Positions 1-64,000 of a DNA stretch of 64,000 nt are shown piece by piece (positions within the stretch are counted from its first letter, which is position 1; each line of letters opens with the position of its first letter). This stretch comes from an uncultured Clostridiaceae bacterium (GTDB lineage Bacteria; Bacillota; UBA994; PWPR01). The DNA is taken from the NCBI GenBank assembly GCA_964546025.1, contig CAZJHT010000010.1, forward strand, positions 175 through 64,174, given 5' to 3'. Under the pieces are notes generated by a model that saw only the letters and a program-made list of their open reading frames with translations, did no database searches and had not been told where the DNA came from. Both the position numbers and the translations under genes were made by a program.

Positions 1-399
1 TATTGCTTCAGCAAGCTTAATAAATCTGTCACCCCTATTATTTTTACTTTTGTAATACTTTCCGTTAATGTAAACTAAATTTTCAGAAGCTCCATACTCT
101 ACTATAGATCCGTCTTCTAAATAAAACTCCATTTTTATCTGTAACTTTTCATCTTTATATTCACCAATAGTATAAGATAAGCTTTTGATTAAGTTATGTG
201 CAAGCACTACCTCTTCTGGATCTGTTATTGACTTAACAACTCCATCTCTAGCAACACTAACTTCCTTAATTTGACTAACTTTTGGAACACCAAATATAGG
301 TATACCGTTAACAATCAAACTAATTGTAGAAGTTAAAATAACAGTTAACAGTATAGGTATAATGTATTTTTTTGTAATACTTTTATAATTAATCAACAT
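1..399 (-). CDS. Hypothetical membrane-anchored protein, partial (C-terminus lies beyond the left window edge)
   Basis: Not in the ORF track because it has no stop in the window. ATG at 397-399 is preceded by AAGGAGAAGCT. My translation reads MLINYKSITKKYIIPILLTVILTSTISLIV..., one N-terminal TM helix followed by a soluble part, open to position 1. Confidence 0.5.
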   Translation of the reverse strand, partial: MLINYKSITKKYIIPILLTVILTSTISLIVNGIPIFGVPKVSQIKEVSVARDGVVKSITDPEEVVLAHNLIKSLSYTIGEYKDEKLQIKMEFYLEDGSIVEYGASENLVYINGKYYKSKNNRGDRFIKLAEAI

Positions 400-488
400 A
401 GCTTCTCCTTAAACTGTGTAATTATACTAATCGTCTCAATAGTACAAAACAAAAGTATTGGTTCTATAAGTTTATTATATCAACCTTA

Positions 489-1085
489 TTAACCCTTACT
501 TACTCTATCAAGTTCTTTGTCTATCTGATTATACATTTGCTTAATTTTCAAATTTGAGTCTATAACTACATCTGCTAACTTTGTCTTCTCACTTATTAGC
601 ATTTGAGAGTTAACTCTAGTCATAGCTTCTTCTCTTGATAAACAATCTCTTTTCATCAATCTGTTTAACTGTTCTTCTTTACTACAAGCGACTACCCAAA
701 TCTCATCAACTAAGAAATTCCACTTAACCTCATATAATAAAGGTATATCTATGAATACTACTTCTTTTAACTGACATTTATATCGTCTCAGTAATCTTTG
801 AACATCCCTTAACACTTGTTCATGCACAATACTCTCTAGTGCTAGGCGCTGTTCTTTATTGTTAAATATTATTTCTCCTAATTTCTTCCTATTGACAGTC
901 CTATCATCAAGCAATATCGCACTATCAAACTTAGTTACTACTGCTTTATAAGCATCAGTATCAATTTCTAAAGCTTCCTTAGCTAAAACATCGCAGTCTA
1001 TCACTGGATACCCTTTTTTTTCTAAATATCTGGCCACTGTGCTTTTTCCTGTTGCTATGCTTCCTGTTATGCCAACTTTATACAT
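489..1085 (-). CDS. coaE: Dephospho-CoA kinase
   Basis: P-loop GITGSIATGKST close to the N-terminus and typical CoaE length. I trimmed the start to the ATG at 1085 (MYKVGITG), which has AGGAGG 8 nt upstream. The track start at 1121 has no RBS. Confidence 0.9.
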   Translation of the reverse strand: MYKVGITGSIATGKSTVARYLEKKGYPVIDCDVLAKEALEIDTDAYKAVVTKFDSAILLDDRTVNRKKLGEIIFNNKEQRLALESIVHEQVLRDVQRLLRRYKCQLKEVVFIDIPLLYEVKWNFLVDEIWVVACSKEEQLNRLMKRDCLSREEAMTRVNSQMLISEKTKLADVVIDSNLKIKQMYNQIDKELDRVSKG

Positions 1086-1099
1086 GTGTGCATCCTCCT

Positions 1100-1936
1100 T
1101 TAGCAATACTTGTTTTGACAAGTATTACAGATATGAGAACTTCTACCGGCAACTTTAATCTTGCTTATTTCACGTCCACAATAACTGCATGGTTTGTTTT
1201 CTTGCCCATAAGCCAATAGTGAAAACTGAAAGCTCCCTGTGTTTCCAAATCCATCGACATAATCATTAAGAGTTGTTCCTCTATTCTCAATTCCCAGTCT
1301 AAGTACCTCTCTTAAGTTTTGATAGAGTATGGACACTTTGTCTTCTGGTATACATCCTGCTAACGACTCAGGATGAATTTTAGATTTATACAAGGCTTCA
1401 TCTGCATAGATATTGCCTATGCCAGCTATTATATTCTGATCAAGTAGTAATGCTTTTATTTTTCTACCCGAATACTTCTTAAGTATCCCTAAAAGTGTAC
1501 TTGGCAGAAACTCTTCACTTAAAGGTTCTGGCCCTAACCGATGCCATCCTGAATCATTTATAACCTCATCGTAAGTTCCCAAGTAAATCATTCCAAACTT
1601 TCTCACATCTACATACCTGAGCTGATTGCTTTTTTCTAAGTCAAGAATAAAATGATTATGCTTATGAATCAGATTACTATTTTTCTCATAGCGTAGCTGA
1701 CCAGTCATCCTAAGATGAACAATTAATCTAAGGTCAGACTCAAACTCAAACATAAGATATTTGCCTCTTCTAGTAATGTCCTTAAAAACTTGCCCAACTA
1801 ACTCCTTCTCAAACTCTTCAGGTAAACAGTTTTTTAGTAAATTTGGATAATTTATACTAGCTTTAGTTATTTTCTGGCCTATAATCAGTTGAGATAATGA
1901 CCTTTTTATAGTTTCAACTTCTGGTAGTTCTGGCAT
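1100..1936 (-). CDS. mutM: Formamidopyrimidine-DNA glycosylase (Fpg/MutM)
   Basis: Canonical N-terminus MPELPEVE (catalytic Pro2) and a C-terminal zinc finger CSYCG...CNTCQ. Start trimmed to 1936, where the ATG overlaps the polA stop as TAATG. Confidence 0.92.
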   Translation of the reverse strand: MPELPEVETIKRSLSQLIIGQKITKASINYPNLLKNCLPEEFEKELVGQVFKDITRRGKYLMFEFESDLRLIVHLRMTGQLRYEKNSNLIHKHNHFILDLEKSNQLRYVDVRKFGMIYLGTYDEVINDSGWHRLGPEPLSEEFLPSTLLGILKKYSGRKIKALLLDQNIIAGIGNIYADEALYKSKIHPESLAGCIPEDKVSILYQNLREVLRLGIENRGTTLNDYVDGFGNTGSFQFSLLAYGQENKPCSYCGREISKIKVAGRSSHICNTCQNKYC

Positions 1937-4515
1937 TAGAGTTTCACCATATCGTACCAATTTTTCCCTATCTTTATATCAACTTTTATCGGTACACTTA
2001 AATTCATAGATTCTCTCATTGTTCTTTCTAGTATTCTAGCAACTTCATCTAGTTCACTCTCAACTACTTCAAGAACTAGTTCATCATGAACTTGTAACAA
2101 GACTCTGCTCTTGAATCCTTTTTCCTTTATTTTTTCATCGAGCTTAACCATTGCTAACTTTATTAAATCTGCAGCACTTCCTTGAATAGGTGTATTTATT
2201 GCAGTTCTTTCTGCAAAAGACCTTCTATGAAATGATCTACTATTAATTTCTGGTAAATATCTTCTACGATTTAACATAGTTTCGACATAACCTGCTTCTT
2301 TAGCCGACACTATTGTGCTATCCATATACTCTCTAACTTTTTTGTATCTATCAAAATACATTTCAATATACTCTGCAGCTTCATTTCTAGAAATATTTAA
2401 TTCTTGTGATAATCCATAATCACTTTGACCATAGACAATGCCAAAGTTAACAGCTTTAGCTCTTCCTCGCAGTTCACTATTTACATCATCTAAAGCAACT
2501 CCAAAAACTTCTGAAGCTGTTCTAGAGTGTATATCTTCTTCATTATTAAAACTTTCCATCAAAATTGGATCTTGTGATATATGTGCAAGAATACGCAACT
2601 CTATTTGCGAGTAATCAGCTGCTAATAAATAGTCATATTCCTTACCAGGAACAAATGCTTTTCTTATCCGTCTACCCTCTTCTAATCTAATAGGGATATT
2701 TTGCAAATTAGGCTCAGTACTACTAAGCCTTCCTGTTGCTGTTGATGTCTGATTATATGTTGTATGAATCCTTCCGTCATCAGCAATAAGTGGCAATATG
2801 CCTTCAATATATGTCGAATTAAGCTTTGCTAGCTGCCTATAATGTATTATATAAGCTGGCAACTCATGTTTTTCAGCTAAAATCTCAAGCACATCCTGAG
2901 CAGTTGAATAACCAGTCTTTGTCTTTTTCACAACTGGTAATTCTAGTTTTTCAAATAAAATCTCACTTAATTGCTTAGGAGAATTTATATTAAATTCCTC
3001 TCCTGCTATATTATAGATTTCTTCCTCAATATTTTCAAGCTGAGATTGCAACTCTTTGCCAATTTTCTCTAAAATTTCCCTGTTCATTGCAATACCACAT
3101 TGTTCCATATTAAATAATATAGTGGCTAATGGTAACTCCACTTCATTATATAGTTGGTCCATATTATATTCTGATATCTTATCTTGCATTAAACTATGTA
3201 ATTTTGGGAGATTCGTGATTTGGTGTTCAAAAGATTCATCTAGTGCATCCACACCAGAACTAGCCCCTTGAAGATCAAACTTTCTTATTAAATCAGAAAT
3301 CTTATAACTGCTAACTGTAGGTTCTAAAACATACGCAGCTAAAGCAGTATCAAAGACTACACCATCTAGTAATACATTTTCATCTAATAATCGATGCAAT
3401 ACCCTTTTAACTCTGTGAGTCACCTTTTCAATTTCTTTATCTGCCAAGATTTCCTTCCACAAATCATGTTGATAATATTCCTGTTCTAGGACATAAATAT
3501 CCTTTCCAGCAATAGTTAAATACATATCTGTTGTTAGTAAAAAATAAAAACACATGTTTTCTTTTATCTTATCAATAAGGCTTTTAAGAGCATCTTCACT
3601 ATCAATTTTTATAGTTGTTAATTCCTCAATATCATCATAACCTTCGTTATCTTCTCTGAGTTGTTTAGAAAAGGTATTAAACTGCATTTCAGTAAAAGTT
3701 TTGAGTAATCTATCAAAGTCAGGTTCTTCTCTGATTAGCTCATCCCAAGAGAATTCAATAGGAGTATCTAGCCTAATAAGAGCTAAATCATAGCTTAGTC
3801 TAGCTACATCGCCACTTTCTTCTAACCTTTTTGGTAAAACTTTACCACTTACCTTATCAATGTTATTTAAAACACCATCTAGATTATCAAACTCTTTGAT
3901 TAGCTTCAGTGCCGTTTTCTCACCTACACCACTTATTCCAGGAATGTTATCTGAAGTATCCCCCATCAAAGCTTTAACATCTATTAATTGCCTTGGGGTA
4001 ACACCATACTTTTCAACCACTCCATCATAATCCATCTTATCCATATCAGTAATACCTCTTTTGGTATACAATATAGTGGTATTTTTATCTGCCAGCTGAA
4101 ATAAATCTCTATCACCTGTAATTACAAATGTTGCAACATCTCCTTTAGCTTCAGCCTGTTTTGCAATAGTTCCAATAATATCATCTGCTTCATAATTATC
4201 AAGTGAAATTTGCTTGACTCTGTATCCATTTAAAACTTCTTCTATATACCCGATTTGTTCTCTTAACTCTTCAGGCATACTACTTCTAGTTCCTTTATAC
4301 TCCTTGTACATGTCATTTCTAAAAGTCTTAGACCCCTTATCAAATGCCACAGCTATATAATCTGGGTTAAGATCTTCTAACACTTTACGAAACATACTTG
4401 TGAATCCATATACTGCATTTGTAAACTTACCTGATTCTGTCTTTAAAGTAAGCGGTAATGCATAAAAAGCTCTAAAAGCTAAACTATGTCCATCAATTAA
4501 CACTAATTTCTTCAA
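1936..4515 (-). CDS. polA: DNA polymerase I
   Basis: 859 aa with a 5'-nuclease N-terminus (LIDGHSLAFRAFYA, GDRDLFQL) and pol A motifs (DYSQIELRILAH, QVHDELV). TTG start with GGAGG 8 nt upstream. Confidence 0.97.
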   Translation of the reverse strand: MKKLVLIDGHSLAFRAFYALPLTLKTESGKFTNAVYGFTSMFRKVLEDLNPDYIAVAFDKGSKTFRNDMYKEYKGTRSSMPEELREQIGYIEEVLNGYRVKQISLDNYEADDIIGTIAKQAEAKGDVATFVITGDRDLFQLADKNTTILYTKRGITDMDKMDYDGVVEKYGVTPRQLIDVKALMGDTSDNIPGISGVGEKTALKLIKEFDNLDGVLNNIDKVSGKVLPKRLEESGDVARLSYDLALIRLDTPIEFSWDELIREEPDFDRLLKTFTEMQFNTFSKQLREDNEGYDDIEELTTIKIDSEDALKSLIDKIKENMCFYFLLTTDMYLTIAGKDIYVLEQEYYQHDLWKEILADKEIEKVTHRVKRVLHRLLDENVLLDGVVFDTALAAYVLEPTVSSYKISDLIRKFDLQGASSGVDALDESFEHQITNLPKLHSLMQDKISEYNMDQLYNEVELPLATILFNMEQCGIAMNREILEKIGKELQSQLENIEEEIYNIAGEEFNINSPKQLSEILFEKLELPVVKKTKTGYSTAQDVLEILAEKHELPAYIIHYRQLAKLNSTYIEGILPLIADDGRIHTTYNQTSTATGRLSSTEPNLQNIPIRLEEGRRIRKAFVPGKEYDYLLAADYSQIELRILAHISQDPILMESFNNEEDIHSRTASEVFGVALDDVNSELRGRAKAVNFGIVYGQSDYGLSQELNISRNEAAEYIEMYFDRYKKVREYMDSTIVSAKEAGYVETMLNRRRYLPEINSRSFHRRSFAERTAINTPIQGSAADLIKLAMVKLDEKIKEKGFKSRVLLQVHDELVLEVVESELDEVARILERTMRESMNLSVPIKVDIKIGKNWYDMVKL

Positions 4516-4530
4516 AATATCGCCTCCATA

Positions 4531-4558
4531 TAAAAAAGCTGCCTTTTTGTGGCAGCTT
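4531..4558 (-). terminator. Rho-independent terminator after the SIMPL gene, immediately upstream of polA
   Basis: Minus strand reads AAGCTGCC-ACAAAAA-GGCAGCTT followed by TTTTTTAT. Confidence 0.6.
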
Positions 4559-4559
4559 A

Positions 4560-4589
4560 ATTATATCATTTTTACTTACTGAATAGCAA
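4560..4589 (-). promoter_or_regulatory. Candidate sigma-A promoter for polA (TTGCTA-N18-TATAAT, TG two nt upstream of the -10)
   Basis: Minus strand reads TTGCTA (4589-4584), an 18-nt spacer, then TGATATAAT with the -10 at 4565-4560. The -35 lies in the last codons of the SIMPL gene. Confidence 0.35.
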
Positions 4590-5310
4590 AAGCAACTGTA
4601 ACATATGCGCTTAGCTCTATATCATCAGCTCTAATTGGGGTAGTAGCTCCATCCATTGCTACTTCTTCCATAACTTTGTTATAATCAGCTGTTCTATAGA
4701 AAGCCCCTGATATTGAGTTTTCTGTTATTGTTACAACTTTACCTCTTGATGCATTCGCTGCTCTTGTTAAGACATCAGCTTTTGTTATAGCATTTTTTAC
4801 TGCTAATTCAAGTAACTCTAGTTTAAGTGCTTCTTGATCTTCTACAGTAAATCTAATGTTATTTACAGAGTTTGCCCCTGCTTTAATAGCTATATCCAAG
4901 TATTTTCCAACATCATCTAATTCCTTTGTTTTAAACTCAATTGTATTGGTAGCTTGATACCCTTTTAGGATTCTCTCACCATCAACCCAATCATAAGATG
5001 CATATAGATTGTAACCTGAAGTGATAATGTCTTCTTCAGTAATACCAGCTTTTTCAAGAGCTTCGATTACTTCTTCCATGATATTTGCATTCTCTTGTGC
5101 AGCTTCTGCTGCTGTATCTTTAGTTACCTGTACAGCTACTGTTGCAATAGCCATATCAGGTGCAACCTTCATTGTTCCCTGTCCATTTACTGTTACTAGT
5201 CTGTCCATACTTTCCTCTGCAGCTATTGCAGCTGGCTGCATAGACAATACTCCAAATACAATTGCTAATAAAGCAACTGTACTAAATAAAGCTAGACTCT
5301 TTTTATTCAC
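4576..5310 (-). CDS. SIMPL/DUF541-domain secreted protein
   Basis: Signal-anchor N-terminus, then the typical V-V-G-G-x-x-PD-A start of SIMPL proteins (VTVNGQGTMKVAPDMA). GTG start with AAGGAG 9 nt upstream. Confidence 0.8.
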   Translation of the reverse strand: MNKKSLALFSTVALLAIVFGVLSMQPAAIAAEESMDRLVTVNGQGTMKVAPDMAIATVAVQVTKDTAAEAAQENANIMEEVIEALEKAGITEEDIITSGYNLYASYDWVDGERILKGYQATNTIEFKTKELDDVGKYLDIAIKAGANSVNNIRFTVEDQEALKLELLELAVKNAITKADVLTRAANASRGKVVTITENSISGAFYRTADYNKVMEEVAMDGATTPIRADDIELSAYVTVAFAIQ

Positions 5311-5324
5311 AATTCACATCTCCT

Positions 5325-6077
5325 TTATTTCTTGCTTGGTTTCGCATACCAAATCATTAACACTCCAAATACAACGCCAGTAAAACTAAACACTAAGTTT
5401 GGTGTACCAACAATATCAATAATGTTTTCATCTTCTGATAAGGAATCATCTGTGAACTCTCCTGTAATCATTAATTGGTCATCAGCAGGATCTTCATTTT
5501 CCCCATCTGCTTCATCTTCTGAAGGATTTATTTCCATAATTCCTAGCATAGGGACCCCGTCATCAGAGTCTTCACTTTCTTCATCAGATTTCTCATCCTC
5601 ATAATCTGATTCAGATTCAAGTACTGCCATTCCTTCATAAGACTTATCAGGTGCAACTGTCCTTACCCCAAAGCTCTCTATCTCTTCATAGTCGGCTTCT
5701 TTAGATAGATATGAATCTTGATCATTTAATGCCATGTTATGGGATAATAAAGGATATATACCGATACCCATTGATAAGAAAAATAAAATAAGTCCGGCCG
5801 CGACTCTTCTTAAATTCCATGTCATGTGATATATCATTCCAGATGCTTCCTTTTTTTCCCTTATTGTAACCTGGCTCATGATTTTGTTCTTTAATCCTGC
5901 TGGGGGTTCGACTTCTGCTACATCTCTAAACATGCCGCTAATAGCACCCATTTCAAGATATAACATGTTACACTCAGAACAACTATCTAGGTGATCAGAG
6001 ATAAGTAAATTTTCTTCTTCTGTTAGTTCGTCATCGACATATGCTGATATTAAATTCTGTAGTTCATGACAACTCAT
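5325..6077 (-). CDS. Zinc-finger (ZAS, HxxxCxxC) anti-sigma factor with acidic extracytoplasmic region
   Basis: N-terminus CHELQNLISAYVDDEL...DHLDSCSEC, a central TM, a very acidic D/E/S-rich segment and a C-terminal hydrophobic helix. Lies directly downstream of the ECF sigma gene. Confidence 0.8.
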   Translation of the reverse strand: MSCHELQNLISAYVDDELTEEENLLISDHLDSCSECNMLYLEMGAISGMFRDVAEVEPPAGLKNKIMSQVTIREKKEASGMIYHMTWNLRRVAAGLILFFLSMGIGIYPLLSHNMALNDQDSYLSKEADYEEIESFGVRTVAPDKSYEGMAVLESESDYEDEKSDEESEDSDDGVPMLGIMEINPSEDEADGENEDPADDQLMITGEFTDDSLSEDENIIDIVGTPNLVFSFTGVVFGVLMIWYAKPSKK

Positions 6078-6089
6078 CTCTCCACCTCC

Positions 6090-6704
6090 TTAATTCTTCT
6101 GACGCAAGTCACTGGGTAAAAGTTCCGATTCTTTACGCAATTTTTCAACTACTTTTAATCTTGCTCTATTTAGCCGTGATTTGACTGTACCTATTGATAC
6201 ATCCAATTCTTCACTGATTTCTTGATAGCTATAATCTTTCAACTCTCTTAAAATAATCACTTCTTTTTGATCTTCTTCAAGCTCTTCTATCGCCTTAATA
6301 AGAAAATATCTAAGCTCAGAAGCTGTTGCCATCTTTAATGGGTCTACTATTTCCGAATTATCTGGCAAAGCTATTTCTGTTTCTTCTTCATCGTTACTAT
6401 AGTATAAAGGGGTTGTTTTATGTTTTTTATGCTTTCTTAAGAAATCATAACAGGTGTTTGATACTATAGTGCACACCCATGTGCTAAATTTCGCATCTCT
6501 TCTAAATGAACCTAATGATTTATATGCTTTTATAAATGCCTCTTGTGTGGCGTCTGCAGCATCCTCACGATTTCGTAATATACGATAGGCTACATTAAAC
6601 ACCATTTTTTCATACTTAACTAGTAATTTCTCAAATGCATTAGTATCGCCATTAATGGCTTTTTCTACTAGCTCTCGATCTTCTTGTAAATCATCTTTTT
6701 TCAA
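6090..6704 (-). CDS. ECF (sigma-70 family) RNA polymerase sigma factor
   Basis: Region 2 (DATQEAFIKAYKSL, FSTW) and region 4 (YSYQEISEELDVSIGTVKSRLNRAR). TTG start after AGGAGGGG. Confidence 0.9.
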   Translation of the reverse strand: MKKDDLQEDRELVEKAINGDTNAFEKLLVKYEKMVFNVAYRILRNREDAADATQEAFIKAYKSLGSFRRDAKFSTWVCTIVSNTCYDFLRKHKKHKTTPLYYSNDEEETEIALPDNSEIVDPLKMATASELRYFLIKAIEELEEDQKEVIILRELKDYSYQEISEELDVSIGTVKSRLNRARLKVVEKLRKESELLPSDLRQKN

Positions 6705-6716
6705 ATTAACCCCTCC

Positions 6717-8051
6717 TTACATATGAGTAGCTATATTATGTATCTCATCTATTAACAACCTTAACCCTTTAATAATCTTCTCTTTTGATAATTCTGATAA
6801 ACAAAGTCTAATTCCATTTTCTTTACCATTATAAAAGAATCTACTACTATCTTCTATTATAATATTATTTTTTTTCATTCTATTAACTAATAATAGCAAA
6901 TTAAAGTTGTCAGGCAACCTTAAATATATAAATATACCTGTCTGAGGTACTACAGTTTTAACTATCTTTTCATTTGCACTTTTAATAATTGACCTAGCAT
7001 AGTTCATTTTTCTTTGATACTCAGCAACGGTCTTTTTTAAATGATTTTGATACATTCCGCTGCTTATATATATGTTTAGCCCCCCTTGAGCTAAAATTGA
7101 TGTATTTAAATCTCTATGTTTTTTATGATCAATAAATGACTCTTGTAAGGCTTTCGGTATTAATACAGCACCTATTCGAATACCTGGCATAAAAGATTTT
7201 GAAAAACTTTTAATGTATATAACCATATTATTAGTGTCATAATAGTATAGAGGCAGTGAGCGATTTGTTCCTGCTAAATCTGACAGATAGTCATCCTCAA
7301 CTAAATATACTTTATATTTATGTGCTAATCTTACTAGCTTTTGCTTATCTTTCTCACTCAAGCTTGTACCTAATGGATTGTGGAATCTAGGAATTATATA
7401 AAAGAATTTGATTTTTTTACTAGCAAATATTTCTTCTAGCTTCTCAAAATCGAGACCATCAAAATCTCTTTTTACAGTGTATATGTCACTTTTATTCAGT
7501 TCAAGTAGTCTAATCATTGCAGAATACCCTGGTTCTTCTACTAATACACCTTCCCGCTCTGTCGGGAATTCTATATCAGATATTATGCTTAAAGCTTGTT
7601 GAGTACCTGCTGTTATAAATATATCTTCTTTGCTTACCGAAATCTGCTGATCCCAGAAAAATCCTTCTAATGTATTTCTTAAAACTTCAAGTCCAGCTAC
7701 ATTACCATAAGTAAACAAGTCATGTCTATAAAGCTCAATAGCTCTATTCATACAGTGACTAAATTCTTGATAAGGCAGAAATTTGTTATCCGGAACTGTA
7801 CTAATAAAATCAATTTTTTCATCAACACTAAGATTCTTATCTTTTCCTTGGTCTACAAGGTAGTATCCACTTTGCGGTATGGAATAAATAATATGATTTT
7901 GCTCCAGTTCTTTGTAGGCTCTAATTATTGTAGACTTATTAAACCCAAAGTGCAATACCAGTTCTCTAATAGATGGCAACCTTTCTCCTTGGCTAAATTC
8001 TTCATTTTCTATACTTTTCATTAAATAGTCTATTACTTCTTGGTATTTCAT
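6717..8051 (-). CDS. MocR/PdxR-type GntR-family regulator with aminotransferase-like (PLP) domain
   Basis: N-terminal winged helix (LPSIRELVLHFGFNKSTIIRAYKEL) plus a roughly 350-aa fold-type-I aminotransferase-like domain (SFSKSFMPGIRIG). Start trimmed to the ATG at 8051 (MKYQEV), preceded by AGGTGGTG. Confidence 0.85.
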   Translation of the reverse strand: MKYQEVIDYLMKSIENEEFSQGERLPSIRELVLHFGFNKSTIIRAYKELEQNHIIYSIPQSGYYLVDQGKDKNLSVDEKIDFISTVPDNKFLPYQEFSHCMNRAIELYRHDLFTYGNVAGLEVLRNTLEGFFWDQQISVSKEDIFITAGTQQALSIISDIEFPTEREGVLVEEPGYSAMIRLLELNKSDIYTVKRDFDGLDFEKLEEIFASKKIKFFYIIPRFHNPLGTSLSEKDKQKLVRLAHKYKVYLVEDDYLSDLAGTNRSLPLYYYDTNNMVIYIKSFSKSFMPGIRIGAVLIPKALQESFIDHKKHRDLNTSILAQGGLNIYISSGMYQNHLKKTVAEYQRKMNYARSIIKSANEKIVKTVVPQTGIFIYLRLPDNFNLLLLVNRMKKNNIIIEDSSRFFYNGKENGIRLCLSELSKEKIIKGLRLLIDEIHNIATHM

Positions 8052-8103
8052 GCTTGCCACCACCTGTAATTAGTTATATTATATCTATTATGACAGATTA
8101 TTT

Positions 8104-8115
8104 TGTACCAGTACA
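8104..8115. promoter_or_regulatory. Inverted repeat TGTAC-N2-GTACA in the divergent MocR / S-component intergenic region (candidate operator)
   Basis: The perfect palindrome tgtaccagtaca is seen directly, 18 nt upstream of the predicted -35 of the plus-strand gene. Confidence 0.25.
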
Positions 8116-8132
8116 GTTTAAATTCTTAACAA

Positions 8133-8161
8133 TTGAACCTCTTTATAAATAACCCTATAAT
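8133..8161 (+). promoter_or_regulatory. Candidate sigma-A promoter (TTGAAC-N17-TATAAT) for the S-component/yhbY unit
   Basis: TTGAAC at 8133-8138, a 17-nt spacer, then TATAAT at 8156-8161. Confidence 0.4.
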
Positions 8162-8205
8162 AATAGTATACAAATAATATGAAATTATAGTTTAGAGGTG
8201 GACAT

Positions 8206-8730
8206 ATGGATAAGAAAATTCTCAAGCTGGTGTATATTGCATTAATGACAGCTATTGTGACAATTGTTACTATGGCAATACCACTGCCTTCTCCCGCTGG
8301 TGGAGTATACAACATTGGAGATAGTATGGTTATGATGAGCGCTTTACTACTTGGCCCTGTCGGTGGAGCGATTGCTGGTGGTGTTGGATCATTTATTGCA
8401 GATATACTGCTAGCCTATACACAGTGGGCTCCTTGGACTTTAGTAATCAAAGGACTAGAGGGATTAGTAATAGGCTTTATTGTTCATAAAGCTTATATGA
8501 GTAAAGGTAAACGGTGGTTTTACATGTTTATCCCAGCTGCTATAATAGGAATTGCAATTATGGTAGTTGGCTACTGGATTGCGTATGGATTTATCTCAGG
8601 AAGCTTTGCTGCAGCAGCAATTGAAGTTCCTGGGAATATAATTCAAGGTACAATAAGTGCTGTCATCGCAGTTCTTTTAGGCTTTGCCTTAAAAGGACGA
8701 CTTATTAAACCAAAGGAAAGTGATAATTAA
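8206..8730 (+). CDS. ECF-transporter substrate-binding S component (PF07155-like); substrate unknown, possibly a B6 vitamer
   Basis: 174 aa with about 5-6 TM helices and a Gly-rich motif GDSMVMMSALLLGPVGGAIAGGVGSFIADIL typical of this S-component family. No EcfA/T genes are adjacent. Confidence 0.7.
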   Translation: MDKKILKLVYIALMTAIVTIVTMAIPLPSPAGGVYNIGDSMVMMSALLLGPVGGAIAGGVGSFIADILLAYTQWAPWTLVIKGLEGLVIGFIVHKAYMSKGKRWFYMFIPAAIIGIAIMVVGYWIAYGFISGSFAAAAIEVPGNIIQGTISAVIAVLLGFALKGRLIKPKESDN

Positions 8731-9023
8731 TGATAAGTAGTAAACAAAGAGCTTATTTGCGTTCTTTAGCTCACGAACTTGAACCAAAATTGCATATTGG
8801 CAAAGCTATTCTTAATGAAAATGTTATAAAGCAGGCTAATGATTACCTTGAAGTACATGAATTAATGAAGGTTACTGTTCAAAAATATGTAGAGAAAGAT
8901 GTTAGCGAAATTGCTAATGAGTTAGCTACTGCAATAAATGCAGAGATTGTTCAAGTGATCGGTAGAAAATTTTCAATTTATAAAATGAACAAAAAAGAGC
9001 CAAAAATTCAATTACCAAAGTAA
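8730..9023 (+). CDS. yhbY: YhbY/CRM-domain RNA-binding protein
   Basis: 97 aa. SKQRAYLRSLAHELEPKLHIGK and ELMKV match the YhbY family. TAATG overlap with the upstream gene. Confidence 0.85.
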   Translation: MISSKQRAYLRSLAHELEPKLHIGKAILNENVIKQANDYLEVHELMKVTVQKYVEKDVSEIANELATAINAEIVQVIGRKFSIYKMNKKEPKIQLPK

Positions 9024-9061
9024 AAACATCCTCAGATATTATGATCTGAGGATGTTTTTTT
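9022..9061. terminator. Bidirectional rho-independent terminator
   Basis: AAAAACATCCTCAGAT-attatg-ATCTGAGGATGTTTTTTT: a 12-bp stem with an A-tract on one side and a T-tract on the other, between convergent genes. Confidence 0.8.
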
Positions 9062-10850
9062 ATTCTCCTACCGCATCAAGCAGTCTTGCGTATTGCACCT
9101 TGTTTAACTCATAATACATCCCTTTGAGGTTCATTAACTCTTCGTGATTTCCTTCTTCAACAATTCTTCCATCATCAATTACTAAAATTCTATCTGCTTT
9201 TCTAATAGTAGATAATCTATGAGCAATGACAAAAGATGTTCTTCCTTCTAAAACTTTTTCAATTGCATCTTGCATCAACTGTTCAGTCTTAGTATCTATA
9301 CTTGATGTTGCTTCATCCAAAATCAATATTTTAGGATCAGAAAGTATAGCTCTTGCAAAACTTATTAATTGCCTCTCGCCTACACTTAATCTTGATCCGC
9401 GTTCTTGAACTTCAGTATCATATCCATTTTCAAACTCACTAATAAATTGATGCGCATTAGCTATCTTCGCAGCTGTTATAATCTCTTCTTCTGTAGCATC
9501 CAGTTTACCATATCTTATATTATCTCTGACTGTTCCAGAAAAAATTAGTGGATCTTGTAATACTATACTCATTTGATTCCTTAGACAATCAATCTCTATA
9601 TCTTTAACATCTATATCATCTATTGTAACTTCTCCATCTTTCACATCATAAAATCTTGGTATTAAGTTTATAATCGTGCTCTTTCCTGCTCCTGTTGGGC
9701 CAACTATAGCAATTGTATCTCCAGGGTTTACATTAAAGCTGACTCCTTGAAGCACTGGTGTGTCTTTATCATATTCAAAAAACACATTCTTAAAATCAAC
9801 TTTTCCTTTAATATCTTCCATTGTTATTGGTTCACTTATATTGAGGATCTCTGGATCAGTGTCAAGTATCCCAAATACACGTTCTGATGAAGCCATTGCA
9901 ACAAGTACTGTGTTATAAAAATTACTCATACTTCTTATAGGTTCCCAGAATCTGCCTATATAATTTATAAAAGCTACTAATATACCTACACTAATTTGTC
10001 CATTAATTACAGAGTATGCTCCATAAGCAAATACAATACAGTTACCAATCGCACTAGTTATCTCTACGGAAGGTCTAAATAGTAGACTTACTTTTGTTGC
10101 ATTAATTTGTGATTCAGTAAACTCAGAATTTACTTCTTCAAACTCCTCTTCACTTTCTCCTTCTTGAGTGAAAGCTTGTATTGTTCTCATACCACTAATA
10201 GATTCTTGTAAAAAAGCATTCATATTAGCTCTTTTTTTCCTTACATCTCTCCAGCTTTCTCTTACATAGTTTCTTAAAACTACCGCTATATAGAAAAGCA
10301 CTGGTAATATGATAAAACTAAATAACGCTAACCTCCAACTCATTATAATCATAATTCCCATTGTCATTAGGAGCGTTACTACATCATTTATTACTTGAAT
10401 CAACCCTGATGTTAATAGCTCATTGAGATTATCAACATCATTGGTAATTCTGACCATAATTTTACCTGCTGGTCTACCATCAAAGAATCGTAAAGATAGC
10501 CTTTGTATATGATCAAATAATTGTTTTCTTAAGTCATATATAATAGATTGTCCTATTTTATTTAGTAAAACTGTTCGCAAATATGCACCAATCATCATAA
10601 CAATTCTTAGCCCTAAATATGTTAGTCCTATTACATGTAGCATAGACATATCTTTTTCAGGCAAAACATTATCAATTGCTTGTTGAATTAACACTGGTCC
10701 TGCAAGTTCTGACATGGACACAGCAATTATGATTACTAATGTTATTACTACCATTTTTGTATATGGCTTTAGATATGATAATAATCTTATGAAGTGCCTT
10801 TTATTAAACTCTTGTTGAAAGTTTTCTCCCTGGTCAAAATTTCTTGCCAT
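9060..10850 (-). CDS. ABC exporter, fused permease/ATPase (heterodimer partner B)
   Basis: Six-TM domain plus NBD with Walker A GPTGAGKST, signature LSVGERQ and Walker B ILILDEATS. Confidence 0.9.
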   Translation of the reverse strand: MARNFDQGENFQQEFNKRHFIRLLSYLKPYTKMVVITLVIIIAVSMSELAGPVLIQQAIDNVLPEKDMSMLHVIGLTYLGLRIVMMIGAYLRTVLLNKIGQSIIYDLRKQLFDHIQRLSLRFFDGRPAGKIMVRITNDVDNLNELLTSGLIQVINDVVTLLMTMGIMIIMSWRLALFSFIILPVLFYIAVVLRNYVRESWRDVRKKRANMNAFLQESISGMRTIQAFTQEGESEEEFEEVNSEFTESQINATKVSLLFRPSVEITSAIGNCIVFAYGAYSVINGQISVGILVAFINYIGRFWEPIRSMSNFYNTVLVAMASSERVFGILDTDPEILNISEPITMEDIKGKVDFKNVFFEYDKDTPVLQGVSFNVNPGDTIAIVGPTGAGKSTIINLIPRFYDVKDGEVTIDDIDVKDIEIDCLRNQMSIVLQDPLIFSGTVRDNIRYGKLDATEEEIITAAKIANAHQFISEFENGYDTEVQERGSRLSVGERQLISFARAILSDPKILILDEATSSIDTKTEQLMQDAIEKVLEGRTSFVIAHRLSTIRKADRILVIDDGRIVEEGNHEELMNLKGMYYELNKVQYARLLDAVGE

Positions 10851-12610
10851 TATTCAGCACCTCCTGCATCTAAGAATGCCTCAAACATATCTTTTTCTTT
10901 GTATTGCTCATCAAAAGTTTGCTTGTAGTATCCATTATTGTTTAGTAACTCTTGGTGTGTTCCTTGCTCTATTATCTCTCCATGGTCAAGTACATAAATA
11001 TAGTCAGTGTTTTTCACTGAGGCTATTCTATGAGCAATAACAATTGTTGTTCTGTTTTTCATAACAGACTCCATATCTTTTTGAATCTGATGTTCTGTTT
11101 CCATATCAACACTTGAAGTAGCATCATCCAAAACAAGTATGCTTGGGTTTCTTACAAGTGCTCTAGCAATAGCAATTCTTTGCTTTTGACCACCTGAAAG
11201 GCCTATACCACGCTCACCTATTGCAGTATCATATCCTTTTTCCATCTCCATGATAAAATCATGCGCTTGTGCTATTTTAGCAGCACTTATTATCTGTTCA
11301 TCTGTTGCCTCAGTATTTCCAAAAGCTATATTATTTTTAATAGTATCAGAGAATAAGAAAATATCCTGGTGAACTATACCAATATCTCTTCTTAAGTCTT
11401 CAAGCTTTATATCCTTAATGTCAGTATCATCTATCTTAATTTCTCCACTTTGACAATCATAAAACCTACTGATCAAACTAATGAAAGATGATTTTCCACT
11501 TCCTGTTTCACCAATGATCCCTATATTATGTCCTGCATCTATTCTTAGTGAAAAGTCTTTTAGCACATCGTTTTCACCATATGAAAAAGTAACATTACAA
11601 AACTCTATATTACCTTTGATCCTTTCTACGCTTACTGCTTGGTCTGAATCCTTGAGTTCGATCTCTGTATCTAATACTTCAAATATTCTATTTCCAGCTG
11701 CAACTGACCTTTCAAAGAAATTGACTAAAAATGCCATTCTTCTAATTGGCCAAATTAGAGAAAAAATATAAGAATAAAACTCTGCCAACTCTCCAACTGT
11801 TATATTATCTAAAATTACTTGATATCCGCCAAACCAAACAACAGCCAAAGCACTTAATCCGCCAAAAAATTGCATTAGTGGCATATATGTTGCTCTTATA
11901 GTAATAGCATTCATCATTTTAGTAAAATAACTAAGATTTTCTTTATCAAATTTTTCTTTTTCATGTTCTTGGGTGTTAAATGCTTTTACAACTCGTACAC
12001 CTGTAATGTTCTCCTGAATTGAGTTTGTCATTACGGCCATTTGCTCCCGTATTTGCATATACGCTGGTCTAATTTTATATGCAAATTTGACTGTTGTTAA
12101 AAACAAAAAAGGCAAAGTTGCTAGTGCTAATAAAGTTAACTGCCAGTTAATTCTTAGTAAAACTACTAGTACAAATGAAAATGTAAATATAGCATCATAT
12201 AATTCCAATAATCCATCTGCTAATAAATGTTTAAGAGAATGAACGTCACTACTAATTCTTGACATTAATTCTCCAGTCCTTGCCTTATCATAATATGAGT
12301 AAGGAAGCTTTACTAAATGAGAAAAAATACTTTTTCTTATATCTTTAATTGCTCCCATAGCGATTCTTTCTGATAAATAGCCTTGAACGAATCTAAAAAT
12401 TCCTCTACCTACTGCTATACCTATCAATGCTGCTATTATCCATGGTAATAAATTTATTTGTGATTCATAGATAACATCGTCAATCAGTACTCGAATAAGC
12501 TTTGGGCGCATCAATCCAAGCACTGTTAAGATAGTCAGCGATACAAATGCTGAAAATAATAGCATTAAATAAGGCCTATAATAACTAAAAATCCTCTTAA
12601 TAGTTTTCAT
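10850..12610 (-). CDS. ABC exporter, fused permease/ATPase (heterodimer partner A)
   Basis: Walker A GETGSGKSS, signature LSGGQKQR and Walker B ILVLDDATS. TAATG overlap with the downstream partner. Confidence 0.9.
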   Translation of the reverse strand: MKTIKRIFSYYRPYLMLLFSAFVSLTILTVLGLMRPKLIRVLIDDVIYESQINLLPWIIAALIGIAVGRGIFRFVQGYLSERIAMGAIKDIRKSIFSHLVKLPYSYYDKARTGELMSRISSDVHSLKHLLADGLLELYDAIFTFSFVLVVLLRINWQLTLLALATLPFLFLTTVKFAYKIRPAYMQIREQMAVMTNSIQENITGVRVVKAFNTQEHEKEKFDKENLSYFTKMMNAITIRATYMPLMQFFGGLSALAVVWFGGYQVILDNITVGELAEFYSYIFSLIWPIRRMAFLVNFFERSVAAGNRIFEVLDTEIELKDSDQAVSVERIKGNIEFCNVTFSYGENDVLKDFSLRIDAGHNIGIIGETGSGKSSFISLISRFYDCQSGEIKIDDTDIKDIKLEDLRRDIGIVHQDIFLFSDTIKNNIAFGNTEATDEQIISAAKIAQAHDFIMEMEKGYDTAIGERGIGLSGGQKQRIAIARALVRNPSILVLDDATSSVDMETEHQIQKDMESVMKNRTTIVIAHRIASVKNTDYIYVLDHGEIIEQGTHQELLNNNGYYKQTFDEQYKEKDMFEAFLDAGGAE

Positions 12611-12627
12611 AAATAGCTCCTTTTAAT

Positions 12628-13077
12628 TTACTCGTCTTGCACTTTGTGTAAGTTTTCCTCCATCATCAAAAGAAATTTTCTCATCAGTGTCATTTCTTCT
12701 TCACTAAAATTTGCATACGTCTCTTGTTCTAATTGCTGGATTTTCTTCTCCAGTTCTTCCTTTACTTCTTTTCCATGGTCAGCTAAATAGATACGTGAAA
12801 CTCTCATATCTTCAGTATCTTGTTCCCTATATATAAAGCCTTTTTTCTCCATTCTTTGAAGCATGCGGGTAACTGTTGCTGGCTGCAAATTTCTATAATT
12901 TGCTATCTCTTTTTGCTTTAGCCCATCATTATCCCATAACAGTTTTAATATTCCTGGTTGACCTCGATGCAATCCTAGGCTGTGGTATAACTTTCTTGCT
13001 CTATTTCTGTGCAAATGAACTACCCTTACAAAAAGTCTATCAACTGACAAATTCTCTGAATCTTCTTTTCTATACAT
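12628..13077 (-). CDS. MarR-family transcriptional regulator
   Basis: 149 aa with a winged helix (LKQKEIANYRNLQPATVTRMLQRMEKKGFIYR). First gene of the ABC exporter operon. Confidence 0.88.
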   Translation of the reverse strand: MYRKEDSENLSVDRLFVRVVHLHRNRARKLYHSLGLHRGQPGILKLLWDNDGLKQKEIANYRNLQPATVTRMLQRMEKKGFIYREQDTEDMRVSRIYLADHGKEVKEELEKKIQQLEQETYANFSEEEMTLMRKFLLMMEENLHKVQDE

Positions 13078-13124
13078 AATAACACTCCTCTCATGATTTA
13101 GTAGACGACTAACTAACTTATTTA

Positions 13125-13153
13125 ATTGTAATATGCAACTAATTCTATGTCAA
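13125..13153 (-). promoter_or_regulatory. Candidate sigma-A promoter (TTGACA-N17-TACAAT) of the MarR-ABC operon
   Basis: Minus strand reads TTGACA (13153-13148), a 17-nt spacer, then TACAAT (13130-13125). An imperfect palindrome TTAGT-N9-ACTAA follows and could be a MarR site. Confidence 0.45.
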
Positions 13154-13154
13154 T

Positions 13155-13183
13155 AAAAAAACCAGGCTTTATGCCTGGTTTTT
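13155..13183. terminator. Rho-independent terminator (bidirectional shape)
   Basis: AAAAAAACCAGGC-tttat-GCCTGGTTTTT. Confidence 0.75.
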
Positions 13184-13187
13184 AAAC

Positions 13188-14801
13188 TTATTTTCTATAC
13201 ACACACTCGCCACCTACATAAGTAGCAAGAACATTTAAGTCTTTAATTCTTTCTGCATCAATTTCCATGATATTTTCTGATAGAACAACAAAATCAGCAA
13301 GTTTATCAATTTCTAAAGATCCTTTGATATGCTCTTTTCTCTCTGCAAAAGCTGAGCCATTAGTAAATAAACCTACAGCTTCATAAGCAGTTAGTTTCTC
13401 ATCTGGCAAGAATCCTCCATCAGGATTACCATCAAGATCTGTTCTTGTCACTGCTGCTGCTAGTCCTAAAATTGGATTGCATGGTTCTACTGGCGAATCA
13501 GAGCCACCTGCAGTAGCAATACCCATTGTCCTCATTGTTTTCCACACATATGATTGCATCGTTCTTGCTTTTCCAAGTCTATCTTCAACAATTTTCATGT
13601 CTGTTGGTACAAAGATAGGCTGAATGTCACAAACTACACCTAGTTCTTTCATCTGCTCTAAGATATGCCAGTTTGTTATTTGAGCATGAATAATTCTAGG
13701 TCTTGCATCTTCCTCTTTTGCATTAGGAATAACCAATTTGAAAGCATTAAGAAGCTTTTGCATTGCAGCATCACCAATAGCGTGAGCTGATAATTGCATT
13801 TTCTTTTCATGTCCTTTTAAGTACATTTCGTTAATCTCATCTTGAGTCATAATTGACACACCACATGTAGTTGCATCATCTGTATAAGGTGCATGCATAT
13901 AGGCAGTTCTGCCTCCTAAAGAACCATCAGTCATTAATTTGAGAGGTCCATATGTAATAGTGTTTTCAGGGAACTGATATCTATCTCTTATTTCAAGATA
14001 CTTATCTATTTCACTTGGGTCAGACAATCTGATTTGATGATCCACTCTTAGTTTTAAACCGTTTTCAACTGCTTCTTGATAGGCTTTTAACTTTTCTTCC
14101 ATACTTCCATCTGGAGACCCTAAATCGTCAGATTGAACTGAAGTAAGACCATAAGATAGTGCTAGTTCTGCACCTTTTTCTATATGTCTGATATAATCTT
14201 CTTTTGTAAATTTGGGAATTAAGTTTGACACAAGTCCCATTGCTCTCTCTCTAAGAATCCCTGTTGGAAATCCATCTTCGCCGATATCTATATGTCCGCC
14301 AACTATTTGCTCCACAGGTGTTTTCATCAGCCCAGCAAGCTCTAAAGCTTTTGTGTTTGCTACACCTACATGTCCACAAGTCCTTCTTAAAAACATAGGT
14401 CTATCAATACTTACTTTATCTAAATCGTGCCTATCTGGCATAACTTGATCTTCAAACTTAGACTGATTCCACCCTCTGCCAAGAACCCATTCTACCTGCT
14501 CGTTCTCTGTTGAAAAATCTTGACACATCTTGATTAACTCATTTCTAGACTTAACTTCGTCTAACATAACTTGCTCAAGTGCCATGCCAATGCTCATTAG
14601 GTGCATATGACTGTCATTTAGTCCTGGAATAATAGTTTTTCCTTCAAGGTCTACTTTTTTAGTGTTATCGTTTACTAAAGCTAAAATGTCATCACTTGAA
14701 CCAATTGCTTTTATGATTCCATTATCTACCAATATAGCATTAGCTTCTTTGCCCTGTGCATCCATTGTGTATATTTTTCCATTAAAAAAAGCTGTTCTCA
14801 T
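13188..14801 (-). CDS. Metal-dependent amidohydrolase (Amidohydro_3 / YtcJ-like)
   Basis: HxH motif (PGLNDSHMHL), internal HAIGD and C-terminal GSD motifs. Start ambiguous: the ATG at 14801 (MRTAFFNGKIY) has AAAGGAG upstream, and the alternative ATG at 14825 has no RBS. Confidence 0.85.
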   Translation of the reverse strand: MRTAFFNGKIYTMDAQGKEANAILVDNGIIKAIGSSDDILALVNDNTKKVDLEGKTIIPGLNDSHMHLMSIGMALEQVMLDEVKSRNELIKMCQDFSTENEQVEWVLGRGWNQSKFEDQVMPDRHDLDKVSIDRPMFLRRTCGHVGVANTKALELAGLMKTPVEQIVGGHIDIGEDGFPTGILRERAMGLVSNLIPKFTKEDYIRHIEKGAELALSYGLTSVQSDDLGSPDGSMEEKLKAYQEAVENGLKLRVDHQIRLSDPSEIDKYLEIRDRYQFPENTITYGPLKLMTDGSLGGRTAYMHAPYTDDATTCGVSIMTQDEINEMYLKGHEKKMQLSAHAIGDAAMQKLLNAFKLVIPNAKEEDARPRIIHAQITNWHILEQMKELGVVCDIQPIFVPTDMKIVEDRLGKARTMQSYVWKTMRTMGIATAGGSDSPVEPCNPILGLAAAVTRTDLDGNPDGGFLPDEKLTAYEAVGLFTNGSAFAERKEHIKGSLEIDKLADFVVLSENIMEIDAERIKDLNVLATYVGGECVYRK

Positions 14802-14854
14802 AAACTTTTCATCTCCTTTTATCATCTAAAGTATATTTTAGCTCATATTCTAAG

Positions 14855-14889
14855 TTAAGAAAAGAGTAACCGCTTAGTTTAAGCGGTTA
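14855..14889 (-). terminator. Rho-independent terminator after the Cu-ATPase gene
   Basis: Minus strand reads TAACCGCTT-aaact-AAGCGGTTA followed by CTCTTTTCTT. Confidence 0.6.
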
Positions 14890-14893
14890 TTTC

Positions 14894-17359
14894 TTAATAT
14901 TTAGGTCTAATATTTGCTCTCTTTAGTAAGTTTGCATTACTCACAACTGTAATCGAGCTTGTAGCCATAGCTAGTTCTGCAATAGCAGGATGTAATAACC
15001 CCAATATAGCAATTGGTACAGCTACAAGGTTATATATAAAGGCCCAAAATAGATTTTGCTTTATCTTTCTAAATGTTGCCTTAGATAGTTTTATAGCACT
15101 TACAACTGCTGATAAATTACCTTGTACAAGGGTTACATCAGAAGCTTCTATTGCTATGTCTGTCCCTGTTCCTATCGCTATACCAACTTCTGCTTGGGTT
15201 AAAGCTGGAGCATCATTAATTCCATCTCCTACCATGGCTACTACTGTTCCTTCATTTTGTATTCTCTTAATCTCTAAAACTTTACCATCAGGCAATACCT
15301 CAGCAATAACTTCTTCAATTCCTGCTATTTTTGCTATAGCTTTTGCTGTTCTTTGATTATCTCCTGTTAACATTACAGTTTTAATGCCCATTTCTTGCAG
15401 TTCTTTAATTGCGTTTTTGGAATCATCTTTTATTGCATCTGCAACTGCTATCATTCCAACAAATGACCCATCTATAGCAACTGCTATTACAGTTTTTGCA
15501 TCTTCTTCTAATTGATTAAACTTTTCTACATCACTTACTTCTATATTGTTCTCATTCATCAACTTTATGCTTCCTACTAGGATTTCTTTGCTATCAGCAA
15601 ATCCCTTTATTCCTCTTCCCGTAAAGGTTTCAAACTTATCTAAATCAAACAAATCAAGATCATCATTAACTGCTTTTGTTATCACTGCTTTAGCTATAGG
15701 GTGCTCTGAGCCTCTTTCTGCACTTGCAGCATATCTCAAAAATTCTTCCTTTGATAAACCATTTGTGATTATATCAGTTACCTCAGGTTTGCCTTTTGTT
15801 ATTGTGCCGGTTTTATCAAATACTATAGTCTTAATTTCTTGAAGTTTCTGTATAGCAGCTCCGTCCCTAAAAATAATACCTGCTTGTGCACCCATTCCGC
15901 TACCGACCATTAAAGCTGTTGGTGTTGCTAGTCCTAATGCACATGGACATGCTATTACAAGTACTGCAACCATAGCATAAATTGCTTGCGCAAACCTATT
16001 AAGGTGACTCTGGAATGTCCATGGGAACACCCTAGATATTAAACTTACAATAGGAGAAGCTAATGCAGCCATTTGGTCTGGGAATACCGCCCATAATAAA
16101 AACGTTACTAAAGCTAAACCCATAACAATAGGTACAAAAACACTTGTTACTTTATCTGCAAATTCTTGTATAGGGACTTTCGTACCTTGTGCTTCTTCAA
16201 CCATCTTTATAACTTGCGATAAGAAAGTATCCTTACCTATTTTTGTAGCCTTTACATGGATCAATCCTTCTTGATTTACTGTTGCACCAATAACTTCCTC
16301 TCCAATTGACTTCCTAACTGGCATTGACTCTCCAGTAACCATAGATTCATCTATAGCACTTTCGCCAAAAACAATTTCTCCATCTGTTGGAATAGAGCTT
16401 CCTGGCTTAACTACTAAAGTATCTCCTATTTCTACTTCTTCTATTGCTATTTCAATTTCTTTACCATCTCTTATTACAAGAGCACTCTTTGCTCCTAATT
16501 CAAGTAATTTCTTAATTGCTTGCGATGCTCTTCCTCTAGCTTTAATTTCTACATACCTACCTGTTAAATGAAACGCCATTATCATTGCTGCTACTCCAGC
16601 AAAGTTAGGTAAATGCACAAAGAAATGCATTATTCCTGTAGAAAAAGCCGCTGCTGTTCCTAATGCTATCAAAGAGTCCATGTTTGGCACCTTATTGAGT
16701 ATTGCTTTAAATCCAGACACCATAGTAACTCTTCCTGGTCCTAATAAGGCGAAACTAGCTAATAATATCATGCCTATTTCATGATACTGTGGAAACGGCC
16801 ATCCATGTTCATACCCTAAAAACATTCCTGGTATCATCCACAGCATAGCTGGAATTGTTACAATCCATACTAGCCACATCTTTTTCTTAGCATCTTTTAT
16901 CATTTTTTCATCTTTATCTACTTCAACTTCATTTGTATCTAGTTCTATTTTATAACCAATCTTATCTACAGCATTTTTCATTTGACTTATGGTAACATTA
17001 TTATTATAACTTACTTTTAGCTTTTCTTGAGCTAAGCTTATAACAGCACTTTCAACGCCATCTATTTGCGAAAGAACTCTTTCGATGTTTTTAGCACATG
17101 ATGCTCAGGTCATTCCTGTTACATTAAAAGAGACTTTGTTTATTTCATCATCTACTTCTGGAGTATATCCAGCATCTTTAATCACTTGTTCCAAATCATC
17201 AATACCTAAGACTGTCTCATCGTAATCAATACTGGCAGTAAGTGTTGCTAAATTTACATTAGCTTGCTTAACTCCAGCTGTTTCAGATAAAACTTTCTCT
17301 ACTCTTGATGAACATGCTGCACAATGCATATCCTCCACTCTTATCTTTATTTTTGCCAT
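14894..17359 (-). CDS. copA: Copper-type P1B heavy-metal ATPase with two N-terminal HMA domains. One in-frame TGA (17105-17107) sits at the first Cys of the second CxxC motif, so it is a candidate selenoprotein.
   Basis: Track ORFs 17105..17359 and 14894..16981 are in the same frame (2466 nt = 822 codons). I translated the gap 16982-17104 and found no other stop. HMA1 is EDMHCAACSS and HMA2 is NVTGMT-TGA-ASCAKNIERVLSQIDGV. Core motifs are CPC (ACPCALGL), DKTGTIT, TGDN and GDGINDAP. Family call about 0.95; the Sec interpretation is lower. Confidence 0.85.
17069..17084 (-). promoter_or_regulatory. Candidate bacterial SECIS-like hairpin downstream of the copA UGA
   Basis: Minus strand reads CGAAAG-AGUU-CUUUCG, a 6-bp stem. 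The stem begins 20 nt after the UGA and the apical loop 26 nt after it. G is the second loop nucleotide. Confidence 0.45.
17105..17107 (-). other. In-frame UGA, candidate selenocysteine codon (UASC in place of CxxC)
   Basis: Plus-strand tca equals minus-strand TGA. It is flanked by ...GGA ATG ACC | TGA | GCA TCA TGT GCT... Confidence 0.6.
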
Positions 17360-17379
17360 AATCCCCTATCCTTTTCTTG

Positions 17380-19632
17380 CTATTTATTATCTTTTAACAA
17401 TCTCATACCATTTAGTATTACCACAAGAGCTGCTCCAGTATCAGCTAAAACTGCAATCCAAAGCGTTAACCATCCTGGGAAAACCATAAATATCGCAGCT
17501 AGTTTAACAACTAATGAAAATGCAATATTTTGCTTTATAATACTAATGGTTCTATTACTAAGTTTAATTGTATATGGCAGCTTATTTAAATCATCTGACA
17601 TTAAAACTATATCAGCAGTATCAAGCGCTGTATCTGTACCTGCTCCTCCCAAAGTAATACCAATATCAGCAAGCGCTAGTGCTGGTGCGTCATTAATTCC
17701 GTCACCAACCATAATGACTTTCTTATATGTATCTTGCAACTCTTTAACTACAACTAGCTTTTCATCAGGCAATAAATTAGCATAGAATTTATCAATCCCT
17801 AAGTTCTTACTAACAGTATTAGCACTATACTCATTATCGCCTGTTAACATAACTATGTTGTCTATTTTGTTTTCCTTTAGACTAACTATTGTTTCTTTTG
17901 ATTCTTCTCTTAGCGTATCTGATATAGTAATTGCCCCTAGCGATACCATATCTTTAATTACTACAACTATAGTTTGTCCGTTTTCATTTGCCTTTTTATA
18001 CGATTCTTTAATATTTTCTAAGTTAACGCCTAGCTCCTTTGCAAATGCTGGTTTTATTACAAGAACTTCAGATCCATCTATATATCCTTTTACTCCTTGG
18101 CCAGTCAATGATTCAAACTTTTCTGCTTTTAAATATTTTACGTTTTTCTCATTTGCATAAGCTAGTATCGCCTTAGCTAGTGGGTGTTCAGAAAAACTCT
18201 CTATGCTAGCTGCATACATGAGTGCCTGATAATCCGTTACATTAATAACTTTTGGCTTACCTATTGTTAAAGTTCCAGTTTTGTCAAATGCAATAGCTTC
18301 AGCTTTCCCAACACCTTCTATATGAGCACCGCCTTTAATTAAAATGCCATTTCTAGCAGCGTTGCCAAGGGCAGACACAATTGATACAGGTGTTGATATA
18401 ACTAAAGCACATGGGCAAGAAACAACTAATAGCGCTATGGCTCTATAAAACCATTCATGGAAGTTCCCACCCAAGAATACTGTGGGAATGAAAACGATAC
18501 TCACAGCTAACAAAATCACAATAGGAGTGTAATACCTAGCAAATGTATCAACAAACCTTTCTGAAGGAGCTTTTTGCCCCTGAGCTTCTTCTACAAGCTC
18601 AATAATTCTATCTAGTGTGGTGCTCCCACTTTCTTTTGTAACACGTACTTCTAAATATCCTTCTTCATTAATGGTCCCAGCATAAACTGTATCCTCCACC
18701 ATTTTATCTACAGGCATTGATTCACCTGTTATAGGTGCTTGATTAACACTAGACTCCCCTGATAAAACTATTCCATCAAGAGCTATCCTATTACCTGGTT
18801 TTATTACTAATATATCATTTATTTTTATCTCATCAACATTAAGTGTTACTTCTTTTCCATGCTTTTTAATAGTAGCCTTTGTTGGTGTAAGATCCATAAG
18901 ATTTCTAATAGACCTTCTTGTCTTATCCATTGAGTAAGATTCAAGTGACTTACCAATCCCAAATAATACTGCAACCATAGCTCCTTCACTATATTCACCA
19001 AGGTAAATCGCTCCTATAATTGCAATTATAAGTAAGACATTCATATCAAGAGGCATCTTATTAACTAAAGCATTAACTCCAGCCTTTGCTGGATAGTAGC
19101 CTGCTAACAATGTTGATAAAATCAACAAGCCATTGATTACTGGTGATGTCTCATAAATAGCCGACCCAATAAATGCTACAGCTAAAACTCCTGTAGCAAT
19201 CAATGTTAGTACTACTTTTAAATCCTGCCACCACTTAGTTTTTTCAAAGCTCACTTCTGTACTTTTTTCTATTTTATACCCAATTTTTTTTACCACTTGA
19301 ATTATTTCATCTGATTTTATATTATGACTAACCCTTAATACTGAAGTATTAAAGTTATACTCTGCAAACTCTACACCATCTATTTGAGCAACTGCTCTTT
19401 GTACCCCTTTGGCACACTCTGGTCAATCTACCCCTGAAACGTAAAACCTATCTTGATTTCTAGCTTTGATAGCTTCATCACTTAAGCCACCTTTAAATTC
19501 CACAACATTATCATTTGTGTGGCTATGATCATGTGAATGGTTTTTGCTGTGCTGGTGATCATGACTGTGATTATGATCATCATCACAATCACTACAACAT
19601 TGTTTTATTTCAACATCTTGACTATGGTCCAT
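17380..19632 (-). CDS. cadA: Cd/Zn/Co-type P1B heavy-metal ATPase with a His-rich N-terminus and one HMA domain. One in-frame TGA (19423-19425) sits at the first Cys of the CxxC motif, so it is a candidate selenoprotein.
   Basis: Track ORFs 19423..19632 and 17380..19296 are in the same frame (2253 nt = 751 codons). I translated the gap 19297-19422 and found no other stop. The N-terminus is CCSDCDDDHNHSHDHQHSKNHSHDHSH and the HMA is FYVSGVD-TGA-PECAKGVQRAVAQIDGV. Core motifs are CPC (SCPCALV), DKTGTLT, TGDN and GDGINDAP. Confidence 0.85.
19386..19397 (-). promoter_or_regulatory. Weak candidate SECIS-like hairpin downstream of the cadA UGA
   Basis: Minus strand reads GAGC-AGUU-GCUC, only 4 bp. 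The stem starts 25 nt after the UGA and the loop 29 nt after it. The loop is the same AGUU as in copA. An alternative hairpin GUGCC-AAAGG-GGUAC at 19401-19415 lies closer to the UGA. Confidence 0.3.
19423..19425 (-). other. In-frame UGA, candidate selenocysteine codon (UPEC in place of CxxC)
   Basis: Plus-strand tca equals minus-strand TGA. It is flanked by ...GGG GTA GAT | TGA | CCA GAG TGT GCC... Confidence 0.6.
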
Positions 19633-19646
19633 TTTCGTAACTCCTA

Positions 19647-19991
19647 TTAAATATGATTCAAGTGTTCTATTCCTTGCTTTATTATTGCCTCAACATGTTC
19701 ATCATCAAGAGAGTAATATACTCTTCTGCCTTCTTTTCTACTCTTTACAAGCCTTGACGCCCTTAAATATCGTAAGTGATGAGAAACATTTGATTGAGTA
19801 GTGTCTAGTATCTCAGATAGATTACACACACATAGCTCATTCAAGGATAAAGCATAAAGCAACTTTGCTCTTGTATCATCAGCCAGTGCTTTAAATAAAT
19901 CTGATAATCCATGTAACTGATCTACCTTTGGTTTAACTTCTTTTATAATCTCATCTTCTACAGATAAAACTTCACAAACTTCTGTTGTCAT
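19647..19991 (-). CDS. ArsR/SmtB-family metal-sensing repressor (CadC/CzrA-like)
   Basis: 114 aa. ELCVCNLSEILDTTQSNVSHHLRYLRASRLV is the family wHTH with the alpha3 Cys pair. Its stop lies 14 nt before the cadA start. Confidence 0.9.
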   Translation of the reverse strand: MTTEVCEVLSVEDEIIKEVKPKVDQLHGLSDLFKALADDTRAKLLYALSLNELCVCNLSEILDTTQSNVSHHLRYLRASRLVKSRKEGRRVYYSLDDEHVEAIIKQGIEHLNHI

Positions 19992-20006
19992 GTTCCACCA
20001 CCTCTG

Positions 20007-20032
20007 AATATATGATTACTTGTTCATATATT
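20007..20032. promoter_or_regulatory. Perfect 9-bp inverted repeat AATATATGA-N8-TCATATATT, candidate ArsR/SmtB operator
   Basis: Seen directly in the sequence. It lies immediately downstream of the predicted -10 of the arsR-cadA-copA promoter, and TGA...TCA half-sites are typical of ArsR-family operators. Confidence 0.5.
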
Positions 20033-20060
20033 ATTATATACCTCTGAGTTATAAAGTCAA
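20033..20060 (-). promoter_or_regulatory. Candidate sigma-A promoter (TTGACT-N16-TATAAT) of the arsR-cadA-copA operon
   Basis: Minus strand reads TTGACT (20060-20055), a 16-nt spacer, then TATAAT (20038-20033). Confidence 0.45.
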
Positions 20061-20061
20061 G

Positions 20062-20102
20062 AAAATAAAAGTAGCTTAACTGCCTTTAGTGGCAATTAAG
20101 CT
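20062..20102 (-). terminator. Rho-independent terminator after the RND gene
   Basis: Minus strand reads AGCTTAATTGCC-actaaa-GGCAGTTAAGCT (one mismatch) followed by ACTTTTATTTTC. Confidence 0.6.
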
Positions 20103-20112
20103 ATCATTATTT

Positions 20113-23100
20113 TCATGCTTCTTTTCTTATTTTACTTGCTAATTTATCTAGTAGTAAGTACATCGCTGGAATAAAAACTAGAGTTAAAAGTGTAGCTACT
20201 GTAATTCCAAAGATAACAGCTATGCCCATAGGAGCAAGTAACTCTCCTCCTTCTCCCAGTCCTAAACTTAGTGGTATTAAAGCTAAGGATGTAGTTAAAG
20301 TTGTTATCAGTATTGGCCTTAACCTTATTGGTCCAGCACTAATAATAGCTGTTTTTATATCTTCTCCAAAATCTCTTCGTCTAGTATTAATGTAATCCAC
20401 AAGTACAATTGCATCATTTACTACAATACCTGCTAAAATAATGGCTCCTATCATAGCGGGAACACTTAATCTATTTCCCGTTAAGAATAGACCCAAAGCT
20501 CCTCCAGAAAAGGAAAGCGGTACAGCAAACATTATAATAAATGGATGTAAGAACGATTCAAACTGACTGGCTAGTACCATATACACGAGTACTATACTTA
20601 GTGCTAGTGCTAATGTCAAATCATTAAGTGCATCTTGTAATTCTGTAAATTCTCCTCCTATACCATAACTATATCCTGGAGGAAAATGATACTCATCTAA
20701 TACCTTTTCAACATCTGCTGAGACACTTCCTAGATCTCGCTGGTATATCTGAGAGCTAACAGTTACTACTCTTTGTTGTGCCTCTCTATCAATTCTTCTA
20801 GGACCTTGAGCAAGCTCAATACTTGCTATTTGAGATAAAGGAATGATTGCTTCTGTTGGCGTATTAATCATTAAATTTGATAAGCTTGCAATTCCTTGAT
20901 TATAAATATCTTCACCTTTTATAACTACATTTATTTCGCTACCTTCATATTTATATCTAGTTACTGTTGACCCTGTCATTATTGTTCTTACTGTATTAGC
21001 CACTTGTGCTGTTGTCAGTCCATACTGGCTAGCCTGCAACCGATCAACTCTTACCTGAATTTCAGGAACACCGCTTGTAAATGAAGATGCAACCATCCTA
21101 GTGCCTTCTACTTGAGAAACAATATTAACTAGTTCACTACTAATTCTTTCAAGCTCATCAAGGTCATCTCCTCTAATAGAGATGCTAATTGGCGCGCCTC
21201 CCATTCCACCTCCTGCAAGAGATGCTGCTGACATGACACTAACGGATATATTAACACCTGGTATATCTCGCACCATATCTCTTACATTATCAGCTAAATC
21301 AGCACTTCTATAGTCTCTATCCATATCTGTCATAACATTAATTGAACTAGAGCCCTTACTTACATTAGAATAGACTGTCTTGATTCCATTGAGGGTCAAG
21401 ATTAAATCTTCAACTTCTTGTGTAACCTCCAATGTTCTCTCAACTGAGGTGCCTGAAGGCATCCTAACATTTACAGAAAACTGCCCTTGATCCACCTCTG
21501 GGAAAAACTCGGTTCCAACCAATAAAATTGAGCTCATTGATATAGCAAAAACTAATACTCCTGCTAAAACTGTCTTTCCTGGGTTATTAATTGCTGCTTT
21601 AAGTAAATTATTGTATTTTTCTCTCAAACTTCCAAGCATTTTGCCTAAAGTTGTTTCTTCTAGCTCTTTTTCTGTGTGGAAAGTATCAAGCAATTTAGAA
21701 GATAACATTGGTATTACAGTTAGTGAAACTGCAAGTGAGGCTAAAAGAGAAAGCGTTATTGTCAAGGCAAGTTCTCTAAATATCTCTGATGTTATTCCTT
21801 CTACAAAAACAATCGGAATAAAAACTGCTACTGTTGTTAGTGTTGAAGCTGTAACTGCCATAGCAACTTCACTAGCACCTTTAATAGCGGCATTTACTTT
21901 ATTTTCTCCACTTTCTCTAAATCTATATATGTTTTCAAGTACAACAATAGAGTTATCTACTAACATTCCTATTGCTAAAGCTAAGCCACCTAAGGTCATC
22001 AGATTTAGTGTTATATTTGCAAAATACAGTAGTACAAATGTAGCTATTACTGATACTGGTATGGCAATAGCTATAATCATTGTAGTTTTAATATTTCTAA
22101 AAAAGAATAATAAAACTAAAATTGCTAATATAGATCCTAAAATTCCGCTTTCAAGTAAATTATCAATAGATAACTCAATGAACTCTGCTTGATTTAGTAT
22201 GGGTTCGATCTCATATTGTGAGTATCGATTAGTAATCTCATCTAAGGCATCCATAACATTTCTTGCAACTCTAACTGTATTAGTACCAGACTGTTTACTT
22301 ACAGATATATCAAGACTTCGCTCTCCATTAGACCTTACTATGCTACTTGATTCAACTTCCACAAAATTAACCTGTGAGATGTCGCCAAGCCTAATAGACT
22401 CACCAGTCCTAAGCATAAATCTCAAATCTCTAATTTCACTAATACTAGTAAACTCACCAATTGTCCTGATGGTAAATTCTTGGTCACCTCTATTAACAAC
22501 TCCACCTGGAAGGTTCAAGTTTTCTGCACCAATCATGCCCATTAATGTGTCTATAGGTATTTGATAACTATGTAAAATCATAGGATCTACAATTATTTCT
22601 ACTTGTCTTGTATATCCTCCATTAACACTAACAGCTGCTACTCCATCAATTCTTTCCAATTGCGGGGACAATATTTCTTCTGCAAACAACTGAAGACTTA
22701 CCAAGTCATCAGTTCCTTTTAGAGATATCTGAACAATAGGCAATGCGTCTGGATCTATTTTTTGCACCACTGGTGCTGATACATCATCTGGGAAAAATGG
22801 CCTAATCATATCAATTCTTTCTCTTAGCTCTAGAGCAGCTTCTCCCATATCTGTACCAAAAGTAAACTCAGCTATTATTAGAGAATTTCCTTCAGATGAC
22901 CTTGATGAAATATTCTCTATTCCACTTATTGTGCCTACTCCTTGTTCTAGTGGCATAGTTACCAGAGACTCAATCTCTTGAGGTCCTACCCCTGGATAAC
23001 TTGTAGATATGACTACTATAGGGAACTCCAAGTTTGGTAATAAATCTATAGGTAGTCTACTAAGTGAAATGAAACCAATAAGTATTACTGCTAATGTTAC

Positions 23101-23148
23101 CATTAAAACTGTTATTGGACGTCTTACAGCTAGTTTCGGTAGTCCCAT
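20113..23148 (-). CDS. RND-family efflux permease (AcrB/HAE-type)
   Basis: About 1010 aa with 12 TM helices and two large loops, and a typical N-terminus AVRRPITVLM. Start trimmed to the ATG at 23148 (MGLPKL), which has GAGG 8 nt upstream. Its stop codon is TGA. Confidence 0.93.
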   Translation of the reverse strand: MGLPKLAVRRPITVLMVTLAVILIGFISLSRLPIDLLPNLEFPIVVISTSYPGVGPQEIESLVTMPLEQGVGTISGIENISSRSSEGNSLIIAEFTFGTDMGEAALELRERIDMIRPFFPDDVSAPVVQKIDPDALPIVQISLKGTDDLVSLQLFAEEILSPQLERIDGVAAVSVNGGYTRQVEIIVDPMILHSYQIPIDTLMGMIGAENLNLPGGVVNRGDQEFTIRTIGEFTSISEIRDLRFMLRTGESIRLGDISQVNFVEVESSSIVRSNGERSLDISVSKQSGTNTVRVARNVMDALDEITNRYSQYEIEPILNQAEFIELSIDNLLESGILGSILAILVLLFFFRNIKTTMIIAIAIPVSVIATFVLLYFANITLNLMTLGGLALAIGMLVDNSIVVLENIYRFRESGENKVNAAIKGASEVAMAVTASTLTTVAVFIPIVFVEGITSEIFRELALTITLSLLASLAVSLTVIPMLSSKLLDTFHTEKELEETTLGKMLGSLREKYNNLLKAAINNPGKTVLAGVLVFAISMSSILLVGTEFFPEVDQGQFSVNVRMPSGTSVERTLEVTQEVEDLILTLNGIKTVYSNVSKGSSSINVMTDMDRDYRSADLADNVRDMVRDIPGVNISVSVMSAASLAGGGMGGAPISISIRGDDLDELERISSELVNIVSQVEGTRMVASSFTSGVPEIQVRVDRLQASQYGLTTAQVANTVRTIMTGSTVTRYKYEGSEINVVIKGEDIYNQGIASLSNLMINTPTEAIIPLSQIASIELAQGPRRIDREAQQRVVTVSSQIYQRDLGSVSADVEKVLDEYHFPPGYSYGIGGEFTELQDALNDLTLALALSIVLVYMVLASQFESFLHPFIIMFAVPLSFSGGALGLFLTGNRLSVPAMIGAIILAGIVVNDAIVLVDYINTRRRDFGEDIKTAIISAGPIRLRPILITTLTTSLALIPLSLGLGEGGELLAPMGIAVIFGITVATLLTLVFIPAMYLLLDKLASKIRKEA

Positions 23149-23149
23149 C

Positions 23150-24253
23150 CTACTCACCTCTAATTACGCGAACTCGGTCACCTTCACTTAGGAAGCTTTG
23201 TCCAGATACAACTACTTCATCACCTTCATTTATACCTGATACTACTTCAATTATTGATCCATTATCAAGCCCTGTTTTAATTTCTACTACTACAGCTTTA
23301 TCGTCTTGTACTAAATATACAATTTCTCTATTATTTCTTATTAATACTGCTTGAGAAGGTATTACAATAGCGTCTTCTCTTGACTCAGTCACAATTTCAA
23401 CTTTTGCATGCATACCTGTTTTGATATCAGAGTCAACTTTCTCAAGAGTAATTTCAGCGCCATACATCAAGCTTGATGCTTCTATTGAGGACCCAATACT
23501 ACTTATTCTTCCCTCATGGTAATAGTCTATTGCTTGAATATTAACCCCAACCTCTTGTCCGACTACTAAATTATTAACCATATTTTCGGTTATATTTATA
23601 CCTATAAGTAACTCACTATCATCTAAAATCACCATTGCTGGCTGCGTATTAGTTGCAATAGATCCTTCTTCTAATACCAAGTTTGTAACAATACCGCTAC
23701 TTGGAGCTTTGATAGTTGTATCTCTATATGCATCACTTGCACTATCAAGTCCGACCTTTGCTTGTCTAACTGCTGACTCTGCTGCCTTTATGGGTTGGTC
23801 TGATGCAGATAGTCTTGCTTGGTCAAGCTGTGATTGACTTATTGCACCTGATTCATAAAGTACTTTTAGTTTTTCATAGTTTTCTTTAGCAGCTTCTACT
23901 TGTTCTTTGGTCATTTCATAATTTGCTTTTGCACTATCATATGCTGCTTGCGCTTGCTCCAACTGTCTAGCACTGTTTGTACCAACAAGAGTGAATAAGT
24001 TTTGGCCAGAACTAACTTTATCACCATTTTCTACAAACAACCTTGCTACTTCTCCTGGCATTTGTATAATTACTGGGATTGTTTTTATTGGTCTTACTCT
24101 CCCTGTAAATGTTGTTATAAATTCAATACTATCTGTTTTAGCATCAATTACTTCAACAGGTGTATATATCTCTTGTTCTTCAACTTCTTCTTGTTGTGAA
24201 CACCCTATTAAAATAAAGATCAATATTAGTAACATAGCCAATACTTTTTTCAT
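23150..24253 (-). CDS. RND periplasmic adaptor (membrane-fusion) lipoprotein
   Basis: Lipobox LIGC after a signal peptide, then coiled-coil, lipoyl-like and beta-barrel regions. Start trimmed to MKKVLAML (ATG at 24253). Confidence 0.9.
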   Translation of the reverse strand: MKKVLAMLLILIFILIGCSQQEEVEEQEIYTPVEVIDAKTDSIEFITTFTGRVRPIKTIPVIIQMPGEVARLFVENGDKVSSGQNLFTLVGTNSARQLEQAQAAYDSAKANYEMTKEQVEAAKENYEKLKVLYESGAISQSQLDQARLSASDQPIKAAESAVRQAKVGLDSASDAYRDTTIKAPSSGIVTNLVLEEGSIATNTQPAMVILDDSELLIGINITENMVNNLVVGQEVGVNIQAIDYYHEGRISSIGSSIEASSLMYGAEITLEKVDSDIKTGMHAKVEIVTESREDAIVIPSQAVLIRNNREIVYLVQDDKAVVVEIKTGLDNGSIIEVVSGINEGDEVVVSGQSFLSEGDRVRVIRGE

Positions 24254-24384
24254 TGCCATTCCCCTTAATGATTCAAACTGTTCACTACTCATTCATAATA
24301 CATCATTTTACAACATAAAAAGAGTATTGAATATGTTTTTTCTCTTTTTTTTACATATCCTACACACATCTTAACTTTTAAACG

Positions 24385-24420
24385 TAAAAAGAAGTGAGCC
24401 AAATGACTCACTTCTAAAAA
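24385..24420 (-). terminator. Rho-independent terminator
   Basis: Minus strand reads AGAAGTGAG-tcatttgg-CTCACTTCT followed by TTTTAC. Confidence 0.65.
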
Positions 24421-24431
24421 CCATGAATATT

Positions 24432-24893
24432 CTAAATAACTCCAGTTGCTCTAAGTAACACTTCTGCAATTACTGCTGATCCTACAAATGTTCCTGTAAA
24501 TACTAAAAGAGCTATTACAATAATCTTTGGACCAAGTTTTGCAAAAGAACCAATATCTTTACCGATTGAAATACCAGCATATGCTAGGATTGGCGTACAA
24601 AGAGCAAGGAACTGAACTTTTGATGTATGCTCTAAGAAAAACGCACTTCCTGGTGTCCATGGTAAACTCAAAATTATACCTGTTAAAGATATGTATGCGA
24701 TTGCAGGTAATTTAACTGGTACAAGGTTCTTTAGAGTTAACCCTATTACAACTACACCAAGTAGAATTAAAACACCTAAGACAGCTTGCAATGGGTTTAC
24801 TGGATTACCAGCTCTATATGTAAATATCCAGTTACCTATTAATGTTATTACACTTGAAATTAAAAGAATTCTTACTTGCTTTGCTAATTCCAT
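24432..24893 (-). CDS. Small polytopic membrane protein (about 4-5 TM), function unknown
   Basis: 153 aa and hydrophobic throughout. TAATG overlap with the upstream membrane-protein gene suggests translational coupling. Confidence 0.6.
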   Translation of the reverse strand: MELAKQVRILLISSVITLIGNWIFTYRAGNPVNPLQAVLGVLILLGVVVIGLTLKNLVPVKLPAIAYISLTGIILSLPWTPGSAFFLEHTSKVQFLALCTPILAYAGISIGKDIGSFAKLGPKIIVIALLVFTGTFVGSAVIAEVLLRATGVI

Positions 24894-25690
24894 TATGCTG
24901 CCTCCTCTGCTTTCTTAGCTTTTCTTCCCTTAACTATTTCATACAGCTTATTGGTCATTGGTAATCCAACAAATAGTGAAGCATATAAACCTGTTGCACT
25001 AGTTAGTAGATTACTTGCAGCCGCAAAAGCTATTATTTCTGTTTCCATCGCAGGGAAAGTTGCAGCCAAAGCCCCTGATGAAGCTGACATCATGGATGCA
25101 CTTCCCGTACCACACGCCATCGCCAGTGCATATGGGTGAAGTGGTAGAATTGATGGTAAAAATCCTGCCATTAAACCAAAATAGATAGCACCAAATAAAG
25201 TACCACAGATGTAAACTCCCATTACACCTTGTCCTTCTGGGGTGTCTAAGCCATATACATCACCAATAATAGCAAGTGAACCTTCACGTGCTATAGAGAA
25301 TGTTGCACCAATTGCTTCTCTATCTAAGCCAAGTAACACAGCTACTGGTAACGCAAAGAATATTGTTCCAAAGTTACCTAACTCTTGTAAAACAAGTGGT
25401 AGTCCAGATGAAGCAATAACTTCGATATTAGGACCAATGTTAAATCCCATTTTAGCCGTAAGCATCAATACTGTAATACCAATATAAGTTGACGCTAAAC
25501 TCATTTCCTCTTCATTAACAATTTTTAGGAACTTTGGTCCTAAAAACATACCGATAATAAGTGCATAAAGCATAGGTAATAGCAACGCAGTTCCTGGGCC
25601 TACTTGGAAAGATCTTAATCCTATAAACTCAGAAATAACTACTAAGACAAATGCAATTATATGCAATTTAAAGTCTTTAATTTTTTCCAT
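24893..25690 (-). CDS. Polytopic membrane protein, probably DUF3100-type (uncharacterised putative transporter)
   Basis: 265 aa with about 8 TM helices and Gly/Ala-rich helices (ACGTGSASMMSASSGALAA). The family name is from memory, not from a search. Confidence 0.55.
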   Translation of the reverse strand: MEKIKDFKLHIIAFVLVVISEFIGLRSFQVGPGTALLLPMLYALIIGMFLGPKFLKIVNEEEMSLASTYIGITVLMLTAKMGFNIGPNIEVIASSGLPLVLQELGNFGTIFFALPVAVLLGLDREAIGATFSIAREGSLAIIGDVYGLDTPEGQGVMGVYICGTLFGAIYFGLMAGFLPSILPLHPYALAMACGTGSASMMSASSGALAATFPAMETEIIAFAAASNLLTSATGLYASLFVGLPMTNKLYEIVKGRKAKKAEEAA

Positions 25691-25716
25691 TTTATCCTCC
25701 GAAAGACATTAATTAT

Positions 25717-27027
25717 CTAATTATTTGTTAAATCTCGCCACATTTTTAAATATTCATCTTTTGACATAACTTGCTCATAATTACTAGCTACTTCTTTAGC
25801 TTTTGAAGCATTATCAAATAGTAAGTCTATCACAGTCATAGCCATACATTTTGCTGGAACTACATAAGCAGCTACTTCATCAGCAATTTTATAGTCTCTT
25901 GTATGAGCAGTACCTGAAATACCACCTGTATAAGGATGAATTGATGGTACTATATGACTAACATCTCCCATGTCAGTTGAACCACCAATTTTTTCAGCAA
26001 TGTAAACATTGTCTTCTCCAACAACTTGATTAGCATTATCTCTAAATAATTCTGTCATAATCTCTTCTTGAATCATCGGCAAATATCCTGGGATTTCAGT
26101 AATCTCTACCTTAGCCCCTACAGAAATTGCTCCGCCTTTTAGCGCATTATTAACTTTACTATTAGCATCGATAATTGCATCTAAGTTGCTTCCTCTAACA
26201 TATGTTTCAAGTTTCACTTCAGATGGGACTATATTTACTAAATCTCCACCTTTAGTAATGATAGGATGAACTCTTATTGCATCATTATCTCTAAATGTTT
26301 CTCGATTAGCATGAATACCCATAAGTCCTAGCATAGCTGCATTAAGAGCATTAACTCCTTCATGAGGTGATCCACCTGCATGTGCTTCTTTTCCTAGATA
26401 TTTTACAGTTTTACCAATAAATCCATTACTACCTCCACCAACAAATACACTTTTATCAGGGGATGATGAATTACTATGGATCATCATAGCTACATCAACA
26501 TCATCAAATTCTCCAAACTTAATGAGTTCTTGCTTACCTCCCATAAACTCAATCTCACCATCTGCTTGTAGCCTCTGACGATACTCTAACTCTACAAACT
26601 CTTCAGCTGGTACAGCAATAAGCTTGACTATACCATCTAAGTGCTCCATTACTTTACTTTCTGACAAACCGATTGTCACACCAAGCAAAGCTGCAATCAT
26701 AGCATTATGTCCACATGCATGAACTGCACCTGTTTCTTTATCAGCATCTGGATGTTCATAACAAAGCACAGCATCAAGCTCACCAAGTACTGCTACTTTT
26801 GCTTCGTTGCTTTTACCAGCTAACTCTCCAATTACGCCAGTTCTTGCAACTTCTGAACGATAACTAACACTATACTTATCAAAAGTATCTTTTACTAATT
26901 GAGCAGTTTTAAATTCTTTATAGCCAAGTTCAGGGTTTTCCCAAATTTGTCTGCCAATAGCAATAATCTCTTCTTGATTAGTATCGATTGCTTCAAGTAC
27001 TAATTTTTTTAGTTCTTGTTTATTCAC
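25717..27027 (-). CDS. M20D-family amidohydrolase (aminoacylase / AbgB-like)
   Basis: Metal-ligand motif HACGHN and M20 dimerisation-domain topology. Start trimmed to the GTG at 27027 (VNKQELKK), with AGGAGG 7 nt upstream. Confidence 0.85.
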   Translation of the reverse strand: MNKQELKKLVLEAIDTNQEEIIAIGRQIWENPELGYKEFKTAQLVKDTFDKYSVSYRSEVARTGVIGELAGKSNEAKVAVLGELDAVLCYEHPDADKETGAVHACGHNAMIAALLGVTIGLSESKVMEHLDGIVKLIAVPAEEFVELEYRQRLQADGEIEFMGGKQELIKFGEFDDVDVAMMIHSNSSSPDKSVFVGGGSNGFIGKTVKYLGKEAHAGGSPHEGVNALNAAMLGLMGIHANRETFRDNDAIRVHPIITKGGDLVNIVPSEVKLETYVRGSNLDAIIDANSKVNNALKGGAISVGAKVEITEIPGYLPMIQEEIMTELFRDNANQVVGEDNVYIAEKIGGSTDMGDVSHIVPSIHPYTGGISGTAHTRDYKIADEVAAYVVPAKCMAMTVIDLLFDNASKAKEVASNYEQVMSKDEYLKMWRDLTNN

Positions 27028-27081
27028 TACAGCACCTCCTTTTTTTATTTCACACTTATTATACACTTTTTTAACAAAAAG

Positions 27082-27120
27082 TTAAGAGTATACAGTATAT
27101 ATAGTACAGTACACTCTTAA
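27082..27120 (-). terminator. 12-bp inverted repeat (one mismatch) with a U-rich tail, either a terminator or an operator between two hydrolase genes
   Basis: Minus strand reads TTAAGAGTGTAC-N15-GTATACTCTTAA followed by CTTTTTGTT. A TATAAT at 27063-27058 follows, so this may also be a promoter/operator region for the M20D unit. Confidence 0.5.
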
Positions 27121-27183
27121 TTGTATGATATATTATTCATTTTACTTCGTATTTATAGGTGAAAATACATTAATTACTAATTT

Positions 27184-28830
27184 TTATGCAATATATACGA
27201 TTTCACCATCAAAAATCGTCATTTTAACTTTAAGATCTTTTATTTCTTCATCCTCTATTGCTGTTATATCTCTATCTAAAACAGCTATATCAGCTAGCAT
27301 TCCAGGGACTAATTTACCCTTAATATCTTCTTCAAAGCTTAAATATGCACCATTAGTAGTCATCATTTTAAGAGCCTCAAATATAGACACTTTTTCCCTC
27401 TCTCCTGCTTGATGACCTAATGCTCCTTTTCTAGTAACAGCACTATAGAGGTTATAAAATGGATTAAAATGAGCTGAAGGCATATCTGTACTAATTGCAA
27501 CTTTTATATCATTCTTCAAATAAGTTTTTGTCGGTGTGAAGTCTGCTTGTTTTTCTTTTGACATTAGATTGTCATACCCTGAAGCTTCCCCATAAATAAA
27601 AGCTGGTTGAATTGCAGCTATAATTTTGGCTTCTCTCATCATTTGTAGTGCTTTTTCTGTTGGATAGTATCCGTGTATAATCTGATGCCGTCTATCTTCT
27701 GGATTTGCTTTATATGCTTTATATATAGCCTTTACTGCTAGTTCTTGTGACTCATCACCCACAACGTGAATACCTACTCCCCATCCTGCATCATGAGCAG
27801 TTTTAACATACTCATCTAACTTTTTTAAGTCTAGTCGAAAAGGTATGTCTTTCCTAACACTATCTTCACCTAAATATGGCCACGATAAATAAGCTGTCTT
27901 TGAAGTTAGCCCTCCATCGATAGCCATTTTTAAACCACCTAGCCTTAGCATGTTATCCCCAAAATTAGTATAAAAACCTAGCTCTGATATCAACCTTTCT
28001 ATTTTATCTACTTCTTGCTTTATATGAAAACCATACCAGTTTGGCATTAGTGTAGTTCGTACTTTTAACTCCTCGTTTTGATAAAGATTTTGATACGCAC
28101 GCATAATAGCAGGAGTGACACCGGGCTCAATTATACCTGTAATTCCGTATTTTAAATACTCTTGATGTGCTAGCTTAATTGCTCTTTCAGTTCCTTGATT
28201 AATTCCAATTTTATCTGCTCCAAATGGCCCTGGCATTGCATCTCTAACAAGCTGTTTAGCTTCTCTGAATAATAAACCTGTTGGTTCTCCATTTTCATCT
28301 CTATCAATCACACCATCTTTAGGATCTTTAGTGTTTTTATCAATTCCTGCAAGTTCTAAAGCTTTTGAATTAGCTACACAGGTTGAAAATATTCTTTCTA
28401 AAACAACAGGATGGTTTTTTGATACTTGATCTATATCATGCTTTGTAGGCATTCTTTGCTCTCTAAACTGTGTTTCATTCCAACCCCCTCCCTGAAGCCA
28501 TTCTCCATGAGGTAAATTACTTAATTTACTGCTAATTTTTTTTCTTAACTCTTCAAAATCTTTAATCCCAAAAGTAACTAATCCTTCTATAAAACGCCCT
28601 GCTTCCCATGCATGATTATGAGTATCAATTATGCCAGGAATTACAGATTTTCCTTCAAGATCAAACTTTTTAGTCGCTTCACCACATATGCTCAATATCT
28701 CTTTATTAGTGCCAACTGCCATTACCTTGTTATCCAGAATAGCAATTGCATCAACCATTTCATCATTATTCATAGTATGGACTTTTCCATTTAGCAATGC
28801 AATTTGTGGTCTTAAATTAATATGTTTCAA
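27184..28830 (-). CDS. Metal-dependent amidohydrolase (Amidohydro_3 / YtcJ-like), paralogue of 13188..14801
   Basis: HxH motif (PGIIDTHNHA) and VHVVGDES. 548 aa. TTG start after AAGGGGG. Confidence 0.85.
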   Translation of the reverse strand: MKHINLRPQIALLNGKVHTMNNDEMVDAIAILDNKVMAVGTNKEILSICGEATKKFDLEGKSVIPGIIDTHNHAWEAGRFIEGLVTFGIKDFEELRKKISSKLSNLPHGEWLQGGGWNETQFREQRMPTKHDIDQVSKNHPVVLERIFSTCVANSKALELAGIDKNTKDPKDGVIDRDENGEPTGLLFREAKQLVRDAMPGPFGADKIGINQGTERAIKLAHQEYLKYGITGIIEPGVTPAIMRAYQNLYQNEELKVRTTLMPNWYGFHIKQEVDKIERLISELGFYTNFGDNMLRLGGLKMAIDGGLTSKTAYLSWPYLGEDSVRKDIPFRLDLKKLDEYVKTAHDAGWGVGIHVVGDESQELAVKAIYKAYKANPEDRRHQIIHGYYPTEKALQMMREAKIIAAIQPAFIYGEASGYDNLMSKEKQADFTPTKTYLKNDIKVAISTDMPSAHFNPFYNLYSAVTRKGALGHQAGEREKVSIFEALKMMTTNGAYLSFEEDIKGKLVPGMLADIAVLDRDITAIEDEEIKDLKVKMTIFDGEIVYIA

Positions 28831-28852
28831 AAATTAACCCCCTTATTTAACT

Positions 28853-28885
28853 ATAGCCACAAAAGTGTTTAGCTTTTGTGGCTAT
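28853..28885. other. 13-bp perfect intergenic hairpin without a proper U-tract on the transcribed (minus) strand
   Basis: ATAGCCACAAAAG-tgtttag-CTTTTGTGGCTAT. On the minus strand it is followed by AGTTAAATAAGG, so it is more likely an mRNA processing or stability element than an efficient terminator. Confidence 0.4.
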
Positions 28886-28892
28886 CTATTTG

Positions 28893-30083
28893 TTACTCTT
28901 TGCTCTCTTTATATGCTTTAAATTCTGCTTTTGCTTTGGCTAGATACTCATCATTAGTAAATAGATCATAAGCAACTCCTGCTAATGTCTTTGCACCAAT
29001 CACGATTCCTCTATGCCCTTCTTCAGATACTGTAGCATCAGCTAAGTCTGTTGAATGTCCATTTAGTTTTTTGCTTGAAATACTAATATATGGGTGAATG
29101 CCAGGAAGTTCTTGTGATACATCTGCCATATCAGTAGAGCCAGCACCATGCTCTGCTGGTGGCAAAATTGACTCGCCTAATGCTTCAATATTATCCTTAA
29201 ATAAACCACTTAATACCTGATTATTTACCATGTTTTTATATGTATTAGCTGTTTGACGCATTTCAACTTCTGCGCCTGCTGCTAATGCACCAGCTTTTGC
29301 ACAGTTTTTAACCTTTTCTACGACTTCTTCCAGATAATCTGCATCTATTGATCTCACATACATTCTAATTACAGCACGGTCTGGCACTATATTAGGCGCT
29401 TTTCCACCCTCTGTTATTACACCATGAATTCTTACATCAGGCTTAACATGTTGTCTTAATGCATTAAACCCATTAAATGTCTGGATAGCAGCGTCTAGTG
29501 CATTAATTCCTTCATGAGGGGCTCCTGCAGCGTGAGATGTTTTTCCTTTGAATACAATTTCCATAGCATATCTCGCATTTGATGAAGTTCCTAGTCTATG
29601 TTGTCCTGTTGAAGGATGGAACATAATTGCAGCGTCTATATCTTTAAATGAACCATTTTCAACTAAAATTACTTTTCCTCCAGCATTATCAACTACACCT
29701 TCTTCAGCTGGGCAACCCATTAATACTAACTTGCCTGGGAGTTCTTCCATTGCATTTTTAAGTGCTATTGCTCCTCCAACAGCACCTGTAGCTATTACAT
29801 TATGCCCACAACCATGCCCTATGCCTGGTAAAGCATCATATTCTGCTAAAATTGCAATTGTTGGTCCTGGTTTTCCTGTACTATACTCTGCTCTAAAAGC
29901 GGTTTCTAGTCCTCCATAAGGAAACTCTACCTCAAAACCATGTTCTTTTAGTATATTTGCTAATTTTTCTGCTGCCCCAAATTCTTGGTGTCCTAGCTCT
30001 GGATTATGATACATCCAATCATTGATTTCAAAAAGACTTTCCGCAATGTTATCTGCTTGTTTGTAAATTAATTCTTTATTCAT
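28893..30083 (-). CDS. M20-family amidohydrolase/peptidase
   Basis: 396 aa with the motif GHGCGHN and typical M20D organisation. AGGAGG RBS. Confidence 0.85.
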   Translation of the reverse strand: MNKELIYKQADNIAESLFEINDWMYHNPELGHQEFGAAEKLANILKEHGFEVEFPYGGLETAFRAEYSTGKPGPTIAILAEYDALPGIGHGCGHNVIATGAVGGAIALKNAMEELPGKLVLMGCPAEEGVVDNAGGKVILVENGSFKDIDAAIMFHPSTGQHRLGTSSNARYAMEIVFKGKTSHAAGAPHEGINALDAAIQTFNGFNALRQHVKPDVRIHGVITEGGKAPNIVPDRAVIRMYVRSIDADYLEEVVEKVKNCAKAGALAAGAEVEMRQTANTYKNMVNNQVLSGLFKDNIEALGESILPPAEHGAGSTDMADVSQELPGIHPYISISSKKLNGHSTDLADATVSEEGHRGIVIGAKTLAGVAYDLFTNDEYLAKAKAEFKAYKESKE

Positions 30084-30142
30084 TAGTACCCTCCTAATAT
30101 TTGAGTCTATATAATTAATTCGACAAGCTAAAGATAATTCCT

Positions 30143-30679
30143 TTATTTAATCTGCTCATATTCACTTTTGAGGACAGAATAACATAAATCATCATGAATT
30201 GTTCCATCATATATTTTTGTTGCCATTCTCAAAGTTCCTTCGTATTTAAAGCCTAGCTTTTCGATTACTCTTTGAGACTGCTTGTTAAATGGATAATGAT
30301 AAACAGTTATGATTTTTACACATCGATCTTCAAATAAATGTCTTATCACTTCTTTGCCTGCTTCAACTATAATGCCTTGTCCCCAATAATCTTCGTGAAG
30401 AACATATCCAAGTGCAAAAACATTTTCTATCCTTCTTTTACTGTCTGGGTGTATTCCAAAAGACCCTATGACCTTTTTATCTTCTTTATGATAAATTGCA
30501 TAAACTTCATCACCTTTAATAAAGGAGTCAAAGATTTTCCTAGACTCTTCCTCTGATTCATGGGGCTTCCAGCCAGCCATGGGTCCCACCTTTTTGCTTT
30601 TACCTAAATCATAAAAATCATTAAAGTCTTCTTCAACATATTGCCTTAATATCAACCTACTTGTAACTAGTTGCTTCAT
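30143..30679 (-). CDS. GNAT-family N-acetyltransferase (RimJ/RimL-like)
   Basis: 178 aa. N-terminal RLILRQ, WGQGI and a Q-R-V-x-E-K-x-GF acetyl-CoA motif. ATGA overlap with the MFS gene. Confidence 0.88.
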   Translation of the reverse strand: MKQLVTSRLILRQYVEEDFNDFYDLGKSKKVGPMAGWKPHESEEESRKIFDSFIKGDEVYAIYHKEDKKVIGSFGIHPDSKRRIENVFALGYVLHEDYWGQGIIVEAGKEVIRHLFEDRCVKIITVYHYPFNKQSQRVIEKLGFKYEGTLRMATKIYDGTIHDDLCYSVLKSEYEQIK

Positions 30680-31860
30680 ACTTTTACCTCTTTTCTTCCC
30701 ATTATTGTGTTCATGTATTTCATCACTACATACATTAAAGCCGTCATAAAGACTCCTACTACTAAGTGTGTGCTAAAAACGTTGCCACTGTCTTGTATAA
30801 CCCCAAGAACTGGAGCTGCCACACTTGCACTTAACCTTGCTACTAACCCTGATAAAGATAAAATTGTTGCTCTATTAGAACTATCCAAATACTTATTAAA
30901 ATATTTCCTTGTAACTGGAATATATAGCCCCCTTGCAACTTGTTGAAGTAATATTCCTAGTACACCTATCCATACTTTAGTAAAAGCTAACACAAAGAAA
31001 GAGCAAATAAATAAGAGATACAAGAAACTAAGAGTTTTCCGTTTTGTAAAGCTTATGATTTTCTCAACATGCCTAGATGATAATGCTGCTACTACGTTAA
31101 ATACAAAGAAAACCACACCGAAGTATTTAACTGGTATGTCTACAGCAGACATATATGGTTGATATAAGAAAAAACCAACTCTACTGAAAACATGATAAAC
31201 TGTTGTAAACAAAATCAAGCCTCTTATCTTCTTATGCTTTATTGCAAACTGGCAGCTATCTTTCATCTGCATAAAATAATTACCTTTGCTAATTTCTTTT
31301 CTAACCTCTGGCTCTTTGAACATAAACCCAACCAATCCTGCTAATAACATAAACACTACTGAAATCAAAAATGGTAGATGCACATTAATATCATAAACAA
31401 AGCCAGCAATTATTGAACCAACAGCTTGCACCCATAACTGAATAGAAAAAGCCTTTCCTAGTGCTTCTTGAAACTCATCTTCTCTGCCATACTCACTAAG
31501 TGAATCATAAAGCATTGCAACATCTGCTCCAGATATAAGAGAAAAACCAAGAGCAAAACATATCTCAGCTAGCAACAGTAAGAAAAATGTATTAAATATA
31601 GTATATATGAAAAGGCTAAGTGCTAAAACAAATCCTCCTAAGGTTAAACATAGTTTTCTTGATACTATATCTGCTAAGGCACCAGTTGGCACGTCAAAGA
31701 TAACTAAAGACAATGCGCTCACAGTGTTAAGAAGCATTGCTTGGGTAAAAGACAACTCCTTCACTTCTAATAGATAGATCATTACAACAGGGCCAATTAT
31801 CATCGCGCCAAAGAAAGCTTGAAACAAGTAATATTTCTTTACATTTTTTATACTTTCCAT
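30676..31860 (-). CDS. MFS-family transporter
   Basis: About 12 TM helices. Start trimmed to the ATG at 31860 (MESIKNV), with AAAGGAG 7 nt upstream. The track's N-terminal extension runs into the terminator U-tract. Confidence 0.85.
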   Translation of the reverse strand: MESIKNVKKYYLFQAFFGAMIIGPVVMIYLLEVKELSFTQAMLLNTVSALSLVIFDVPTGALADIVSRKLCLTLGGFVLALSLFIYTIFNTFFLLLLAEICFALGFSLISGADVAMLYDSLSEYGREDEFQEALGKAFSIQLWVQAVGSIIAGFVYDINVHLPFLISVVFMLLAGLVGFMFKEPEVRKEISKGNYFMQMKDSCQFAIKHKKIRGLILFTTVYHVFSRVGFFLYQPYMSAVDIPVKYFGVVFFVFNVVAALSSRHVEKIISFTKRKTLSFLYLLFICSFFVLAFTKVWIGVLGILLQQVARGLYIPVTRKYFNKYLDSSNRATILSLSGLVARLSASVAAPVLGVIQDSGNVFSTHLVVGVFMTALMYVVMKYMNTIMGRKEVKV

Positions 31861-31888
31861 AACAATACTCCTTTCGTTAGTTTTATAT

Positions 31889-31937
31889 ACAAAAATAAAG
31901 CCCAAAGGACGATATTAAGACTCGTCCTTTGGGCTTT
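31889..31937 (-). terminator. Intrinsic terminator forming the riboswitch expression platform
   Basis: Minus strand reads AAAGCCCAAAGGACG-agtcttaatat-CGTCCTTTGGGCTTT followed by ATTTTT, a 15-bp stem ending about 30 nt before the MFS start. Confidence 0.7.
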
Positions 31938-32022
31938 TATCCCAAAAGTGTAACAATCAATGCCTCACACCGCTTGGACCAGACACTTATATAAAGTCGG
32001 AACCCTAGATGTGCTCTTAATT
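31889..32022 (-). promoter_or_regulatory. ykkC/yxkD-class (guanidine-I family) riboswitch-like leader; subtype not assignable by eye
   Basis: Minus-strand RNA reads CUAGGGUUCCGAC...GUCUGGUCCAAGCG-GUGUGA(loop)UUACAC-UUUUGGGAUAAAAGCCCAAAGGACGAG. This matches the conserved blocks I recall for ykkC (CUAGGGUUCCG / GGUCCGAGAG / ACAC..GGGAnAAAAGCCCGGGAGA). A P3-like hairpin UUUGGG-AUAAAAG-CCCAAA is present, and the terminator shares the GCCCAAAGG segment. Confidence 0.7.
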
Positions 32023-32029
32023 GCATGAT

Positions 32030-32058
32030 ATATTAACTAATATTAATTTTGTAGTCAA
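32030..32058 (-). promoter_or_regulatory. Candidate sigma-A promoter (TTGACT-N17-TAATAT) driving the riboswitch leader
   Basis: Minus strand reads TTGACT (32058-32053), a 17-nt spacer, then TAATAT (32035-32030). Confidence 0.5.
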
Positions 32059-32107
32059 GCAAATTAATTTAAAAATTAACTTATTTAATATTCCTGTAAC
32101 ATTTTCT

Positions 32108-33346
32108 TTATTTCTCTAAAGTGTACAACTTAATAATTTCTAACATTACCTCTACTGCTTTTTCCATTGACTGAACTGACACATACTCTGTTTTTGCATG
32201 TGCATTATGTCCTCCAGTAAATAAATTAGGACAAGGAAGACCCATATATGATAGCCTAGCACCATCTGTTCCACCTCTAATTGGTGATATTATTGGTGTT
32301 ATTCCAAGGTTTTCCATGCTTTGAGATGCCGTTTCAATAATATGCATTTCTGGTCTGATCTTTTCTTCCATATTCTTATATGAGTCAATTAGTTCAAGAT
32401 CTACTCTATTCTCTCCATATTTCTCATTTAAAAAACTTACAACACTCACCATTAGGTCTTTTTTAACTTCAAACTTTTGTCTATCATGGTCTCTTATGAG
32501 ATAATTCATTTCTGCAACGTCTACATTTCCTTTTACCCAATTAAGATGGAAAAACCCTTCATACTCTTCTGTAAAAGCAGGCTTTTGCTCTTCTGGTAGC
32601 ATAGAGTTGAGTTCCATTGCCAAAAGTATGGCACTCACCATTTTGTTTTTTGCACTTCCTGTATGAATGTTTGTTCCATTTATCTTTACTTTCGCTGTAG
32701 CTGCATTAAATGTTTCAAAGTTTAAACTTCCAATAGGGCCACCATCTACAGTATAAGCAAAATCAGCATTGAATTTTTCTACATCAAAATACTTTGTACC
32801 CTGACCAATTTCTTCATCAGGAGTAAAGCCAATTCTAATATCGCCATGTTTTATTTCTGGGTTTGCTAATAGATACTCTGCTAGTGCCAAGATTTCAACC
32901 ATACCAGCTTTGTCATCTGCTCCAAGTAATGTTGTCCCATCACTTGTAATTATATCTTGTCCAATATAGTTTCTTAGTTCTGGAAATTCATTAACTGTTA
33001 GTGTAAATCCACCCTTATTAAGTACTAAATCCTTACCGTCATAATTCTTATGAATCTGTGGTTTGATATTAGCAGTTGGAACTTCATTAATTATATCCAT
33101 ATGAGCAATGAACCCTATAGTAGGGACTTCATAATCAACATTACCTGGGATAGTAGCAAAAATATAACCATACTCATCAATTTCTGCATCTACAAGTCCC
33201 ATCTCTCTCATCTCTTTTGCTACTTCCTTTCCAAATTCCATCTGGCTTTGTGTACTTGGATATGTTTCAGAATTAATGTCAGATACAGTGTCAACCTTAC
33301 AGTACTTTACAAATCTTTCTACCATGTTTTCATAGATTTTTTTCAT
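32108..33346 (-). CDS. pepT: Peptidase T (tripeptide aminopeptidase, M20B)
   Basis: 412 aa. The N-terminus ERFVKYCKVDTVSD...YPSTQSQ closely resembles PepT proteins such as that of B. subtilis. Confidence 0.93.
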   Translation of the reverse strand: MKKIYENMVERFVKYCKVDTVSDINSETYPSTQSQMEFGKEVAKEMREMGLVDAEIDEYGYIFATIPGNVDYEVPTIGFIAHMDIINEVPTANIKPQIHKNYDGKDLVLNKGGFTLTVNEFPELRNYIGQDIITSDGTTLLGADDKAGMVEILALAEYLLANPEIKHGDIRIGFTPDEEIGQGTKYFDVEKFNADFAYTVDGGPIGSLNFETFNAATAKVKINGTNIHTGSAKNKMVSAILLAMELNSMLPEEQKPAFTEEYEGFFHLNWVKGNVDVAEMNYLIRDHDRQKFEVKKDLMVSVVSFLNEKYGENRVDLELIDSYKNMEEKIRPEMHIIETASQSMENLGITPIISPIRGGTDGARLSYMGLPCPNLFTGGHNAHAKTEYVSVQSMEKAVEVMLEIIKLYTLEK

Positions 33347-33389
33347 ACTTACTAGCTCCTTTTTTATCTTCTTAAACTACCTTGTATTA

Positions 33390-35018
33390 TTACTGCTTAC
33401 ATAAAATAAAATCTATTGCTTCTGCTAAAAGTTTTGGTGTGTTTTCTAATAAATCAGGCAAATATATCCTTTCAGTCATCATATGTAAATCTTTACCCCA
33501 TGGACCCAAATTAATAGATGGAATATCTAAGTTTGACATTAGGTCAAGTGGAATGTTATAAATATCTCCCCATAAAGGCATATTTGGTTCGATTGAACCT
33601 ATAACTTCACTTGCATCAGCTAAAGATGCATAACTCATATCTGATATTCCAGTATAAAAGTGTACTACATCTAGTTCTTGTTTTAAGTTATTCCTTGTGT
33701 ATTCCTTTAAATGAGCTTCTAGGTTTTTCACCTTATCATCTAAGTTTTTATTATAGTCTAAGATAACATGAGGATAATAAGGTGGTGCTAATGCTATTAC
33801 AACAACAGGATTCAAATGCTTTAATCTACCTACTAGAAAATCTGATAACATACCTGTTGCTTTTGGCATGTCAAGTTCATCAGATGAGACTTGTTCAATA
33901 ATACTCTCTAGATATTTATCGTATGCACTAATAAAGCTATTACCCTGTTCCTCTTTTAACTTAGTAAACAGTTCACTAAAATAATATACTTCATTTGTCC
34001 ATGTATTTTCTGGTTGTTTACTATAGTGTGCCAAATATGCATTATTATATCTTTTGAGGCTCTTAGCAAATTCTTCTCTTACAATTTCTTTAATCTTCTC
34101 TAGAAGTCTTTGTGGGCTGCTGCTAAAAGTTAAGATATTAAGATATGAATATGCACTTTCTGGTAGTGACACATCATATCCTTTTTTATTATCTCTCAAG
34201 TATAGCCAAGTGGGTGCTGGTGTTTTTTCTCCAGAATAACTATCACAAAGATCTTGATTAAGTTCTATTGCTCTGACAATATCAGATATTATCCCAATCG
34301 GATTAAGTCCTTGGTAGACATTTCCTACATGTGCTCTTACACCTCTAACGTATACTGTAGGCATAATTTTTCCAATACTTCCCCTATACAATACGGGCTT
34401 TTCTTTGACTTTTCTGACATGTGTTTCAACATCTATTAAAAGCTTATAATCTAAATCATAGTCTTCTTTTAAATCTGAAAGTATGTTAATCGCATGGCGC
34501 ATCCCAGCAGACAAAGTTTCTTCATCTGGAACAGCTATATAAAGGATTGAACCATTATGCATCTCTGTACTATGTCTCTCAAGATATTCAAGTTGCATAG
34601 CTGCTCCGCCTTTCATGTCAGCAGTTCCTCTACCAAAAAGCCAGTTACCACTCTTTAAATCTTGAGTACATTCTTCGTTCAAGTCTAAATCAACCATGTG
34701 TTCCATTAATTCTCTTGGTGAATTAGAATATTCTCTTAAAGAGCCATAATCATGAGTATCAACAGTATCATAGTGATTTATCAGCACTACTGTTTTTGGG
34801 TTGTTTTCATCTAGGTATAAACCCCATACAACTTCTCTCTCTAAATAATCTCCAGGTATTTCTGTCATATTACAAAAATGATCATTTTCGATAAAGTAAG
34901 GCATTTGAGCTATTTCGTGATACATAGCTATTGCCATACTTTTCTCTTCTAGCGTTGCTGTTTCAGACTTAACTTTCACAAGTCTTAGTAAAATGTCTAG
35001 TATTCTTTGCTTTTGCAT
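33390..35018 (-). CDS. M20/M25/M40-family metallohydrolase, long form (RocB-like)
   Basis: 542 aa with NHYDTVD, GRGTADMKGG and PDEE metal and catalytic motifs. The RocB resemblance is from memory only. Confidence 0.65.
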   Translation of the reverse strand: MQKQRILDILLRLVKVKSETATLEEKSMAIAMYHEIAQMPYFIENDHFCNMTEIPGDYLEREVVWGLYLDENNPKTVVLINHYDTVDTHDYGSLREYSNSPRELMEHMVDLDLNEECTQDLKSGNWLFGRGTADMKGGAAMQLEYLERHSTEMHNGSILYIAVPDEETLSAGMRHAINILSDLKEDYDLDYKLLIDVETHVRKVKEKPVLYRGSIGKIMPTVYVRGVRAHVGNVYQGLNPIGIISDIVRAIELNQDLCDSYSGEKTPAPTWLYLRDNKKGYDVSLPESAYSYLNILTFSSSPQRLLEKIKEIVREEFAKSLKRYNNAYLAHYSKQPENTWTNEVYYFSELFTKLKEEQGNSFISAYDKYLESIIEQVSSDELDMPKATGMLSDFLVGRLKHLNPVVVIALAPPYYPHVILDYNKNLDDKVKNLEAHLKEYTRNNLKQELDVVHFYTGISDMSYASLADASEVIGSIEPNMPLWGDIYNIPLDLMSNLDIPSINLGPWGKDLHMMTERIYLPDLLENTPKLLAEAIDFILCKQ

Positions 35019-35214
35019 ATCCTACCTCCTCAAAGTATCTTATGGTTTTTTCGCTTTTCTCTACTAAAATCCTGCATGAAATACCCATATGTCCAATATA
35101 TTTGTTAAAATATTTCTTATTTTTGTTGATTTTTAACCGTTTTTTAGTTTGTTTTTATACAAATCTATGCTATAATACTTCATGTAATACAGATTAGGAA
35201 GGAAGTTATAAAAA

Positions 35215-35445
35215 ATGAAAAATGTTAAAGTATATGTTAGTAACACTTGTCCTTATTGTCATATGATTAAAGAGTTTATGGAAGACCAAGGATATTCTTA
35301 TGAAGAAAGAAATATTTCAACAGACTCATCCGCGAGAGATGAGCTTGTTAGCATGAATATGCGTGGCGTACCAGTTACAGTAATTGATGATGACCTAATA
35401 GTTGGTTACGATCCACAAAAAATAAAAGCAGCAATGGATAATTAG
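35215..35445 (+). CDS. Glutaredoxin-like protein (NrdH/YruB-type, CPYC)
   Basis: 76 aa with VYVSNTCPYCHMIKEF and GVPVTVI (cis-Pro region). Confidence 0.85.
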   Translation: MKNVKVYVSNTCPYCHMIKEFMEDQGYSYEERNISTDSSARDELVSMNMRGVPVTVIDDDLIVGYDPQKIKAAMDN

Positions 35446-35452
35446 TACTATT

Positions 35453-35478
35453 AAAGGGCTTTCAATTGAAAGCCCTTA
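35453..35478. terminator. Bidirectional terminator hairpin
   Basis: AAGGGCTTTC-aatt-GAAAGCCCTT followed by ATTTAATTTTT, between convergent genes. Confidence 0.7.
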
Positions 35479-35479
35479 T

Positions 35480-36679
35480 TTAATTTTTAGAAACTGTTAG
35501 GTAAAAAAGCTGCTTAAAAATATCTGTTATGCTTTCTACATTTATATTACCTATTTCTTTAAGACCCTGTTTACTTTCATATATACTCTTCACAGCTGCT
35601 TCTAGTTGAGGTGAAGTTATTCCATGCTGAATTGACTTACTTGCCTCCATCATAGCTGCAAGCTCGTCTGCTAACCGTAAGAGCTTGCCATGTACTAAAG
35701 TATCAGTATTACTATTTATAGTAACATGCCTATCAGCAAATTCATTTTTTGTAAAACCTGCTAATTCTTCTTTTATGACTTTGTGAGATGAATCACTTAA
35801 ATATTTAAACATCTCTTCTTCTACTATATCTGCCTCTATTTTCCCAATAATCTCATCTAAACCTGCTACAGCATGTTTAATTGGAGATATAATATCTCTT
35901 GTTACTGATTCTGGCAAATCATGGAATAACCCAGCATAGAAATTTGCAAAGAGTGTTTCTGTAGAATCTGTTATCTGAATAGTAAAATAAAACATCATAG
36001 CTGCTACAAACATTGCATGTCCCATAACTGAAGTTTTTGGTATCCTAGGAGTTTGACTCCATCTTACTTGATATCTTAACTGTTCAAAGATAAGATTGAA
36101 CTTGTATAAGTCTTGCTTTGCAATCATTTGCTGAAGTCCTTTAACTTCCATAAGCGGCATTAAATTAGCATACATTTCAGACTCAGTCTCATCAAAAAGA
36201 GTGTTTCTTTCTGCAATAAAACCAAGTATTTCAAATTCCCGCAAAGTGGCATACTTATGAGCTGCTCTTAAAATTCTATACTCAAATATACTTATATCTT
36301 CTTCTTTATCTAAGTATGTCATGAATTTTTCAAGCATTTCTTTACTCAATAATCCTTGATAACGATCTATTATCCATTGATTTAATCTTCTATTTAAATC
36401 TTTGTCTTCTGATATCTGCCTAGTAACAACAACTTTTATATCTGATAATGCAATTTTTCTAAGCAGCTCGAAAAAACCGCCTTCAATAATAATTTTCCAA
36501 TCAACTTGATTTCCTTGCTGTTCTTCTATTTTCCCAAAGAGATAAGCTAAAAACATTTTATGTGATTCCTTCTCCATTTGAGAAAACTCAAGTGGTCTTA
36601 ATCTATCATTCCACCTTAATATTGAAAAACCCTCAAAAAGTTTATCAAGTAGTTGAAGGTCTAACTTAAGCCTTTTCAA
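35480..36679 (-). CDS. HD-domain phosphohydrolase-like protein
   Basis: 399 aa with H...HD metal motifs (GHAMFVAAM, GLFHDLPESVTRD). TTG start after GGGGGAG. Confidence 0.75.
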   Translation of the reverse strand: MKRLKLDLQLLDKLFEGFSILRWNDRLRPLEFSQMEKESHKMFLAYLFGKIEEQQGNQVDWKIIIEGGFFELLRKIALSDIKVVVTRQISEDKDLNRRLNQWIIDRYQGLLSKEMLEKFMTYLDKEEDISIFEYRILRAAHKYATLREFEILGFIAERNTLFDETESEMYANLMPLMEVKGLQQMIAKQDLYKFNLIFEQLRYQVRWSQTPRIPKTSVMGHAMFVAAMMFYFTIQITDSTETLFANFYAGLFHDLPESVTRDIISPIKHAVAGLDEIIGKIEADIVEEEMFKYLSDSSHKVIKEELAGFTKNEFADRHVTINSNTDTLVHGKLLRLADELAAMMEASKSIQHGITSPQLEAAVKSIYESKQGLKEIGNINVESITDIFKQLFYLTVSKN

Positions 36680-36692
36680 CCTTTACTCCCCC

Positions 36693-37739
36693 TTATTTTA
36701 AGATACAACTGATTCCATCAGGGTGATAGCACTTATTACAAGAAATACATTTAGCAGCATTTTCATCCTTATACCATCTATTAATCAGGCCTGGTTCTGC
36801 TATAAGTGGTCTAGACATAGAAAAATATTCAATCTTTGTTTGATTTAATATATTATGCATAACATGTGGAGTCCTGTTAAGTCGGGACAGTATTACTGGG
36901 ATATCAACTTGTTCTGCTAATATAGCTGCATAATCTGCTAAGACAGACTCTGCCTTTTTATGTGATCCTGGTGGGGTTTTTCCACTAACCTCAATAGCGT
37001 CAATCCCAACAGAGGCTAGTTCTTGACATGCCAATTGACATGCTTTAAACGAAAAACCTTCATCTGTGAAATCTGATACATTGATTTTTATCATTATAAT
37101 GAAGTCGTCACCTACTAAAGCTCTAGTCTCATCATAAATCTCACATATGATTCTAATTCTATTATTGATTGAACCACCATAATTATCAGTTCTCTTATTA
37201 TAGTCAGGGCTTAAAAATTGACTCAATAAGTATCCATGGGCAGCGTGCAGCTCTACACCATCATAGCCTGCTTTTTTAGCTCTATGTGCTGCATTTGCAA
37301 ATGCCTTAACAACTGTATTTATATCTTCTTTTGTCATTTCTTTAGGCATTACACCTGTGTTTGGGTTTTCAATAGCAGATGGTGCAAAAATAACTCTTTC
37401 ACCTAGATTATATCTAGTTTGAGAACCTCCATATGCCAATTGCATTATTATCTTTGTATCATATTGGTGAACCTTGTCTACCAAAATTTTATTCTTTTCT
37501 ATAAAGCTGTCATTACTCATACCCATCATCTTTGGGTTCGGCTGCTCATCATCCATAACAAAAGCATAACCTGTTATTATTGTACCTATTCCACCCTTAG
37601 CAAGCTCTTCATAAAAATCAATAAGTCTATCATTAACTGTACCATCTTCATCAGCCATTCTTTCCCAAGTAGCTGCTCTCATGAAACGGTTTTTCAGTAC
37701 ATTTCCTTTTAGCTCTGTTTTATCAAATAAGTTTCTCAT
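36693..37739 (-). CDS. Old-Yellow-Enzyme-family NADH:flavin oxidoreductase with a C-terminal CxxCxxCx7C motif
   Basis: TIM-barrel OYE motifs (GVELHAAHGYLLSQFLSP, NxRTDxYGGS). It ends CISCNKCYHPDGISCILK. Confidence 0.88.
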   Translation of the reverse strand: MRNLFDKTELKGNVLKNRFMRAATWERMADEDGTVNDRLIDFYEELAKGGIGTIITGYAFVMDDEQPNPKMMGMSNDSFIEKNKILVDKVHQYDTKIIMQLAYGGSQTRYNLGERVIFAPSAIENPNTGVMPKEMTKEDINTVVKAFANAAHRAKKAGYDGVELHAAHGYLLSQFLSPDYNKRTDNYGGSINNRIRIICEIYDETRALVGDDFIIMIKINVSDFTDEGFSFKACQLACQELASVGIDAIEVSGKTPPGSHKKAESVLADYAAILAEQVDIPVILSRLNRTPHVMHNILNQTKIEYFSMSRPLIAEPGLINRWYKDENAAKCISCNKCYHPDGISCILK

Positions 37740-37887
37740 AAAATCCTCCTATGTTTATTCTCATATAAACATTATATCATTAAAGTGACCTTACATAGCT
37801 ATTGATTTTACTCTATTAATTTATTTGAGTCATATAAGCAGGAATTTTATTTAGTTAAGCGAATAATTATAGTTGGGAGGGATAAAA

Positions 37888-39474
37888 ATGTATAACTACA
37901 TAATTCGTAATGCAAAAATACTTGATGGGTCTGGGAATCCTTGGCGCATTGGTGATGTTGCCATTAGTGGAGACAAAATAGCTAAAGTGGGCGATTTGTC
38001 TAAAGAAAAGGCTATTACAGAAATAGATGCAACTGGGCTGTATCTAAGCCCTGGGTTTATTGACATACACACTCATTCTGAGTCAATACTCTTTCAAGAC
38101 GGAAGAGCCCATGCTCATCTACTGCAAGGTGTTACTACAAATGTATTAGGGCAATGTGGAAGTTCTCCATACCCTTTTACTAGCCTCAGAAAAGACTCCA
38201 GTGATAAGAGTAACCTTGAGGTGACTTGGGAAACTACTGGAGATTTTCTTAATCAGATGAAGGATAAGAAAATTAGTGTTAATGTTGTTCCTGTTGTTGG
38301 ACAAGGAGCAATTAGACAGTGTGTTATGGGTTTTAATCCAGATAAACCTAATCAAGAACAATTGGATGAAATGAAGAAACTTTTAATTGAAGCCATGGAT
38401 AGTGGATGTTTTGGTGTTAGTACTGGCTTAATATACACGCCAAGTGCTTATGCCGATACAGATGAAATCATTGAATTAACTAAGGTAATATCAGATTACG
38501 ATGGACTATATTTCTCTCATATTCGCGGAGAGAATGACTATGTACTTGATGCTATAAATGAAGCTTTAAGAGTAGGTGAAGAGGCTGATGTGCCTGTACA
38601 AATCTCACACCTAAAAGCGATGGGGCGTCATATGTGGGGTAAATCAGTTGAGATTTTACAAACTATTGACAATGCCCGCAATAGAAATATTGATGTAACT
38701 TTTGACCAATATCCTTACAAAGCATCTGCTACTGGGTTAGCTGCTATATTACCACCTTGGGCTCATGAGGGCGGAGCATATAAAATGCGTGAACGCTTAG
38801 CAGACCCTAAGTTAAGAGAAAAAATGAAGCATGAGATGATAAATGGTTCAGGTAACTGGATTAGTTTTTATAAAGGTGTCGAGTTTGACAATATCTTAAT
38901 TACTGACACATTGAGTGATAAAAGCATTGTTGGCAAAACAATTGCACAAATAGCTAAAGAGCGAAATGATGAAGATGAGTTTAAGACATGTTTTGACATT
39001 TTGCAAACCTATGAAGGTAGAGTAAGTATTGTTTACTTTACTATTTCTGATGAGGACATTGAAAGAATAATGAAGCATCCTCTAATGATGGTTGGTTCTG
39101 ATAGTAGCGCTAGACCCATAGATGGCCCTCTTACTTCAGGCTTACCTCACCCTAGAACTTTTGGAAGCTTTATTACTGTTTTAGCTACTTATGTAAGAGA
39201 TAAAGGAGTTATCACTTTGGAGGAAGCAATTAGAAAAATGACTGCTGCTCCAGCTTACAGGCTTGGTCTTTGGGATAGAGGACTAATCTTGCCAGGAAAT
39301 AAGGGCGACTTAGTATTGTTTGATTTATCAAAAATAGGCACTAAATCTGACTATACAAATCCTGTACAATTTCCAACTGGAATAAAGAAAGTATTTGTAA
39401 ATGGAATCTTATCTGTAGACGATGGAGAGCACACTGGTGCAGCAGCTGGGTATTTACTGCGCAAGAATGAATAA
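37888..39474 (+). CDS. N-acyl-D-amino-acid deacylase (D-aminoacylase) family amidohydrolase
   Basis: GFIDIHTHSE and the typical family length and C-terminus. Start trimmed to the ATG at 37888, after GGGAGGG. Confidence 0.85.
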   Translation: MYNYIIRNAKILDGSGNPWRIGDVAISGDKIAKVGDLSKEKAITEIDATGLYLSPGFIDIHTHSESILFQDGRAHAHLLQGVTTNVLGQCGSSPYPFTSLRKDSSDKSNLEVTWETTGDFLNQMKDKKISVNVVPVVGQGAIRQCVMGFNPDKPNQEQLDEMKKLLIEAMDSGCFGVSTGLIYTPSAYADTDEIIELTKVISDYDGLYFSHIRGENDYVLDAINEALRVGEEADVPVQISHLKAMGRHMWGKSVEILQTIDNARNRNIDVTFDQYPYKASATGLAAILPPWAHEGGAYKMRERLADPKLREKMKHEMINGSGNWISFYKGVEFDNILITDTLSDKSIVGKTIAQIAKERNDEDEFKTCFDILQTYEGRVSIVYFTISDEDIERIMKHPLMMVGSDSSARPIDGPLTSGLPHPRTFGSFITVLATYVRDKGVITLEEAIRKMTAAPAYRLGLWDRGLILPGNKGDLVLFDLSKIGTKSDYTNPVQFPTGIKKVFVNGILSVDDGEHTGAAAGYLLRKNE

Positions 39475-40148
39475 TGGAAGGTAATAAATGGAGAATGCTT
39501 CTTAAAAAGACTCCAAACCTAGTACTTGGTTTGTTGTTTTTCTCAGTTGGTATTTCACTAACTGTAGTAGCCCGTTTAGGTCTTGATCCTTGGAGTGTTT
39601 TTCATATGGGACTGGCTAATGTTTTGCCTATTACTTTTGGACAAGCTACTCAATTAACAGGATTTATCATTATAGCGCTGACAATGTTGGCTAAAACTAT
39701 ACCTGGATTTTCTACTATTTTATATACTTATGCAGTAGGAGTGTTTGTGGATATAATACTTGGAGCAAATATCATTCCAAACAGTGAAGTGTTAATAGTT
39801 AGAATATTAATGCTATTTTTTGGTATTATTATGATTGCTTTTGCTTCTTACTTTTACTTGAGCACTGAACTAGGTGCAGGTCCAAGAGATGCCCTAATGG
39901 AGGTATTAGTCAAGCTAACTAATAAATCTGTCAGGCTAATTAGGACTTCTATAGAAATATCAGTAGTTTTAACTGGCTTTCTTCTAGGTGGACCCGTTGG
40001 TATTGGCACAATTATTTCAGCTTTGTTTACAGGAACCATAGTGCAATTTGCTTTTAATATAGGTAACTATGATCCTAAGCTTGCTAATCACATGAATATA
40101 ATAGAAATGTTTAAATTATTCTTTTTAGCTAAAAAGAACTTTGTTTAA
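39474..40148 (+). CDS. YczE/YitT-like integral membrane protein
   Basis: 224 aa with about 6 TM helices. The motif RLGLDPWSVFHMGL is typical of YczE-like proteins. TAATG overlap with the D-aminoacylase gene. Confidence 0.6.
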   Translation: MEGNKWRMLLKKTPNLVLGLLFFSVGISLTVVARLGLDPWSVFHMGLANVLPITFGQATQLTGFIIIALTMLAKTIPGFSTILYTYAVGVFVDIILGANIIPNSEVLIVRILMLFFGIIMIAFASYFYLSTELGAGPRDALMEVLVKLTNKSVRLIRTSIEISVVLTGFLLGGPVGIGTIISALFTGTIVQFAFNIGNYDPKLANHMNIIEMFKLFFLAKKNFV

Positions 40149-40149
40149 C

Positions 40150-40191
40150 AAAAAAGATGGAAGCTCATGCTATAGCTTTCCATCTTTTTTG
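40150..40191. terminator. Bidirectional terminator
   Basis: AAAAAGATGGAAGCT-catgctat-AGCTTTCCATCTTTTTT. Confidence 0.7.
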
Positions 40192-40674
40192 CTATTTTCT
40201 TAATGTTGCTACTAATGCGTCTTTATTAATTAAAATCCCTAATGCTTCATCAATAGATTTTATTACTAGGTCACTAGCTAAAAGCGTATCTTTAGCACAA
40301 CCTTCATGACCTAACAAACAAATTCCAAGTTCGGCTTCTTTAATCATCAATAAGTCATTATTTCCATTGCCTATAGCTACACAGTTTTTTTTACCGAGTT
40401 TTTTAATAAGGTTTTCTTTGTCTATCGTACCATTGTCACTTGATACTAATTGAACTTCTACCGGTAAGTTTTCTACTTCTGCCAGAACACTTCCAAAAGT
40501 ATCTGCAGTAATAATATAGATTTTCAATTCTTCCGATAGCTTGATCAGGAGTTCTTTTGTACTATCTTTTACTTTCCCTAACTCTGCTAAAGTACCGTTG
40601 TAATCTAAAACTAAATATTTTAAATCTAATTTCTTATAGTAGGGGATACTAACTTGTATCATCTTAATAGCCAT
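40192..40674 (-). CDS. Small HAD-superfamily phosphatase (soluble P-type-ATPase-like, COG4087-type)
   Basis: DYNGT (DxxGT-like) and GNGNND motifs. Start ambiguous: 40674 overlaps degV by 11 nt, and 40662 lies 1 nt after the degV stop. Confidence 0.72.
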   Translation of the reverse strand: MAIKMIQVSIPYYKKLDLKYLVLDYNGTLAELGKVKDSTKELLIKLSEELKIYIITADTFGSVLAEVENLPVEVQLVSSDNGTIDKENLIKKLGKKNCVAIGNGNNDLLMIKEAELGICLLGHEGCAKDTLLASDLVIKSIDEALGILINKDALVATLRK

Positions 40675-41509
40675 TTACCCAAGCAATTGCAATAGACTTA
40701 GGTCCTGTATGAACACTTATTACTGGAGACATTTCACTTATACTTGTTTCAAATTCAGGATACTTCTGATTTATGAGCTCCTGCATTTGCAAAACATAAT
40801 CTTCACCTTTTGCATGACATAGTGAAATATGTGTGTTACTTTTTAGCTCTTTCTCTTCTATAACCTGCATAACATAACTCATTGCTTTTTTCATTGTTCT
40901 TACTTTCTCATCAAGAATAATCTCTCCACTATCGAATCTAAGAATTGGTTTTATTTTAAGCATAGTTCCAAGTGATGCTGCTACTCCACTTACTCTCCCT
41001 GTTCTTTGTAAGTGGTTAAGATCATCTACTATCAAATATGCATGATGATCTTTCTTCATGTCTTCCATGCATTCTAGTATTTGTGCAACAGTCTTACCTT
41101 TTTCCACCATATCACAAGCTTTACAAACCATTCTTTTTTGGACTGTAGATGTCATAAGAGTATCTACTACTTTAATTTTATCTGCACTTACTTCATTTGC
41201 AGTAATGAACCCAGTTTGAAATGTTCCACTTATTTTTGAGCTTAATGTAATGTAAATTATTTCATCATAGTCAAGCAATAAGTTTTCCATTAGTTCGTTT
41301 ACTTTCCCAATTGATGGCTGTGATGTTGTTGGGAGCTCTTCTGCCTGATCAACTAAGTTAAAGAAATCTCTCTGTGAAATATCACCATCGTGAAAAACTT
41401 TGTCACGAAAAATTATTTGTAATGGTAAAATTTTAAGAAAAGAGTATTTACTTATAATTTCTGGCTCTACAACTGCAGTGCTATCTGTAATTATTGCGAT
41501 TTTAGTCAT
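40664..41509 (-). CDS. DegV-family fatty-acid-binding protein
   Basis: 281 aa with IAIITDSTA, LPTTSQPS and SGT motifs. Confidence 0.9.
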   Translation of the reverse strand: MTKIAIITDSTAVVEPEIISKYSFLKILPLQIIFRDKVFHDGDISQRDFFNLVDQAEELPTTSQPSIGKVNELMENLLLDYDEIIYITLSSKISGTFQTGFITANEVSADKIKVVDTLMTSTVQKRMVCKACDMVEKGKTVAQILECMEDMKKDHHAYLIVDDLNHLQRTGRVSGVAASLGTMLKIKPILRFDSGEIILDEKVRTMKKAMSYVMQVIEEKELKSNTHISLCHAKGEDYVLQMQELINQKYPEFETSISEMSPVISVHTGPKSIAIAWVNGY

Positions 41510-41546
41510 TATATCTCTCCCATGCGCTTTCTGTAACCAATATTAT

Positions 41547-41586
41547 ACAGAGGTAGTTATGTTCAGTCAATTATAACTACCTCTGT
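41547..41586 (-). terminator. 14-bp hairpin after the S9 peptidase gene (weak U-tract)
   Basis: ACAGAGGTAGTTAT-N12-ATAACTACCTCTGT. The minus-strand tail is ATAATATTGG. Confidence 0.45.
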
Positions 41587-41594
41587 TAACAATT

Positions 41595-43607
41595 CTATTT
41601 CAGATACTTATTAAAGAATTCTGTCATTCTTGGAAGAGCATCCTCCCAAGTTTTCCTAAATCTAAATGTATGCATCTCTTCAGGATAATATATTGACTCA
41701 TGAATTGCACCCAACTTTACGCAGTCTTTTACTATACTACTTAATTGCTCAAAATCGACATTAGGATCATTTGTTCCTTGAAGATTCATCAATGGCTTCT
41801 TTAGATTCTCTTTATAGTACACTGGAGAACCTTTAGCCCACAAGTCTGGTCTCTCTTCTATTTTCCCACAGAAGTTTGCATCTCCGTGATAGTTGCCATA
41901 GGTGTCTTCTATCCAACTACCCCATTGAGCAATATCCCATAAACCAGCAATATTAATTCCTACTTCAAATTCATCAGGATATTGAGTTAATGAGTGAAGT
42001 GTCATATATCCTCCATAACTGAGTCCATATACAGCAACTTTGCTTTGATCAACATAGTCTAGATTTTTTAGATATTTACCTGCATTTACAATATCTATTG
42101 TATCATCTATACCCTTCTTTTTATAAAGTCCATATCTAAAGTCTTTGCCATACCCTATACCTCCTCTAAAGTTTGGAGAAAGCACAATGTATCCTTGACT
42201 AACTAAAAATTGATTATATGCATAGAAGTGCGCATAAGTAGCTGATGGGTGCCATGAGCCTCTCATTTGCCTCATAGGTCCTCCATGAACCCAAACTATA
42301 GCAGGATATCTCTTCTCTGAATCAAAATCACTTGGCTTAAATAAGAAAGCATCAATATCCCAATCCTCTGCTCCCTTATATGTAATTAGTTCTGTCTCTA
42401 CAAGTTTTTCAGCTAATCCATCTGGCATAGAGAATGTTAGCTGCTGACACTCTAATTTGTCTAAATTAACAAACCAAAGATCCCCATTTTCTTTTTTACT
42501 ACAATGCATAAAAGCTAATAAGCTGCCATCAGGAGAATACTTTGGAGCTAGGTTTGTTAAAGAAAAATCAGTTATCTTTCTCTCACTATGAGATTCAAGA
42601 TCGTACTCATATAACTGTCTTTCTATCCTGTGTTCTTTATTTGAAGCATATACGAATTTACTACCGCTAGGACTAATTGATATTGAGTCTCCCATTTGCC
42701 CAATATCTTCGCACTCCCCATATGTCAATTGTTTTAATATTTTAGTTTTTAAAGAGTATGTGTAATAGTGAAAATATCCATCGTTTTCTAGACCAAACAA
42801 GAGCTCATTTCTTTTCATATTAGGTGTAACATTTGCATAAAAAGAACCTCTCTCTAGCTCATCCCCTACTGATAGAATATGCTCTTTATCTATAACAAAC
42901 TGGCTAACAGCATTAATAACACTGTAGTCCTTCCAGTCTTCTTGATGAGGAATTGTCGCGATGTAATAGTCTAGATTTGCTCTAAACCTCCCACTTATAC
43001 GATAAATAAACTTTGTATTATCAAGCCATTTACCTTCTTCTATCATATCTTTGTGTCCATCAGATTGCCATACATGTTTTCCTTGATTTGTAGCTATCGC
43101 TAAAAATGGTTTTTGTGTTTTATCTAAGAATGTATACAAGAAAAGCTTCCCATTAGGTGAAAAATCGAAAGCATCCATTCCTACTGTTTGACTGAATCTA
43201 CCTGCAAAAACCTCTCCTAGTCCCATAAAGCTACTTGCTCTTTTATGCTTAAGGCTATAAAAGGTGATGCTTTTACCATCAGTAAAAGCAAATTTGTTAC
43301 CACACTTTGATAAAGCTAGTTTTGGCCTGATTCCACCCAAAGTTGTTATCATTTCCTTATTAAAATCTTCATCATAGATAACAACGTTTCCGTCTTCTAT
43401 CAAAATTATACCGTAGCTTGTATAGACAAAATCAGAAACCCCGCTACTTGCACTACTAATCTTTTTGCTTACTCTTGTTTTAACGTCGACATGGTATACA
43501 TCAGTGATTCCACCATCATTATATTTGTATAACATTTTACTTCCGTCAGGTGCCCATTCAAATCCACTCAAGTATTTTACACTGAGAATTTCATCAAGTT
43601 TTATCAT
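41595..43607 (-). CDS. S9-family serine peptidase (prolyl oligopeptidase / acylaminoacyl-peptidase type)
   Basis: 670 aa with an N-terminal beta-propeller-like region and a C-terminal alpha/beta hydrolase carrying GLSYGGY (GxSxGG) and downstream D/H. Confidence 0.88.
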   Translation of the reverse strand: MIKLDEILSVKYLSGFEWAPDGSKMLYKYNDGGITDVYHVDVKTRVSKKISSASSGVSDFVYTSYGIILIEDGNVVIYDEDFNKEMITTLGGIRPKLALSKCGNKFAFTDGKSITFYSLKHKRASSFMGLGEVFAGRFSQTVGMDAFDFSPNGKLFLYTFLDKTQKPFLAIATNQGKHVWQSDGHKDMIEEGKWLDNTKFIYRISGRFRANLDYYIATIPHQEDWKDYSVINAVSQFVIDKEHILSVGDELERGSFYANVTPNMKRNELLFGLENDGYFHYYTYSLKTKILKQLTYGECEDIGQMGDSISISPSGSKFVYASNKEHRIERQLYEYDLESHSERKITDFSLTNLAPKYSPDGSLLAFMHCSKKENGDLWFVNLDKLECQQLTFSMPDGLAEKLVETELITYKGAEDWDIDAFLFKPSDFDSEKRYPAIVWVHGGPMRQMRGSWHPSATYAHFYAYNQFLVSQGYIVLSPNFRGGIGYGKDFRYGLYKKKGIDDTIDIVNAGKYLKNLDYVDQSKVAVYGLSYGGYMTLHSLTQYPDEFEVGINIAGLWDIAQWGSWIEDTYGNYHGDANFCGKIEERPDLWAKGSPVYYKENLKKPLMNLQGTNDPNVDFEQLSSIVKDCVKLGAIHESIYYPEEMHTFRFRKTWEDALPRMTEFFNKYLK

Positions 43608-43625
43608 CTAGATACCCCCAAAAAT

Positions 43626-44825
43626 TTAATATTTTATTCTTTGTCCATCACTCAAGTCAGCACTTGGAGCTTTTACTATTAGATCCCCCTCTTCCAATCC
43701 TGAAATAACTTCAACTCTATCCGATGTAACCAAGCCTACTTCTATCTCTTTTTTCTTAATTGCATTATCCTCAATTATGAAAACATAATTCTTGTCTTTT
43801 TCTATAAACATACTATCTCTTGATATGTTTGTTACATTATTCCTTTTATCAATTATAATTTCAACGTCAAGCTCACTACCGGCAATCCTAGCAAGAATTT
43901 CTGGTAGAGCTAATTCGATACCAACTCTTTTTTGCCTAATTCCTAAATCTGACATCCTTTCAAAAGCTATTGGGTGAATTTTTTCAATGCTTATGACATT
44001 ACCATCTTCTAATATTACTGTTTGCCCCAACTCTATCTCTCTTGCTCTACTTTCCAGAACCTCAAGATATAAATACCTGTTATCAAGGTCAGCTACTTGA
44101 AACAAAACACTACTAGGCAAAATTGTATCACCAACATTTACATCAATCATAACAATTGTCCCCGAAATTGGTGCCTTCACAAAGTAATTATCTTTAGAAC
44201 TTTCCATTCTTTCTAAATTTAACTCGATTTCTTCTATTTGAGCTTTAATATGTTCCCTCTGATATGCACTTCCCCCTCCAACTACATCTTCATATTGACT
44301 CTCTGCAAGCGCATACATAATTTTCGCATTTTGATAGTTTAATCTTACTTTATCTATCTCAGATTTTGATATTATTTCTCTCTCAAATAAAATATTTGCT
44401 CTGCTTAACTCTTCAGCAACATATTCAAAATTAGCCTTCTGCAGCTCTAGCTCTAGACTCGCTTTTTCTAGTGTGGTTTCCTCTGGCTCAATTAAACTTC
44501 GATAAGTAATTTTTGTTTGTTCTAATCTTCTTTTAATAGCAGCAATATCATACTCTAGATCACTAGCCTTTATCGTAACTATTTCATCTCCCTTTGATAC
44601 ACTGTCTCCGACTTGATAGTTTACAAAAAGCACCTCACCATTTATCTGAGCTAGTGTATTTGCTCTGTTCCTAACTCTTATCGTTCCTTTTTCATTAAAT
44701 GATTCAACTACATCCCCCACAATAACTGTTTCTACATTGACCTCTGCAGCAGAAAAGTAGCCATACGCGAAGTATGCTGATATTGCTATTAACGATATTA
44801 CTAAAATAATTATTACTTTCTTCAT
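43626..44825 (-). CDS. HlyD-family membrane-fusion/adaptor protein
   Basis: N-terminal TM, lipoyl-like halves flanking a long coiled coil, and a beta-barrel. Confidence 0.85.
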   Translation of the reverse strand: MKKVIIILVISLIAISAYFAYGYFSAAEVNVETVIVGDVVESFNEKGTIRVRNRANTLAQINGEVLFVNYQVGDSVSKGDEIVTIKASDLEYDIAAIKRRLEQTKITYRSLIEPEETTLEKASLELELQKANFEYVAEELSRANILFEREIISKSEIDKVRLNYQNAKIMYALAESQYEDVVGGGSAYQREHIKAQIEEIELNLERMESSKDNYFVKAPISGTIVMIDVNVGDTILPSSVLFQVADLDNRYLYLEVLESRAREIELGQTVILEDGNVISIEKIHPIAFERMSDLGIRQKRVGIELALPEILARIAGSELDVEIIIDKRNNVTNISRDSMFIEKDKNYVFIIEDNAIKKKEIEVGLVTSDRVEVISGLEEGDLIVKAPSADLSDGQRIKY

Positions 44826-44826
44826 A

Positions 44827-47178
44827 CTAAACCATCCTATTCTTCAAAGCTTCTAAGAACTCAAGTTTCTCTATTCTCCGTCTAGTTGCAAATTGGGCTA
44901 TATATATAAACAAGATTGTTAAGAAAGCAGCCAGAATATAACTCATTATTGACGCATTAATGCTTAATGTATATAGTTCATTTGAGAACATTATATCTAA
45001 GCTTTGTATAAAAGCTTTCCCAAGAGGTATTCCCAAAAGAATACCTAATACTGTCAAAACATAGTTTTCTTTTTTTATTAAAGCAAATATTTCTTTTTTT
45101 CTAAAACCCATTACTCTTAGTGAAGAAAACTCCATTATCCGCTCAGAAATACTCATGTTTGTAGCTGTATAGATAATAACAAATCCAAGGATACCACCAA
45201 AAACAACCATCATTCCAATTGACAATATAATAAGTCCTGTAAACTCCTCAAACACTTCCCGTAATTCTTGATTTGACAATATTGATGATACTACAGGCAA
45301 ATGTTTAAATTTGCTAACAATATTATCCTTTGAATTCACATATATACCTGTCATCATTTCACCATCGAGCAATACTTCATTCATAAACTCTATATTCATA
45401 TAAGCATTGATGCCAAATAACTGTTTGGTGACACCTTTAACCTCAAGTAAAACATTATCTCTTTCAGGGATAAATGATGATACTTCTATGTAATCTCCTA
45501 GCTGCAAATCAAACTTCCTAGCCAAATTTTCAGAGACAATGATTCCAGTACTGGGCACTTTCATTTGCATGTAGCTAAGATCTCTAAAATTATATACGTT
45601 TGTGTTTTCTTCTAAGCCAATAATATTAATAACATAGTTTTCCCTACCTTTTATGAACTCAAAAGGAAACTCGTTTTTTGGTTCAATTAAATCTATATCT
45701 GCAAGTTCTTCAAAGTAATCTATCTGATTCATATTAAGAGGTTGTGAGAAATTAATCTCATATTCCATGGACATAAATTCCCCAAAATGCAAATTAAACA
45801 TCTCATCAAACACATCGTTTATATATACTGAAAACAAAAGAACTGCATAAGTTAGCGATATTCCTAATATGATAAATATTACTCTGCTTTTTGATCTCAG
45901 TATATTTCTTAATACATTTTTCCAACTGAAACTTAGACTTGACCAAAACTTTGGCAATTTCTCAAGTATTGTTCTCTTTCCTACCATTGGTGCTTGGGGT
46001 CTCATGGACTCTGCGGGATGAATTTTTATTATTTTTATAGCTCCATATAATCCCGCTAGGACACAGAAAATAACTGATAGAATCATAGACAATGCTATAT
46101 ACTCATAATATATGTTGACTGTTAATAATGGTATATTAAAAAAATCTACATACATACTGGTCATCATGCCTGATAATGCATACCCTATAATTAATCCTAT
46201 GATTCCTCCAATTATACCAATGCTAATTGCATATTTCATATAATGGAACAAAACTTCTTTATTGCTATATCCCATTGACTTTAATATACCAATAGCTATT
46301 CTATCATTTTCAACTATCCTTTTAAGCATAACTCCTAGAATTATTGCTGCTACTGCTAAGAAAATAAGTGGAATAGAGTTAGATGCTTTTTCAAGTCCAT
46401 TAATCTCTTCATGGACCATTCTATTACTTATTTGTTCACTTCTCTCTGTTATTCTCATAACCCCAGTGTATTTGAGTACATCCTCAAGCAGTTTTTTCAT
46501 GTCATGATTCTTATAATTATCTTCCAAAGTTAAGACAATATTGTTATAATTGCTGCCTAAACCATACTGTCTTGACATAAAACCCTCATCTAAATACACA
46601 ACTCCATAATTTTCTGGGTTTGGCATAAAGGTCTGTTCACTCTCAATTAAGTAGACAAACTCGGGACTTGCAACTAAAGAAACTACAGCTAGTTCTATTT
46701 GCTGGCCATGAGCTTGAAAGATTAAACTATCCCCTATATTAATATTCCTAGCAACTGCTAATTGCTCTAGCACAGCTACTTCAGCGCTTCCCTTTAATGG
46801 CAATCTTCCCTCTATTAATTCTAAGTTATTAATCCTGTCTTCATTCTCTGGCAGAGATATAACTCTAACTGTTACCCTTTCATTTTCATCATTTGTTATT
46901 AAGGGTGCTTCTAAAACATGCCTTCCGTTTGCTTGACTGACTTGTTCTAAAGCCATTATATTATTAATAACAGTTTCATCTGTATTCATCAGTTCGATAA
47001 AATAATCTGCAAAATTACCAGTATCATAATAAGTGTAAAGAGAGTCTTTCAAGTTTATCGAAGAAATATTTAATGAAGTGTAAATCAAAATCCCTATAGT
47101 TAGGACTACTAATATAGCTATGTATTGGCCTTTAGACTCTTTAATTGTTCTAAGTAGTCTAAGATCTAAAATCTTCAT
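44827..47178 (-). CDS. FtsX-family ABC permease with duplicated FtsX domains (MacB/YbbP-type)
   Basis: 783 aa with two 4-TM FtsX modules and large extracytoplasmic domains. Confidence 0.88.
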   Translation of the reverse strand: MKILDLRLLRTIKESKGQYIAILVVLTIGILIYTSLNISSINLKDSLYTYYDTGNFADYFIELMNTDETVINNIMALEQVSQANGRHVLEAPLITNDENERVTVRVISLPENEDRINNLELIEGRLPLKGSAEVAVLEQLAVARNINIGDSLIFQAHGQQIELAVVSLVASPEFVYLIESEQTFMPNPENYGVVYLDEGFMSRQYGLGSNYNNIVLTLEDNYKNHDMKKLLEDVLKYTGVMRITERSEQISNRMVHEEINGLEKASNSIPLIFLAVAAIILGVMLKRIVENDRIAIGILKSMGYSNKEVLFHYMKYAISIGIIGGIIGLIIGYALSGMMTSMYVDFFNIPLLTVNIYYEYIALSMILSVIFCVLAGLYGAIKIIKIHPAESMRPQAPMVGKRTILEKLPKFWSSLSFSWKNVLRNILRSKSRVIFIILGISLTYAVLLFSVYINDVFDEMFNLHFGEFMSMEYEINFSQPLNMNQIDYFEELADIDLIEPKNEFPFEFIKGRENYVINIIGLEENTNVYNFRDLSYMQMKVPSTGIIVSENLARKFDLQLGDYIEVSSFIPERDNVLLEVKGVTKQLFGINAYMNIEFMNEVLLDGEMMTGIYVNSKDNIVSKFKHLPVVSSILSNQELREVFEEFTGLIILSIGMMVVFGGILGFVIIYTATNMSISERIMEFSSLRVMGFRKKEIFALIKKENYVLTVLGILLGIPLGKAFIQSLDIMFSNELYTLSINASIMSYILAAFLTILFIYIAQFATRRRIEKLEFLEALKNRMV

Positions 47179-47179
47179 T

Positions 47180-47884
47180 TTACCACTCTATTTCTTCTGG
47201 ACTCAGTGGTTTCTCATTCAAATAATTCTCAATAATTTCACCACTGCGCATTCTAATTACTCTATCTGCCATCTTTCCAATTGCCGCATTATGGGTTATT
47301 ACTAAAACAGTTTTTTTCAAACTACTATTTATGTCTCTAAGTAGAGATAATATCTTCTTACCAGTATCATAATCAAGTGCGCCTGTTGGTTCATCACAAA
47401 GTAGTAGTTCTGGATTTTTACATACTGCTCGTGCAATAGCTACCCTTTGTTGTTCTCCTCCACTTAATTGAGATGGAAAGTGGTCTTTTCTTTCATCAAG
47501 ACCAACTAAAGTAAATACTTCATCGATATTAAGTGGATCTCTAGCTATTTCTGTTGCTAGCTCAACATTTTCTCTTGCAGTTAAGTTTGCCATCAAGTTA
47601 TAAAACTGAAATACAAATCCAACTTGATACCTTCGATAATCAGTTAAATCTTTCTGACTATAATTTGAGATCTTGCTTCCGCTAAAGAATACCTCTCCAG
47701 AAGTTGGCTCATCCATACCTCCAATGATATTTAATAATGTACTCTTTCCTGAACCACTAGGACCAAGTATAACTACAAATTCTCCACTACCGATTTCAAA
47801 AGAAGCATCTCTTAAGGCATTAACTTTTACTTCCCCCATTAAGTATTCTTTTGATAGTCCGTTTATCTTTAAAACACTACTCAT
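47180..47884 (-). CDS. ABC transporter ATP-binding protein (MacB/LolD-type)
   Basis: [23 protein letters not shown] and [12 protein letters not shown]. Confidence 0.93.
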
Positions 47885-47976
47885 ATTATCACTTCACTTT
47901 ACTAATATAATGTAATATTCGCTAAAACTTTTTCTTAACCTGCAAAAACACAAAAAAACTGACTCTCTTATGAGAA

Positions 47977-49809
47977 TCAGTTTCCATTTTTATAAGTTGG
48001 CACTATCCTTTTTACTTCTTCAATCAATGACCTTACATCACCTTCAATATATGTTGATAACTCTTCTAATTGTCCACATAACTCTTTAAAATCCAAGTCC
48101 AATGGATGACCTACATATATTGTGTTATTTTCAGTTTTCTCTAAACCTTCTTCATCCATAAGTAATTCTTCATAAAGCTTTTCACCAGGCCTTAAGCCTA
48201 TGAACATAATATCAATATCTTGATAAGGTTCAAAGCCACTAAGTTTTATTAAGTTCTCAGCTAAATCAACTATTTTAACTGGTTCTCCCATGTCAAGGAC
48301 AAAAATCTCGCCACCTTTTGCCATTGAACCAGCCTGTATAACTAACTGAACAGCTTCTGGAATTGTCATAAAGTATCTTGTGATTTCTGGATGAGTTACG
48401 GTAATAGGTCCTCCCTGTTCGATTTGCTTCTTGAATAGTGGGACTACTGAACCATTACTCCCCAATACATTACCAAATCTTACAGCGGCATATTCTGTAT
48501 TACTATTTTTATCATAACTTTGTATAATCATCTCAGCAATTCTTTTAGTTGCTCCCATAATATTAGTTGGGTTTACTGCCTTGTCTGTTGATATTAAAAT
48601 GAACCTATTTGTATTATACATATCAGCTGCTTTTACTACGTTTAGTGTACCAAAAACATTGTTCTTTATAGCTTCATGAGGGTTATATTCCATTAAGGGG
48701 ACATGTTTATGAGCTGCAGCATGAAAGACTACCTCAGGCCTGTACTCACTAAATATGCTAACAATTCTCTTATTATCTCTAACAGATGCTATTAATGGGA
48801 TAATATCAAGTATTGGATGATTTCTTCTAAGTTCATTTAATATATCATACATGCTATTCTCTGAAAAATCTAAAATAATAAGCCGCTTAGGTTGATATTC
48901 AGCTATCTGCCTACAAAGCTCTGAGCCAATAGACCCTCCACCTCCAGTTACCATCACCGTCTTATTATTAACATAAGAAAAAATTGCGTTTACATCTAAG
49001 TGGACTTCATCTCTTCCTAATAAATCTTCAATTTCAACTTCTTTAATCTCTTTAATATCTACTTTTCCATTTATAAGCTCATATATTCCAGGTACTTTTT
49101 TTACTTTACAATCAGTTTTTTGGCATTCTTTATAAACTTGTTGTAGCTGTTTTTTTGTAATTGTTGGAATAGCTATTATGATTTCATCTATATCATACTG
49201 CTTTGCTACTTTTTCAATATCCTTACTAGTTCCAGCTACCCTAACACCTGCAATATTCTTTCCTTGCTTACTTGGGTCATCATCAATAAGTACAGCTGGT
49301 TTACTTTTCAAGTCGTCGTGTTGATTAAATTCTTTAATAACTAAAGCACCAGCTTGCCCTGCACCAATAATCATGATGCGTTTATAATTCCCTTGTGTTT
49401 TAAGAAATGCCTGGAAAATAGATTTTGCTCTTGGTGCAAATCTAGACAATCCCATCAGAGCTGTATCTAATAGCAAAACTAGTAAATATATACTCCTAGG
49501 CAAAGTAACTTGCATAATTACAAAATATGCTATCATTGCTAAATTTGCAATAATTGAAGTTGCAACAATTTGAACCATCTCGGGTATGCTAGCATACTCC
49601 CATATGCTTCGATAGATGTTCATAAAATAGTAAATAAAAAGCTTTAAGGCTATGATTTGAATTATATGATGTCGAATAATCGGATAATAATTTAATAATT
49701 GCCTATTATCAAATGACTCAAATCTTAATATAAAAGCTAATGCTATTGAAATTACAATAAGTATAATATCAAGTATTATATATTTTATTTGATCTGGCTT
49801 GACCTTCAC
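47977..49809 (-). CDS. Membrane-bound polysaccharide biosynthesis protein CapD/EpsC-type (UDP-sugar 4,6-dehydratase)
   Basis: Four N-terminal TM helices, two Rossmann regions (GAGQAG, TGGGGSIG) and the SDR motif YxxxK region. GTG start and TGA stop. Confidence 0.9.
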   Translation of the reverse strand: MKVKPDQIKYIILDIILIVISIALAFILRFESFDNRQLLNYYPIIRHHIIQIIALKLFIYYFMNIYRSIWEYASIPEMVQIVATSIIANLAMIAYFVIMQVTLPRSIYLLVLLLDTALMGLSRFAPRAKSIFQAFLKTQGNYKRIMIIGAGQAGALVIKEFNQHDDLKSKPAVLIDDDPSKQGKNIAGVRVAGTSKDIEKVAKQYDIDEIIIAIPTITKKQLQQVYKECQKTDCKVKKVPGIYELINGKVDIKEIKEVEIEDLLGRDEVHLDVNAIFSYVNNKTVMVTGGGGSIGSELCRQIAEYQPKRLIILDFSENSMYDILNELRRNHPILDIIPLIASVRDNKRIVSIFSEYRPEVVFHAAAHKHVPLMEYNPHEAIKNNVFGTLNVVKAADMYNTNRFILISTDKAVNPTNIMGATKRIAEMIIQSYDKNSNTEYAAVRFGNVLGSNGSVVPLFKKQIEQGGPITVTHPEITRYFMTIPEAVQLVIQAGSMAKGGEIFVLDMGEPVKIVDLAENLIKLSGFEPYQDIDIMFIGLRPGEKLYEELLMDEEGLEKTENNTIYVGHPLDLDFKELCGQLEELSTYIEGDVRSLIEEVKRIVPTYKNGN

Positions 49810-49826
49810 TAAGAACCTCTCCCTAC

Positions 49827-50513
49827 TTACTCTTCATAATCATAATAGTAGTTGTAATATTGACCTCTCTTGTTTTCTGCAAAAGTTAATACGATGCCTA
49901 ATATATTTGCATCAACTCTTTCAAGGGATTTCTTAGTTGCTTTTACTTCATCATGTGTTGACTTACCCAGAGCCGAAACTATTATAACACCATCTACAAA
50001 CCTAGACAACACTGGGGCATCTGTAACACTTAGTACAGGAGGAGTGTCAATTAGAACATAGTCAAAATGCTCACTTAACCTCTTTAATACCTCTCCCATC
50101 CTATCAGATGCTAAAATTTCTGCTGGCATTGGTGGTATCACCCCAGCTGTTATAACTGATAAATATTTAAGTGGCTCAAATTTCTTTATTACTTGCTTGA
50201 GCGGTTGATTTCCTACTATAACATTAGTTATTCCAAATTCATTATCAAGGCCAAATATTTTATGTATACGTGGCTTTCTCAAATCACAATCAACTAGCAA
50301 GACTTTGTCACCTGCTTGAGCTAGAGTTATAGCTAAGTTTGAAATTGTGGTGGTTTTACCATCTTTCATACGAGCACTTGTAAATAACAAGAGTTTCTTA
50401 CTCTTATCTATACCAGTATACTCTAAATTTGTCCTTAACATTCTATATGCTTCTGCTGGAGCAGACTTAGGTTCTCTTAAAGATACGAGACCACCAAGAT
50501 CCTCTGTCATCAT
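49827..50513 (-). CDS. BY-kinase (CpsD/CapB-type tyrosine protein kinase) catalytic protein
   Basis: EPKSAPAEAYRMLRTNL, Walker A SARMKDGKTT, Walker A' VLLVDCDLRKP and a C-terminal Tyr cluster YYNYYYDY. Start set at the ATGATG (50513/50510) that has a correctly spaced GAAGGAG. Confidence 0.88.
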   Translation of the reverse strand: MMTEDLGGLVSLREPKSAPAEAYRMLRTNLEYTGIDKSKKLLLFTSARMKDGKTTTISNLAITLAQAGDKVLLVDCDLRKPRIHKIFGLDNEFGITNVIVGNQPLKQVIKKFEPLKYLSVITAGVIPPMPAEILASDRMGEVLKRLSEHFDYVLIDTPPVLSVTDAPVLSRFVDGVIIVSALGKSTHDEVKATKKSLERVDANILGIVLTFAENKRGQYYNYYYDYEE

Positions 50514-51213
50514 CTCTGTCATCTCCTTCAAATTTTGGCACTATGCCAATTACTGATAAACCAAGCCTCTCAACATCCTCTTCTTTCTTTATAGTGTTGT
50601 CTAACATATTTATTAAAAACACACTAAATAGACCTATCATTGCACTCAATACAAATGATATTGCTAAATTAAGAGTTGTCCTTGGAGATACTGGATTTTT
50701 TCCTGGAATAGCATAGTCAACAATTCGTACATTTTGTACTCCCACAATATCTACTGCTTTATCAATTAATTCTTCAGATAGTCTATTAGCAATAGTTGTT
50801 GCCATCTGTGGATTAGGGTCTTTATATACAACATGCATAAATCTTGAATCACTTATAATAGAAATATCTAAGTTATTCCTAAGCTCCGTAACTGTTAAAT
50901 TCAGTCCTAAAGAATTAATAACTTCAGTTGTTACAAGCCTAGTCTTTATTAACTCACGATAGTCTGACACTAAGTTTCTATCAAACTGAATATCACCTAT
51001 TGATAAATCTAGCCCTCCTATTGAAGAACTATCTTTTCCAATAAAAAGGGTTGCTCTTGATTCATACATTGGTGTTATCAAATTCATTGTAACAAATGCA
51101 GTTATTAATACTCCTATAACAATAAAAATTGCTATTATCCACCATTTTTCTAAAATAATAAAAATTAACTCACGAAGGTCTATTTCTTGGTCAATCATAT
51201 CATGTTGATCCAT
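50467..51213 (-). CDS. Wzz/CapA-type chain-length determinant (BY-kinase transmembrane activator)
   Basis: Two TM helices flanking an extracellular domain, with the N-terminal motif IDLRELIFIILEKWW. The 3' end overlaps the kinase gene by 47-65 nt. Confidence 0.85.
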   Translation of the reverse strand: MDQHDMIDQEIDLRELIFIILEKWWIIAIFIVIGVLITAFVTMNLITPMYESRATLFIGKDSSSIGGLDLSIGDIQFDRNLVSDYRELIKTRLVTTEVINSLGLNLTVTELRNNLDISIISDSRFMHVVYKDPNPQMATTIANRLSEELIDKAVDIVGVQNVRIVDYAIPGKNPVSPRTTLNLAISFVLSAMIGLFSVFLINMLDNTIKKEEDVERLGLSVIGIVPKFEGDDRDDDRGSWWSRIFKRT

Positions 51214-51216
51214 AAA

Positions 51217-51975
51217 TTAACCCCTCCCCCACCATGTCTTCTTTATAGGTCTAGGCTGTTTGAGATCTATACTTTGATTATCAATTATCTTTTTTGGATT
51301 ATTGATAAAAAGATCATCAGCATAATCCCCTATCAAATCTCTTGTTATCTCATACGCTTTTTTCATTCTGGGCTTTCTTGAATCTGCATTGTGGCAGTCT
51401 GATGAAATAATGTGGACAAAATCATGCTCTATTAACCTATGTAAGTTCTTAGTATAACTTTTACTTCTTTTATACAATGAACTTGAATTTACTTGCATCA
51501 AGCAGCCTTTATCAATGAATTTTTCTAAGACTTTTATGTCTAAAAACTTTTCATACCTTTCAATATGAGCAAATACTACTAGATATCCTGCTAATTGCAA
51601 ATTATATACTATATTTTCTAAAACACTATCTTTCCATCTTAACGGTAATTCTAATAAAATATACCTACTACTAGCTAATGATTTACATTGTCCGCTTTTC
51701 AGATTATCTAATATGTGACCATCTAAAAATATCTCATTTCCTAAATAAAGATTAATATTGATATTGCTTTCAATAATTGCTTCTTTTATTCTTCTAAACA
51801 CCTCATCTAGTTTATCACCATCGTAACTATTGTAATTTGGAATAAAGTGCGGTGTTGCTATTATTTCGCTTATTCCTTCATTTTCAGCTATCTTTAACAT
51901 CTCTAGTGTTGTATTGATACTATCAGATCCATCATCAACAAATGGCAATATGTGAGTATGAATGTCAATAAACAT
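51217..51975 (-). CDS. CpsB/YwqE-type PHP-domain tyrosine protein phosphatase
   Basis: MFIDIHTHILPFVDDGS, ATPH and AHIERY motifs. Confidence 0.9.
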   Translation of the reverse strand: MFIDIHTHILPFVDDGSDSINTTLEMLKIAENEGISEIIATPHFIPNYNSYDGDKLDEVFRRIKEAIIESNININLYLGNEIFLDGHILDNLKSGQCKSLASSRYILLELPLRWKDSVLENIVYNLQLAGYLVVFAHIERYEKFLDIKVLEKFIDKGCLMQVNSSSLYKRSKSYTKNLHRLIEHDFVHIISSDCHNADSRKPRMKKAYEITRDLIGDYADDLFINNPKKIIDNQSIDLKQPRPIKKTWWGRG

Positions 51976-52481
51976 TATTGTACCAGTCCTATATATTTTC
52001 CTATCAAACTAATAACTTCATCGTATTCACCAGGGGTCAAATTGTTTTGCAAATATTCTTTTATCTCTTGTTTATCATCTTCACTCAAATTGGTCCTATC
52101 AAATGATAATAGGTAGTCCAAGTCTAATTTTTCTAATAACTCTTTGCCTCTTTCGAGGTCTTGCTCTTCTATACTTTCTAAATACTCATTTATAAGTTCA
52201 TCCACGGTTCCTTCTACTTCATCGTCAATATGAAAGCTATCTTCTACATTAATATTTTGTGTACTAGTATTATCTTCGTAAATTACATTCTCTATTTCAC
52301 TATTGATATTTTCTTTAATAGGCACTATTATCTTAGAGCTTTTAATCAAACTACCACTATCGATATTATTATATGCGACTAAACCTTCAACTTGATTCAT
52401 GCCAGAAAAAATTAAAGGCATGATTATACTAATAGTCAGTAGTATTAATATAAATATGCCTTTTTTCACATTACTCTTCAT
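51975..52481 (-). CDS. Hypothetical membrane-anchored acidic protein
   Basis: 168 aa with an N-terminal TM and an acidic helical C-terminal part. TAATG overlap with cpsB. I recognise no family. Confidence 0.5.
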   Translation of the reverse strand: MKSNVKKGIFILILLTISIIMPLIFSGMNQVEGLVAYNNIDSGSLIKSSKIIVPIKENINSEIENVIYEDNTSTQNINVEDSFHIDDEVEGTVDELINEYLESIEEQDLERGKELLEKLDLDYLLSFDRTNLSEDDKQEIKEYLQNNLTPGEYDEVISLIGKYIGLVQ

Positions 52482-52543
52482 TATTTTTCACCGTACTTTG
52501 GTAGTACTAGGCACTCTTATTTCTAAGAATGCCTAGTCTATTT

Positions 52544-54961
52544 TTAGTTATACCTAAATAACATATTGTAAATGAATACTGCAGTTTCTGCTCTTGTTAC
52601 TTTAACTAATGGTTGATAACTAACATCGTACATTCCTCTTGCTAATCTGTCTCTATGTACAGTTGCAACTGATTTTACTGCCCAAGGTGCTATTGCGCCA
52701 TGGTCCTCATATCGTGTAGCAATTAATGATCCATCAGCATCTTTATATCCTAGATATCTTGCAGCGTTTACTACTATTGCAGCTGCTTCCTGTCTATTAA
52801 TATCACTGTTAGGATCAAAAACTGTAGTTGATCTACCATTTATAATACCTGCTTTATATGCTCCTGCTAAGTGGTTACGATACCACGCATTACTATTATC
52901 TACATCTGTAAATGGCATATCTGCTGGATCAGCTTCAAGTTGCAATATTCTTGCTATTAAAACTGCAAACTCTGCTCTTGTAACTAGTGCTTCTGGATCA
53001 TACAATTGTGCAGTTTTACCTGCTATCATTCCTTTTCCAGCTAGTATTTCAATAGCATCTTTATATAATGCATCTAACTCTACTGTGTCAGTGAATGCTA
53101 CTCTTAATGCTGCAGCAAAGTAATTACTGAATGTACTACGGAAGAACTCTACTTGTTTTGTCACAGAGTTATATACTCCGCCAACTTTCTCAATAGTACC
53201 ATCATCTTTTACTAAGAATACACTAATTTCTCTTGGATTATCGCCTTCTTTAAGTGTATAAGATACTGCAACCTTAATTCTCTGGTTAAAAGTAGTAACG
53301 CTTCTTGTGCTTTCTGTTTCTCCTGTAGATTTATTAACCCTAGCTACTGAAGCTGTTAGGTTAATTACTTCTGCACCTTCTGGAATGCTTTCACCAGCTG
53401 CTAAAGTAGCTCTTAGAGCTTCAACTTCATCAGGAGAGCTTCTCTTTGCACTTAAACTAATTTTTTCTTCATAGTCTTCTGAATCTTCTGTTTCAATTGT
53501 ATCTTTAGTTAACTCAAATGAAGCAACTGATGAGGATACTTTTACCTTATCAACTTGCTCAAATACTTCTTTTAAGTTAGGCAATGAAACTTCTACTTCA
53601 TCAACATCTTCAGCCTCAACATTGATTGAAACTTTTGTTTCTACTCTTGCCTTTGTTGTCGCAATATCATTATCTACTAACTCTTTTGCCATAGCTTCAG
53701 CTGCCGCTTTGGCTTTAGTTACCTGATCTGTTATAGAAGTTGTGGTTAAATTAGCTGTTGCTTTTCTCTCTAGCACTGTTGCAGTCACCTTTGTCGCGCC
53801 TGCCTTCTCTACTACTTTTGCAGCTAGCTCTTCAGCAACTCTCTCAAGTTCAATTACTTCCGCTCCAACCTCTTTTGCTGCTTTTGTTGTACTAGCAATT
53901 TGCTTAATTAATTCTGTTGCTTTCTCTTGAGCTTTTGCTGGATCTGTTATCAAAGCAATAGTATTAGATGCTGTATTTACAGTTTGTGCAATTTTTTGTA
54001 CTTGTACTTCAGCTTCGCCTACATTAGTACTGATAGTTTTTGTAACTGTCTCTAAATATTTGTTAGCATTACCCAATACTTTCTCTGCATCTTCTTCTGA
54101 CTGAGCATTAGTTGCTCTTTCACCTAAAATCTCTTCCGCTTCATCAATGTCTTCTTCATCAATCGCCTCATCAAACTCATCTACTACTGTAGCAGGAGGA
54201 GGCGTGACTGGTGTTGTGCCAGTATCTGGTGTAAAGTTGCTAACAATTCCTAATTTGCCACTAAAATAATTATTTACAACCGTTTTATCACTAGCGCTTA
54301 AGTCATTGTTATAAAAATCAATTAGATCATTGAAAGCGTCTTTAGCTTTAGTTCTAGCTTCTGGAGAATCATTTCCACCTATAATAAAATATGCATTTAG
54401 AAGAGAGTCAATTGTTCCGTTATCGCTATACCTATTCGTACTTGTATTCCTACGAATAATTCTAATCTTCAACTCGCTTGTGAGCTTAAGTCCTTCAAAA
54501 ACCCTATCAAGTCTAGTTACTCCTCTAGAGATTAGATCTTCATCTATACCAACAGAGCCAAATTGAATTCCTCTTGCATAAAATGCATCAGCAAAGCTAC
54601 TACTATTATTATCTCCTAAGTAACTTCTCATGTTAGAAAGTGTCGTGCTCGTCACAGTAGGATCACTAACAAACTGAACTACTAAATCATAAATCTCTTT
54701 TTCAGTATCAGATATTTCTGCTTCATGCATCGTATCTAAAGCTTCTACTATAGTTAGATATATATCTTTAAAATCATCTCTAGCATTATCGCTTAAAGCA
54801 TGGAAAGTATCTACCATATCCATAAACATTTCATTGTTATCCATATAAAACAACTCTTCTACAAACTTTACTATTGGATCAGCGCCTCCATAAGCAACAC
54901 CTGTAAAAAGTGACAGTGTCAATACAATTACCAAAATACTACTAAACAGTTTGCGTATCAA
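52544..54961 (-). CDS. Large secreted cell-wall protein with three C-terminal SLH domains
   Basis: Signal peptide, a Pro/Thr linker, an Ala/Glu/Lys-rich coiled-coil region and three SLH repeats (FTDT..., FTDVDNSNAWY..., YEDHGAIAPWA...). Start uncertain: TTG at 54961 is 9 nt after GAGAGGAG, and the track TTG at 54970 directly abuts the RBS. Confidence 0.85.
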   Translation of the reverse strand: MIRKLFSSILVIVLTLSLFTGVAYGGADPIVKFVEELFYMDNNEMFMDMVDTFHALSDNARDDFKDIYLTIVEALDTMHEAEISDTEKEIYDLVVQFVSDPTVTSTTLSNMRSYLGDNNSSSFADAFYARGIQFGSVGIDEDLISRGVTRLDRVFEGLKLTSELKIRIIRRNTSTNRYSDNGTIDSLLNAYFIIGGNDSPEARTKAKDAFNDLIDFYNNDLSASDKTVVNNYFSGKLGIVSNFTPDTGTTPVTPPPATVVDEFDEAIDEEDIDEAEEILGERATNAQSEEDAEKVLGNANKYLETVTKTISTNVGEAEVQVQKIAQTVNTASNTIALITDPAKAQEKATELIKQIASTTKAAKEVGAEVIELERVAEELAAKVVEKAGATKVTATVLERKATANLTTTSITDQVTKAKAAAEAMAKELVDNDIATTKARVETKVSINVEAEDVDEVEVSLPNLKEVFEQVDKVKVSSSVASFELTKDTIETEDSEDYEEKISLSAKRSSPDEVEALRATLAAGESIPEGAEVINLTASVARVNKSTGETESTRSVTTFNQRIKVAVSYTLKEGDNPREISVFLVKDDGTIEKVGGVYNSVTKQVEFFRSTFSNYFAAALRVAFTDTVELDALYKDAIEILAGKGMIAGKTAQLYDPEALVTRAEFAVLIARILQLEADPADMPFTDVDNSNAWYRNHLAGAYKAGIINGRSTTVFDPNSDINRQEAAAIVVNAARYLGYKDADGSLIATRYEDHGAIAPWAVKSVATVHRDRLARGMYDVSYQPLVKVTRAETAVFIYNMLFRYN

Positions 54962-55373
54962 AAAAACCAACTCCTCTCAAATATTGAATTTGTTTTCATC
55001 TGCCTTCAATACCTCATAAACAAAGACAATCTAGAGAATCTGTCATTTGTTTGTGACATTTGCCATCTATCTTATAGCTTCATTGTAATATTTTTACATT
55101 GTGAGCTACAGATAACCACATATCACATTTGAGATATGACCTTTTAGAAGGATTTTTATACTTTAGTTCTGGGTTACTAAGAAGTAGTCTAAATACTTTT
55201 ACCTGATGTTTGTCACGTGTGAGTTAAATCTACTGAAATGAATTGTTCTGTTATTATTTAGACACTATACATAAAAAGGCAAGAAAACTACAAATTACTC
55301 ACATTAATTTTACTCCATTAAACGCCTACATTCAACAGTATTTCAATAATAATCGAGACTTTTTATACACTTT

Positions 55374-55835
55374 TCATACTGAAATCACACCTTGACTTAC
55401 AAATAAAACAATTAACCCCGCAATTAGGTTGCCAATCATTACTGCTGGTAGAATCCATTTAAATCTCATGTTCAGCAATGTAGCTGCTAGTGTGCCAGTA
55501 TAAACGCCTGTACCTGGCAGTGGTATGGCTACTAAAAGAATCAGTCCGACAAATCCATACTTTTGTATCCTTTGACCTTTGTTAAGTGCTCGATTTGAAA
55601 CTTTCTCTACTATATCTTTTAACACAGTTTTCTTTAGCCATTCTACAACTGGTCTGAATGCAAAAACTATGATAGGTACTGGTAATAAACTACCAAAATA
55701 GCTTATTATAAATGCATGAAGTGGAGACATGCCAAGAGCTATTCCCATTGGGATTGCTCCTCTAAGTTCTATAATGGGTATTGCTGCAACAATTAATACT
55801 TTTAATTCTATAGTTAATAACTCTAAAATTCTCAA
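55374..55835 (-). CDS. Small multidrug-export-like membrane protein (COG2426 / PF06695-type)
   Basis: 153 aa with IPIIELRGAIPMGIALG. TTG start after GGAGG and TGA stop. Confidence 0.72.
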   Translation of the reverse strand: MRILELLTIELKVLIVAAIPIIELRGAIPMGIALGMSPLHAFIISYFGSLLPVPIIVFAFRPVVEWLKKTVLKDIVEKVSNRALNKGQRIQKYGFVGLILLVAIPLPGTGVYTGTLAATLLNMRFKWILPAVMIGNLIAGLIVLFVSQGVISV

Positions 55836-55849
55836 AACTTTTCCTCCGC

Positions 55850-56554
55850 CTACAGTACAAATTTTTTCTCAATGTTTTTAAAATGCTCTTCTTCAACTAT
55901 GCTTTCAAGTTTTATATAGCTTTTTAACTTTTTAAATAATGCGTCTACTTCGTCTTCACTTAATACAATATTTCTTTTTTCTAAATCACTCTTGAGACTC
56001 TCAATTAAATTTTCTTTCTTTAGTACTAACACATCTTTTGATATGTTCTTGATTTCTTTTAATTGGCAATCAGCCTTAAATAAAATAACAGATATAAACT
56101 TTTCAGTTGATATATCAGCAGTTTTCGCTAATAGGTTTATGTATGTCTCATTAAGCCATATAGGATTATAAAACTTATTATGCTCTCCATCATGATTTTC
56201 TATCCATTGCATCTGTTCTTGATCTGCTTTAATTTCACCTTGTCTGTCTTTTGGCTGAATCACATAAACGCCTTTTTGCGTTATCATTACTATGTCAATC
56301 AATATCTCTGATCCATCTTCTTTTTCTAAATGCAGTCTTGTTAAGAGTCTTTTATATCCTGGAATTTTATCTAACATATAAAATGTCATAAATTCACTAT
56401 ATATACTTATATCAAAAAGTTTCCCTATATCTTTCCATGTAGCATTTCCTTTACTTGCTTTGAAAAACTTAAGGAAGCTCCATACAAAGAAGATTTTTAC
56501 ATTTATAACGGCTATTTTATATATAACTACAACTAAACCGATTAGTCTTAACAT
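55850..56554 (-). CDS. NERD (nuclease-related domain) protein with an N-terminal membrane anchor
   Basis: 234 aa with an N-terminal hydrophobic helix. The core ILIDIVMITQKGVYVIQPKD...YNPIWLNETYINLL is typical of NERD proteins. Confidence 0.68.
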   Translation of the reverse strand: MLRLIGLVVVIYKIAVINVKIFFVWSFLKFFKASKGNATWKDIGKLFDISIYSEFMTFYMLDKIPGYKRLLTRLHLEKEDGSEILIDIVMITQKGVYVIQPKDRQGEIKADQEQMQWIENHDGEHNKFYNPIWLNETYINLLAKTADISTEKFISVILFKADCQLKEIKNISKDVLVLKKENLIESLKSDLEKRNIVLSEDEVDALFKKLKSYIKLESIVEEEHFKNIEKKFVL

Positions 56555-56656
56555 GTTAAATCTCCTTTTAATTTTTAATAATTACAAGTAATCGCTACTA
56601 GTATACCCATTATATAGCAAAAGATTGCATTGTGAAATATTAATAATTGAATAGCC

Positions 56657-56699
56657 TCTACATTTCCGTAAGATTAATGTAGATTTTATTATCTTTTTT
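56657..56699 (+). terminator. Orphan terminator-like hairpin with a U-tract on the plus strand
   Basis: TCTACATT-N11-AATGTAGA followed by TTTTATTATCTTTTTT. No plus-strand CDS lies upstream. Confidence 0.35.
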
Positions 56700-56821
56700 C
56701 ATTATATTCTTTACTTTTATTTGCAGCGAAATATCTTTATATTAAATAATGTCAAATTCTATTGAATTATTACCATTTTTAATATAAGATTTATGTAGTA
56801 CACAAAAGGAGGACATTTAAA

Positions 56822-57220
56822 GTGTCTAAACAAGATATAACTCTCAATTTTAGTGATGGCTTTAATGGTGAATTAGTGGTTAAGAATGGAACATTCAATG
56901 TAGGTGGGAATGAAGGACAATTACTACCTTATGATATGTATTTAGGAGCTCTTGGCTCTTGCTTTTATGCTACATTTCTTGAAATTATAGAAAAGAAAAA
57001 AATTACTTATGATAGCGCATCAATTCGCATCACAGGAGAAAAACGCAAAGAAGTACCAACATTATTATCATGGGTAAACTTAGATATTACGATAATAAAT
57101 CCCTCAACAGAAAAAGGACTCGAAAAGTCTGCTGAGTTAGCGGGTAAGTACTGCTCTGTTTATCAAACTACTTCTAAAGTAGCTGATATTACGTGGAATT
57201 TAAAAATAGAAAGTAACTAG
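56822..57220 (+). CDS. OsmC/Ohr-family peroxiredoxin-like protein
   Basis: 132 aa with two conserved Cys contexts (LGSCFYATF, KYCSVYQ). GTG start 8 nt after AAAGGAGG. Confidence 0.85.
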   Translation: MSKQDITLNFSDGFNGELVVKNGTFNVGGNEGQLLPYDMYLGALGSCFYATFLEIIEKKKITYDSASIRITGEKRKEVPTLLSWVNLDITIINPSTEKGLEKSAELAGKYCSVYQTTSKVADITWNLKIESN

Positions 57221-57221
57221 C

Positions 57222-57256
57222 AAAAGCAGCCATTTTTAATTATGGCTGCTTTCTTA
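57222..57256. terminator. Bidirectional terminator between convergent genes
   Basis: AAAGCAGCCAT-ttttaatt-ATGGCTGCTTT. Confidence 0.75.
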
Positions 57257-59174
57257 ATATATCCTCTATTGCTTCAGCTGACTTTGGTTTATAAAAATAG
57301 TATCCCTGCCCAAGTTTGCATCCTATTTCTTTTAAGAAATTGCAACTTTCTTCATTCTCAATTCCTTCTGCTATTACCTCTAGGTTTAGATTCTTTCCCA
57401 AGCTTACTGCCGATTTTACAAAATCTTTATTCTTCTTGTATTCCATCTCTATAACAAAACTTCTATCTATTTTCATAAAGTCAATTGGCATCTCTTGTAA
57501 ATACCTAAATGATGAATAACCTATTCCAAAATCATCAAGAGATACTTTTATACCTAAGTTTCTTAAATTAGTCAAAACTTCATTAGCTCTCTCAATGTTT
57601 TCTATAACAACATCCTCTGTTATTTCTATGCTTATAAATTCACCCGGCATATCATATTTTTGTAGCACTTTACTAAACTCACTTGCTAAATCTGTCTGGT
57701 GAATTTCTAAAGGCGATATGTTAATAGCCATTGTAAAGTACCCATAACCTTTATCATGCCACTCTCTTAACTGTCTAACGCTTTCATTAGTAACATATTT
57801 TCCAATTTCTTTTATGAAACCCTTTTTCTCTGCTAAACTAATAAAACCATCTGGGTAAACCACTCCCCTACTAGGGTGGTTCCATCTAACTAAAGCTTCA
57901 AATCCAATTATTTTTCTCTTCTCTAAACAAATAAATGGTTGGTACTCCAAGAATAGCTCATCTTCTTCTATTGCTTTCCTTAAATCACCCTCTAAGCTAA
58001 ACTCTTTAGCTTTAATATTAGATATTTCTTCTGAATAATACAAAACACTATTTTCATAGCTCTTTCTTGCCTCCACCATGGTAACTCTTGCATCTTTAAC
58101 TAAATCATATGGATCTTTGTAATTAATAGAGTTAGCTATGCCGACACTTAGTGACATATAGTGACTTATACCTTTCTCTACTCTTTCTTCTTCTAATTTG
58201 TTAAATAAACTTTCTACAAAACTATTTACTCTATCATCGTTAGTAATTACTATAAATTCAAAGGCCTCTTGATAGCTTAGAAAATAATCATCATTTTTTA
58301 TTTCTTTCATAATATCAACTAAATGACTTAATCTTTCAATCAAATACTCATAACCCATTGCATTCTCAATTTCTATGTAATCATCAAGACCAATATAAAT
58401 CACAGAAAAACAGCTCTCTTTTTCTTGTAATTTTTCTTTAATTAATGCTGCTGCGCTATGCCTATTTGGCAAGTTTGTCTCTTGATTGTAATAAGCTAAG
58501 TTTTCTACTTCTTCTCTTAGATTAAAGTACTCATCAAAATCAGATATTACACCAACCATTCTGACAACTTCCCCACTACTATTCCATTTAGCAGAACCTG
58601 TATTCATTACCCAGATATAATTATCTTCTGTATCCTTAACTCTGAAAAAAGATCGATACACATCTACTTCTTTACTCAAATATGAATTGATCTGAGAGTA
58701 AAACTTGTCATAATCATCAGGATGAAGTATCCTATCTAAACTATCAAACAGATTTCCTTGTTCTAATCCAAGTGATCTAACCAGCCAAGAGGACATATTA
58801 AGCTGATCTTTCTTAAAGTCATAGTCCCAAATTCCTTCTACTCCTTTAAGAGCAAGCTCATATCTATTTTTACTTTCTTGAAGCCTTTCTTCCTTTAATT
58901 GTAATTCCTTATAAGCAATATCAAGTTTTTCAAGGCTTTCCTGTAGTTTACTATTTGCTACCTCAATTTGCTTTAGTCTTCTTTCTACAAGCATGTATAT
59001 TAACAATGCGGAAATAAAAACAAAAGCCACACCTTTCACATTTTGTGCAAATTGCGTATTACTAATTACAGAATATACTAGATAATCAGAGAATATTATC
59101 CACAAGACACCAAACCCTAAGTACCAAAGTGCTATTTTGATCGCTTCTTTGTATGAAAAGTACTTGTTTCTCAT
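57240..59174 (-). CDS. Membrane-anchored PAS / degenerate-GGDEF / EAL protein (probable c-di-GMP phosphodiesterase)
   Basis: Two N-terminal TM helices, a coiled coil and a PAS domain. The GGDEF position reads YQEAFEF (degenerate). EAL motifs appear intact (EALVRW, DDFGIGYSS, KIDRSF, EGIENEE). Confidence 0.9.
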   Translation of the reverse strand: MRNKYFSYKEAIKIALWYLGFGVLWIIFSDYLVYSVISNTQFAQNVKGVAFVFISALLIYMLVERRLKQIEVANSKLQESLEKLDIAYKELQLKEERLQESKNRYELALKGVEGIWDYDFKKDQLNMSSWLVRSLGLEQGNLFDSLDRILHPDDYDKFYSQINSYLSKEVDVYRSFFRVKDTEDNYIWVMNTGSAKWNSSGEVVRMVGVISDFDEYFNLREEVENLAYYNQETNLPNRHSAAALIKEKLQEKESCFSVIYIGLDDYIEIENAMGYEYLIERLSHLVDIMKEIKNDDYFLSYQEAFEFIVITNDDRVNSFVESLFNKLEEERVEKGISHYMSLSVGIANSINYKDPYDLVKDARVTMVEARKSYENSVLYYSEEISNIKAKEFSLEGDLRKAIEEDELFLEYQPFICLEKRKIIGFEALVRWNHPSRGVVYPDGFISLAEKKGFIKEIGKYVTNESVRQLREWHDKGYGYFTMAINISPLEIHQTDLASEFSKVLQKYDMPGEFISIEITEDVVIENIERANEVLTNLRNLGIKVSLDDFGIGYSSFRYLQEMPIDFMKIDRSFVIEMEYKKNKDFVKSAVSLGKNLNLEVIAEGIENEESCNFLKEIGCKLGQGYYFYKPKSAEAIEDILRKQP

Positions 59175-59193
59175 GGCCTTCTCCTTCTCAATT

Positions 59194-60087
59194 CTATATA
59201 TAAGCTGCTCCTAAAATTCCCGCTTGATTTCCAAGCCTTGCTACATTTAATTTAAAATCATGATTGCCATAAATATATCTCTTTATCTCTTTATTTAATT
59301 GGGTAACAAGAAATTCCCCTTCTTCACTTATTCCCCCACCGATTAGCACTAATTCTGGTTGAATTATTGTGATTAAGTTTGATATTCCAATTGCTAAATA
59401 ATAAATATGCCTGCTCATTAATCTTTGTGCATATTGGTCTCCTATCTTTGCAAGTCTATAAATCTCTTTTCCAGTTATTCTACCCTTTTTCAGTTCCGTA
59501 TCTTTTACACCATTTACATTTTTCTCTGCATAATTTACTAACGACTTCATTGAAGCATAAGCCTCAAAGCAACCTTGCTTACCACATCCACATAACTCCC
59601 CATCTGCAACTATTACATGGTGTCCAATTTCACCAGCAAAACCATTATGACCAGTATAAATTTTTTTGTTTATAACAAGGCCTCCACCAATTCCTGTGCC
59701 TATTGTCACTTGCAGTATATCACTATAGCCTCTTGCTTGACCAAAAAGCATTTCTCCATATACTGCACAATTAGCGTCATTTTCTATTTTTACTTTAACA
59801 TTAAGCTTATTACTCAAAAGTTTAGCTAGGTTAATATCCTTAAAAGGCAGATTGCTTGAAAATATAACCTTTCCCTTTCTTGAATCAACTGCTCCAGGTA
59901 TTCCTGCTCCTATATTTTCTAAGTTATCTACTTTTATTTCGTTATATATATTGAATACACTTGATAGAATTTCTTCGATCGTCCATCTTTTATTTGTATA
60001 TATATCTTTTTTCTTTAGTATATTCCCTTCATTGTCTACTAACGCTCCAGCAATGTGTCTCCCGCCTATATCAAAGCCTATTCTCAT
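59194..60087 (-). CDS. ROK-family glucokinase
   Basis: DIGGRHIAG, the ROK signature and the zinc motif CGCGKQGCFEAY. ATGA-type overlap with pgi. Confidence 0.88.
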   Translation of the reverse strand: MRIGFDIGGRHIAGALVDNEGNILKKKDIYTNKRWTIEEILSSVFNIYNEIKVDNLENIGAGIPGAVDSRKGKVIFSSNLPFKDINLAKLLSNKLNVKVKIENDANCAVYGEMLFGQARGYSDILQVTIGTGIGGGLVINKKIYTGHNGFAGEIGHHVIVADGELCGCGKQGCFEAYASMKSLVNYAEKNVNGVKDTELKKGRITGKEIYRLAKIGDQYAQRLMSRHIYYLAIGISNLITIIQPELVLIGGGISEEGEFLVTQLNKEIKRYIYGNHDFKLNVARLGNQAGILGAAYI

Positions 60088-61397
60088 TTTTTATCTCTCT
60101 CACAAATTGTATCTAAATTAATTTTTATTTCCCTTTTATACTCCTCAACACCTGGCTGATTAAAAGGATTGAGCTCTAGCAATAATGAACTTAGTGCACA
60201 AGATTTTTGGAAGAAATAAAACAATTTGCCAATTGTCTTCTCATCAAGAGATTCAAGCTCAATCATTAGATTAGGAGAGTCCCCAGAATAATGAGCATTA
60301 ACAACTCCATTTTTTACACAATTTAATATCTCATTATATGAAACCCCTGCTAAGTAATTAAGATTACCCAGATCATCGTTGTCATCTTTTATTTTCATCT
60401 CTATACTGTTTTTTATTACTAAAGATGTTTGCATAAATGTTTTATCACCGCTTTGAAGTAATTGACCTAATGAATGCAAGTCAGTTGTAAACATAAGAGA
60501 TGTAGGGAACAATCCTTTTCCTTCTTTACCTTCACTTTCAGCAAATAATTGTTTATACCACTCTGCAAAATATCTGAGTTTCTCTTTATAATAAGAAAAT
60601 ACCTCGATTTTTTTGCCACTTTGATATAGAAGATATCTAATTGCTGCATAAAGATAGCTTGGATGGTCCATTCTAAAATCTTTCATTTCAAGTGCTTGTT
60701 CTTTTGCACCCTCCATAACTTTTCTAATATTAATGCCAGCCACTGCCATTGGTAAAAGGCCTACTGTGGATAAAACAGAATATCTACCACTTATATTATC
60801 TGAAATAGGTAAACTGACTAAATCATACTTATTAGTGTAATCTCTTAAAAGTCCTTTATCCCCTGTGGTAACAATAATTCTACTAAGAGCTTCTTCTTCT
60901 CCATATTTCGTGATCAATGCTTCTTTTAGGTGCCTAAAAGCCAATAATGTTTCAAATGTAGTTCCTGACTTAGAAATTACATTTATCACTACATCTTTAT
61001 GATTTATAATCTCTAATAATTCAAGCAAATAATCTGGGTCTATATTATACCCTGCAAAGTATATCTCTGGGTTTCCAGTTCTATCTTTTCCAAGTTGATT
61101 GTAAAATGTATGGGTGAGTGCACTAATAGCTGCTCTAGCTCCTAAGTACGAACCACCAATCCCTATAACTATAAAAGCGTTCTTCTCTCTTGCTTTACTT
61201 GCAATACTGATTATATTATTAAGTTCTAAATCACTAACCTTAGTTGGATAGTCTATCCACTCAGCTCCATTATTGCAAAGCCCTTCTTGTCTATGTAAGA
61301 TTTCATGAGCGTTACGTAACTTATCTTCAATATTTAATAAATCAATCTTGTTAATATACTTATCGGCATATTTAGTTATTAACTTGATACCAGACAT
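60084..61397 (-). CDS. pgi: Glucose-6-phosphate isomerase
   Basis: 437 aa with IGIGGSYLG, SKSGTT, GRYSVLS and ESEGK motifs. Confidence 0.93.
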   Translation of the reverse strand: MSGIKLITKYADKYINKIDLLNIEDKLRNAHEILHRQEGLCNNGAEWIDYPTKVSDLELNNIISIASKAREKNAFIVIGIGGSYLGARAAISALTHTFYNQLGKDRTGNPEIYFAGYNIDPDYLLELLEIINHKDVVINVISKSGTTFETLLAFRHLKEALITKYGEEEALSRIIVTTGDKGLLRDYTNKYDLVSLPISDNISGRYSVLSTVGLLPMAVAGINIRKVMEGAKEQALEMKDFRMDHPSYLYAAIRYLLYQSGKKIEVFSYYKEKLRYFAEWYKQLFAESEGKEGKGLFPTSLMFTTDLHSLGQLLQSGDKTFMQTSLVIKNSIEMKIKDDNDDLGNLNYLAGVSYNEILNCVKNGVVNAHYSGDSPNLMIELESLDEKTIGKLFYFFQKSCALSSLLLELNPFNQPGVEEYKREIKINLDTICERDKK

Positions 61398-61518
61398 CTA
61401 ATCATCTCCATAATCTAAAATAGTATTATTTACTAATTCTACCAATAAGTTTGATTCCCTGCTTTTTCACTATATTTAAAACAAAAGGTCTATCCATATA
61501 AAAGGATAAACCAATACT

Positions 61519-62274
61519 TTATAGCTGCAATATTTCTTTTAAATCTGAGTATTTGTCTCTTGCTAAAGGTATTTCTTCTTTTCCATTTTCCATTTCTATT
61601 ATATATGCATTAGCACCATCAGATCTTAAAGACCTTACCTTTAGGGTGTTAACAATATAGCTTTTGTGACACCTAAAGAAATGGTAACCCTTAAGTTTTT
61701 TCTCCCAACTCTTAAGTGTCCCTCTTTGACAATGTTCTTGCCCCTTTATATAAAAGCAAACAACACCAGACTCAATCTTTAAGTATTCTATATCAGAAGG
61801 ATTGAAATGCAAAAGTTCAGAACCCTTCCATATTTGGACTTTTTTTTGTGAGCTATTGCTCTCTAAACCATTTAGCCCAGGAACTTGTCCTCTTATATCC
61901 TTTTCATACTTATCTAAGCCTATCTCTATGCTTACTCTTAAATCATCTTCATTAATTGGTTTTATTACATATCCATATACATTTGTAGACTTAGCTCTCT
62001 CAAGTGTTTTATCATCACTATGAGCAGTTAAATAAATAATAGGGACATTTTTCAGTTCTGATATCTGTTTTGCTGCATCAACACCATCTATCTCACCTTG
62101 TAGTCTAATATCCATTAACACAAGTGAAACATCATTCCCTTTTACAAAATCGATGGCTTGCTTCCCACTATTAACTACTCCTTCAACTATATAACCAAGA
62201 GAAATCAATCGCTCCATCAATTCAAGAGCAATTATATTTTCATCTTCTACAATGAGTATCCTTTTCTTATCCAT
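61519..62274 (-). CDS. Response regulator, CheY-like receiver + LytTR DNA-binding domain
   Basis: ILIVEDE...LVLMDIRL...(T)AHSD...KP receiver, and a C-terminal LytTR domain (FFRCHKSYIVN). Start trimmed to the ATG at 62274, with GGAAGG 5 nt upstream. Confidence 0.9.
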   Translation of the reverse strand: MDKKRILIVEDENIIALELMERLISLGYIVEGVVNSGKQAIDFVKGNDVSLVLMDIRLQGEIDGVDAAKQISELKNVPIIYLTAHSDDKTLERAKSTNVYGYVIKPINEDDLRVSIEIGLDKYEKDIRGQVPGLNGLESNSSQKKVQIWKGSELLHFNPSDIEYLKIESGVVCFYIKGQEHCQRGTLKSWEKKLKGYHFFRCHKSYIVNTLKVRSLRSDGANAYIIEMENGKEEIPLARDKYSDLKEILQL

Positions 62275-62285
62275 AATTACCTTCC

Positions 62286-64000
62286 TCAACTAAGATTTGC
62301 TTTTGGTAACTTTATAGTAAATTTTGTTCCATTATTAACCTCTAAAATCATAGTCCCGCTTAGCTGATTAACCAAGCTATCTACTATTTGCATACCAAGT
62401 GACTTTATTTTCAGTTCATCCAAACTAATGTTAATCCCAATGCCATTATCCGCTATCTCTAAAATAAGACATTCTTCCTCTTCTTTAACCCTAATACTTA
62501 ACATACCTGTCTGTCTATCTATAAAGGCATGTTGAACAGCATTAGTTACTAGCTCATTTATCATCAACCCAACTGGTACAGCTTTATTAATGTTAATTCT
62601 AATATTGTCTATATCCATTATTAACTTAATATCTTTACCTATTGTATAGTAGTCAAAAAGTTGTTTATTTATTCCAATAACATATTCTTTAAAATTAAAA
62701 TCTCCCAAATCATCTCCTTTATATATTCTATCGTGTAACAGGGCCATTGCCTTTAGTCTATTAATGCTCCCTTGCAAAATTTTCTTAACTTTCTTGCTAT
62801 CTGTATGCAATGTTTGTAAATAAAGTAAGCTTGATACAATTTGTAGGTTATTTTTTACTCTATGATGGATTTCATTTACTAATATTTCTCTTTCATTAAT
62901 TTTTGCAATTAAAAGCTTTTCTTGCTGTTCCCTATTGAGTATATTTACTATCATTTGAGTAAACAAATGCAATAAGTCTAATTCTTCATCTGTATATATT
63001 TTTTCAGTCCTTACAGAATCAAACCCAGCAAATCCAACGCAAGTGTCACTTAACATCATTGGAACAGTTAATACACTTTTTATGTTTTGAGACTCAAGTA
63101 TAACTCTAACCTTGTCATCATTACTTAAGTTTGAGACATTTGTAATATGAATAGTTTCTCCTAATAAGTGGCGATTAACCCAACTTGCTATAGACTCAAG
63201 TGGAACATCTTGAAGTACTTCTATCTGTGGTTCAATATTATCATTGCACCACTCGTAAAGGTTTGATGTCGTTCCTTTTTCAAAATTGTAGTCAAATATA
63301 TACACTCTATCTGTATCTATGAATTTACCCATCATTTCTAACGCTTTGTTTATCGTATTAGTTACTTTATCTAAAGGAACATTTATAAACTCTGTTGCAA
63401 GTTTCATCAAAATATCTTGAAAACTACTATAATACTGAACTTGTTCTTTAGCTTTTGTAAGCTCTGTCACATCGATTAATTCGGACAATAGATAGTTTGC
63501 TGTGTTACTCTCAATAAGCTCTATATAATGAAGTAGATTAATATTCTTAATGCCATCAAAATAAGTCTCTTCATGAGTTGTTTTTATTGATGTTAAGTAA
63601 GATTTTAATGAACTAGATTTAACTAGACTTTGTAGCCCTATATCCTTGAAAGTCTTTCCTATAACTTCTTCTTTAGTAAACCCAAATGTCTTAAGAAATG
63701 TTTCATTTACTTCTAGTATCTTCTCATCTTGATAATCATGTAGTGTAAGATAGTTTGGATTACTATAGAATAGTTTATTAAATCTAATTAGTAGTTCTTG
63801 TTCTGTGCTTAAATCTTTAGCAAAAACAAATATTACATCCCCATCATTCCACTTACTTAACCATGCTTTTGCATGAGTAGGAATTCCTTTTTTATCCTTT
63901 GTCTGAAATGTGAGGTGACTATCCACCCTCTCACCATTTAGAATTTCTACTAAATCTTCTTCTAACTCATTAACATTTTTATCTAGAACAATTCCGCTAA
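62286..64000 (-). CDS. Sensor histidine kinase (PAS - GAF - HisKA_2 - HATPase_c), N-terminus beyond the right window edge
   Basis: H-box EIHHRVKNNLQIVSSLL (HisKA_2 type) and N/G boxes (NELVTNAVQHAF, DNGIG). I checked that the frame stays open from the track's GTG at 63926 to position 64000 (...SGIVLDKNVNELEEDLVEILNGER-VDSH), so the gene is 5'-truncated by the window. Its stop is TGA. Confidence 0.85.
   Translation of the reverse strand, partial: SGIVLDKNVNELEEDLVEILNGERVDSHLTFQTKDKKGIPTHAKAWLSKWNDGDVIFVFAKDLSTEQELLIRFNKLFYSNPNYLTLHDYQDEKILEVNETFLKTFGFTKEEVIGKTFKDIGLQSLVKSSSLKSYLTSIKTTHEETYFDGIKNINLLHYIELIESNTANYLLSELIDVTELTKAKEQVQYYSSFQDILMKLATEFINVPLDKVTNTINKALEMMGKFIDTDRVYIFDYNFEKGTTSNLYEWCNDNIEPQIEVLQDVPLESIASWVNRHLLGETIHITNVSNLSNDDKVRVILESQNIKSVLTVPMMLSDTCVGFAGFDSVRTEKIYTDEELDLLHLFTQMIVNILNREQQEKLLIAKINEREILVNEIHHRVKNNLQIVSSLLYLQTLHTDSKKVKKILQGSINRLKAMALLHDRIYKGDDLGDFNFKEYVIGINKQLFDYYTIGKDIKLIMDIDNIRININKAVPVGLMINELVTNAVQHAFIDRQTGMLSIRVKEEEECLILEIADNGIGINISLDELKIKSLGMQIVDSLVNQLSGTMILEVNNGTKFTIKLPKANLS

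Follow-up and report, generated by a model that had tools for sequence, protein, structure and literature searches.

Selenocysteine (Sec)-type heavy-metal pumps are already present in selenoprotein catalogues, and the two genes described here are further members of that group. P1B ATPases of the Sec type have been on such lists since 2007, and we know of no biochemistry or protein-level evidence for any member. Characterised Sec residues are almost all redox-catalytic. The pump family is catalogued as a UxxC selenoprotein under TIGR01525/COG2217 (PMC13188914, PMC9312934). In total, 32 genes for Sec-containing cation-transporting ATPases have been counted in 25 organisms (PMC5029168), so several copies per genome were already implied. 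Sec as a soft-metal ligand in an HMA-type loop is also found in small HMA-fold and mercury selenoproteins, such as NF041115 ("UxxU metal-binding (seleno)protein") and MerT/MerP-like proteins (PMC2398784, PMC13188914), which stand alone and some of which have two Sec residues.

The stretch of DNA analysed here (64,000 nucleotides from an uncultured Clostridiaceae bacterium, referred to below as the window) carries a copper-type pump gene, CopA, and a zinc/cadmium-type pump gene, CadA, each with one in-frame TGA codon. Like the catalogued family, both have the UGA in a UxxC motif and have Cys-type homologues, and both proteins match TIGR01525. When compared by description with a catalogued Sec P1B ATPase (ABB15669.1), the window differs in having P1B-1 and P1B-2 Sec pumps in tandem within an ArsR-headed gene string, and in a two-domain CopA with Sec in the proximal HMA only. 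The CopA protein has the architecture and signature motifs of Cys-type two-HMA pumps (Bacillus subtilis CopA, 2RML/1P6T; Escherichia coli CopA), and its N-terminal 150 residues match 2RML/1P6T with E = 2e-29. Unlike in these pumps, the codon for the first ligand of the proximal loop is UGA rather than TGT or TGC, and a candidate recoding hairpin lies inside the HMA coding sequence. In contrast to the small HMA and mercury selenoproteins, each window pump has a single Sec position, in a domain fused to the pump; the second HMA domain of CopA scores 86.8 bits against NCBIfam NF041115, under the cutoff of 95. From comparative sequence evidence, we estimate a probability of roughly 87% that the two pump genes encode genuine selenoproteins.

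Two adjacent metal pump genes, each with one in-frame TGA

A six-frame scan for long open reading frame pairs split by a single TGA yielded CopA and CadA as its only coding-strand cases. The CopA gene (17359..14894, minus strand) is one frame of 822 codons, of which 821 are sense codons including one UGA (Sec85). Its sole internal stop is the TGA at 17107..17105, and the segment 16982..17104 translates without a stop. Gene callers break the gene into products of 84 and 695 amino acids. The TGA, in the context ...SFNVTGMT-TGA-ASCAKNIERVLSQIDGV, stands where the CxxC motif of the second, pump-proximal HMA domain (16940..17137; GMT-U-ASC) has its first Cys, whereas the first, distal HMA domain (17150..17353; Pfam HMA, residues 6-66) keeps its Cys pair in MHCAAC. 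Pfam recognizes two HMA stretches; residues 74-143 align with B. subtilis CopA domain 2 (1JWW/1KQK) and with the metal-binding domains of ATP7B. When U is replaced by C, the TGA region aligns with the ATP7B motif GMTCASC, and the matches include B. subtilis CopA (2RML/1P6T). These results bear out the first-pass annotation of this DNA, which had described a copper pump in one frame with a lone TGA at the first metal-ligand Cys of its second HMA domain and an intact Cys pair in the first.

Profile searches place both proteins among the heavy-metal P-type ATPases (TIGR01525/COG2217), with TIGR01525 scores of 626 bits for CopA and 617 bits for CadA (cutoff 346). The CopA protein also matches TIGR01511 (569 bits; cutoff 397), E1-E2_ATPase, Hydrolase and HMA (twice). 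In the Arguello classification, P1B-1 Cu(I)/Ag(I) pumps are marked by DKTGT, a transmembrane CPC, N-x6-YN-x4-P and M-xx-SS. All of these are found in the CopA translation, as FDKTGT, ACPCALG, NLFWAFIYNLVAVP and MATSSITVVSN.

The CadA/ZntA-type (P1B-2, Zn/Cd/Pb) gene (17380..19632, minus strand) lies directly upstream of CopA, and its TGA had been overlooked in the first-pass annotation. It has 750 sense codons and encodes a His-rich leader followed by one HMA domain with one UGA (Sec70, at 19423..19425; SGVD-U-PEC); gene callers break it into products of 69 and 638 amino acids. It matches TIGR01525, TIGR01512 (528 bits; cutoff 313) and ZntA models. The ZntA equivalog models score under their cutoff, and membership therefore holds at the subfamily level only. 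The P1B-2 Zn/Cd/Pb signatures, CPC, N-x7-K and D-x-G-x7-N, are all present in the translation (SCPCALV, NIAFSLVVK and DTGAALVVILN). At the head of the gene string stands an ArsR/SmtB-family regulator (19647..19991, minus strand; Pfam HTH_5), which is CadC-like and has an ELCVCN motif. The order regulator-cadA(U)-copA(U) recurs in seven relatives (L081, L082, L083, L168, L169, L171 and L172).

The TGA codons are conserved and flanked by purifying selection

TGA forms were retrieved from the protein database through N-terminally truncated matches. Aligned by pump type, 10 CopA-type and 8 CadA-type loci of 46-76% amino-acid identity all have TGA at exactly the same codon; the CadA-type loci include one from the completely sequenced isolate Clostridium sp. 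'deep sea' (CP063353.1). We found 13 distinct N-terminal CopA fragments of 84-87 amino acids, all of which end in ...GMT. The 84-amino-acid fragment that ends at the TGA is on record from 6 contigs (NCBI, JGI, Logan and ENA assemblies), and the base call is thus reproduced. Orthologue alignment for Cys/Sec pairs, proposed in the first-pass annotation, yielded the expected pairing: all 18 close loci have TGA where the conserved Cys of the UxxC motif aligns (GMT-U-ASC and GVD-U-PEC), whereas in the 277 HMA motifs read from some 160 loci at greater distance the codon is TGT or TGC, never an in-frame stop. Genome and metagenome contig scans with the CopA protein returned relatives of up to 64% identity, all of them Cys-type where they covered the site, and added no new TGA forms; these Cys-type relatives served as controls. 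The scattered stops and frameshifts named at first pass as a sign of decay were absent from the TGA-bearing genes, even with dS among the TGA loci ranging from 0.5 to above 2. Upstream of the TGA, dN/dS is 0.23-0.30. Given a conserved in-frame UGA at the metal-binding Cys position of both pumps, the codon therefore almost certainly encodes Sec.

The UGA might instead be a true stop that deliberately splits the gene, freeing an 84-amino-acid CopZ-like chaperone (HMA1) while the pump is made from an internal start. The 84-amino-acid product would hold a complete HMA1, and E. coli derives both the CopA(Z) chaperone and the pump from a single copA gene by programmed frameshifting (Meydan 2017 and Drees 2017, as cited in PMC7558416). 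The window gene is like E. coli copA in that one gene could give a short HMA1-only product and a full pump; it is unlike it in that the short product would come from failed UGA recoding rather than frameshifting, with a putative function. Even E. coli recodes UGA as Sec with an efficiency of only 30-40% (PMC4513850), so some truncated product is expected anyway. A deliberate split is nevertheless highly improbable. The stop falls exactly on the HMA2 Cys codon and not at a domain boundary, and the 41 codons from the TGA to the annotated ATG complete HMA2 in frame under purifying selection (dN/dS = 0.19-0.63). The next in-frame ATG, 42 codons past the TGA, is within the HMA2 fold, and termination in CadA would leave a His-rich peptide without any HMA fold.

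Genomic context of the proposed UGA decoding

TGA is a normal though rare stop codon elsewhere in the window, in line with the first-pass annotation: the 51 long open reading frames end in TAA (34), TAG (11) or TGA (6, among them the RND, CapD and histidine-kinase genes). A reassigned code, with TGA read as Trp or Gly, was considered and rejected because TGA ends six ordinary genes, several of which have further in-frame stops soon after. Neither the window, which covers nearly all of its 64.7-kb contig, nor the flanking sequence retrieved from relatives yielded a selA, selB, selD or tRNA-Sec gene; ARAGORN predicted no tRNA of any kind, tRNA-Sec included, for the window and 7 related loci, and a Pfam scan of essentially all long open reading frames of the window returned no sel genes. 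Separately, two other window proteins, a glutaredoxin (35215-35445) and an OsmC-like protein (56822-57220), belong to families with known Sec forms and are Cys-type here.

Near-cognate read-through, or insertion of Cys by a tRNA(Sec)-like tRNA(Cys) acting as an opal suppressor, would also produce full-length pumps. Some deltaproteobacteria have a tRNA(Cys) that mimics tRNA(Sec) and bears the anticodon UCA (PMC5389517), and the sequence data used here would fit either amino acid. Such systems are rare, however, and known from other phyla. The selenium-utilisation gene selU adjoins these pumps in three relatives (L083, L085 and L168), which points indirectly to active selenium metabolism, and keeping a UGA together with a hairpin merely for Cys would be less parsimonious than the TGT or TGC of all other homologues. 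We regard decoding as anything other than Sec as very unlikely.

Hairpins downstream of the UGA codons

Bacterial SECIS elements generally have a stem of 6-8 bp and a conserved loop G about 20 nt past the UGA (PMC4605307). In CopA, RNAalifold independently found a SECIS-like hairpin at 17068..17085 (minus strand). It contains the hairpin CGAAAG-AGUU-CUUUCG noticed at first pass, which we locate at 17084..17069, with its onset 20 nt past the UGA as originally stated. In the core stem, C17084-G17079 pairs with C17074-G17069 around the loop A17078 G17077 U17076 U17075. Among the 10 TGA sequences the stem is 6-7 bp and the loop is (A/G)GUU, with the loop G 28 nt past the UGA; 97% of cells are paired, and two pairs have compensatory changes (UA/AU/CG and AU/GC). 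The covariation score was matched by none of 500 shuffles. The compensatory changes are synonymous (ATC..TCG, ATT..TCA, GTA..TCT; GAA..CTT to GAG..CTC). At the same register the hairpin is missing from 277 Cys-type HMA domains: none has 7 of 7 pairs and 7 have 6 of 7.

The CadA UGA is followed by two small conserved hairpins (19386..19416, minus strand). The first is at 19416..19400, with G residues 16-19 nt past the UGA; the second, GAGC-AGUU-GCUC at 19397..19386, has a stem of 4-6 bp and its loop G 31 nt past the UGA. Across 8 sequences, base pairing holds in 98.8% of cells and one pair covaries (UA/CG, at synonymous sites); the observed covariation score is attained in 4 of 500 shuffles. 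The register is shifted in L169. The Cys-type CadA orthologue in L085 has lost these hairpins, with 6 of the 10 pairs, and 183 Cys-type HMAs have about 3.8 of 10 on average. A 6-bp extension of the AGUU hairpin was rejected since its outer pairs are mostly unpaired. Judged by these comparisons, support for a SECIS hairpin is weaker for CadA than for CopA.

Both elements resemble bacterial SECIS of the E. coli fdhF type (PMC4605307): they lie within the gene immediately 3' of the UGA, and the CopA hairpin has a stem of 6-7 bp and an apical G-U. They differ from the E. coli type in the distance of the loop G from the UGA (28 nt in CopA and 31 nt in the second CadA hairpin, versus about 20 nt), and the CadA version, a pair of short hairpins, differs from a single-hairpin SECIS. 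Neither matches an Rfam model: the window gave no matches at gathering thresholds, and permissive thresholds near both UGAs gave chance snoRNA matches only. The RNA fold suggested at first pass had a divided outcome, the hairpin being supported by covariation and not by fold energy, which for single sequences is not significant (z = -0.8 to -1.5). The support for the hairpins comes from comparison between genomes and not from energy.

A single mutation (TGT or TGC to TGA) or miscall turns a Cys codon into TGA, and both gene callers and NCBI record these pumps as split or truncated, but a reading of these genes as pseudogenes or assembly errors with dead or N-terminally truncated pumps is effectively refuted by the conservation pattern, namely a TGA in two paralogous genes and in 10 and 8 loci diverged to dS above 1 with no other stop or frameshift, purifying selection on either side, recurrence of the fragment in independent assemblies, and a covarying hairpin specific to the TGA forms. 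The first-pass proposal of a UxxC selenoprotein form of a copper pump rather than a pseudogene gains support from the same evidence and from the distant Cys homologues.

Discussion

If both UGAs are read as Sec, as we propose, the hairpin, some 20-40 nt past the UGA within the coding sequence and with an apical G-U, would recruit SelB with Sec-tRNA(Sec). Sec would be inserted at the UGA and translation would go on, giving an 821-amino-acid Cu(I)-type pump and a 750-amino-acid Zn/Cd-type pump. In both pumps, Sec would supply the first ligand in the metal-binding loop of the cytosolic HMA domain, turning CxxC into UxxC. N-terminal HMA domains are not needed for transport; they sense metal and thereby control how fast the pump turns over, a task that falls to the proximal domain in E. 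coli CopA (PMC7558416). Within the window CopA, Sec would be confined to the pump-proximal HMA. Selenolates are softer ligands than thiolates and have a lower pKa. Because of these properties, and because HMA domains are regulatory, the most likely effect of Sec is to tune how tightly this regulatory site binds soft metals, how fast it exchanges them or how well it resists oxidation; a change in the transported substrate is unlikely.

A further role, beyond ligand placement, is conceivable but doubtful: the UGA could act as a selenium-dependent switch, where failed recoding yields the 84-amino-acid CopZ-like HMA1 chaperone and successful recoding yields the full pump with a selenolate sensor. 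If so, the selenium status of the cell would influence the ratio of chaperone to pump and, through it, the efflux of Cu and Cd/Zn, and the repeated occurrence of selU next to the pumps in relatives would be in keeping with a regulon for selenium and metals. In a related variant, the Sec-HMA may favour very soft ions (Ag, Hg, Cd) or metal-selenide species.

Annotation splits or truncates these pumps, as in an isolate genome where one is recorded as a 685-amino-acid truncated pump (WP_195160866.1), and metal-resistance inventories of such Clostridia therefore miss metal-binding domains. If the UGAs are read as Sec, two adjacent pumps of differing metal specificity would each use this residue to bind metal in a sensory domain with a regulatory role. 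Two natural Sec/Cys comparisons are then at hand, HMA1 versus HMA2 within one CopA and the Cys-type CadA of L085 versus the Sec-type CadA, and the related isolate with a complete genome, which carries the CadA form, offers an opening for experiment.

Two adjacent P1B ATPase genes are each interrupted by one in-frame TGA

The full-length frame of CopA, the Cu-type pump gene, spans 17359..14894 (-) and comprises 822 codons, and translation confirmed the claim of the first-pass annotation that its sole internal stop is the TGA at 17107..17105. Pfam identifies the product as a P1B ATPase (E1-E2_ATPase, Hydrolase and two stretches of the metal-binding domain HMA), and TIGR01525 and TIGR01511 (NCBIfam) both score above cutoff. 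The TGA (...NVTGMT-TGA-ASCAKNIERVL) occupies, as had been proposed, the position of the first Cys in the CxxC loop of the proximal domain, HMA2: GMTCASC of the ATP7B metal-binding domains aligns with this segment once selenocysteine (Sec, U) is replaced by Cys, and the hits include B. subtilis CopA (2RML/1P6T). The distal domain, HMA1, retains its Cys pair (MHCAAC), again as first described. The translation carries CPC, N-x6-YN-x4-P and M-xx-SS, a set that we take to mark the P1B-1, Cu(I)/Ag(I) type; CopA is assigned to this type by sequence, with TIGR01511 in agreement.

The next gene upstream, which the first-pass annotation missed, encodes CadA, another P1B ATPase, whose leader is His-rich and which has a single HMA domain (ATG 19632, stop 17380, minus strand). 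It is also one frame, broken solely by the TGA at 19425..19423 (...YVSGVD-TGA-PECAKGVQRAV), at the first Cys of the HMA CxxC (SGVD-U-PEC). Its CPC, N-x7-K and D-x-G-x7-N signatures are presumably those of the P1B-2, Zn/Cd/Pb type, and this predicted assignment agrees with TIGR01512. Exactly two long ORF pairs bridged by a single TGA were found on the coding strand in a six-frame scan, namely CopA and CadA. An ArsR/CadC-like regulator (19991..19647, minus strand) heads the regulator-cadA-copA string.

A reassigned genetic code is excluded because TGA is a genuine stop, as initially stated, for six of the 51 long ORFs of the window (TAA ends 34 and TAG 11), and several of these six are soon followed by further in-frame stops.

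Conservation of the TGA codons in distant and close relatives

Scans of genome and metagenome collections yielded 160 distant CopA loci (at most 64% identity). All loci that cover the Sec site carry TGT or TGC at it except two, which encode Asn and Tyr, respectively, in degenerate second domains, and no in-frame stop was found within the HMA domains of the 160. For both pumps, the nearest database proteins (51-76% identity) are without exception truncated at the N-terminus and give no HMA match. Contigs of close relatives show the same split-gene layout as the window, with TGA at exactly the same codon and the gene order RND pump, ArsR, short fragment, CadA body, HMA fragment of 84-87 aa, CopA body, amidohydrolase, MarR and ABC transporters; all 13 distinct database fragments of 84-87 aa end in ...GMT. 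Overall, TGA is present in 10 CopA-type and 8 CadA-type loci, including the CadA form in the complete genome of an isolate, Clostridium sp. 'deep sea' (CP063353.1), where the Sec form was missed because NCBI calls the gene as a 685-aa ATPase (WP_195160866.1).

Synonymous divergence between the window and TGA-type orthologues is near or past saturation (dS 0.5 to above 2), and despite this no other stop or frameshift was found in these orthologues. The dN/dS ratio is 0.23-0.30 for the 84 codons upstream of the CopA TGA, 0.19-0.63 for the 41 codons from the TGA to the annotated ATG and 0.07-0.10 for the pump body, thus below 1 on both sides of the TGA. The Cys/Sec pairs that the first-pass annotation suggested seeking at this column are therefore present, and its view that the gene is not a pseudogene holds; as judged from these alignments, the pattern is the classical Cys/Sec signature and rules out decay. 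The window's own 84-aa fragment is on record from 6 contigs of four independent assembly sources, which argues against sequencing error.

In a MAG locus (L085), a CadA-like pump of Cys type (1176-3647; SGIDCPECAKGVQKSVARL) adjoins a predicted Sec-type CopA, a pair indicative of Sec/Cys switching within the clade. A CadA-like gene on a metagenome contig (L083, 2030-4573) has a second in-frame TGA at codon 91, in its His-rich leader (HTDGST-TGA-TGDHSH), and a GTG at codon 99 that could be the true start; possible readings of this TGA are an additional Sec, a small ORF of its own and an assembly error.

Conserved hairpins downstream of the UGA codons

The hairpin CGAAAG-AGUU-CUUUCG noticed earlier after the CopA UGA was read directly at 17084..17069 (-) and recovered independently by RNAalifold. 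In the 10 sequences compared, pairing holds for 97% of cells; U-A closes the stem in six, C-G in two and A-U in two, and one internal A-U is changed to G-C. All these changes are at synonymous third positions (ATC..TCG, ATT..TCA, GTA..TCT; GAA..CTT to GAG..CTC). The loop is AGUU, once GGUU. The observed covariation score was reached by none of 500 shuffles and by no slid register. An origin of the hairpin as a by-product of the I/V-E-R-V-L-S peptide was rejected: among 277 Cys-type HMA domains scored at the same register, the mean is about 3 of 7 pairs, with 6/7 in seven domains and 7/7 in none. In the general description of the bacterial SECIS, the stem has 6-8 bp and its loop a conserved G, some 20 nt 3' of the UGA (PMC4605307). 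The putative CopA SECIS resembles this except that its loop G lies 28 nt downstream. A degenerate copy with an AGUU loop is found at the same register in CopA HMA1 (17257-17323, minus strand; 6/7 pairs, one internal mismatch), and could be left over from domain duplication or from an earlier Sec state.

CadA has two short conserved hairpins 3' of its UGA: hp1, in which a U-A/C-G pair covaries at synonymous sites, and hp2, GAGC-AGUU-GCUC (loop GGUC in L083). Jointly they are 98.8% paired, with the observed score reached by 4 of 500 shuffles; in a further relative (L169) the stem is shifted and has 5 bp and a GUC loop. The Cys-type CadA of L085 is a natural control because both hairpins are lost there: the peptide CPECAKGVQ is kept but complementarity is not (6/10 pairs). 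The mean for 183 other Cys-type HMAs is 3.8/10 pairs. As a SECIS, the CadA candidate appears weaker than that of CopA, hp1 and hp2 both being candidates for SelB binding. No Rfam model matched the hairpins of either pump, and single-sequence fold energies around the UGAs are unremarkable.

Genomic context and selenium utilization

Neither a tRNA nor selA, selB or selD was found in the window, which is essentially the whole 64.7-kb contig, and no tRNA-Sec was found in the related loci fetched. In three relatives, selU (tRNA 2-selenouridine synthase; Rhodanese and AAA_SelU) directly adjoins the Sec-type pumps (L083 4647-5693; L085 4072-5112; the isolate's locus L168 12526-13575), so these lineages use selenium, which is not proof of Sec decoding. 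In the window, selU is absent from that position.

Synteny of the window with L168 (CP063353.1 1377435-1399492) and L169 extends over tens of kb, covering ECF sigma/zf-HC2, GntR-aminotransferase, an ABC pair, MarR, amidohydrolase, the pumps, ArsR, RND/HlyD and M20 peptidases. The window also has a dense paralogous hydrolase cluster (25717-35018) with four M20-family peptidase genes, an Amidohydro_3 gene, DUF3100, a GNAT acetyltransferase and an MFS transporter; Amidohydro_3 genes are also present at 13188-14825 and 37873-39474. A glutaredoxin (CPYC; 35215-35445, plus strand) and an OsmC-like protein (56822-57220, plus strand), whose families have Sec forms elsewhere, are ordinary Cys forms. 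Three ORFs of 153-224 aa had no Pfam match at E <= 1e-5 (24432-24893, minus; 39474-40148, plus; 51975-52481, minus).

Discussion

In both pumps the frame is intact and under selection, a conserved UGA occupies the position of a metal-ligand Cys, and the hairpin structure 3' of it is conserved and specific to TGA forms. We consider it probable (about 0.87) that they are UxxC selenoproteins. A deliberate split into chaperone and pump is improbable: the stop falls inside HMA2, selection acts on the 41 codons downstream of it, and the CadA fragment is not a sensible product. Equally doubtful is that a tRNA(Sec)-like suppressor decodes UGA as Cys (PMC5389517), a mechanism that is rare and less parsimonious. 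A pseudogene or sequencing error, the least credible explanation, is effectively excluded by TGA conservation, selection and repeated recovery of the 84-aa fragment.

Under the selenoprotein reading, SelB-dependent Sec insertion at the UGA would yield full-length pumps with a UxxC HMA loop. Relative to thiolate, selenolate is expected to provide higher affinity, faster exchange or better oxidation resistance. Transport does not need the N-terminal HMA sites, whose proposed role is to sense metal and relieve the inhibition of ATP hydrolysis; of the two HMA domains of E. coli CopA, the distal one is chaperone-like and the proximal one sets the turnover rate (PMC7558416). In the window CopA, the predicted Sec is in the proximal domain, and its most likely role would be to tune this regulatory site in affinity, exchange or oxidation resistance. 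As even E. coli achieves only partial Sec recoding (30-40%; PMC4513850), an 84-aa HMA1-only by-product is expected; a function of its own, after E. coli CopA(Z), is speculation.

Sec-containing cation-transporting (P1B) ATPases already appear in the literature: as a family described earlier (PMC1976440), in the GOS survey with the motif UxxC (PMC2398784), as 32 genes across 25 organisms (PMC5029168) and in tables under COG2217/TIGR01525 with ABB15669.1 as an example (PMC9312934, PMC13188914); a 2026 review calls for more work on what such transporter selenoproteins do. The window pumps are therefore additions to a known, purely predicted family. The tandem of Cu-type and Zn/Cd-type Sec pumps, the restriction of Sec, in a CopA with two HMA domains, to the proximal one, and selU as a recurrent neighbour may be new details. 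The main value of the finding is annotation correction, together with a tractable system in which the biochemistry of a Sec metal-sensor domain could first be studied, as a related isolate carries the CadA form.

Follow-up and report, generated by a model that had tools for sequence, protein, structure and literature searches.

Selenocysteine (Sec)-containing P-type ATPases with a UxxC motif are an already catalogued family of predicted selenoproteins, first predicted and catalogued in 2007-2008 (PMC13188914, PMC1976440, PMC2398784, PMC5029168). Like the pumps described here, they are heavy-metal transporters of the P1B type in which a UxxC motif, with Sec in first place, lines up with the CxxC of Cys-containing homologues, and they occur mainly in anaerobes and are known from sequence alone, as is the case here. 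The published count, 32 genes from 25 organisms, indicates that some genomes contain more than one such gene. To our knowledge, none of the P-type ATPases with Sec has been confirmed at the protein level. The present locus appears to differ from the described examples in that a P1B-2 and a P1B-1 pump, both with predicted Sec, are adjacent in one ArsR-controlled operon, that the Cu pump is converted in HMA2 only, and that selU is embedded in the operon of some relatives. The combination of two independently converted pumps of different subtypes in one ArsR operon, together with the linkage to selU, is modestly new.

Small selenoproteins with the HMA fold, namely the 'UxxU metal-binding (seleno)protein' of NF041115 and Sec-containing MerP/MerT (PMC2398784, PMC13188914, bioRxiv 10.1101/2022.07.06.499078), also resemble these pumps in using Sec to bind metal within the GMxCxxC loop of an HMA domain with a ferredoxin-like fold. 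However, the Sec-type domain here is fused to a pump and its motif is UxxC, not UxxU; HMA2 of the copA-like product scored 86.8 bits on NF041115, under the model cut-off of 95 bits. With respect to regulation, the closest systems are those of CadC, SmtB and BxmR (cadCA of Staphylococcus aureus pI258 and BxmR-bxa1 of Oscillatoria brevis), which share with our locus a winged-helix ArsR/SmtB repressor gene in first position, an inverted-repeat operator overlapping the promoter, and a repressor with sensing sites of the alpha3N (Cys) and alpha5 (His/Asp) types, whereas here one repressor gene precedes pumps for both divalent and monovalent metals.

The locus lies on the minus strand of the window (the whole 64-kb stretch of DNA analysed, from a metagenome contig of an uncultured Clostridia-type bacterium) in the order promoter and operator, arsR, P1B-2 ATPase, P1B-1 ATPase and terminator (Table 1). 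We consider it highly likely that it forms a metal-inducible efflux operon of three genes (arsR, Zn/Cd/Pb-type P1B-2 and Cu(I)-type P1B-1) in which both pumps are selenoproteins, as predicted from the sequence. The replacement of the first Cys of the metal-sensing domain by Sec in each pump is very probably a real and conserved feature.

Table 1. Features of the arsR-pump locus (positions in the window)
Feature	Position	Strand	Details
Terminator-like hairpin closing the upstream RND/MFP efflux genes	20072..20103	-	13-bp stem, then T run; upstream operon boundary
Sigma-70-type promoter	20033..20060	-	-35 TTGACT (20060-20055), 16-nt spacer, -10 TATAAT (20038-20033)
Candidate ArsR operator	20007..20032	-	perfect 9-8-9 inverted repeat AATATATGA-N8-TCATATATT, immediately 3' of the -10 box
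arsR, ArsR/SmtB-family metalloregulator, 114 aa	19647..19991	-	Pfam HTH_5, 60 bits; NF033788, 104.8 bits
cadA-like gene (750 codons, one of them predicted Sec) for a P1B-2 P-type ATPase of the Zn/Cd/Pb type	17380..19632	-	TIGR01512, TIGR01525
In-frame UGA, predicted Sec, cadA-like codon 70 (GVD-U-PEC)	19423..19425	-	first Cys of the HMA CxxC
Candidate SECIS hairpin, cadA-like	19386..19397	-	GAGC-AGUU-GCUC, loop begins 29 nt past the UGA
copA-like gene (821 codons, one of them predicted Sec) for a P1B-1 P-type ATPase of the Cu(I)/Ag(I) type	14894..17359	-	TIGR01511
In-frame UGA, predicted Sec, copA-like codon 85 (GMT-U-ASC)	17105..17107	-	first Cys of the HMA2 CxxC
Candidate SECIS hairpin, copA-like	17069..17084	-	CGAAAG-AGUU-CUUUCG, loop begins 26 nt past the UGA
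Intrinsic-terminator-like hairpin, operon end	14867..14889	-	10-bp stem, then T-rich tail

A preliminary description of this DNA had reported gaps of 14 nt (arsR/cadA-like) and 20 nt (cadA-like/copA-like) with no intervening promoter or terminator, and bracketing of the genes by a promoter/operator and a terminator. Both statements held. The promoter is the top-scoring match in the region (11 of 12 positions) and is followed by the 9-8-9 repeat, and the 10-bp terminator-like hairpin closes the operon; promoter matches within the operon are at background level (18 found versus 23.6 expected), and the only internal terminator-like site is a single weak one of 5 bp. TTGACA/TATAAT is present at the equivalent site 5' of arsR in six relatives (L011, L012, L013, L015, L016 and L020). 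The core of the candidate operator, ATATGA(A/G)...TCATAT, was found in every relative examined except for L014, and in L015 the repeat is longer (12-2-12, AATATATGAACA / TATTCATATATT) and has a single mismatch. The copA-like gene is a variable insert of the locus, missing in L015 and L017.

The arsR product, which exceeds the cut-offs of both models (22 bits for HTH_5 and 55 bits for NF033788), contains an alpha3N-type site (Cys6 plus C54-V-C56) and an alpha5-type site (D97-x-H99-x10-H110-x2-H113). The alpha5 residues are invariant across nine orthologues; CVC is missing in L014, L015 and L017. ArsR probably binds to the inverted repeat beside the -10 box: the repressor, which in this lineage has the alpha3N Cys residues in addition to the His and Asp of the alpha5 site, would occupy it when no metal is present and leave the DNA upon binding metal, and a single transcript would span arsR and both pump genes. 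Control of a copper pump by an ArsR/CadC-type regulator had been regarded as unusual; however, a precedent exists in BxmR, an ArsR-family regulator of a Cu(I) pump (PMC3817396).

The two pumps belong to different P1B subtypes, as had been proposed. The cadA-like product scored 528 bits on TIGR01512 (cut-off 313.5) and 617 bits on TIGR01525 (cut-off 346), and the copA-like product 569 bits on TIGR01511 (cut-off 397), and the subtype motifs differ (CPC406, DKTGT450, N702x7K and D731xGx7N in the former; CPC471, DKTGT515, N769x6YNx4P and M798xxSSx5N in the latter). The cadA-like product has a single HMA domain preceded by a His/Cys-rich leader, residues 1-41, that includes 10 His and 3 Cys. Two HMA domains are present in the copA-like product, with Cys-x-x-Cys in HMA1 and the predicted Sec-x-x-Cys in HMA2.

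Each pump gene contains exactly one in-frame TGA. That of the cadA-like gene is shared with L011, L012, L013, L015, L016, L017, L020 and L021 (nine sequences in total) and that of the copA-like gene with L011, L012, L013, L014, L016 and L020 (seven in total). These UGA-bearing full-length proteins are as little as 54-63% identical, and divergence at synonymous sites is high (pS 0.61-0.66). More distant homologues, which are at most 59% (copA) or about 46-50% (cadA) identical, are full length with HMA domains, and Cys at the Sec position was read at the DNA level in the cadA of L014 and the copA of L019. In the comparison for UGA/Cys alternation suggested earlier, the two did alternate: in L014 the codon at this site is TGT in cadA but TGA in copA, and the full-length L019 copA (59% identical), which adjoins csoR and copZ, has Cys. 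Among protein-database entries, all of the closest relatives are shortened gene calls without the HMA domain, as expected of unrecognised Sec genes. In a ranking of HMA domains, each Sec-type HMA fell among the Cys-type HMAs of its own pump type, which indicates two separate Cys-to-Sec conversions rather than one copied domain.

The copA-like hairpin is paired in all 36 cells across six sequences, with compensatory changes at two pairs (UA/AU/CG and AU/GC) that arise via synonymous or conservative codon choices, and its covariation score was matched by only 2 of 500 shuffles. In the window, the cadA-like hairpin has a stem of no more than 4 bp (-5.3 kcal/mol by itself), and no covariation was seen among the aligned relatives; its 4-bp core is present in six of the seven UGA sequences of alignment A1 and in L020, is lengthened to 5-7 bp in L013 and L015, and is replaced in L017 by a shifted hairpin (GCAAC-GGUCC-GUUGC). 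The hairpins are retained only where UGA is present, being disrupted in the Cys-type cadA of L014 and not found at the homologous site of the L019 copA. Comparable hairpins follow only 1.5% (4 bp, Watson-Crick) or 1.0% (at least 6 bp) of the 17,834 codons in long ORFs of the window; fold z-scores of the single sequences are unremarkable (-1.95 and -0.24). Conservation of the hairpins is partly confounded by a conserved encoded helix (RAVAQ / ERVLS).

The preliminary description had placed the UGA at the homologous motif position of both pumps, with AGUU-loop hairpins 29 nt (cadA) and 26 nt (copA) past it, and had proposed selected Sec usage. We found both hairpins, and in each pump the UGA takes the place of the first Cys in the CxxC motif of an HMA domain. 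The conservation of UGA, its alternation with Cys, the hairpin covariation and purifying selection strongly favour selected usage of the predicted Sec in each of the two pumps over a pair of nonsense mutations.

The UGAs could instead be genuine stops of naturally split genes that involve no selenium, yielding stand-alone metal binders (a 69-aa His-rich peptide and an 84-aa CopZ-like HMA1 protein) and pumps without a metal-binding domain from internal starts. Gene callers output exactly such pieces in every assembly, and P1B ATPases truncated at the N-terminus are known to keep transport activity. The copA gene of Escherichia coli is also reported to give both the pump and an HMA1-only chaperone, CopA(Z), by programmed frameshifting (Meydan et al. 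2017; Drees et al. 2017, as listed in PMC7558416); as there, the recoding signal here is just past HMA1 of the CopA gene, but instead of a slippery site it would consist of a Sec codon and its SECIS hairpin. Stopping at the copA-like UGA would yield the 84-aa protein in an operon without copZ, and one may speculate that this product has a function. Against Sec usage, and in accord with split genes, selA, selB, selC and selD were not seen in the window, which has no tRNA gene and gave no Rfam hit, and an NCBIfam scan of 15 ORFs located elsewhere in the window gave no selenium gene. However, the 40-42 codons from each UGA to the next possible start encode the remainder of the HMA domain, preserve its fold residues and show purifying selection (pN/pS values of 0.35 and 0.47). 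Restart positions vary, with gene calls of 638 to 685 aa in cadA and of 695 to 728 aa in copA, and inspection revealed no Shine-Dalgarno sequences ahead of the internal start codons. Splitting would not be expected to hit the first ligand Cys precisely in two unrelated HMA domains, nor to be accompanied by a co-evolving hairpin that is gone where Cys is present. We regard split genes as very unlikely.

Marginally less probable still is selenium-free read-through of the UGAs, by near-cognate Trp or Cys insertion or an altered code, with the hairpins just stimulating read-through. This would likewise fit the lack of Sec machinery genes in the window, and one public gene caller rendered the TGA of L020 as Trp (P0124 has W there). 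However, 6 of the 43 long ORFs end in an ordinary TGA stop, and the 64 kb contain no further convincing case of a TGA in frame, indicating that the genetic code is standard. The site aligns with Cys alone in homologues, which is the signature of a Sec/Cys pair, and both hairpins, whose loop G-U is invariant, match the published bacterial (SelB-type) SECIS consensus (PMC13188914). Furthermore, selU (MnmH, tRNA selenouridine synthase; 379 bits, cut-off 241) is located within the operon of L013, L014 and L015, indicating that these relatives use selenophosphate.

That both genes are pseudogenes created by nonsense mutation, or the TGAs sequencing or assembly errors, is scarcely credible: although each gene has one interruption and annotation pipelines label them as fragments or 'partial' genes, this reading is effectively refuted by the identical TGAs in contigs from other sequencing samples (L001-L003), which exclude assembly error, and in about ten diverged lineages, by relatives with TGA at the same codon instead of scattered non-homologous disruptions, by the absence of additional stops or frameshifts in the 750 and 821 codons, by intact catalytic and transmembrane motifs, and by purifying selection on both sides of the TGA.

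If both pumps are selenoproteins, the UGA of each would be decoded by SelB and tRNA-Sec, recruited via the short hairpin with its N-G-U-N loop 26-29 nt downstream. Sec would then occupy the first, solvent-exposed Cys position of the CxxC loop in a cytosolic N-terminal HMA domain, which in the Zn/Cd pump is the only one and in the Cu pump is HMA2, the one nearer to the membrane, the two sites probably having arisen by independent conversions. The preliminary description assigned Sec to the entry site of the pumps; however, N-terminal metal-binding domains have a regulatory role (PMC3817396), and Sec would alter this cytosolic sensing domain, not the transport site itself. These domains may gauge cytosolic metal and adjust pump turnover. 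The functional consequence can be approached purely by inference: a selenolate is fully ionised at neutral pH and softer than a thiolate, and the likely effect would be tighter binding or quicker capture and exchange of soft metals, which may alter the set-point at which the pumps are activated.

The operon lies on the minus strand, and all parts named in the preliminary description, including the two TGAs and the hairpins that follow them, were located where it had placed them. Judged from its sequence features, the operon appears to be transcribed as one unit under an ArsR-type repressor that controls its own expression. Both predicted pumps appear to be intact, the sole interruption of either ATPase frame being one conserved UGA with a SECIS-like hairpin behind it.

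Features of the operon in the window and selU/mnmH genes (tRNA 2-selenouridine synthase) in comparison loci of relatives
Feature	Location	Strand	Remarks
Terminator-like hairpin closing preceding RND/MFP efflux genes	20103-20072	minus	
Putative sigma-70 promoter	20060-20033	minus	TTGACT-16 nt-TATAAT; region's best match, 11/12
Perfect 9-8-9 inverted repeat	20007-20032	minus	AATATATGA/TCATATATT
arsR	19991-19647	minus	14-nt gap to next gene
cadA-like P-type ATPase gene	19632-17380	minus	750 codons; then 20-nt gap
TGA codon 70, cadA-like gene	19425-19423	minus	GVD-TGA-PEC
copA-like P-type ATPase gene	17359-14894	minus	821 codons
TGA codon 85, copA-like gene	17107-17105	minus	GMT-TGA-ASC
Terminator-like hairpin at operon end	14889-14867	minus	
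selU/mnmH	L013 8647-9693		inside or directly after arsR-cadA(Sec) operon
selU/mnmH	L014 4072-5112		inside or directly after arsR-cadA(Sec) operon
selU/mnmH	L015 12526-13575		inside or directly after arsR-cadA(Sec) operon

Directly upstream, positions 20113-24292 of the minus strand encode a 1014-aa RND permease together with a membrane-fusion protein of 380 aa as its partner, and a terminator stands between these genes and the operon. This pair is syntenic in the comparison loci L011-L016; its scores on generic RND models for multidrug or heavy-metal transport stay below the cut-offs. Many M20-family peptidases, deacylases, amidohydrolases and peptidase T are encoded in the surroundings (25717-35018 and 13188-14825), which suggests that the host is a peptide- or amino-acid-fermenting anaerobe.

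When Cys was placed at the TGA codons, HMA, E1-E2_ATPase and Hydrolase domains were detected by Pfam in both pumps, with one HMA in the cadA-like and two in the copA-like protein. DKTGT and CPC are present, and the two pumps score 617 and 626 bits on the heavy-metal P1B ATPase core model TIGR01525 (cut-off, 346). Signature matches were computed for both pumps with the definitions of the Arguello classification, namely CPC, Nx7K and DxGx7N for P1B-2 (Zn/Cd/Pb) and CPC, Nx6YNx4P and Mx2SSx5[N/S] for P1B-1 (Cu(I)/Ag(I)). The cadA-like protein has a His/Cys-rich leader, CPC406, N702IAFSLVVK and D731TGAALVVILN (Nx7K / DxGx7N), and its best subfamily score is that on TIGR01512 (528 bits versus a cut-off of 313.5); therefore, it is a P1B-2 pump of the Zn/Cd/Pb type. 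Its scores on the ZntA equivalogs are below the cut-offs (640 versus 1005 and 541 versus 1240). The copA-like pump is of the P1B-1, Cu(I) type, as indicated by CPC471, N769LFWAFIYNLVAVP and M798ATSSITVVSN (Nx6YNx4P / MxxSSx5N) and by a TIGR01511 score of 569 bits, above the cut-off of 397; on the CopA equivalog NF007952, it scores 607 bits, under the cut-off of 1316. The transmembrane signatures and the TIGR01512 and TIGR01511 scores thus bear out the earlier proposal that the two pumps are of different P1B subtypes.

The window comes from a metagenome contig. Its ArsR protein is identical on 15 contigs, and both TGAs are present in L001-L003, which come from other sequencing samples. In a protein search with the copA-like pump, the closest relatives (63-76% identity) were all truncated calls of 695-728 aa lacking the HMA, whereas matches of 59% identity or less were all full length (approximately 820 aa) with HMA domains; the same split was seen for the cadA-like pump. 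Relatives share the syntenic order of M20 peptidase, amidohydrolase, RND/MFP, arsR, pumps, amidohydrolase, MarR and two ABC genes. At the cadA-like site, TGA occupies the identical codon in the window, L011, L012, L013, L015, L016, L017, L020 and L021, and a Cys codon (TGT) is found in L014. At the copA-like HMA2 site, TGA occupies the identical codon in the window, L011, L012, L013, L014, L016 and L020, and Cys is found in L019, whose protein is 59% identical and whose gene adjoins csoR and copZ. L014 therefore combines a copA with UGA but a cadA with Cys. In both pumps, the in-frame UGA aligns with the first Cys of the CxxC in Cys homologues and is kept in orthologues. The alternation of Sec and Cys in related genomes, which had been put forward as a check, is thus found, and the pattern is not one of random disruption. 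The copA gene is a variable insert, since L015 and L017 carry arsR and cadA(Sec) without it. A scan of genome contigs with the cadA-like protein yielded only unrelated P-type ATPases (23-25% identity), and a scan of metagenome contigs with an HMA-region alignment yielded one extra locus, L021.

The operon of L020, in which the genes are called full length, was considered as an all-Cys form and rejected, because TGA is present at both sites and the public gene caller had written Trp there, generating full-length 'W' pumps (P0124 and its neighbour, 876-5626). Other pipelines split the Sec pump genes or labelled them 'partial'. The W versions, splits and 'partial' labels are annotation artefacts that hide selenoproteins.

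Genuinely split genes would be an alternative to recoding, and gene callers do choose restart codons downstream of the UGAs. These restarts vary by lineage and those in the window lack a Shine-Dalgarno sequence, which argues against such a split. In addition, the HMA fold residues are preserved across the 40-42 codons that separate each UGA from the earliest possible restart, and these codons show pN/pS values of 0.35 and 0.47 at a pS of 0.61-0.66. A reassigned genetic code is excluded, because TGA is a normal stop in the window, ending 6 of 43 long ORFs, and the 64 kb contain no further convincing in-frame TGA gene; the scan of the window and loci detected no more selenoprotein candidates.

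According to the bacterial SECIS consensus, the apical loop measures 3-9 nt and the upper stem 4-16 bp, a G at loop position 1 or 2 is usually followed by G or U, the apical loop lies 16-37 nt from the UGA, and the minimum free energy is -7.5 kcal/mol or lower (PMC13188914). The hairpins after the two TGAs, GAGC-AGUU-GCUC in cadA (29 nt past the TGA; 4-nt loop, 4-bp stem) and CGAAAG-AGUU-CUUUCG in copA (26 nt; 4-nt loop, 6-bp stem), are within these limits of loop, stem and spacing, the cadA stem being the minimum allowed. The loops AGUU, GGUC, GGUU and GGUCC all contain the required G, with G-U at positions 2-3 of every tetraloop; the 5-nt loop GGUCC of L017 begins with G, then G/U, and its hairpin is shifted to 25 nt. 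The 48 nt from the UGA fold with -12.4 (cadA) and -8.8 kcal/mol (copA), and the hairpins alone with -5.3 and -5.1 kcal/mol, so that the energy threshold is reached only with the 48-nt stretch as the span. By comparison, among the long ORFs of the window (17,834 codons), only 1.5% of codons have, 16-37 nt further on, a Watson-Crick hairpin of 4 bp whose tetraloop reads N-G-[G/U]-N, and only 1.0% have one of at least 6 bp.

In the six-sequence alignment of copA, pairing is complete across the 6-bp stem (36 of 36 cells), with U-A, A-U and C-G variants of the closing pair and an inner pair changed from A-U to G-C by coordinated synonymous changes (GAA...CUU to GAG...CUC). The covariation score was matched by only 2 of 500 shuffles, and slid registers pair at 33-75%. 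The cadA hairpin has an invariant 4-bp core without covariation, extended to 5-7 bp in L013 and L015. The core is disrupted in L017, where a shifted GCAAC-GGUCC-GUUGC hairpin is present instead, and the stem is lost in the Cys-form cadA of L014; likewise, no hairpin is found at that place in the Cys-type copA HMA2 of L019. Because the hairpin sequences also code for a helix that is conserved in the proteins (RAVAQ / ERVLS), their conservation is in part protein-driven. However, the compensatory synonymous changes and the hairpin loss in Cys forms argue for constraint on the RNA, and hence for a structure under selection in copA (covariation) and cadA (replacement in L017, loss in L014). A second, upstream cadA hairpin (GUGUGCC...GGUACA) was not counted as part of the SECIS, because its register shifts between lineages.

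Taken together, the conserved TGA, the Sec/Cys alternation, the hairpin constraint and the selection past the UGA uphold the original argument for selected Sec usage rather than chance nonsense mutation. The reading of both UGAs as predicted selenocysteine codons is well supported and quite likely to be correct.

Two other in-frame TGAs were observed. In L013, the His/Cys-rich leader of cadA contains a second TGA (6300-6302; HTDGST-TGA-TGDHSH), which precedes the conserved Sec codon by 45 codons and is not followed by a SECIS-like hairpin (-4.9 kcal/mol; 195 of 200 shuffles fold more strongly). This TGA may be an error, or a real stop that sets off a His/Cys-rich protein of 90 aa. On the plus strand of the window, two ORFs of 59 and 100 aa joined by a TGA at 24613 (24436-24918) are antisense to a 153-aa ORF (24432-24893) and most likely represent a spurious shadow frame rather than a selenoprotein gene.

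The HMA2 of copA and the HMA of cadA in the window share 44% identity, and the possibility that the former is a copy of the latter was considered. This was rejected after each of the two had been ranked against 480 HMA domains taken from the search hits: copA HMA2 groups with CopA domains of the Cys type, and the cadA HMA with CadA domains of the Cys type. The conversion of Cys to Sec therefore took place separately in the two pumps. Small HMA-fold selenoproteins exist too, such as the NF041115 'UxxU metal-binding (seleno)protein'. On this model, copA HMA2 (17134-16940) scores 86.8 bits, just short of the cut-off of 95, which suggests that it is related to stand-alone HMA selenoproteins.

No tRNA genes were found by ARAGORN in the window and 12 fetched loci, no Rfam matches in the window, and no selenium-metabolism gene by an NCBIfam scan that covered 15 ORFs of the window beyond the operon. 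The window operon is without selU, and three relatives carry this gene inside or directly after arsR-cadA(Sec), scoring 379-380 bits on NF008750 (cut-off, 241). SelU requires selenophosphate and is SelD-dependent, so that L013, L014 and L015 relatives have selenium metabolism; for the Sec machinery, this gene is the only, and indirect, indication. The L015 sequence belongs to a cultured organism, Clostridium sp. 'deep sea', whose genome is complete (CP063353.1); a literature search on this genome found nothing. A 52-aa DUF1540 gene without an NCBIfam match lies between cadA and selU in L014 (3713-3871) and L015 (12183-12341).

The regulator matches models of the ArsR/SmtB family, with 60 bits on the winged-helix domain PF01022 HTH_5 (cut-off, 22) and 104.8 bits on NF033788 (cut-off, 55). 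Its alpha5-type site, D97-E-H99...H110-L-N-H113 (DxHx10HxxH/E), is invariant in nine orthologues, and an alpha3N-type site formed by Cys6 and C54-V-C56 is kept in most orthologues. In the alignment of orthologues (A3), the CVC and the N-terminal Cys are lost from ArsR of L014, L015 and L017, with the alpha5 His/Asp residues intact. Two of these three CVC-less lineages, L015 and L017, are those without the copper pump, which may point to a role of this Cys site in the sensing of Cu(I)/Cd. Upstream of arsR, the promoter and the inverted repeat (ATATGA...TCATAT), a candidate operator, are conserved in relatives except L014. The preliminary description regarded ArsR-type control of a copper pump as unusual; an ArsR-family sensor over a Cu(I) ATPase is indeed rare, but BxmR provides a precedent (PMC3817396).

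As to mechanism, metal binding would free the ArsR repressor from DNA, and SelB and tRNA-Sec would put selenocysteine in at each UGA. The Sec position is the exposed first ligand of the HMA loop. A selenolate there may change how tightly the HMA binds metal and how fast it exchanges it, and so shift the threshold at which the pump is activated. The earlier placement of Sec at the transport entry site could not be sustained, because HMA domains at the N-terminus act as regulatory sensors, swapping metal with chaperones, and are not the entry site (PMC3817396).

The Sec codons might also act as selenium-gated recoding switches with two outputs, a functional small metal binder upon termination at the UGA and the full pump upon Sec insertion, although we consider this unlikely. 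Because Sec insertion in bacteria is usually incomplete, some chains are expected to end at the UGA, giving an 84-aa HMA1 protein from copA and, from cadA, a 69-aa His-rich peptide. If the switch were real, these would be a CopZ-like chaperone from copA and a His-rich peptide from cadA, and selenium supply would set the chaperone-to-pump ratio. In E. coli, the CopA/CopA(Z) frameshift, reportedly described by Meydan and by Drees in 2017 (both listed in PMC7558416), offers a parallel to the predicted products, and the switch would be its selenium-dependent counterpart. Together with the embedded selU, soft-metal efflux would then be tied to selenium status.

UxxC Sec-containing P-type ATPases were already a predicted family in the Olavius symbiont study (PMC1976440) and were also found in the GOS study (PMC2398784). 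A 2016 survey of >5,200 genomes found them in 25 organisms (32 genes) (PMC5029168), and a 2026 review tied the family to TIGR01525, with ABB15669.1 as an example (PMC13188914). Thus, the pumps described here belong to an already known kind; the locus shows no new kind of system, and its novelty is low to moderate. What seems modestly new is that a single ArsR operon combines two Sec pumps of different specialisation, that in the Cu pump HMA2 alone has been converted to Sec, and that selU is linked to a Sec-pump operon. To our knowledge, no Sec-containing metal pump has been studied experimentally. The locus offers a compact natural comparison set on what selenium adds to the metal-sensing CxxC loop: Zn/Cd and Cu pumps in which the same ligand Cys was independently converted to Sec, a Cys-type HMA1 beside a Sec-type HMA2 within a single protein, a close Cys relative (L014 cadA), and a cultured relative with a complete genome. 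Furthermore, since public annotation splits such genes, labels them 'partial' or writes UGA as Trp, metal-resistance inventories of anaerobes undercount intact pumps.

Follow-up and report, generated by a model that had tools for sequence, protein, structure and literature searches.

Cation-transporting P-type ATPases with selenocysteine (Sec, U) in a UxxC motif are a predicted selenoprotein family, first reported in 2005 (PMC1287953) and also listed in several other works (PMC1976440; PMC2398784; PMC5029168; PMC9312934; PMC13188914), one of which counts 32 such genes in 25 organisms (PMC5029168). An example is ABB15669.1 from Carboxydothermus hydrogenoformans; the genome paper of this organism gives CHY0860 and CHY0565 as selenoprotein transporters, and its text is silent on which of the two is the ATPase. 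A paper from 2006 makes no mention of the family (PMC1794560). In the literature that we searched, neither experimental proof of Sec in any P-type ATPase nor experimental tests of the role of a selenolate in the predicted members were found. HMA-type folds whose metal-binding CxxC loop has Sec where Cys would stand are also known from the NCBIfam family NF041115 ('UxxU metal-binding (seleno)protein') and from the selenoproteins MerP and MerT (PMC2398784; PMC13188914), all of them small, stand-alone UxxU proteins.

Here, we analysed a window of 64 kb (the whole stretch of DNA under study) from an uncultured clostridial lineage, in which a cadA-like pump gene is a well-supported new instance of the Sec-ATPases already predicted; it is not a new selenoprotein class, and the range of predicted selenoprotein kinds is left unchanged. 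The gene sits in an arsR(cadC-like)-cadA-copA operon with the following members:

19647..19991, minus strand: ArsR/SmtB-family metalloregulator gene, CadC-like, directly 5' of cadA and in the same orientation; its product contains ELCVCNL
17380..19632, minus strand: cadA-like Zn/Cd-type P1B-ATPase gene, with a 750-residue product if the TGA at 19423-19425 is decoded
14894..17359, minus strand: copA-like Cu-type P1B-ATPase gene, beginning 20 nt 3' of the cadA stop

The regulator matches PF01022 (E 2.1e-16) and NF033788 (104.8 bits; cut-off 55), and an ArsR/SmtB gene is also found 5' of cadA in the related loci L001-L003, L013, L014 and L016. The copA product scores 569 bits against TIGR01511 (cut-off 397) and 626.4 bits against TIGR01525. 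Within and just before cadA, the elements that matter for its reading are these:

19641..19645, minus strand: ribosome-binding site AGGAG, read from the sequence, 8 nt 5' of the ATG at 19632
19513..19632, minus strand: N-terminal tail rich in His, Asp and Cys (about the first 40 residues), 5' of the HMA domain
19273..19446, minus strand: HMA domain (PF00403), residues 63-120, with the TGA falling between its first beta-strand and the rest
19423..19425, minus strand: TGA in frame, putatively coding for Sec, where the HMA CxxC motif would have its first Cys codon (SGVD-U-PEC)

Translation of 17380..19632 gives a single frame of 751 codons including the terminal stop (TAG, 17380-17382), with the TGA at 19423-19425 as its sole internal stop; the preliminary description, which had the ORFs 19423..19632 and 17380..19296 sharing one frame and split solely by this TGA, was right on this point. 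The TGA is codon 70, in the context ...NQDRFYVSGVD-TGA-PECAKGVQRAVAQIDGVEFAEYNF..., and the N-terminus reads CCSDCDDDHNHSHDHQHSKNHSHDHSH, in which the His/Asp-rich metal-binding tail described earlier can be seen. Since AGGAG lies 8 nt before the ATG, the translation start is placed 5' of the TGA. With U modelled as C, the Pfam HMA model (PF00403) matched residues 63-120 above its gathering score (E 2.4e-11; 44.3 bits, cut-off 24.8); the match spans the metal-binding loop and codon 70, where the UGA replaces the first of the two Cys. The full Pfam complement of the product is HMA, E1-E2_ATPase and Hydrolase.

The product scores well above the cut-offs of TIGR01525, the heavy metal translocating P-type ATPases (617 bits; cut-off 346.25), and of TIGR01512, the cadmium-family subfamily (528.3 bits; cut-off 313.5), and its best solved relatives are ZntA (4UMV; E 2.4e-128) and CadA (7QBZ). 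It is not a ZntA equivalog, as it falls below the cut-offs of both NF033775 (540.8 bits; cut-off 1240) and PRK11033 (639.7; cut-off 1005). The P1B-2 signature of the Arguello classification reportedly consists of CPC in TM4, N-x7-K in TM5 and DxG in TM6; all three occur in the translation (SCPCALV, QNIAFSLVVK and LADTGAA, respectively), and by analogy would fall in the same three helices. These matches support the assignment of the product to the P1B-2 family, with a predicted specificity for Zn/Cd/Pb, and agree with the Cd/Zn-type call made at the outset. As in the Cys-type CadA and ZntA pumps (4UMV, 7QBZ), a His/Cys-rich tail, an HMA domain and the pump core follow in this order, the motifs CPC, DKTGT, N-x7-K, DxG and GDGINDAP are present, and the gene lies 3' of a CadC/ArsR-type repressor gene. 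Unlike in those pumps, the codon for the first HMA ligand Cys is a UGA, and RNA hairpins lie within the HMA coding sequence.

The likeness to the known Sec-ATPases, as judged from the family description, extends to the class of pump (a heavy-metal P-type ATPase matching TIGR01525), to the in-frame UGA at the first Cys of CxxC (U-P-E-C in cadA, U-A-S-C in copA), to a stem-loop 3' of the UGA and to recognition through Sec/Cys homology. The cadA case stands apart from those descriptions in being of the Zn/Cd type (TIGR01512), in coming from an uncultured clostridial lineage, in sharing an operon with a Sec-containing copA and in having orthologues that the gene calls we retrieved give as truncated proteins. 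In contrast to NF041115, MerP and MerT, it would carry one Sec, as UxxC, in the regulatory domain of a pump; cadA gave no match to NF041115 at E <= 1e-5, and the second HMA of copA scored 86.8 bits, under the cut-off of 95. The in-frame TGA of copA (17105-17107) falls on the first Cys of this second HMA (GMT-TGA-ASCAKNIERV) and is also present in L001, L002, L004, L013 and L014; the earlier observation that the adjacent pump is hit at the same motif position therefore holds.

The cadA TGA occupies the same codon in 10 distinct sequences with pairwise identities of 38-84% (the TGA-bearing relatives are L001-L006 and L014-L016). The segments FYVSGVD, 5' of the TGA, and PECAKG[VI]QRAVA, 3' of it, are kept in all cadA orthologues, and both flanks are under protein-level selection. 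The His-rich N-terminal tails vary in length and sequence among the orthologues, all being open and in frame with the TGA, and the TGA-bearing genes show no further disruption across 700 codons. In L013 (protein P0005), which is nested within the Sec clade and is 69% identical to L003, the codon is TGT, for Cys (SGIDCPECAKG), and the hairpins 3' of it (see below) are lost. L013 and the TGA-bearing orthologues form a Sec/Cys pair, the outcome of the Cys/Sec alignment proposed in the preliminary description; more than 100 further, more distant homologues have CxxC at the aligned position, all with Cys. A DNA pattern, GAYTGACCNGARTGYGCNAARGG, run against genome and metagenome collections gave 5 + 4 matches, among which L007 and L009-L011 were discarded as chance matches to high-GC, non-HMA sequence. 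A look-up by sequence found the 69-residue N-terminal ORF that ends at the TGA on 14 contigs from several assemblies, and the 638-residue truncated product (P0001) to be absent from the record.

Downstream of the two UGA codons, three RNA hairpins were considered:

19386..19397, minus strand: hairpin H2 of cadA, GAGC-AGUU-GCUC, nt 29-40 (U of the UGA = 1), the proposed SelB-binding apical stem-loop
19400..19416, minus strand: hairpin H1 of cadA, UGUGCC-AAAGG-GGUACA, nt 10-26, a conserved hairpin in the spacer that separates the UGA from H2
17069..17084, minus strand: candidate SECIS hairpin of copA, CGAAAG-AGUU-CUUUCG, nt 24-39 after the UGA, with the AGUU loop of cadA H2

The bSECIS model of Zhang and Gladyshev, as described in PMC13188914 (legend to Fig. 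2), calls for an apical loop of 3-9 nt, an upper stem of 4 bp or more, a G in the first two loop positions, a distance of 16-37 nt between UGA and loop and a minimum free energy (MFE) of -7.5 kcal/mol or lower. Against these rules, H2 passes with an AGUU loop (G second), a stem of 4 bp, which is the minimum, and a spacing of 29 nt. Its geometry is that given earlier, 4 bp with the stem 25 nt and the loop 29 nt after the UGA. H2 folds at -5.3 kcal/mol as a 16-mer (z -3.0) and at -3.8 kcal/mol as the bare stem; the MFE of the 45 nt 3' of the UGA is -12.4 kcal/mol. Pairing at the four core pairs of H2 reaches 97% across the 10 sequences of cadA, and in 7 of the 10 the helix has just four contiguous base pairs, the lowest value that the model permits. 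L016, which has Ser in place of Ala and a broken H2, shows a replacement hairpin, GCAACG-GUC-CGUUGC; in L005 the loop is GGUC, not AGUU. GGUC is the loop of the E. coli fdhF SECIS, which lies roughly 10 nt nearer its UGA than the H2 loop. In common with bacterial SECIS elements of the fdhF type and with the general model in PMC13188914, H2 is a stem-loop within the coding sequence just past the UGA, with a small apical loop reading G then U and a spacing inside 16-37 nt; it differs from the fdhF type in its very short stem (4 bp in most sequences) and in the separate, covarying H1 in the spacer.

The copA hairpin (-4.6 kcal/mol; spacing 26 nt) is 100% paired in six sequences, with UA, CG or AU as its closing pair. 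When the two genes were taken together, a rule-compliant hairpin was found at 16 of 16 Sec sites (-3.8 to -6.7 kcal/mol) and at none of seven Cys control sites, where nothing folded better than -1.5 kcal/mol; H2 is missing from the Cys form L013, which is the single close Cys-form control for cadA itself. Synonymous sites tell a similar story: codons +10 to +13 after the UGA are nearly invariant, and the five 12-codon windows with the lowest synonymous variation, out of about 700, all start 3-8 codons 3' of the UGA (0.34; gene mean 0.56), the gene-wide minimum falling over H2. The conserved RAVA peptide and an AT-rich codon bias could account for part of the conservation of H2, and shuffle controls for the RNA structure of cadA as a whole were moderately convincing at best. 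SECIS support for this gene alone had been rated as modest at first. For a single sequence that rating is fair, since some 3-5% of positions taken at random in the window have a hairpin as good as the 4-bp H2 (3.2% at -4 kcal/mol or below); across the orthologues it is too low, as the comparison makes the support much stronger.

H1, which had been put forward as an alternative hairpin (GUGCC-AAAGG-GGUAC) and does begin 7 nt after the UGA, is predicted in all 10 cadA Sec forms, in two registers. Its pair nt 12-24 covaries, being UA in six, CG in four and unpaired in none, and is U.U in the Cys form L013. H1 was rejected as the SelB-binding element because, with its loop 12 nt from the UGA and lacking G at loop positions 1 and 2, it does not comply with the bSECIS rules. 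A long-range closing helix, ACCA/UGGU, appeared in the predictions for some sequences and was set aside because it is not conserved, for instance in L001. A scan of the whole window at Rfam gathering thresholds gave zero matches, so that no curated Rfam model applies.

In the window, TGA terminates five long Pfam-matched ORFs, and its in-frame presence within coding sequence is confined to the two HMA sites, in cadA and copA. An alternative genetic code was rejected on these grounds: with TGA serving as a regular stop and not found in the other coding frames of the window, codes 4 and 25 are excluded. In a crude scan of the window for ORF pairs joined by a TGA, copA alone stood out; cadA was missed because of several in-frame TGAs 5' of its start, where the frame overlaps arsR. 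Searches for selA, selB, selC and selD found none in the 64-kb window or the related loci, a Pfam survey of 48 ORFs of the window showed no sel genes and no other selenoprotein families, and tRNA scans of the window and 10 related loci found no tRNA-Sec. The one indirect sign of selenium use is in two of the relatives, L003 and L013, whose pump genes are adjoined by selU, a selenium-utilisation gene.

Very probably, then, 17380..19632 (minus strand) is one P1B-2 pump gene in which the UGA at 19423-19425 is recoded as Sec, turning CxxC into UxxC. The conserved TGA, the Sec/Cys pair, the use of TGA as a normal stop elsewhere, the hairpin at Sec sites only and the synonymous minimum together support recoding at the first HMA Cys, as first proposed for this gene, and it is the sole reading that fits all of the comparative evidence. 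It has to be weighed against three others. That the gene is decayed, or the TGA a sequencing or assembly error, would be suggested by a lone in-frame stop in an otherwise intact gene; in one sequence, a base-call error or a nonsense mutation of recent date would look like that. This reading is effectively refuted: the recurrence of the same 69-residue ORF boundary on 14 contigs from several assemblies shows that the TGA is not an error, a possibility raised at first, and ten diverged orthologues share it with conserved sequence on either side and no other break.

The UGA might instead be a real stop, the locus yielding a 69-residue His-rich peptide and a functional pump that lacks the HMA domain and is made from an internal start. 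Gene calls at JGI, NCBI, ENA and Logan do annotate truncated pumps of 638-685 residues, P1B-ATPases lacking N-terminal metal-binding domains frequently still transport, and neither selA, selB, selC or selD nor a tRNA-Sec was seen in the window or the related loci. We nevertheless regard a real stop as improbable. Re-initiation at the internal GTG (19296), raised earlier as a possible objection to recoding, finds no counterpart in a conserved internal start, the called starts differing in every orthologue; the 42 codons from the TGA to this GTG specify an HMA core that is conserved and selected at the protein level, and HMA beta-strand 1 (FYVSGVD) is kept 5' of the TGA. Nor would one expect a real stop to coincide precisely with the Cys codon of two paralogous domains and to revert to TGT in L013, and this reading leaves the synonymous constraint and the hairpins 3' of the TGA unexplained. 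Still less probable, in our view, is that a full-length pump arises by read-through without selenium, through a near-cognate or suppressor tRNA (Trp, Cys or Arg) or an alternative code. One gene caller does place Trp at the site (in P0004), UGA followed by C is a leaky termination context, and such read-through is possible as a minor pathway under selenium scarcity; against this stand the five Pfam-matched ORFs ended by TGA, with codes 4 and 25 excluded, the loss of the metal site that Trp or Arg in place of a ligand Cys would entail, the alternation of the position with Cys only, and a GU-loop hairpin at SECIS distance, the signature of SelB-dependent decoding.

If the UGA is recoded as Sec, translation of cadA would initiate at the ATG at 19632, behind AGGAG, and the AGUU-loop hairpin, with its loop starting 29 nt after the UGA, would recruit SelB with Sec-tRNA(Sec), H1 occupying the spacer between the two. 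The ribosome would then proceed past the UGA into the remainder of the HMA domain and the pump, giving a product with UxxC as a putative selenol-thiol site in its N-terminal HMA domain; the second HMA of copA presumably employs the same UGA device. By analogy with other P1B-ATPases, the HMA domain would bind metal in a regulatory role and would not itself be the site of transport, and a selenolate ligand, ionised at neutral pH, may hold soft metals more tightly. A bolder proposal, which we consider doubtful, is that the operon is a selenium-gated metal-resistance module with Se-dependent UxxC regulatory sites, and that H1 is part of a two-hairpin SECIS variant. Were this so, both pumps would, in the presence of selenium, carry a selenol-thiol regulatory site with changed metal affinity or selectivity, for example a far tighter sensing of Cd, Hg or Cu; in its absence, translation would halt at the UGA or pumps lacking the HMA would be made. 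The covarying H1 would then be a distinct functional part outside the single stem-loop bSECIS model.

For every member of the clade that we retrieved, the annotation shows a small orphan ORF and a pump that is truncated at its N-terminus and lacks the HMA domain or, in one case, Trp at the site; recognising the recoding corrects two pump gene models per genome in this uncultured clostridial lineage. The operon combines two paralogous Sec pumps with a CadC-type regulator, and a Cys revertant is at hand for comparison, which makes it a clean natural setting in which to study the role of a selenolate in a metal-binding, as opposed to a redox, site.

The cadA gene of the window was said in the preliminary description to be one reading frame carrying an in-frame TGA, and it is: 17380..19632 (reverse strand) comprises 751 codons, with TAG as the terminal codon and the TGA at 19423-19425 as the sole internal stop, and the ORFs 19423..19632 and 17380..19296 are both pieces of this frame. 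The context of the UGA (...NQDRFYVSGVD-TGA-PECAKGVQRAVAQIDGV...) and the N-terminal metal-binding tail, rich in His, Asp and Cys, are also as described. An AGGAG site lies 8 nt 5′ of the ATG at 19632. With Cys substituted for the TGA stop, Pfam searches of the product identified an HMA domain (residues 63-120, which take in the stop at codon 70) together with E1-E2_ATPase and Hydrolase domains; the translation has the CPC, DKTGT, N-x7-K and DxG motifs. Among NCBIfam models, TIGR01525 (617 bits; cut-off 346) and the cadmium subfamily TIGR01512 (528 bits; cut-off 313.5) were matched, and the ZntA equivalog models scored under their cut-offs. The closest solved structures are those of ZntA (4UMV) and CadA (7QBZ).

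A gene for an ArsR/SmtB regulator (CadC-like, ELCVCNL) ends 14 nt upstream of cadA; on the downstream side, 20 nt separate the cadA stop from the start of a gene for a copA-type pump. The in-frame TGA that had been claimed for this adjacent paralogue is indeed present, at the first Cys of the second HMA (GMT-TGA-ASCAKNIERV); the first HMA of copA has an ordinary CxxC (MHCAAC), and the copA TGA is kept in six loci. No convincing case of a further in-frame TGA was found in the window beyond these two HMA sites, the one in cadA and the one in copA. The copA features lie as follows:

17105-17107 (-), in-frame TGA of copA (gene 14894..17359), first Cys of the second HMA, GMT-U-ASC
17069..17084 (-), copA hairpin CGAAAG-AGUU-CUUUCG, 26 nt after the UGA, with the same loop as hairpin H2 of cadA (see below)

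Gene order around the pumps (window 9060..24292, reverse strand) is kept wholly or partly in three loci of relatives, L003, L014 and L016, and is complete only in L014: a membrane-fusion protein and AcrB-type RND pump, ArsR, cadA(Sec), copA(Sec), an Amidohydro_3 enzyme, a MarR regulator and two ABC exporter genes. In the window, and apparently also in L016, polA is on the same contig as the pump operon.

Among the pump's closest relatives in the databases, nearly all are "HMA-less", with called N-termini that begin just past the corresponding site. P0001, P0002, P0004, P0006-P0009, P0011, P0044 and P0049 are called as N-terminally truncated pumps without an HMA, from starts that are arbitrary and different in each clade member (gene calls from JGI, NCBI, ENA and Logan); for P0004, one Logan call put Trp at the TGA site. 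An orthologue set was assembled from the DNA of database relatives and from searches of genome and metagenome collections with the pattern GAYTGACCNGARTGYGCNAARGG; four other matches to the pattern, in high-GC, non-HMA DNA, were discarded as chance. The Cys/Sec alignment proposed earlier then showed TGA at exactly the same codon in 10 distinct orthologues (the window's own gene, W, and those of L001, L002, L003, L004, L005, L006, L014, L015 and L016), which share 38-84% mutual protein identity; their His-rich tails 5′ of the TGA vary in length and sequence, yet none is interrupted or out of frame. The cadA TGA closes a 69-aa ORF, and this ORF was found on 14 contigs drawn from several assemblies, Logan SRR36579053 and ENA ERZ27252282 among them. 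Because of this recurrence, and because the TGA is kept in 10 open orthologues, a sequencing error or a pseudogene is excluded. An alternative genetic code was also rejected, as TGA ends five long Pfam-matched ORFs in the window, e.g., the AcrB-type gene 20113..23157.

The same alignment revealed a Sec/Cys pair. In L013 (P0005), cadA has TGT at the Sec site (SGIDCPECAKG; L013 position 1569), and in a neighbour-joining tree this gene is nested in the Sec clade beside L003, to which it is 69% identical, and L005; the copA of L013 retains its TGA (position 5390). More distant pump homologues all have CxxC. Every Sec-type cadA gene has two hairpins 3′ of its UGA, H1 and H2; in L013 both are disrupted, H2 being lost and pair 12-24 of H1 being U.U (U of UGA = nt 1). 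This pattern suggests that L013 cadA reverted from Sec to Cys and that its SECIS then decayed.

The distances of the two hairpins from the cadA UGA agree with those first reported. H1 (nt 9/10-25/26) has two alternative registers, set by a Gly codon. Its pair 12-24, which joins the third base of the Cys codon to that of a Val/Ile codon, covaries perfectly (UA in 6 sequences, CG in 4). Bacterial SECIS rules call for a loop of 3-9 nt, a stem of at least 4 bp, a G in the first two loop positions, a spacing of 16-37 nt and an MFE <= -7.5 kcal/mol (PMC13188914). H1 failed these rules as a SECIS candidate. In the folding check that had been suggested, H2 (nt 29-40, GAGC-AGUU-GCUC; spacing 29 nt) satisfied all rules of that model. 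Most sequences have just 4 bp in the H2 stem; in L003, L005 and L015 it has 5-7 bp, and L005 has a GGUC loop. In L016 (5878..5922) an Ala-to-Ser change breaks the GAGC/GCUC stem. A candidate replacement that overlaps this stretch is GCAACG-GUC-CGUUGC, at -5.6 kcal/mol with a spacing of 26 nt; the structure favoured by RNAfold is instead a long helix including the UGA. For the copA hairpin, pairing is 100% across six sequences, with UA, CG or AU as the closing pair. A scan with the SECIS rules found a compliant hairpin at 16/16 Sec sites and cleanly separated these from Cys control sites, site counts which are not independent probabilities because the sites are related by descent:

SECIS-rule scan, best compliant hairpin
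Sec sites (n = 16; 10 cadA, 6 copA): -3.8 to -6.7 kcal/mol at each
Cys controls (n = 7; six copA first HMAs, L013 cadA): nothing better than -1.5 kcal/mol
Random window positions (n = 3,000): 3.2% reach -4 kcal/mol

In a codon-aligned scan of synonymous differences (710 columns, 12-codon windows), the five least-variable windows all begin 3-8 codons past the UGA (0.34 vs. a gene mean of 0.56), and synonymous sites hardly vary at all in codons +10 to +13. Together, the hairpins and the synonymous sites show a constraint on the RNA that is linked to the UGA.

The conserved TGA, the Sec/Cys pair, the hairpin contrast and the synonymous constraint bear out Sec recoding as the best explanation; the initial observation is confirmed, and we regard recoding of the UGA at 19423-19425 as very probable. 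The UGA could instead be a true stop, with an HMA-less pump made from an internal start, much as the gene calls have it; this is less likely, since no internal start is conserved among the orthologues and the HMA is selected on both sides of the UGA. Read-through of the UGA by a route other than Sec insertion is also less likely, and may at most be a minor route. Under Sec recoding, H2, the proposed SelB-binding stem-loop, would direct SelB-dependent insertion at the UGA, and the N-terminal HMA of this Zn/Cd-type pump would carry a UxxC site; copA would use the same device in its second HMA. The N-terminal HMA of P1B-ATPases is a regulatory domain. A selenolate ligand, deprotonated at neutral pH, may be expected to bind soft metals more strongly.

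Neither sel genes (Pfam) nor a tRNA-Sec were found in the 64-kb window, an Rfam scan of which gave no match, and no tRNA-Sec was found in the related loci. The sole Se-related gene seen near such operons, and absent from the window, is selU, next to the pump genes in two loci:

L003 7526..8575 and L013 4072..5112, selU (tRNA 2-selenouridine synthase; Rhodanese + AAA_SelU), preceded by a small DUF1540 gene

The host is a member of an uncultured Clostridia lineage; the closest genome with a name is that of Clostridium sp. "deep sea" (58% PolA identity). Across relatives, PolA identities track cadA identities; since the two run in step, vertical inheritance of the Sec-type pump is suggested.

Sec-containing transporters were first reported in 2005, in Carboxydothermus hydrogenoformans (CHY0860 and CHY0565; PMC1287953), and Sec-ATPases also appear in the 2007 Olavius symbiont and 2008 GOS analyses and in reviews of 2022 and 2026 (PMC1976440; PMC2398784; PMC9312934; PMC13188914); a 2016 survey lists 32 genes in 25 organisms (PMC5029168). 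The roles of transporter selenoproteins "require further investigation" (PMC13188914), and our literature search found no experimental verification of Sec transporter ATPases. The present cadA is therefore an addition to an already known, predicted family, and its novelty is modest. Specific to this case are the Zn/Cd subtype, the two Sec pumps in one CadC-regulated operon, the uncultured lineage in which each member retrieved was mis-annotated as truncated, and the covarying spacer hairpin 5′ of the SECIS loop.

Elsewhere in the window, four M20 peptidase and three Amidohydro_3 paralogues form an unusual cluster (25717..35018 and 13188..14825, reverse strand; 37873..39474, forward strand), accompanied by DUF3100, MFS and GNAT genes. 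This grouping may be an island for the catabolism of peptides or N-acyl-amino acids and has no relation to the Sec pumps. Three ORFs of 153-224 aa are without a Pfam match at E <= 1e-5: 39474..40148 (forward), 51975..52481 (reverse) and 24432..24893 (reverse), the last directly 3′ of the DUF3100 gene.
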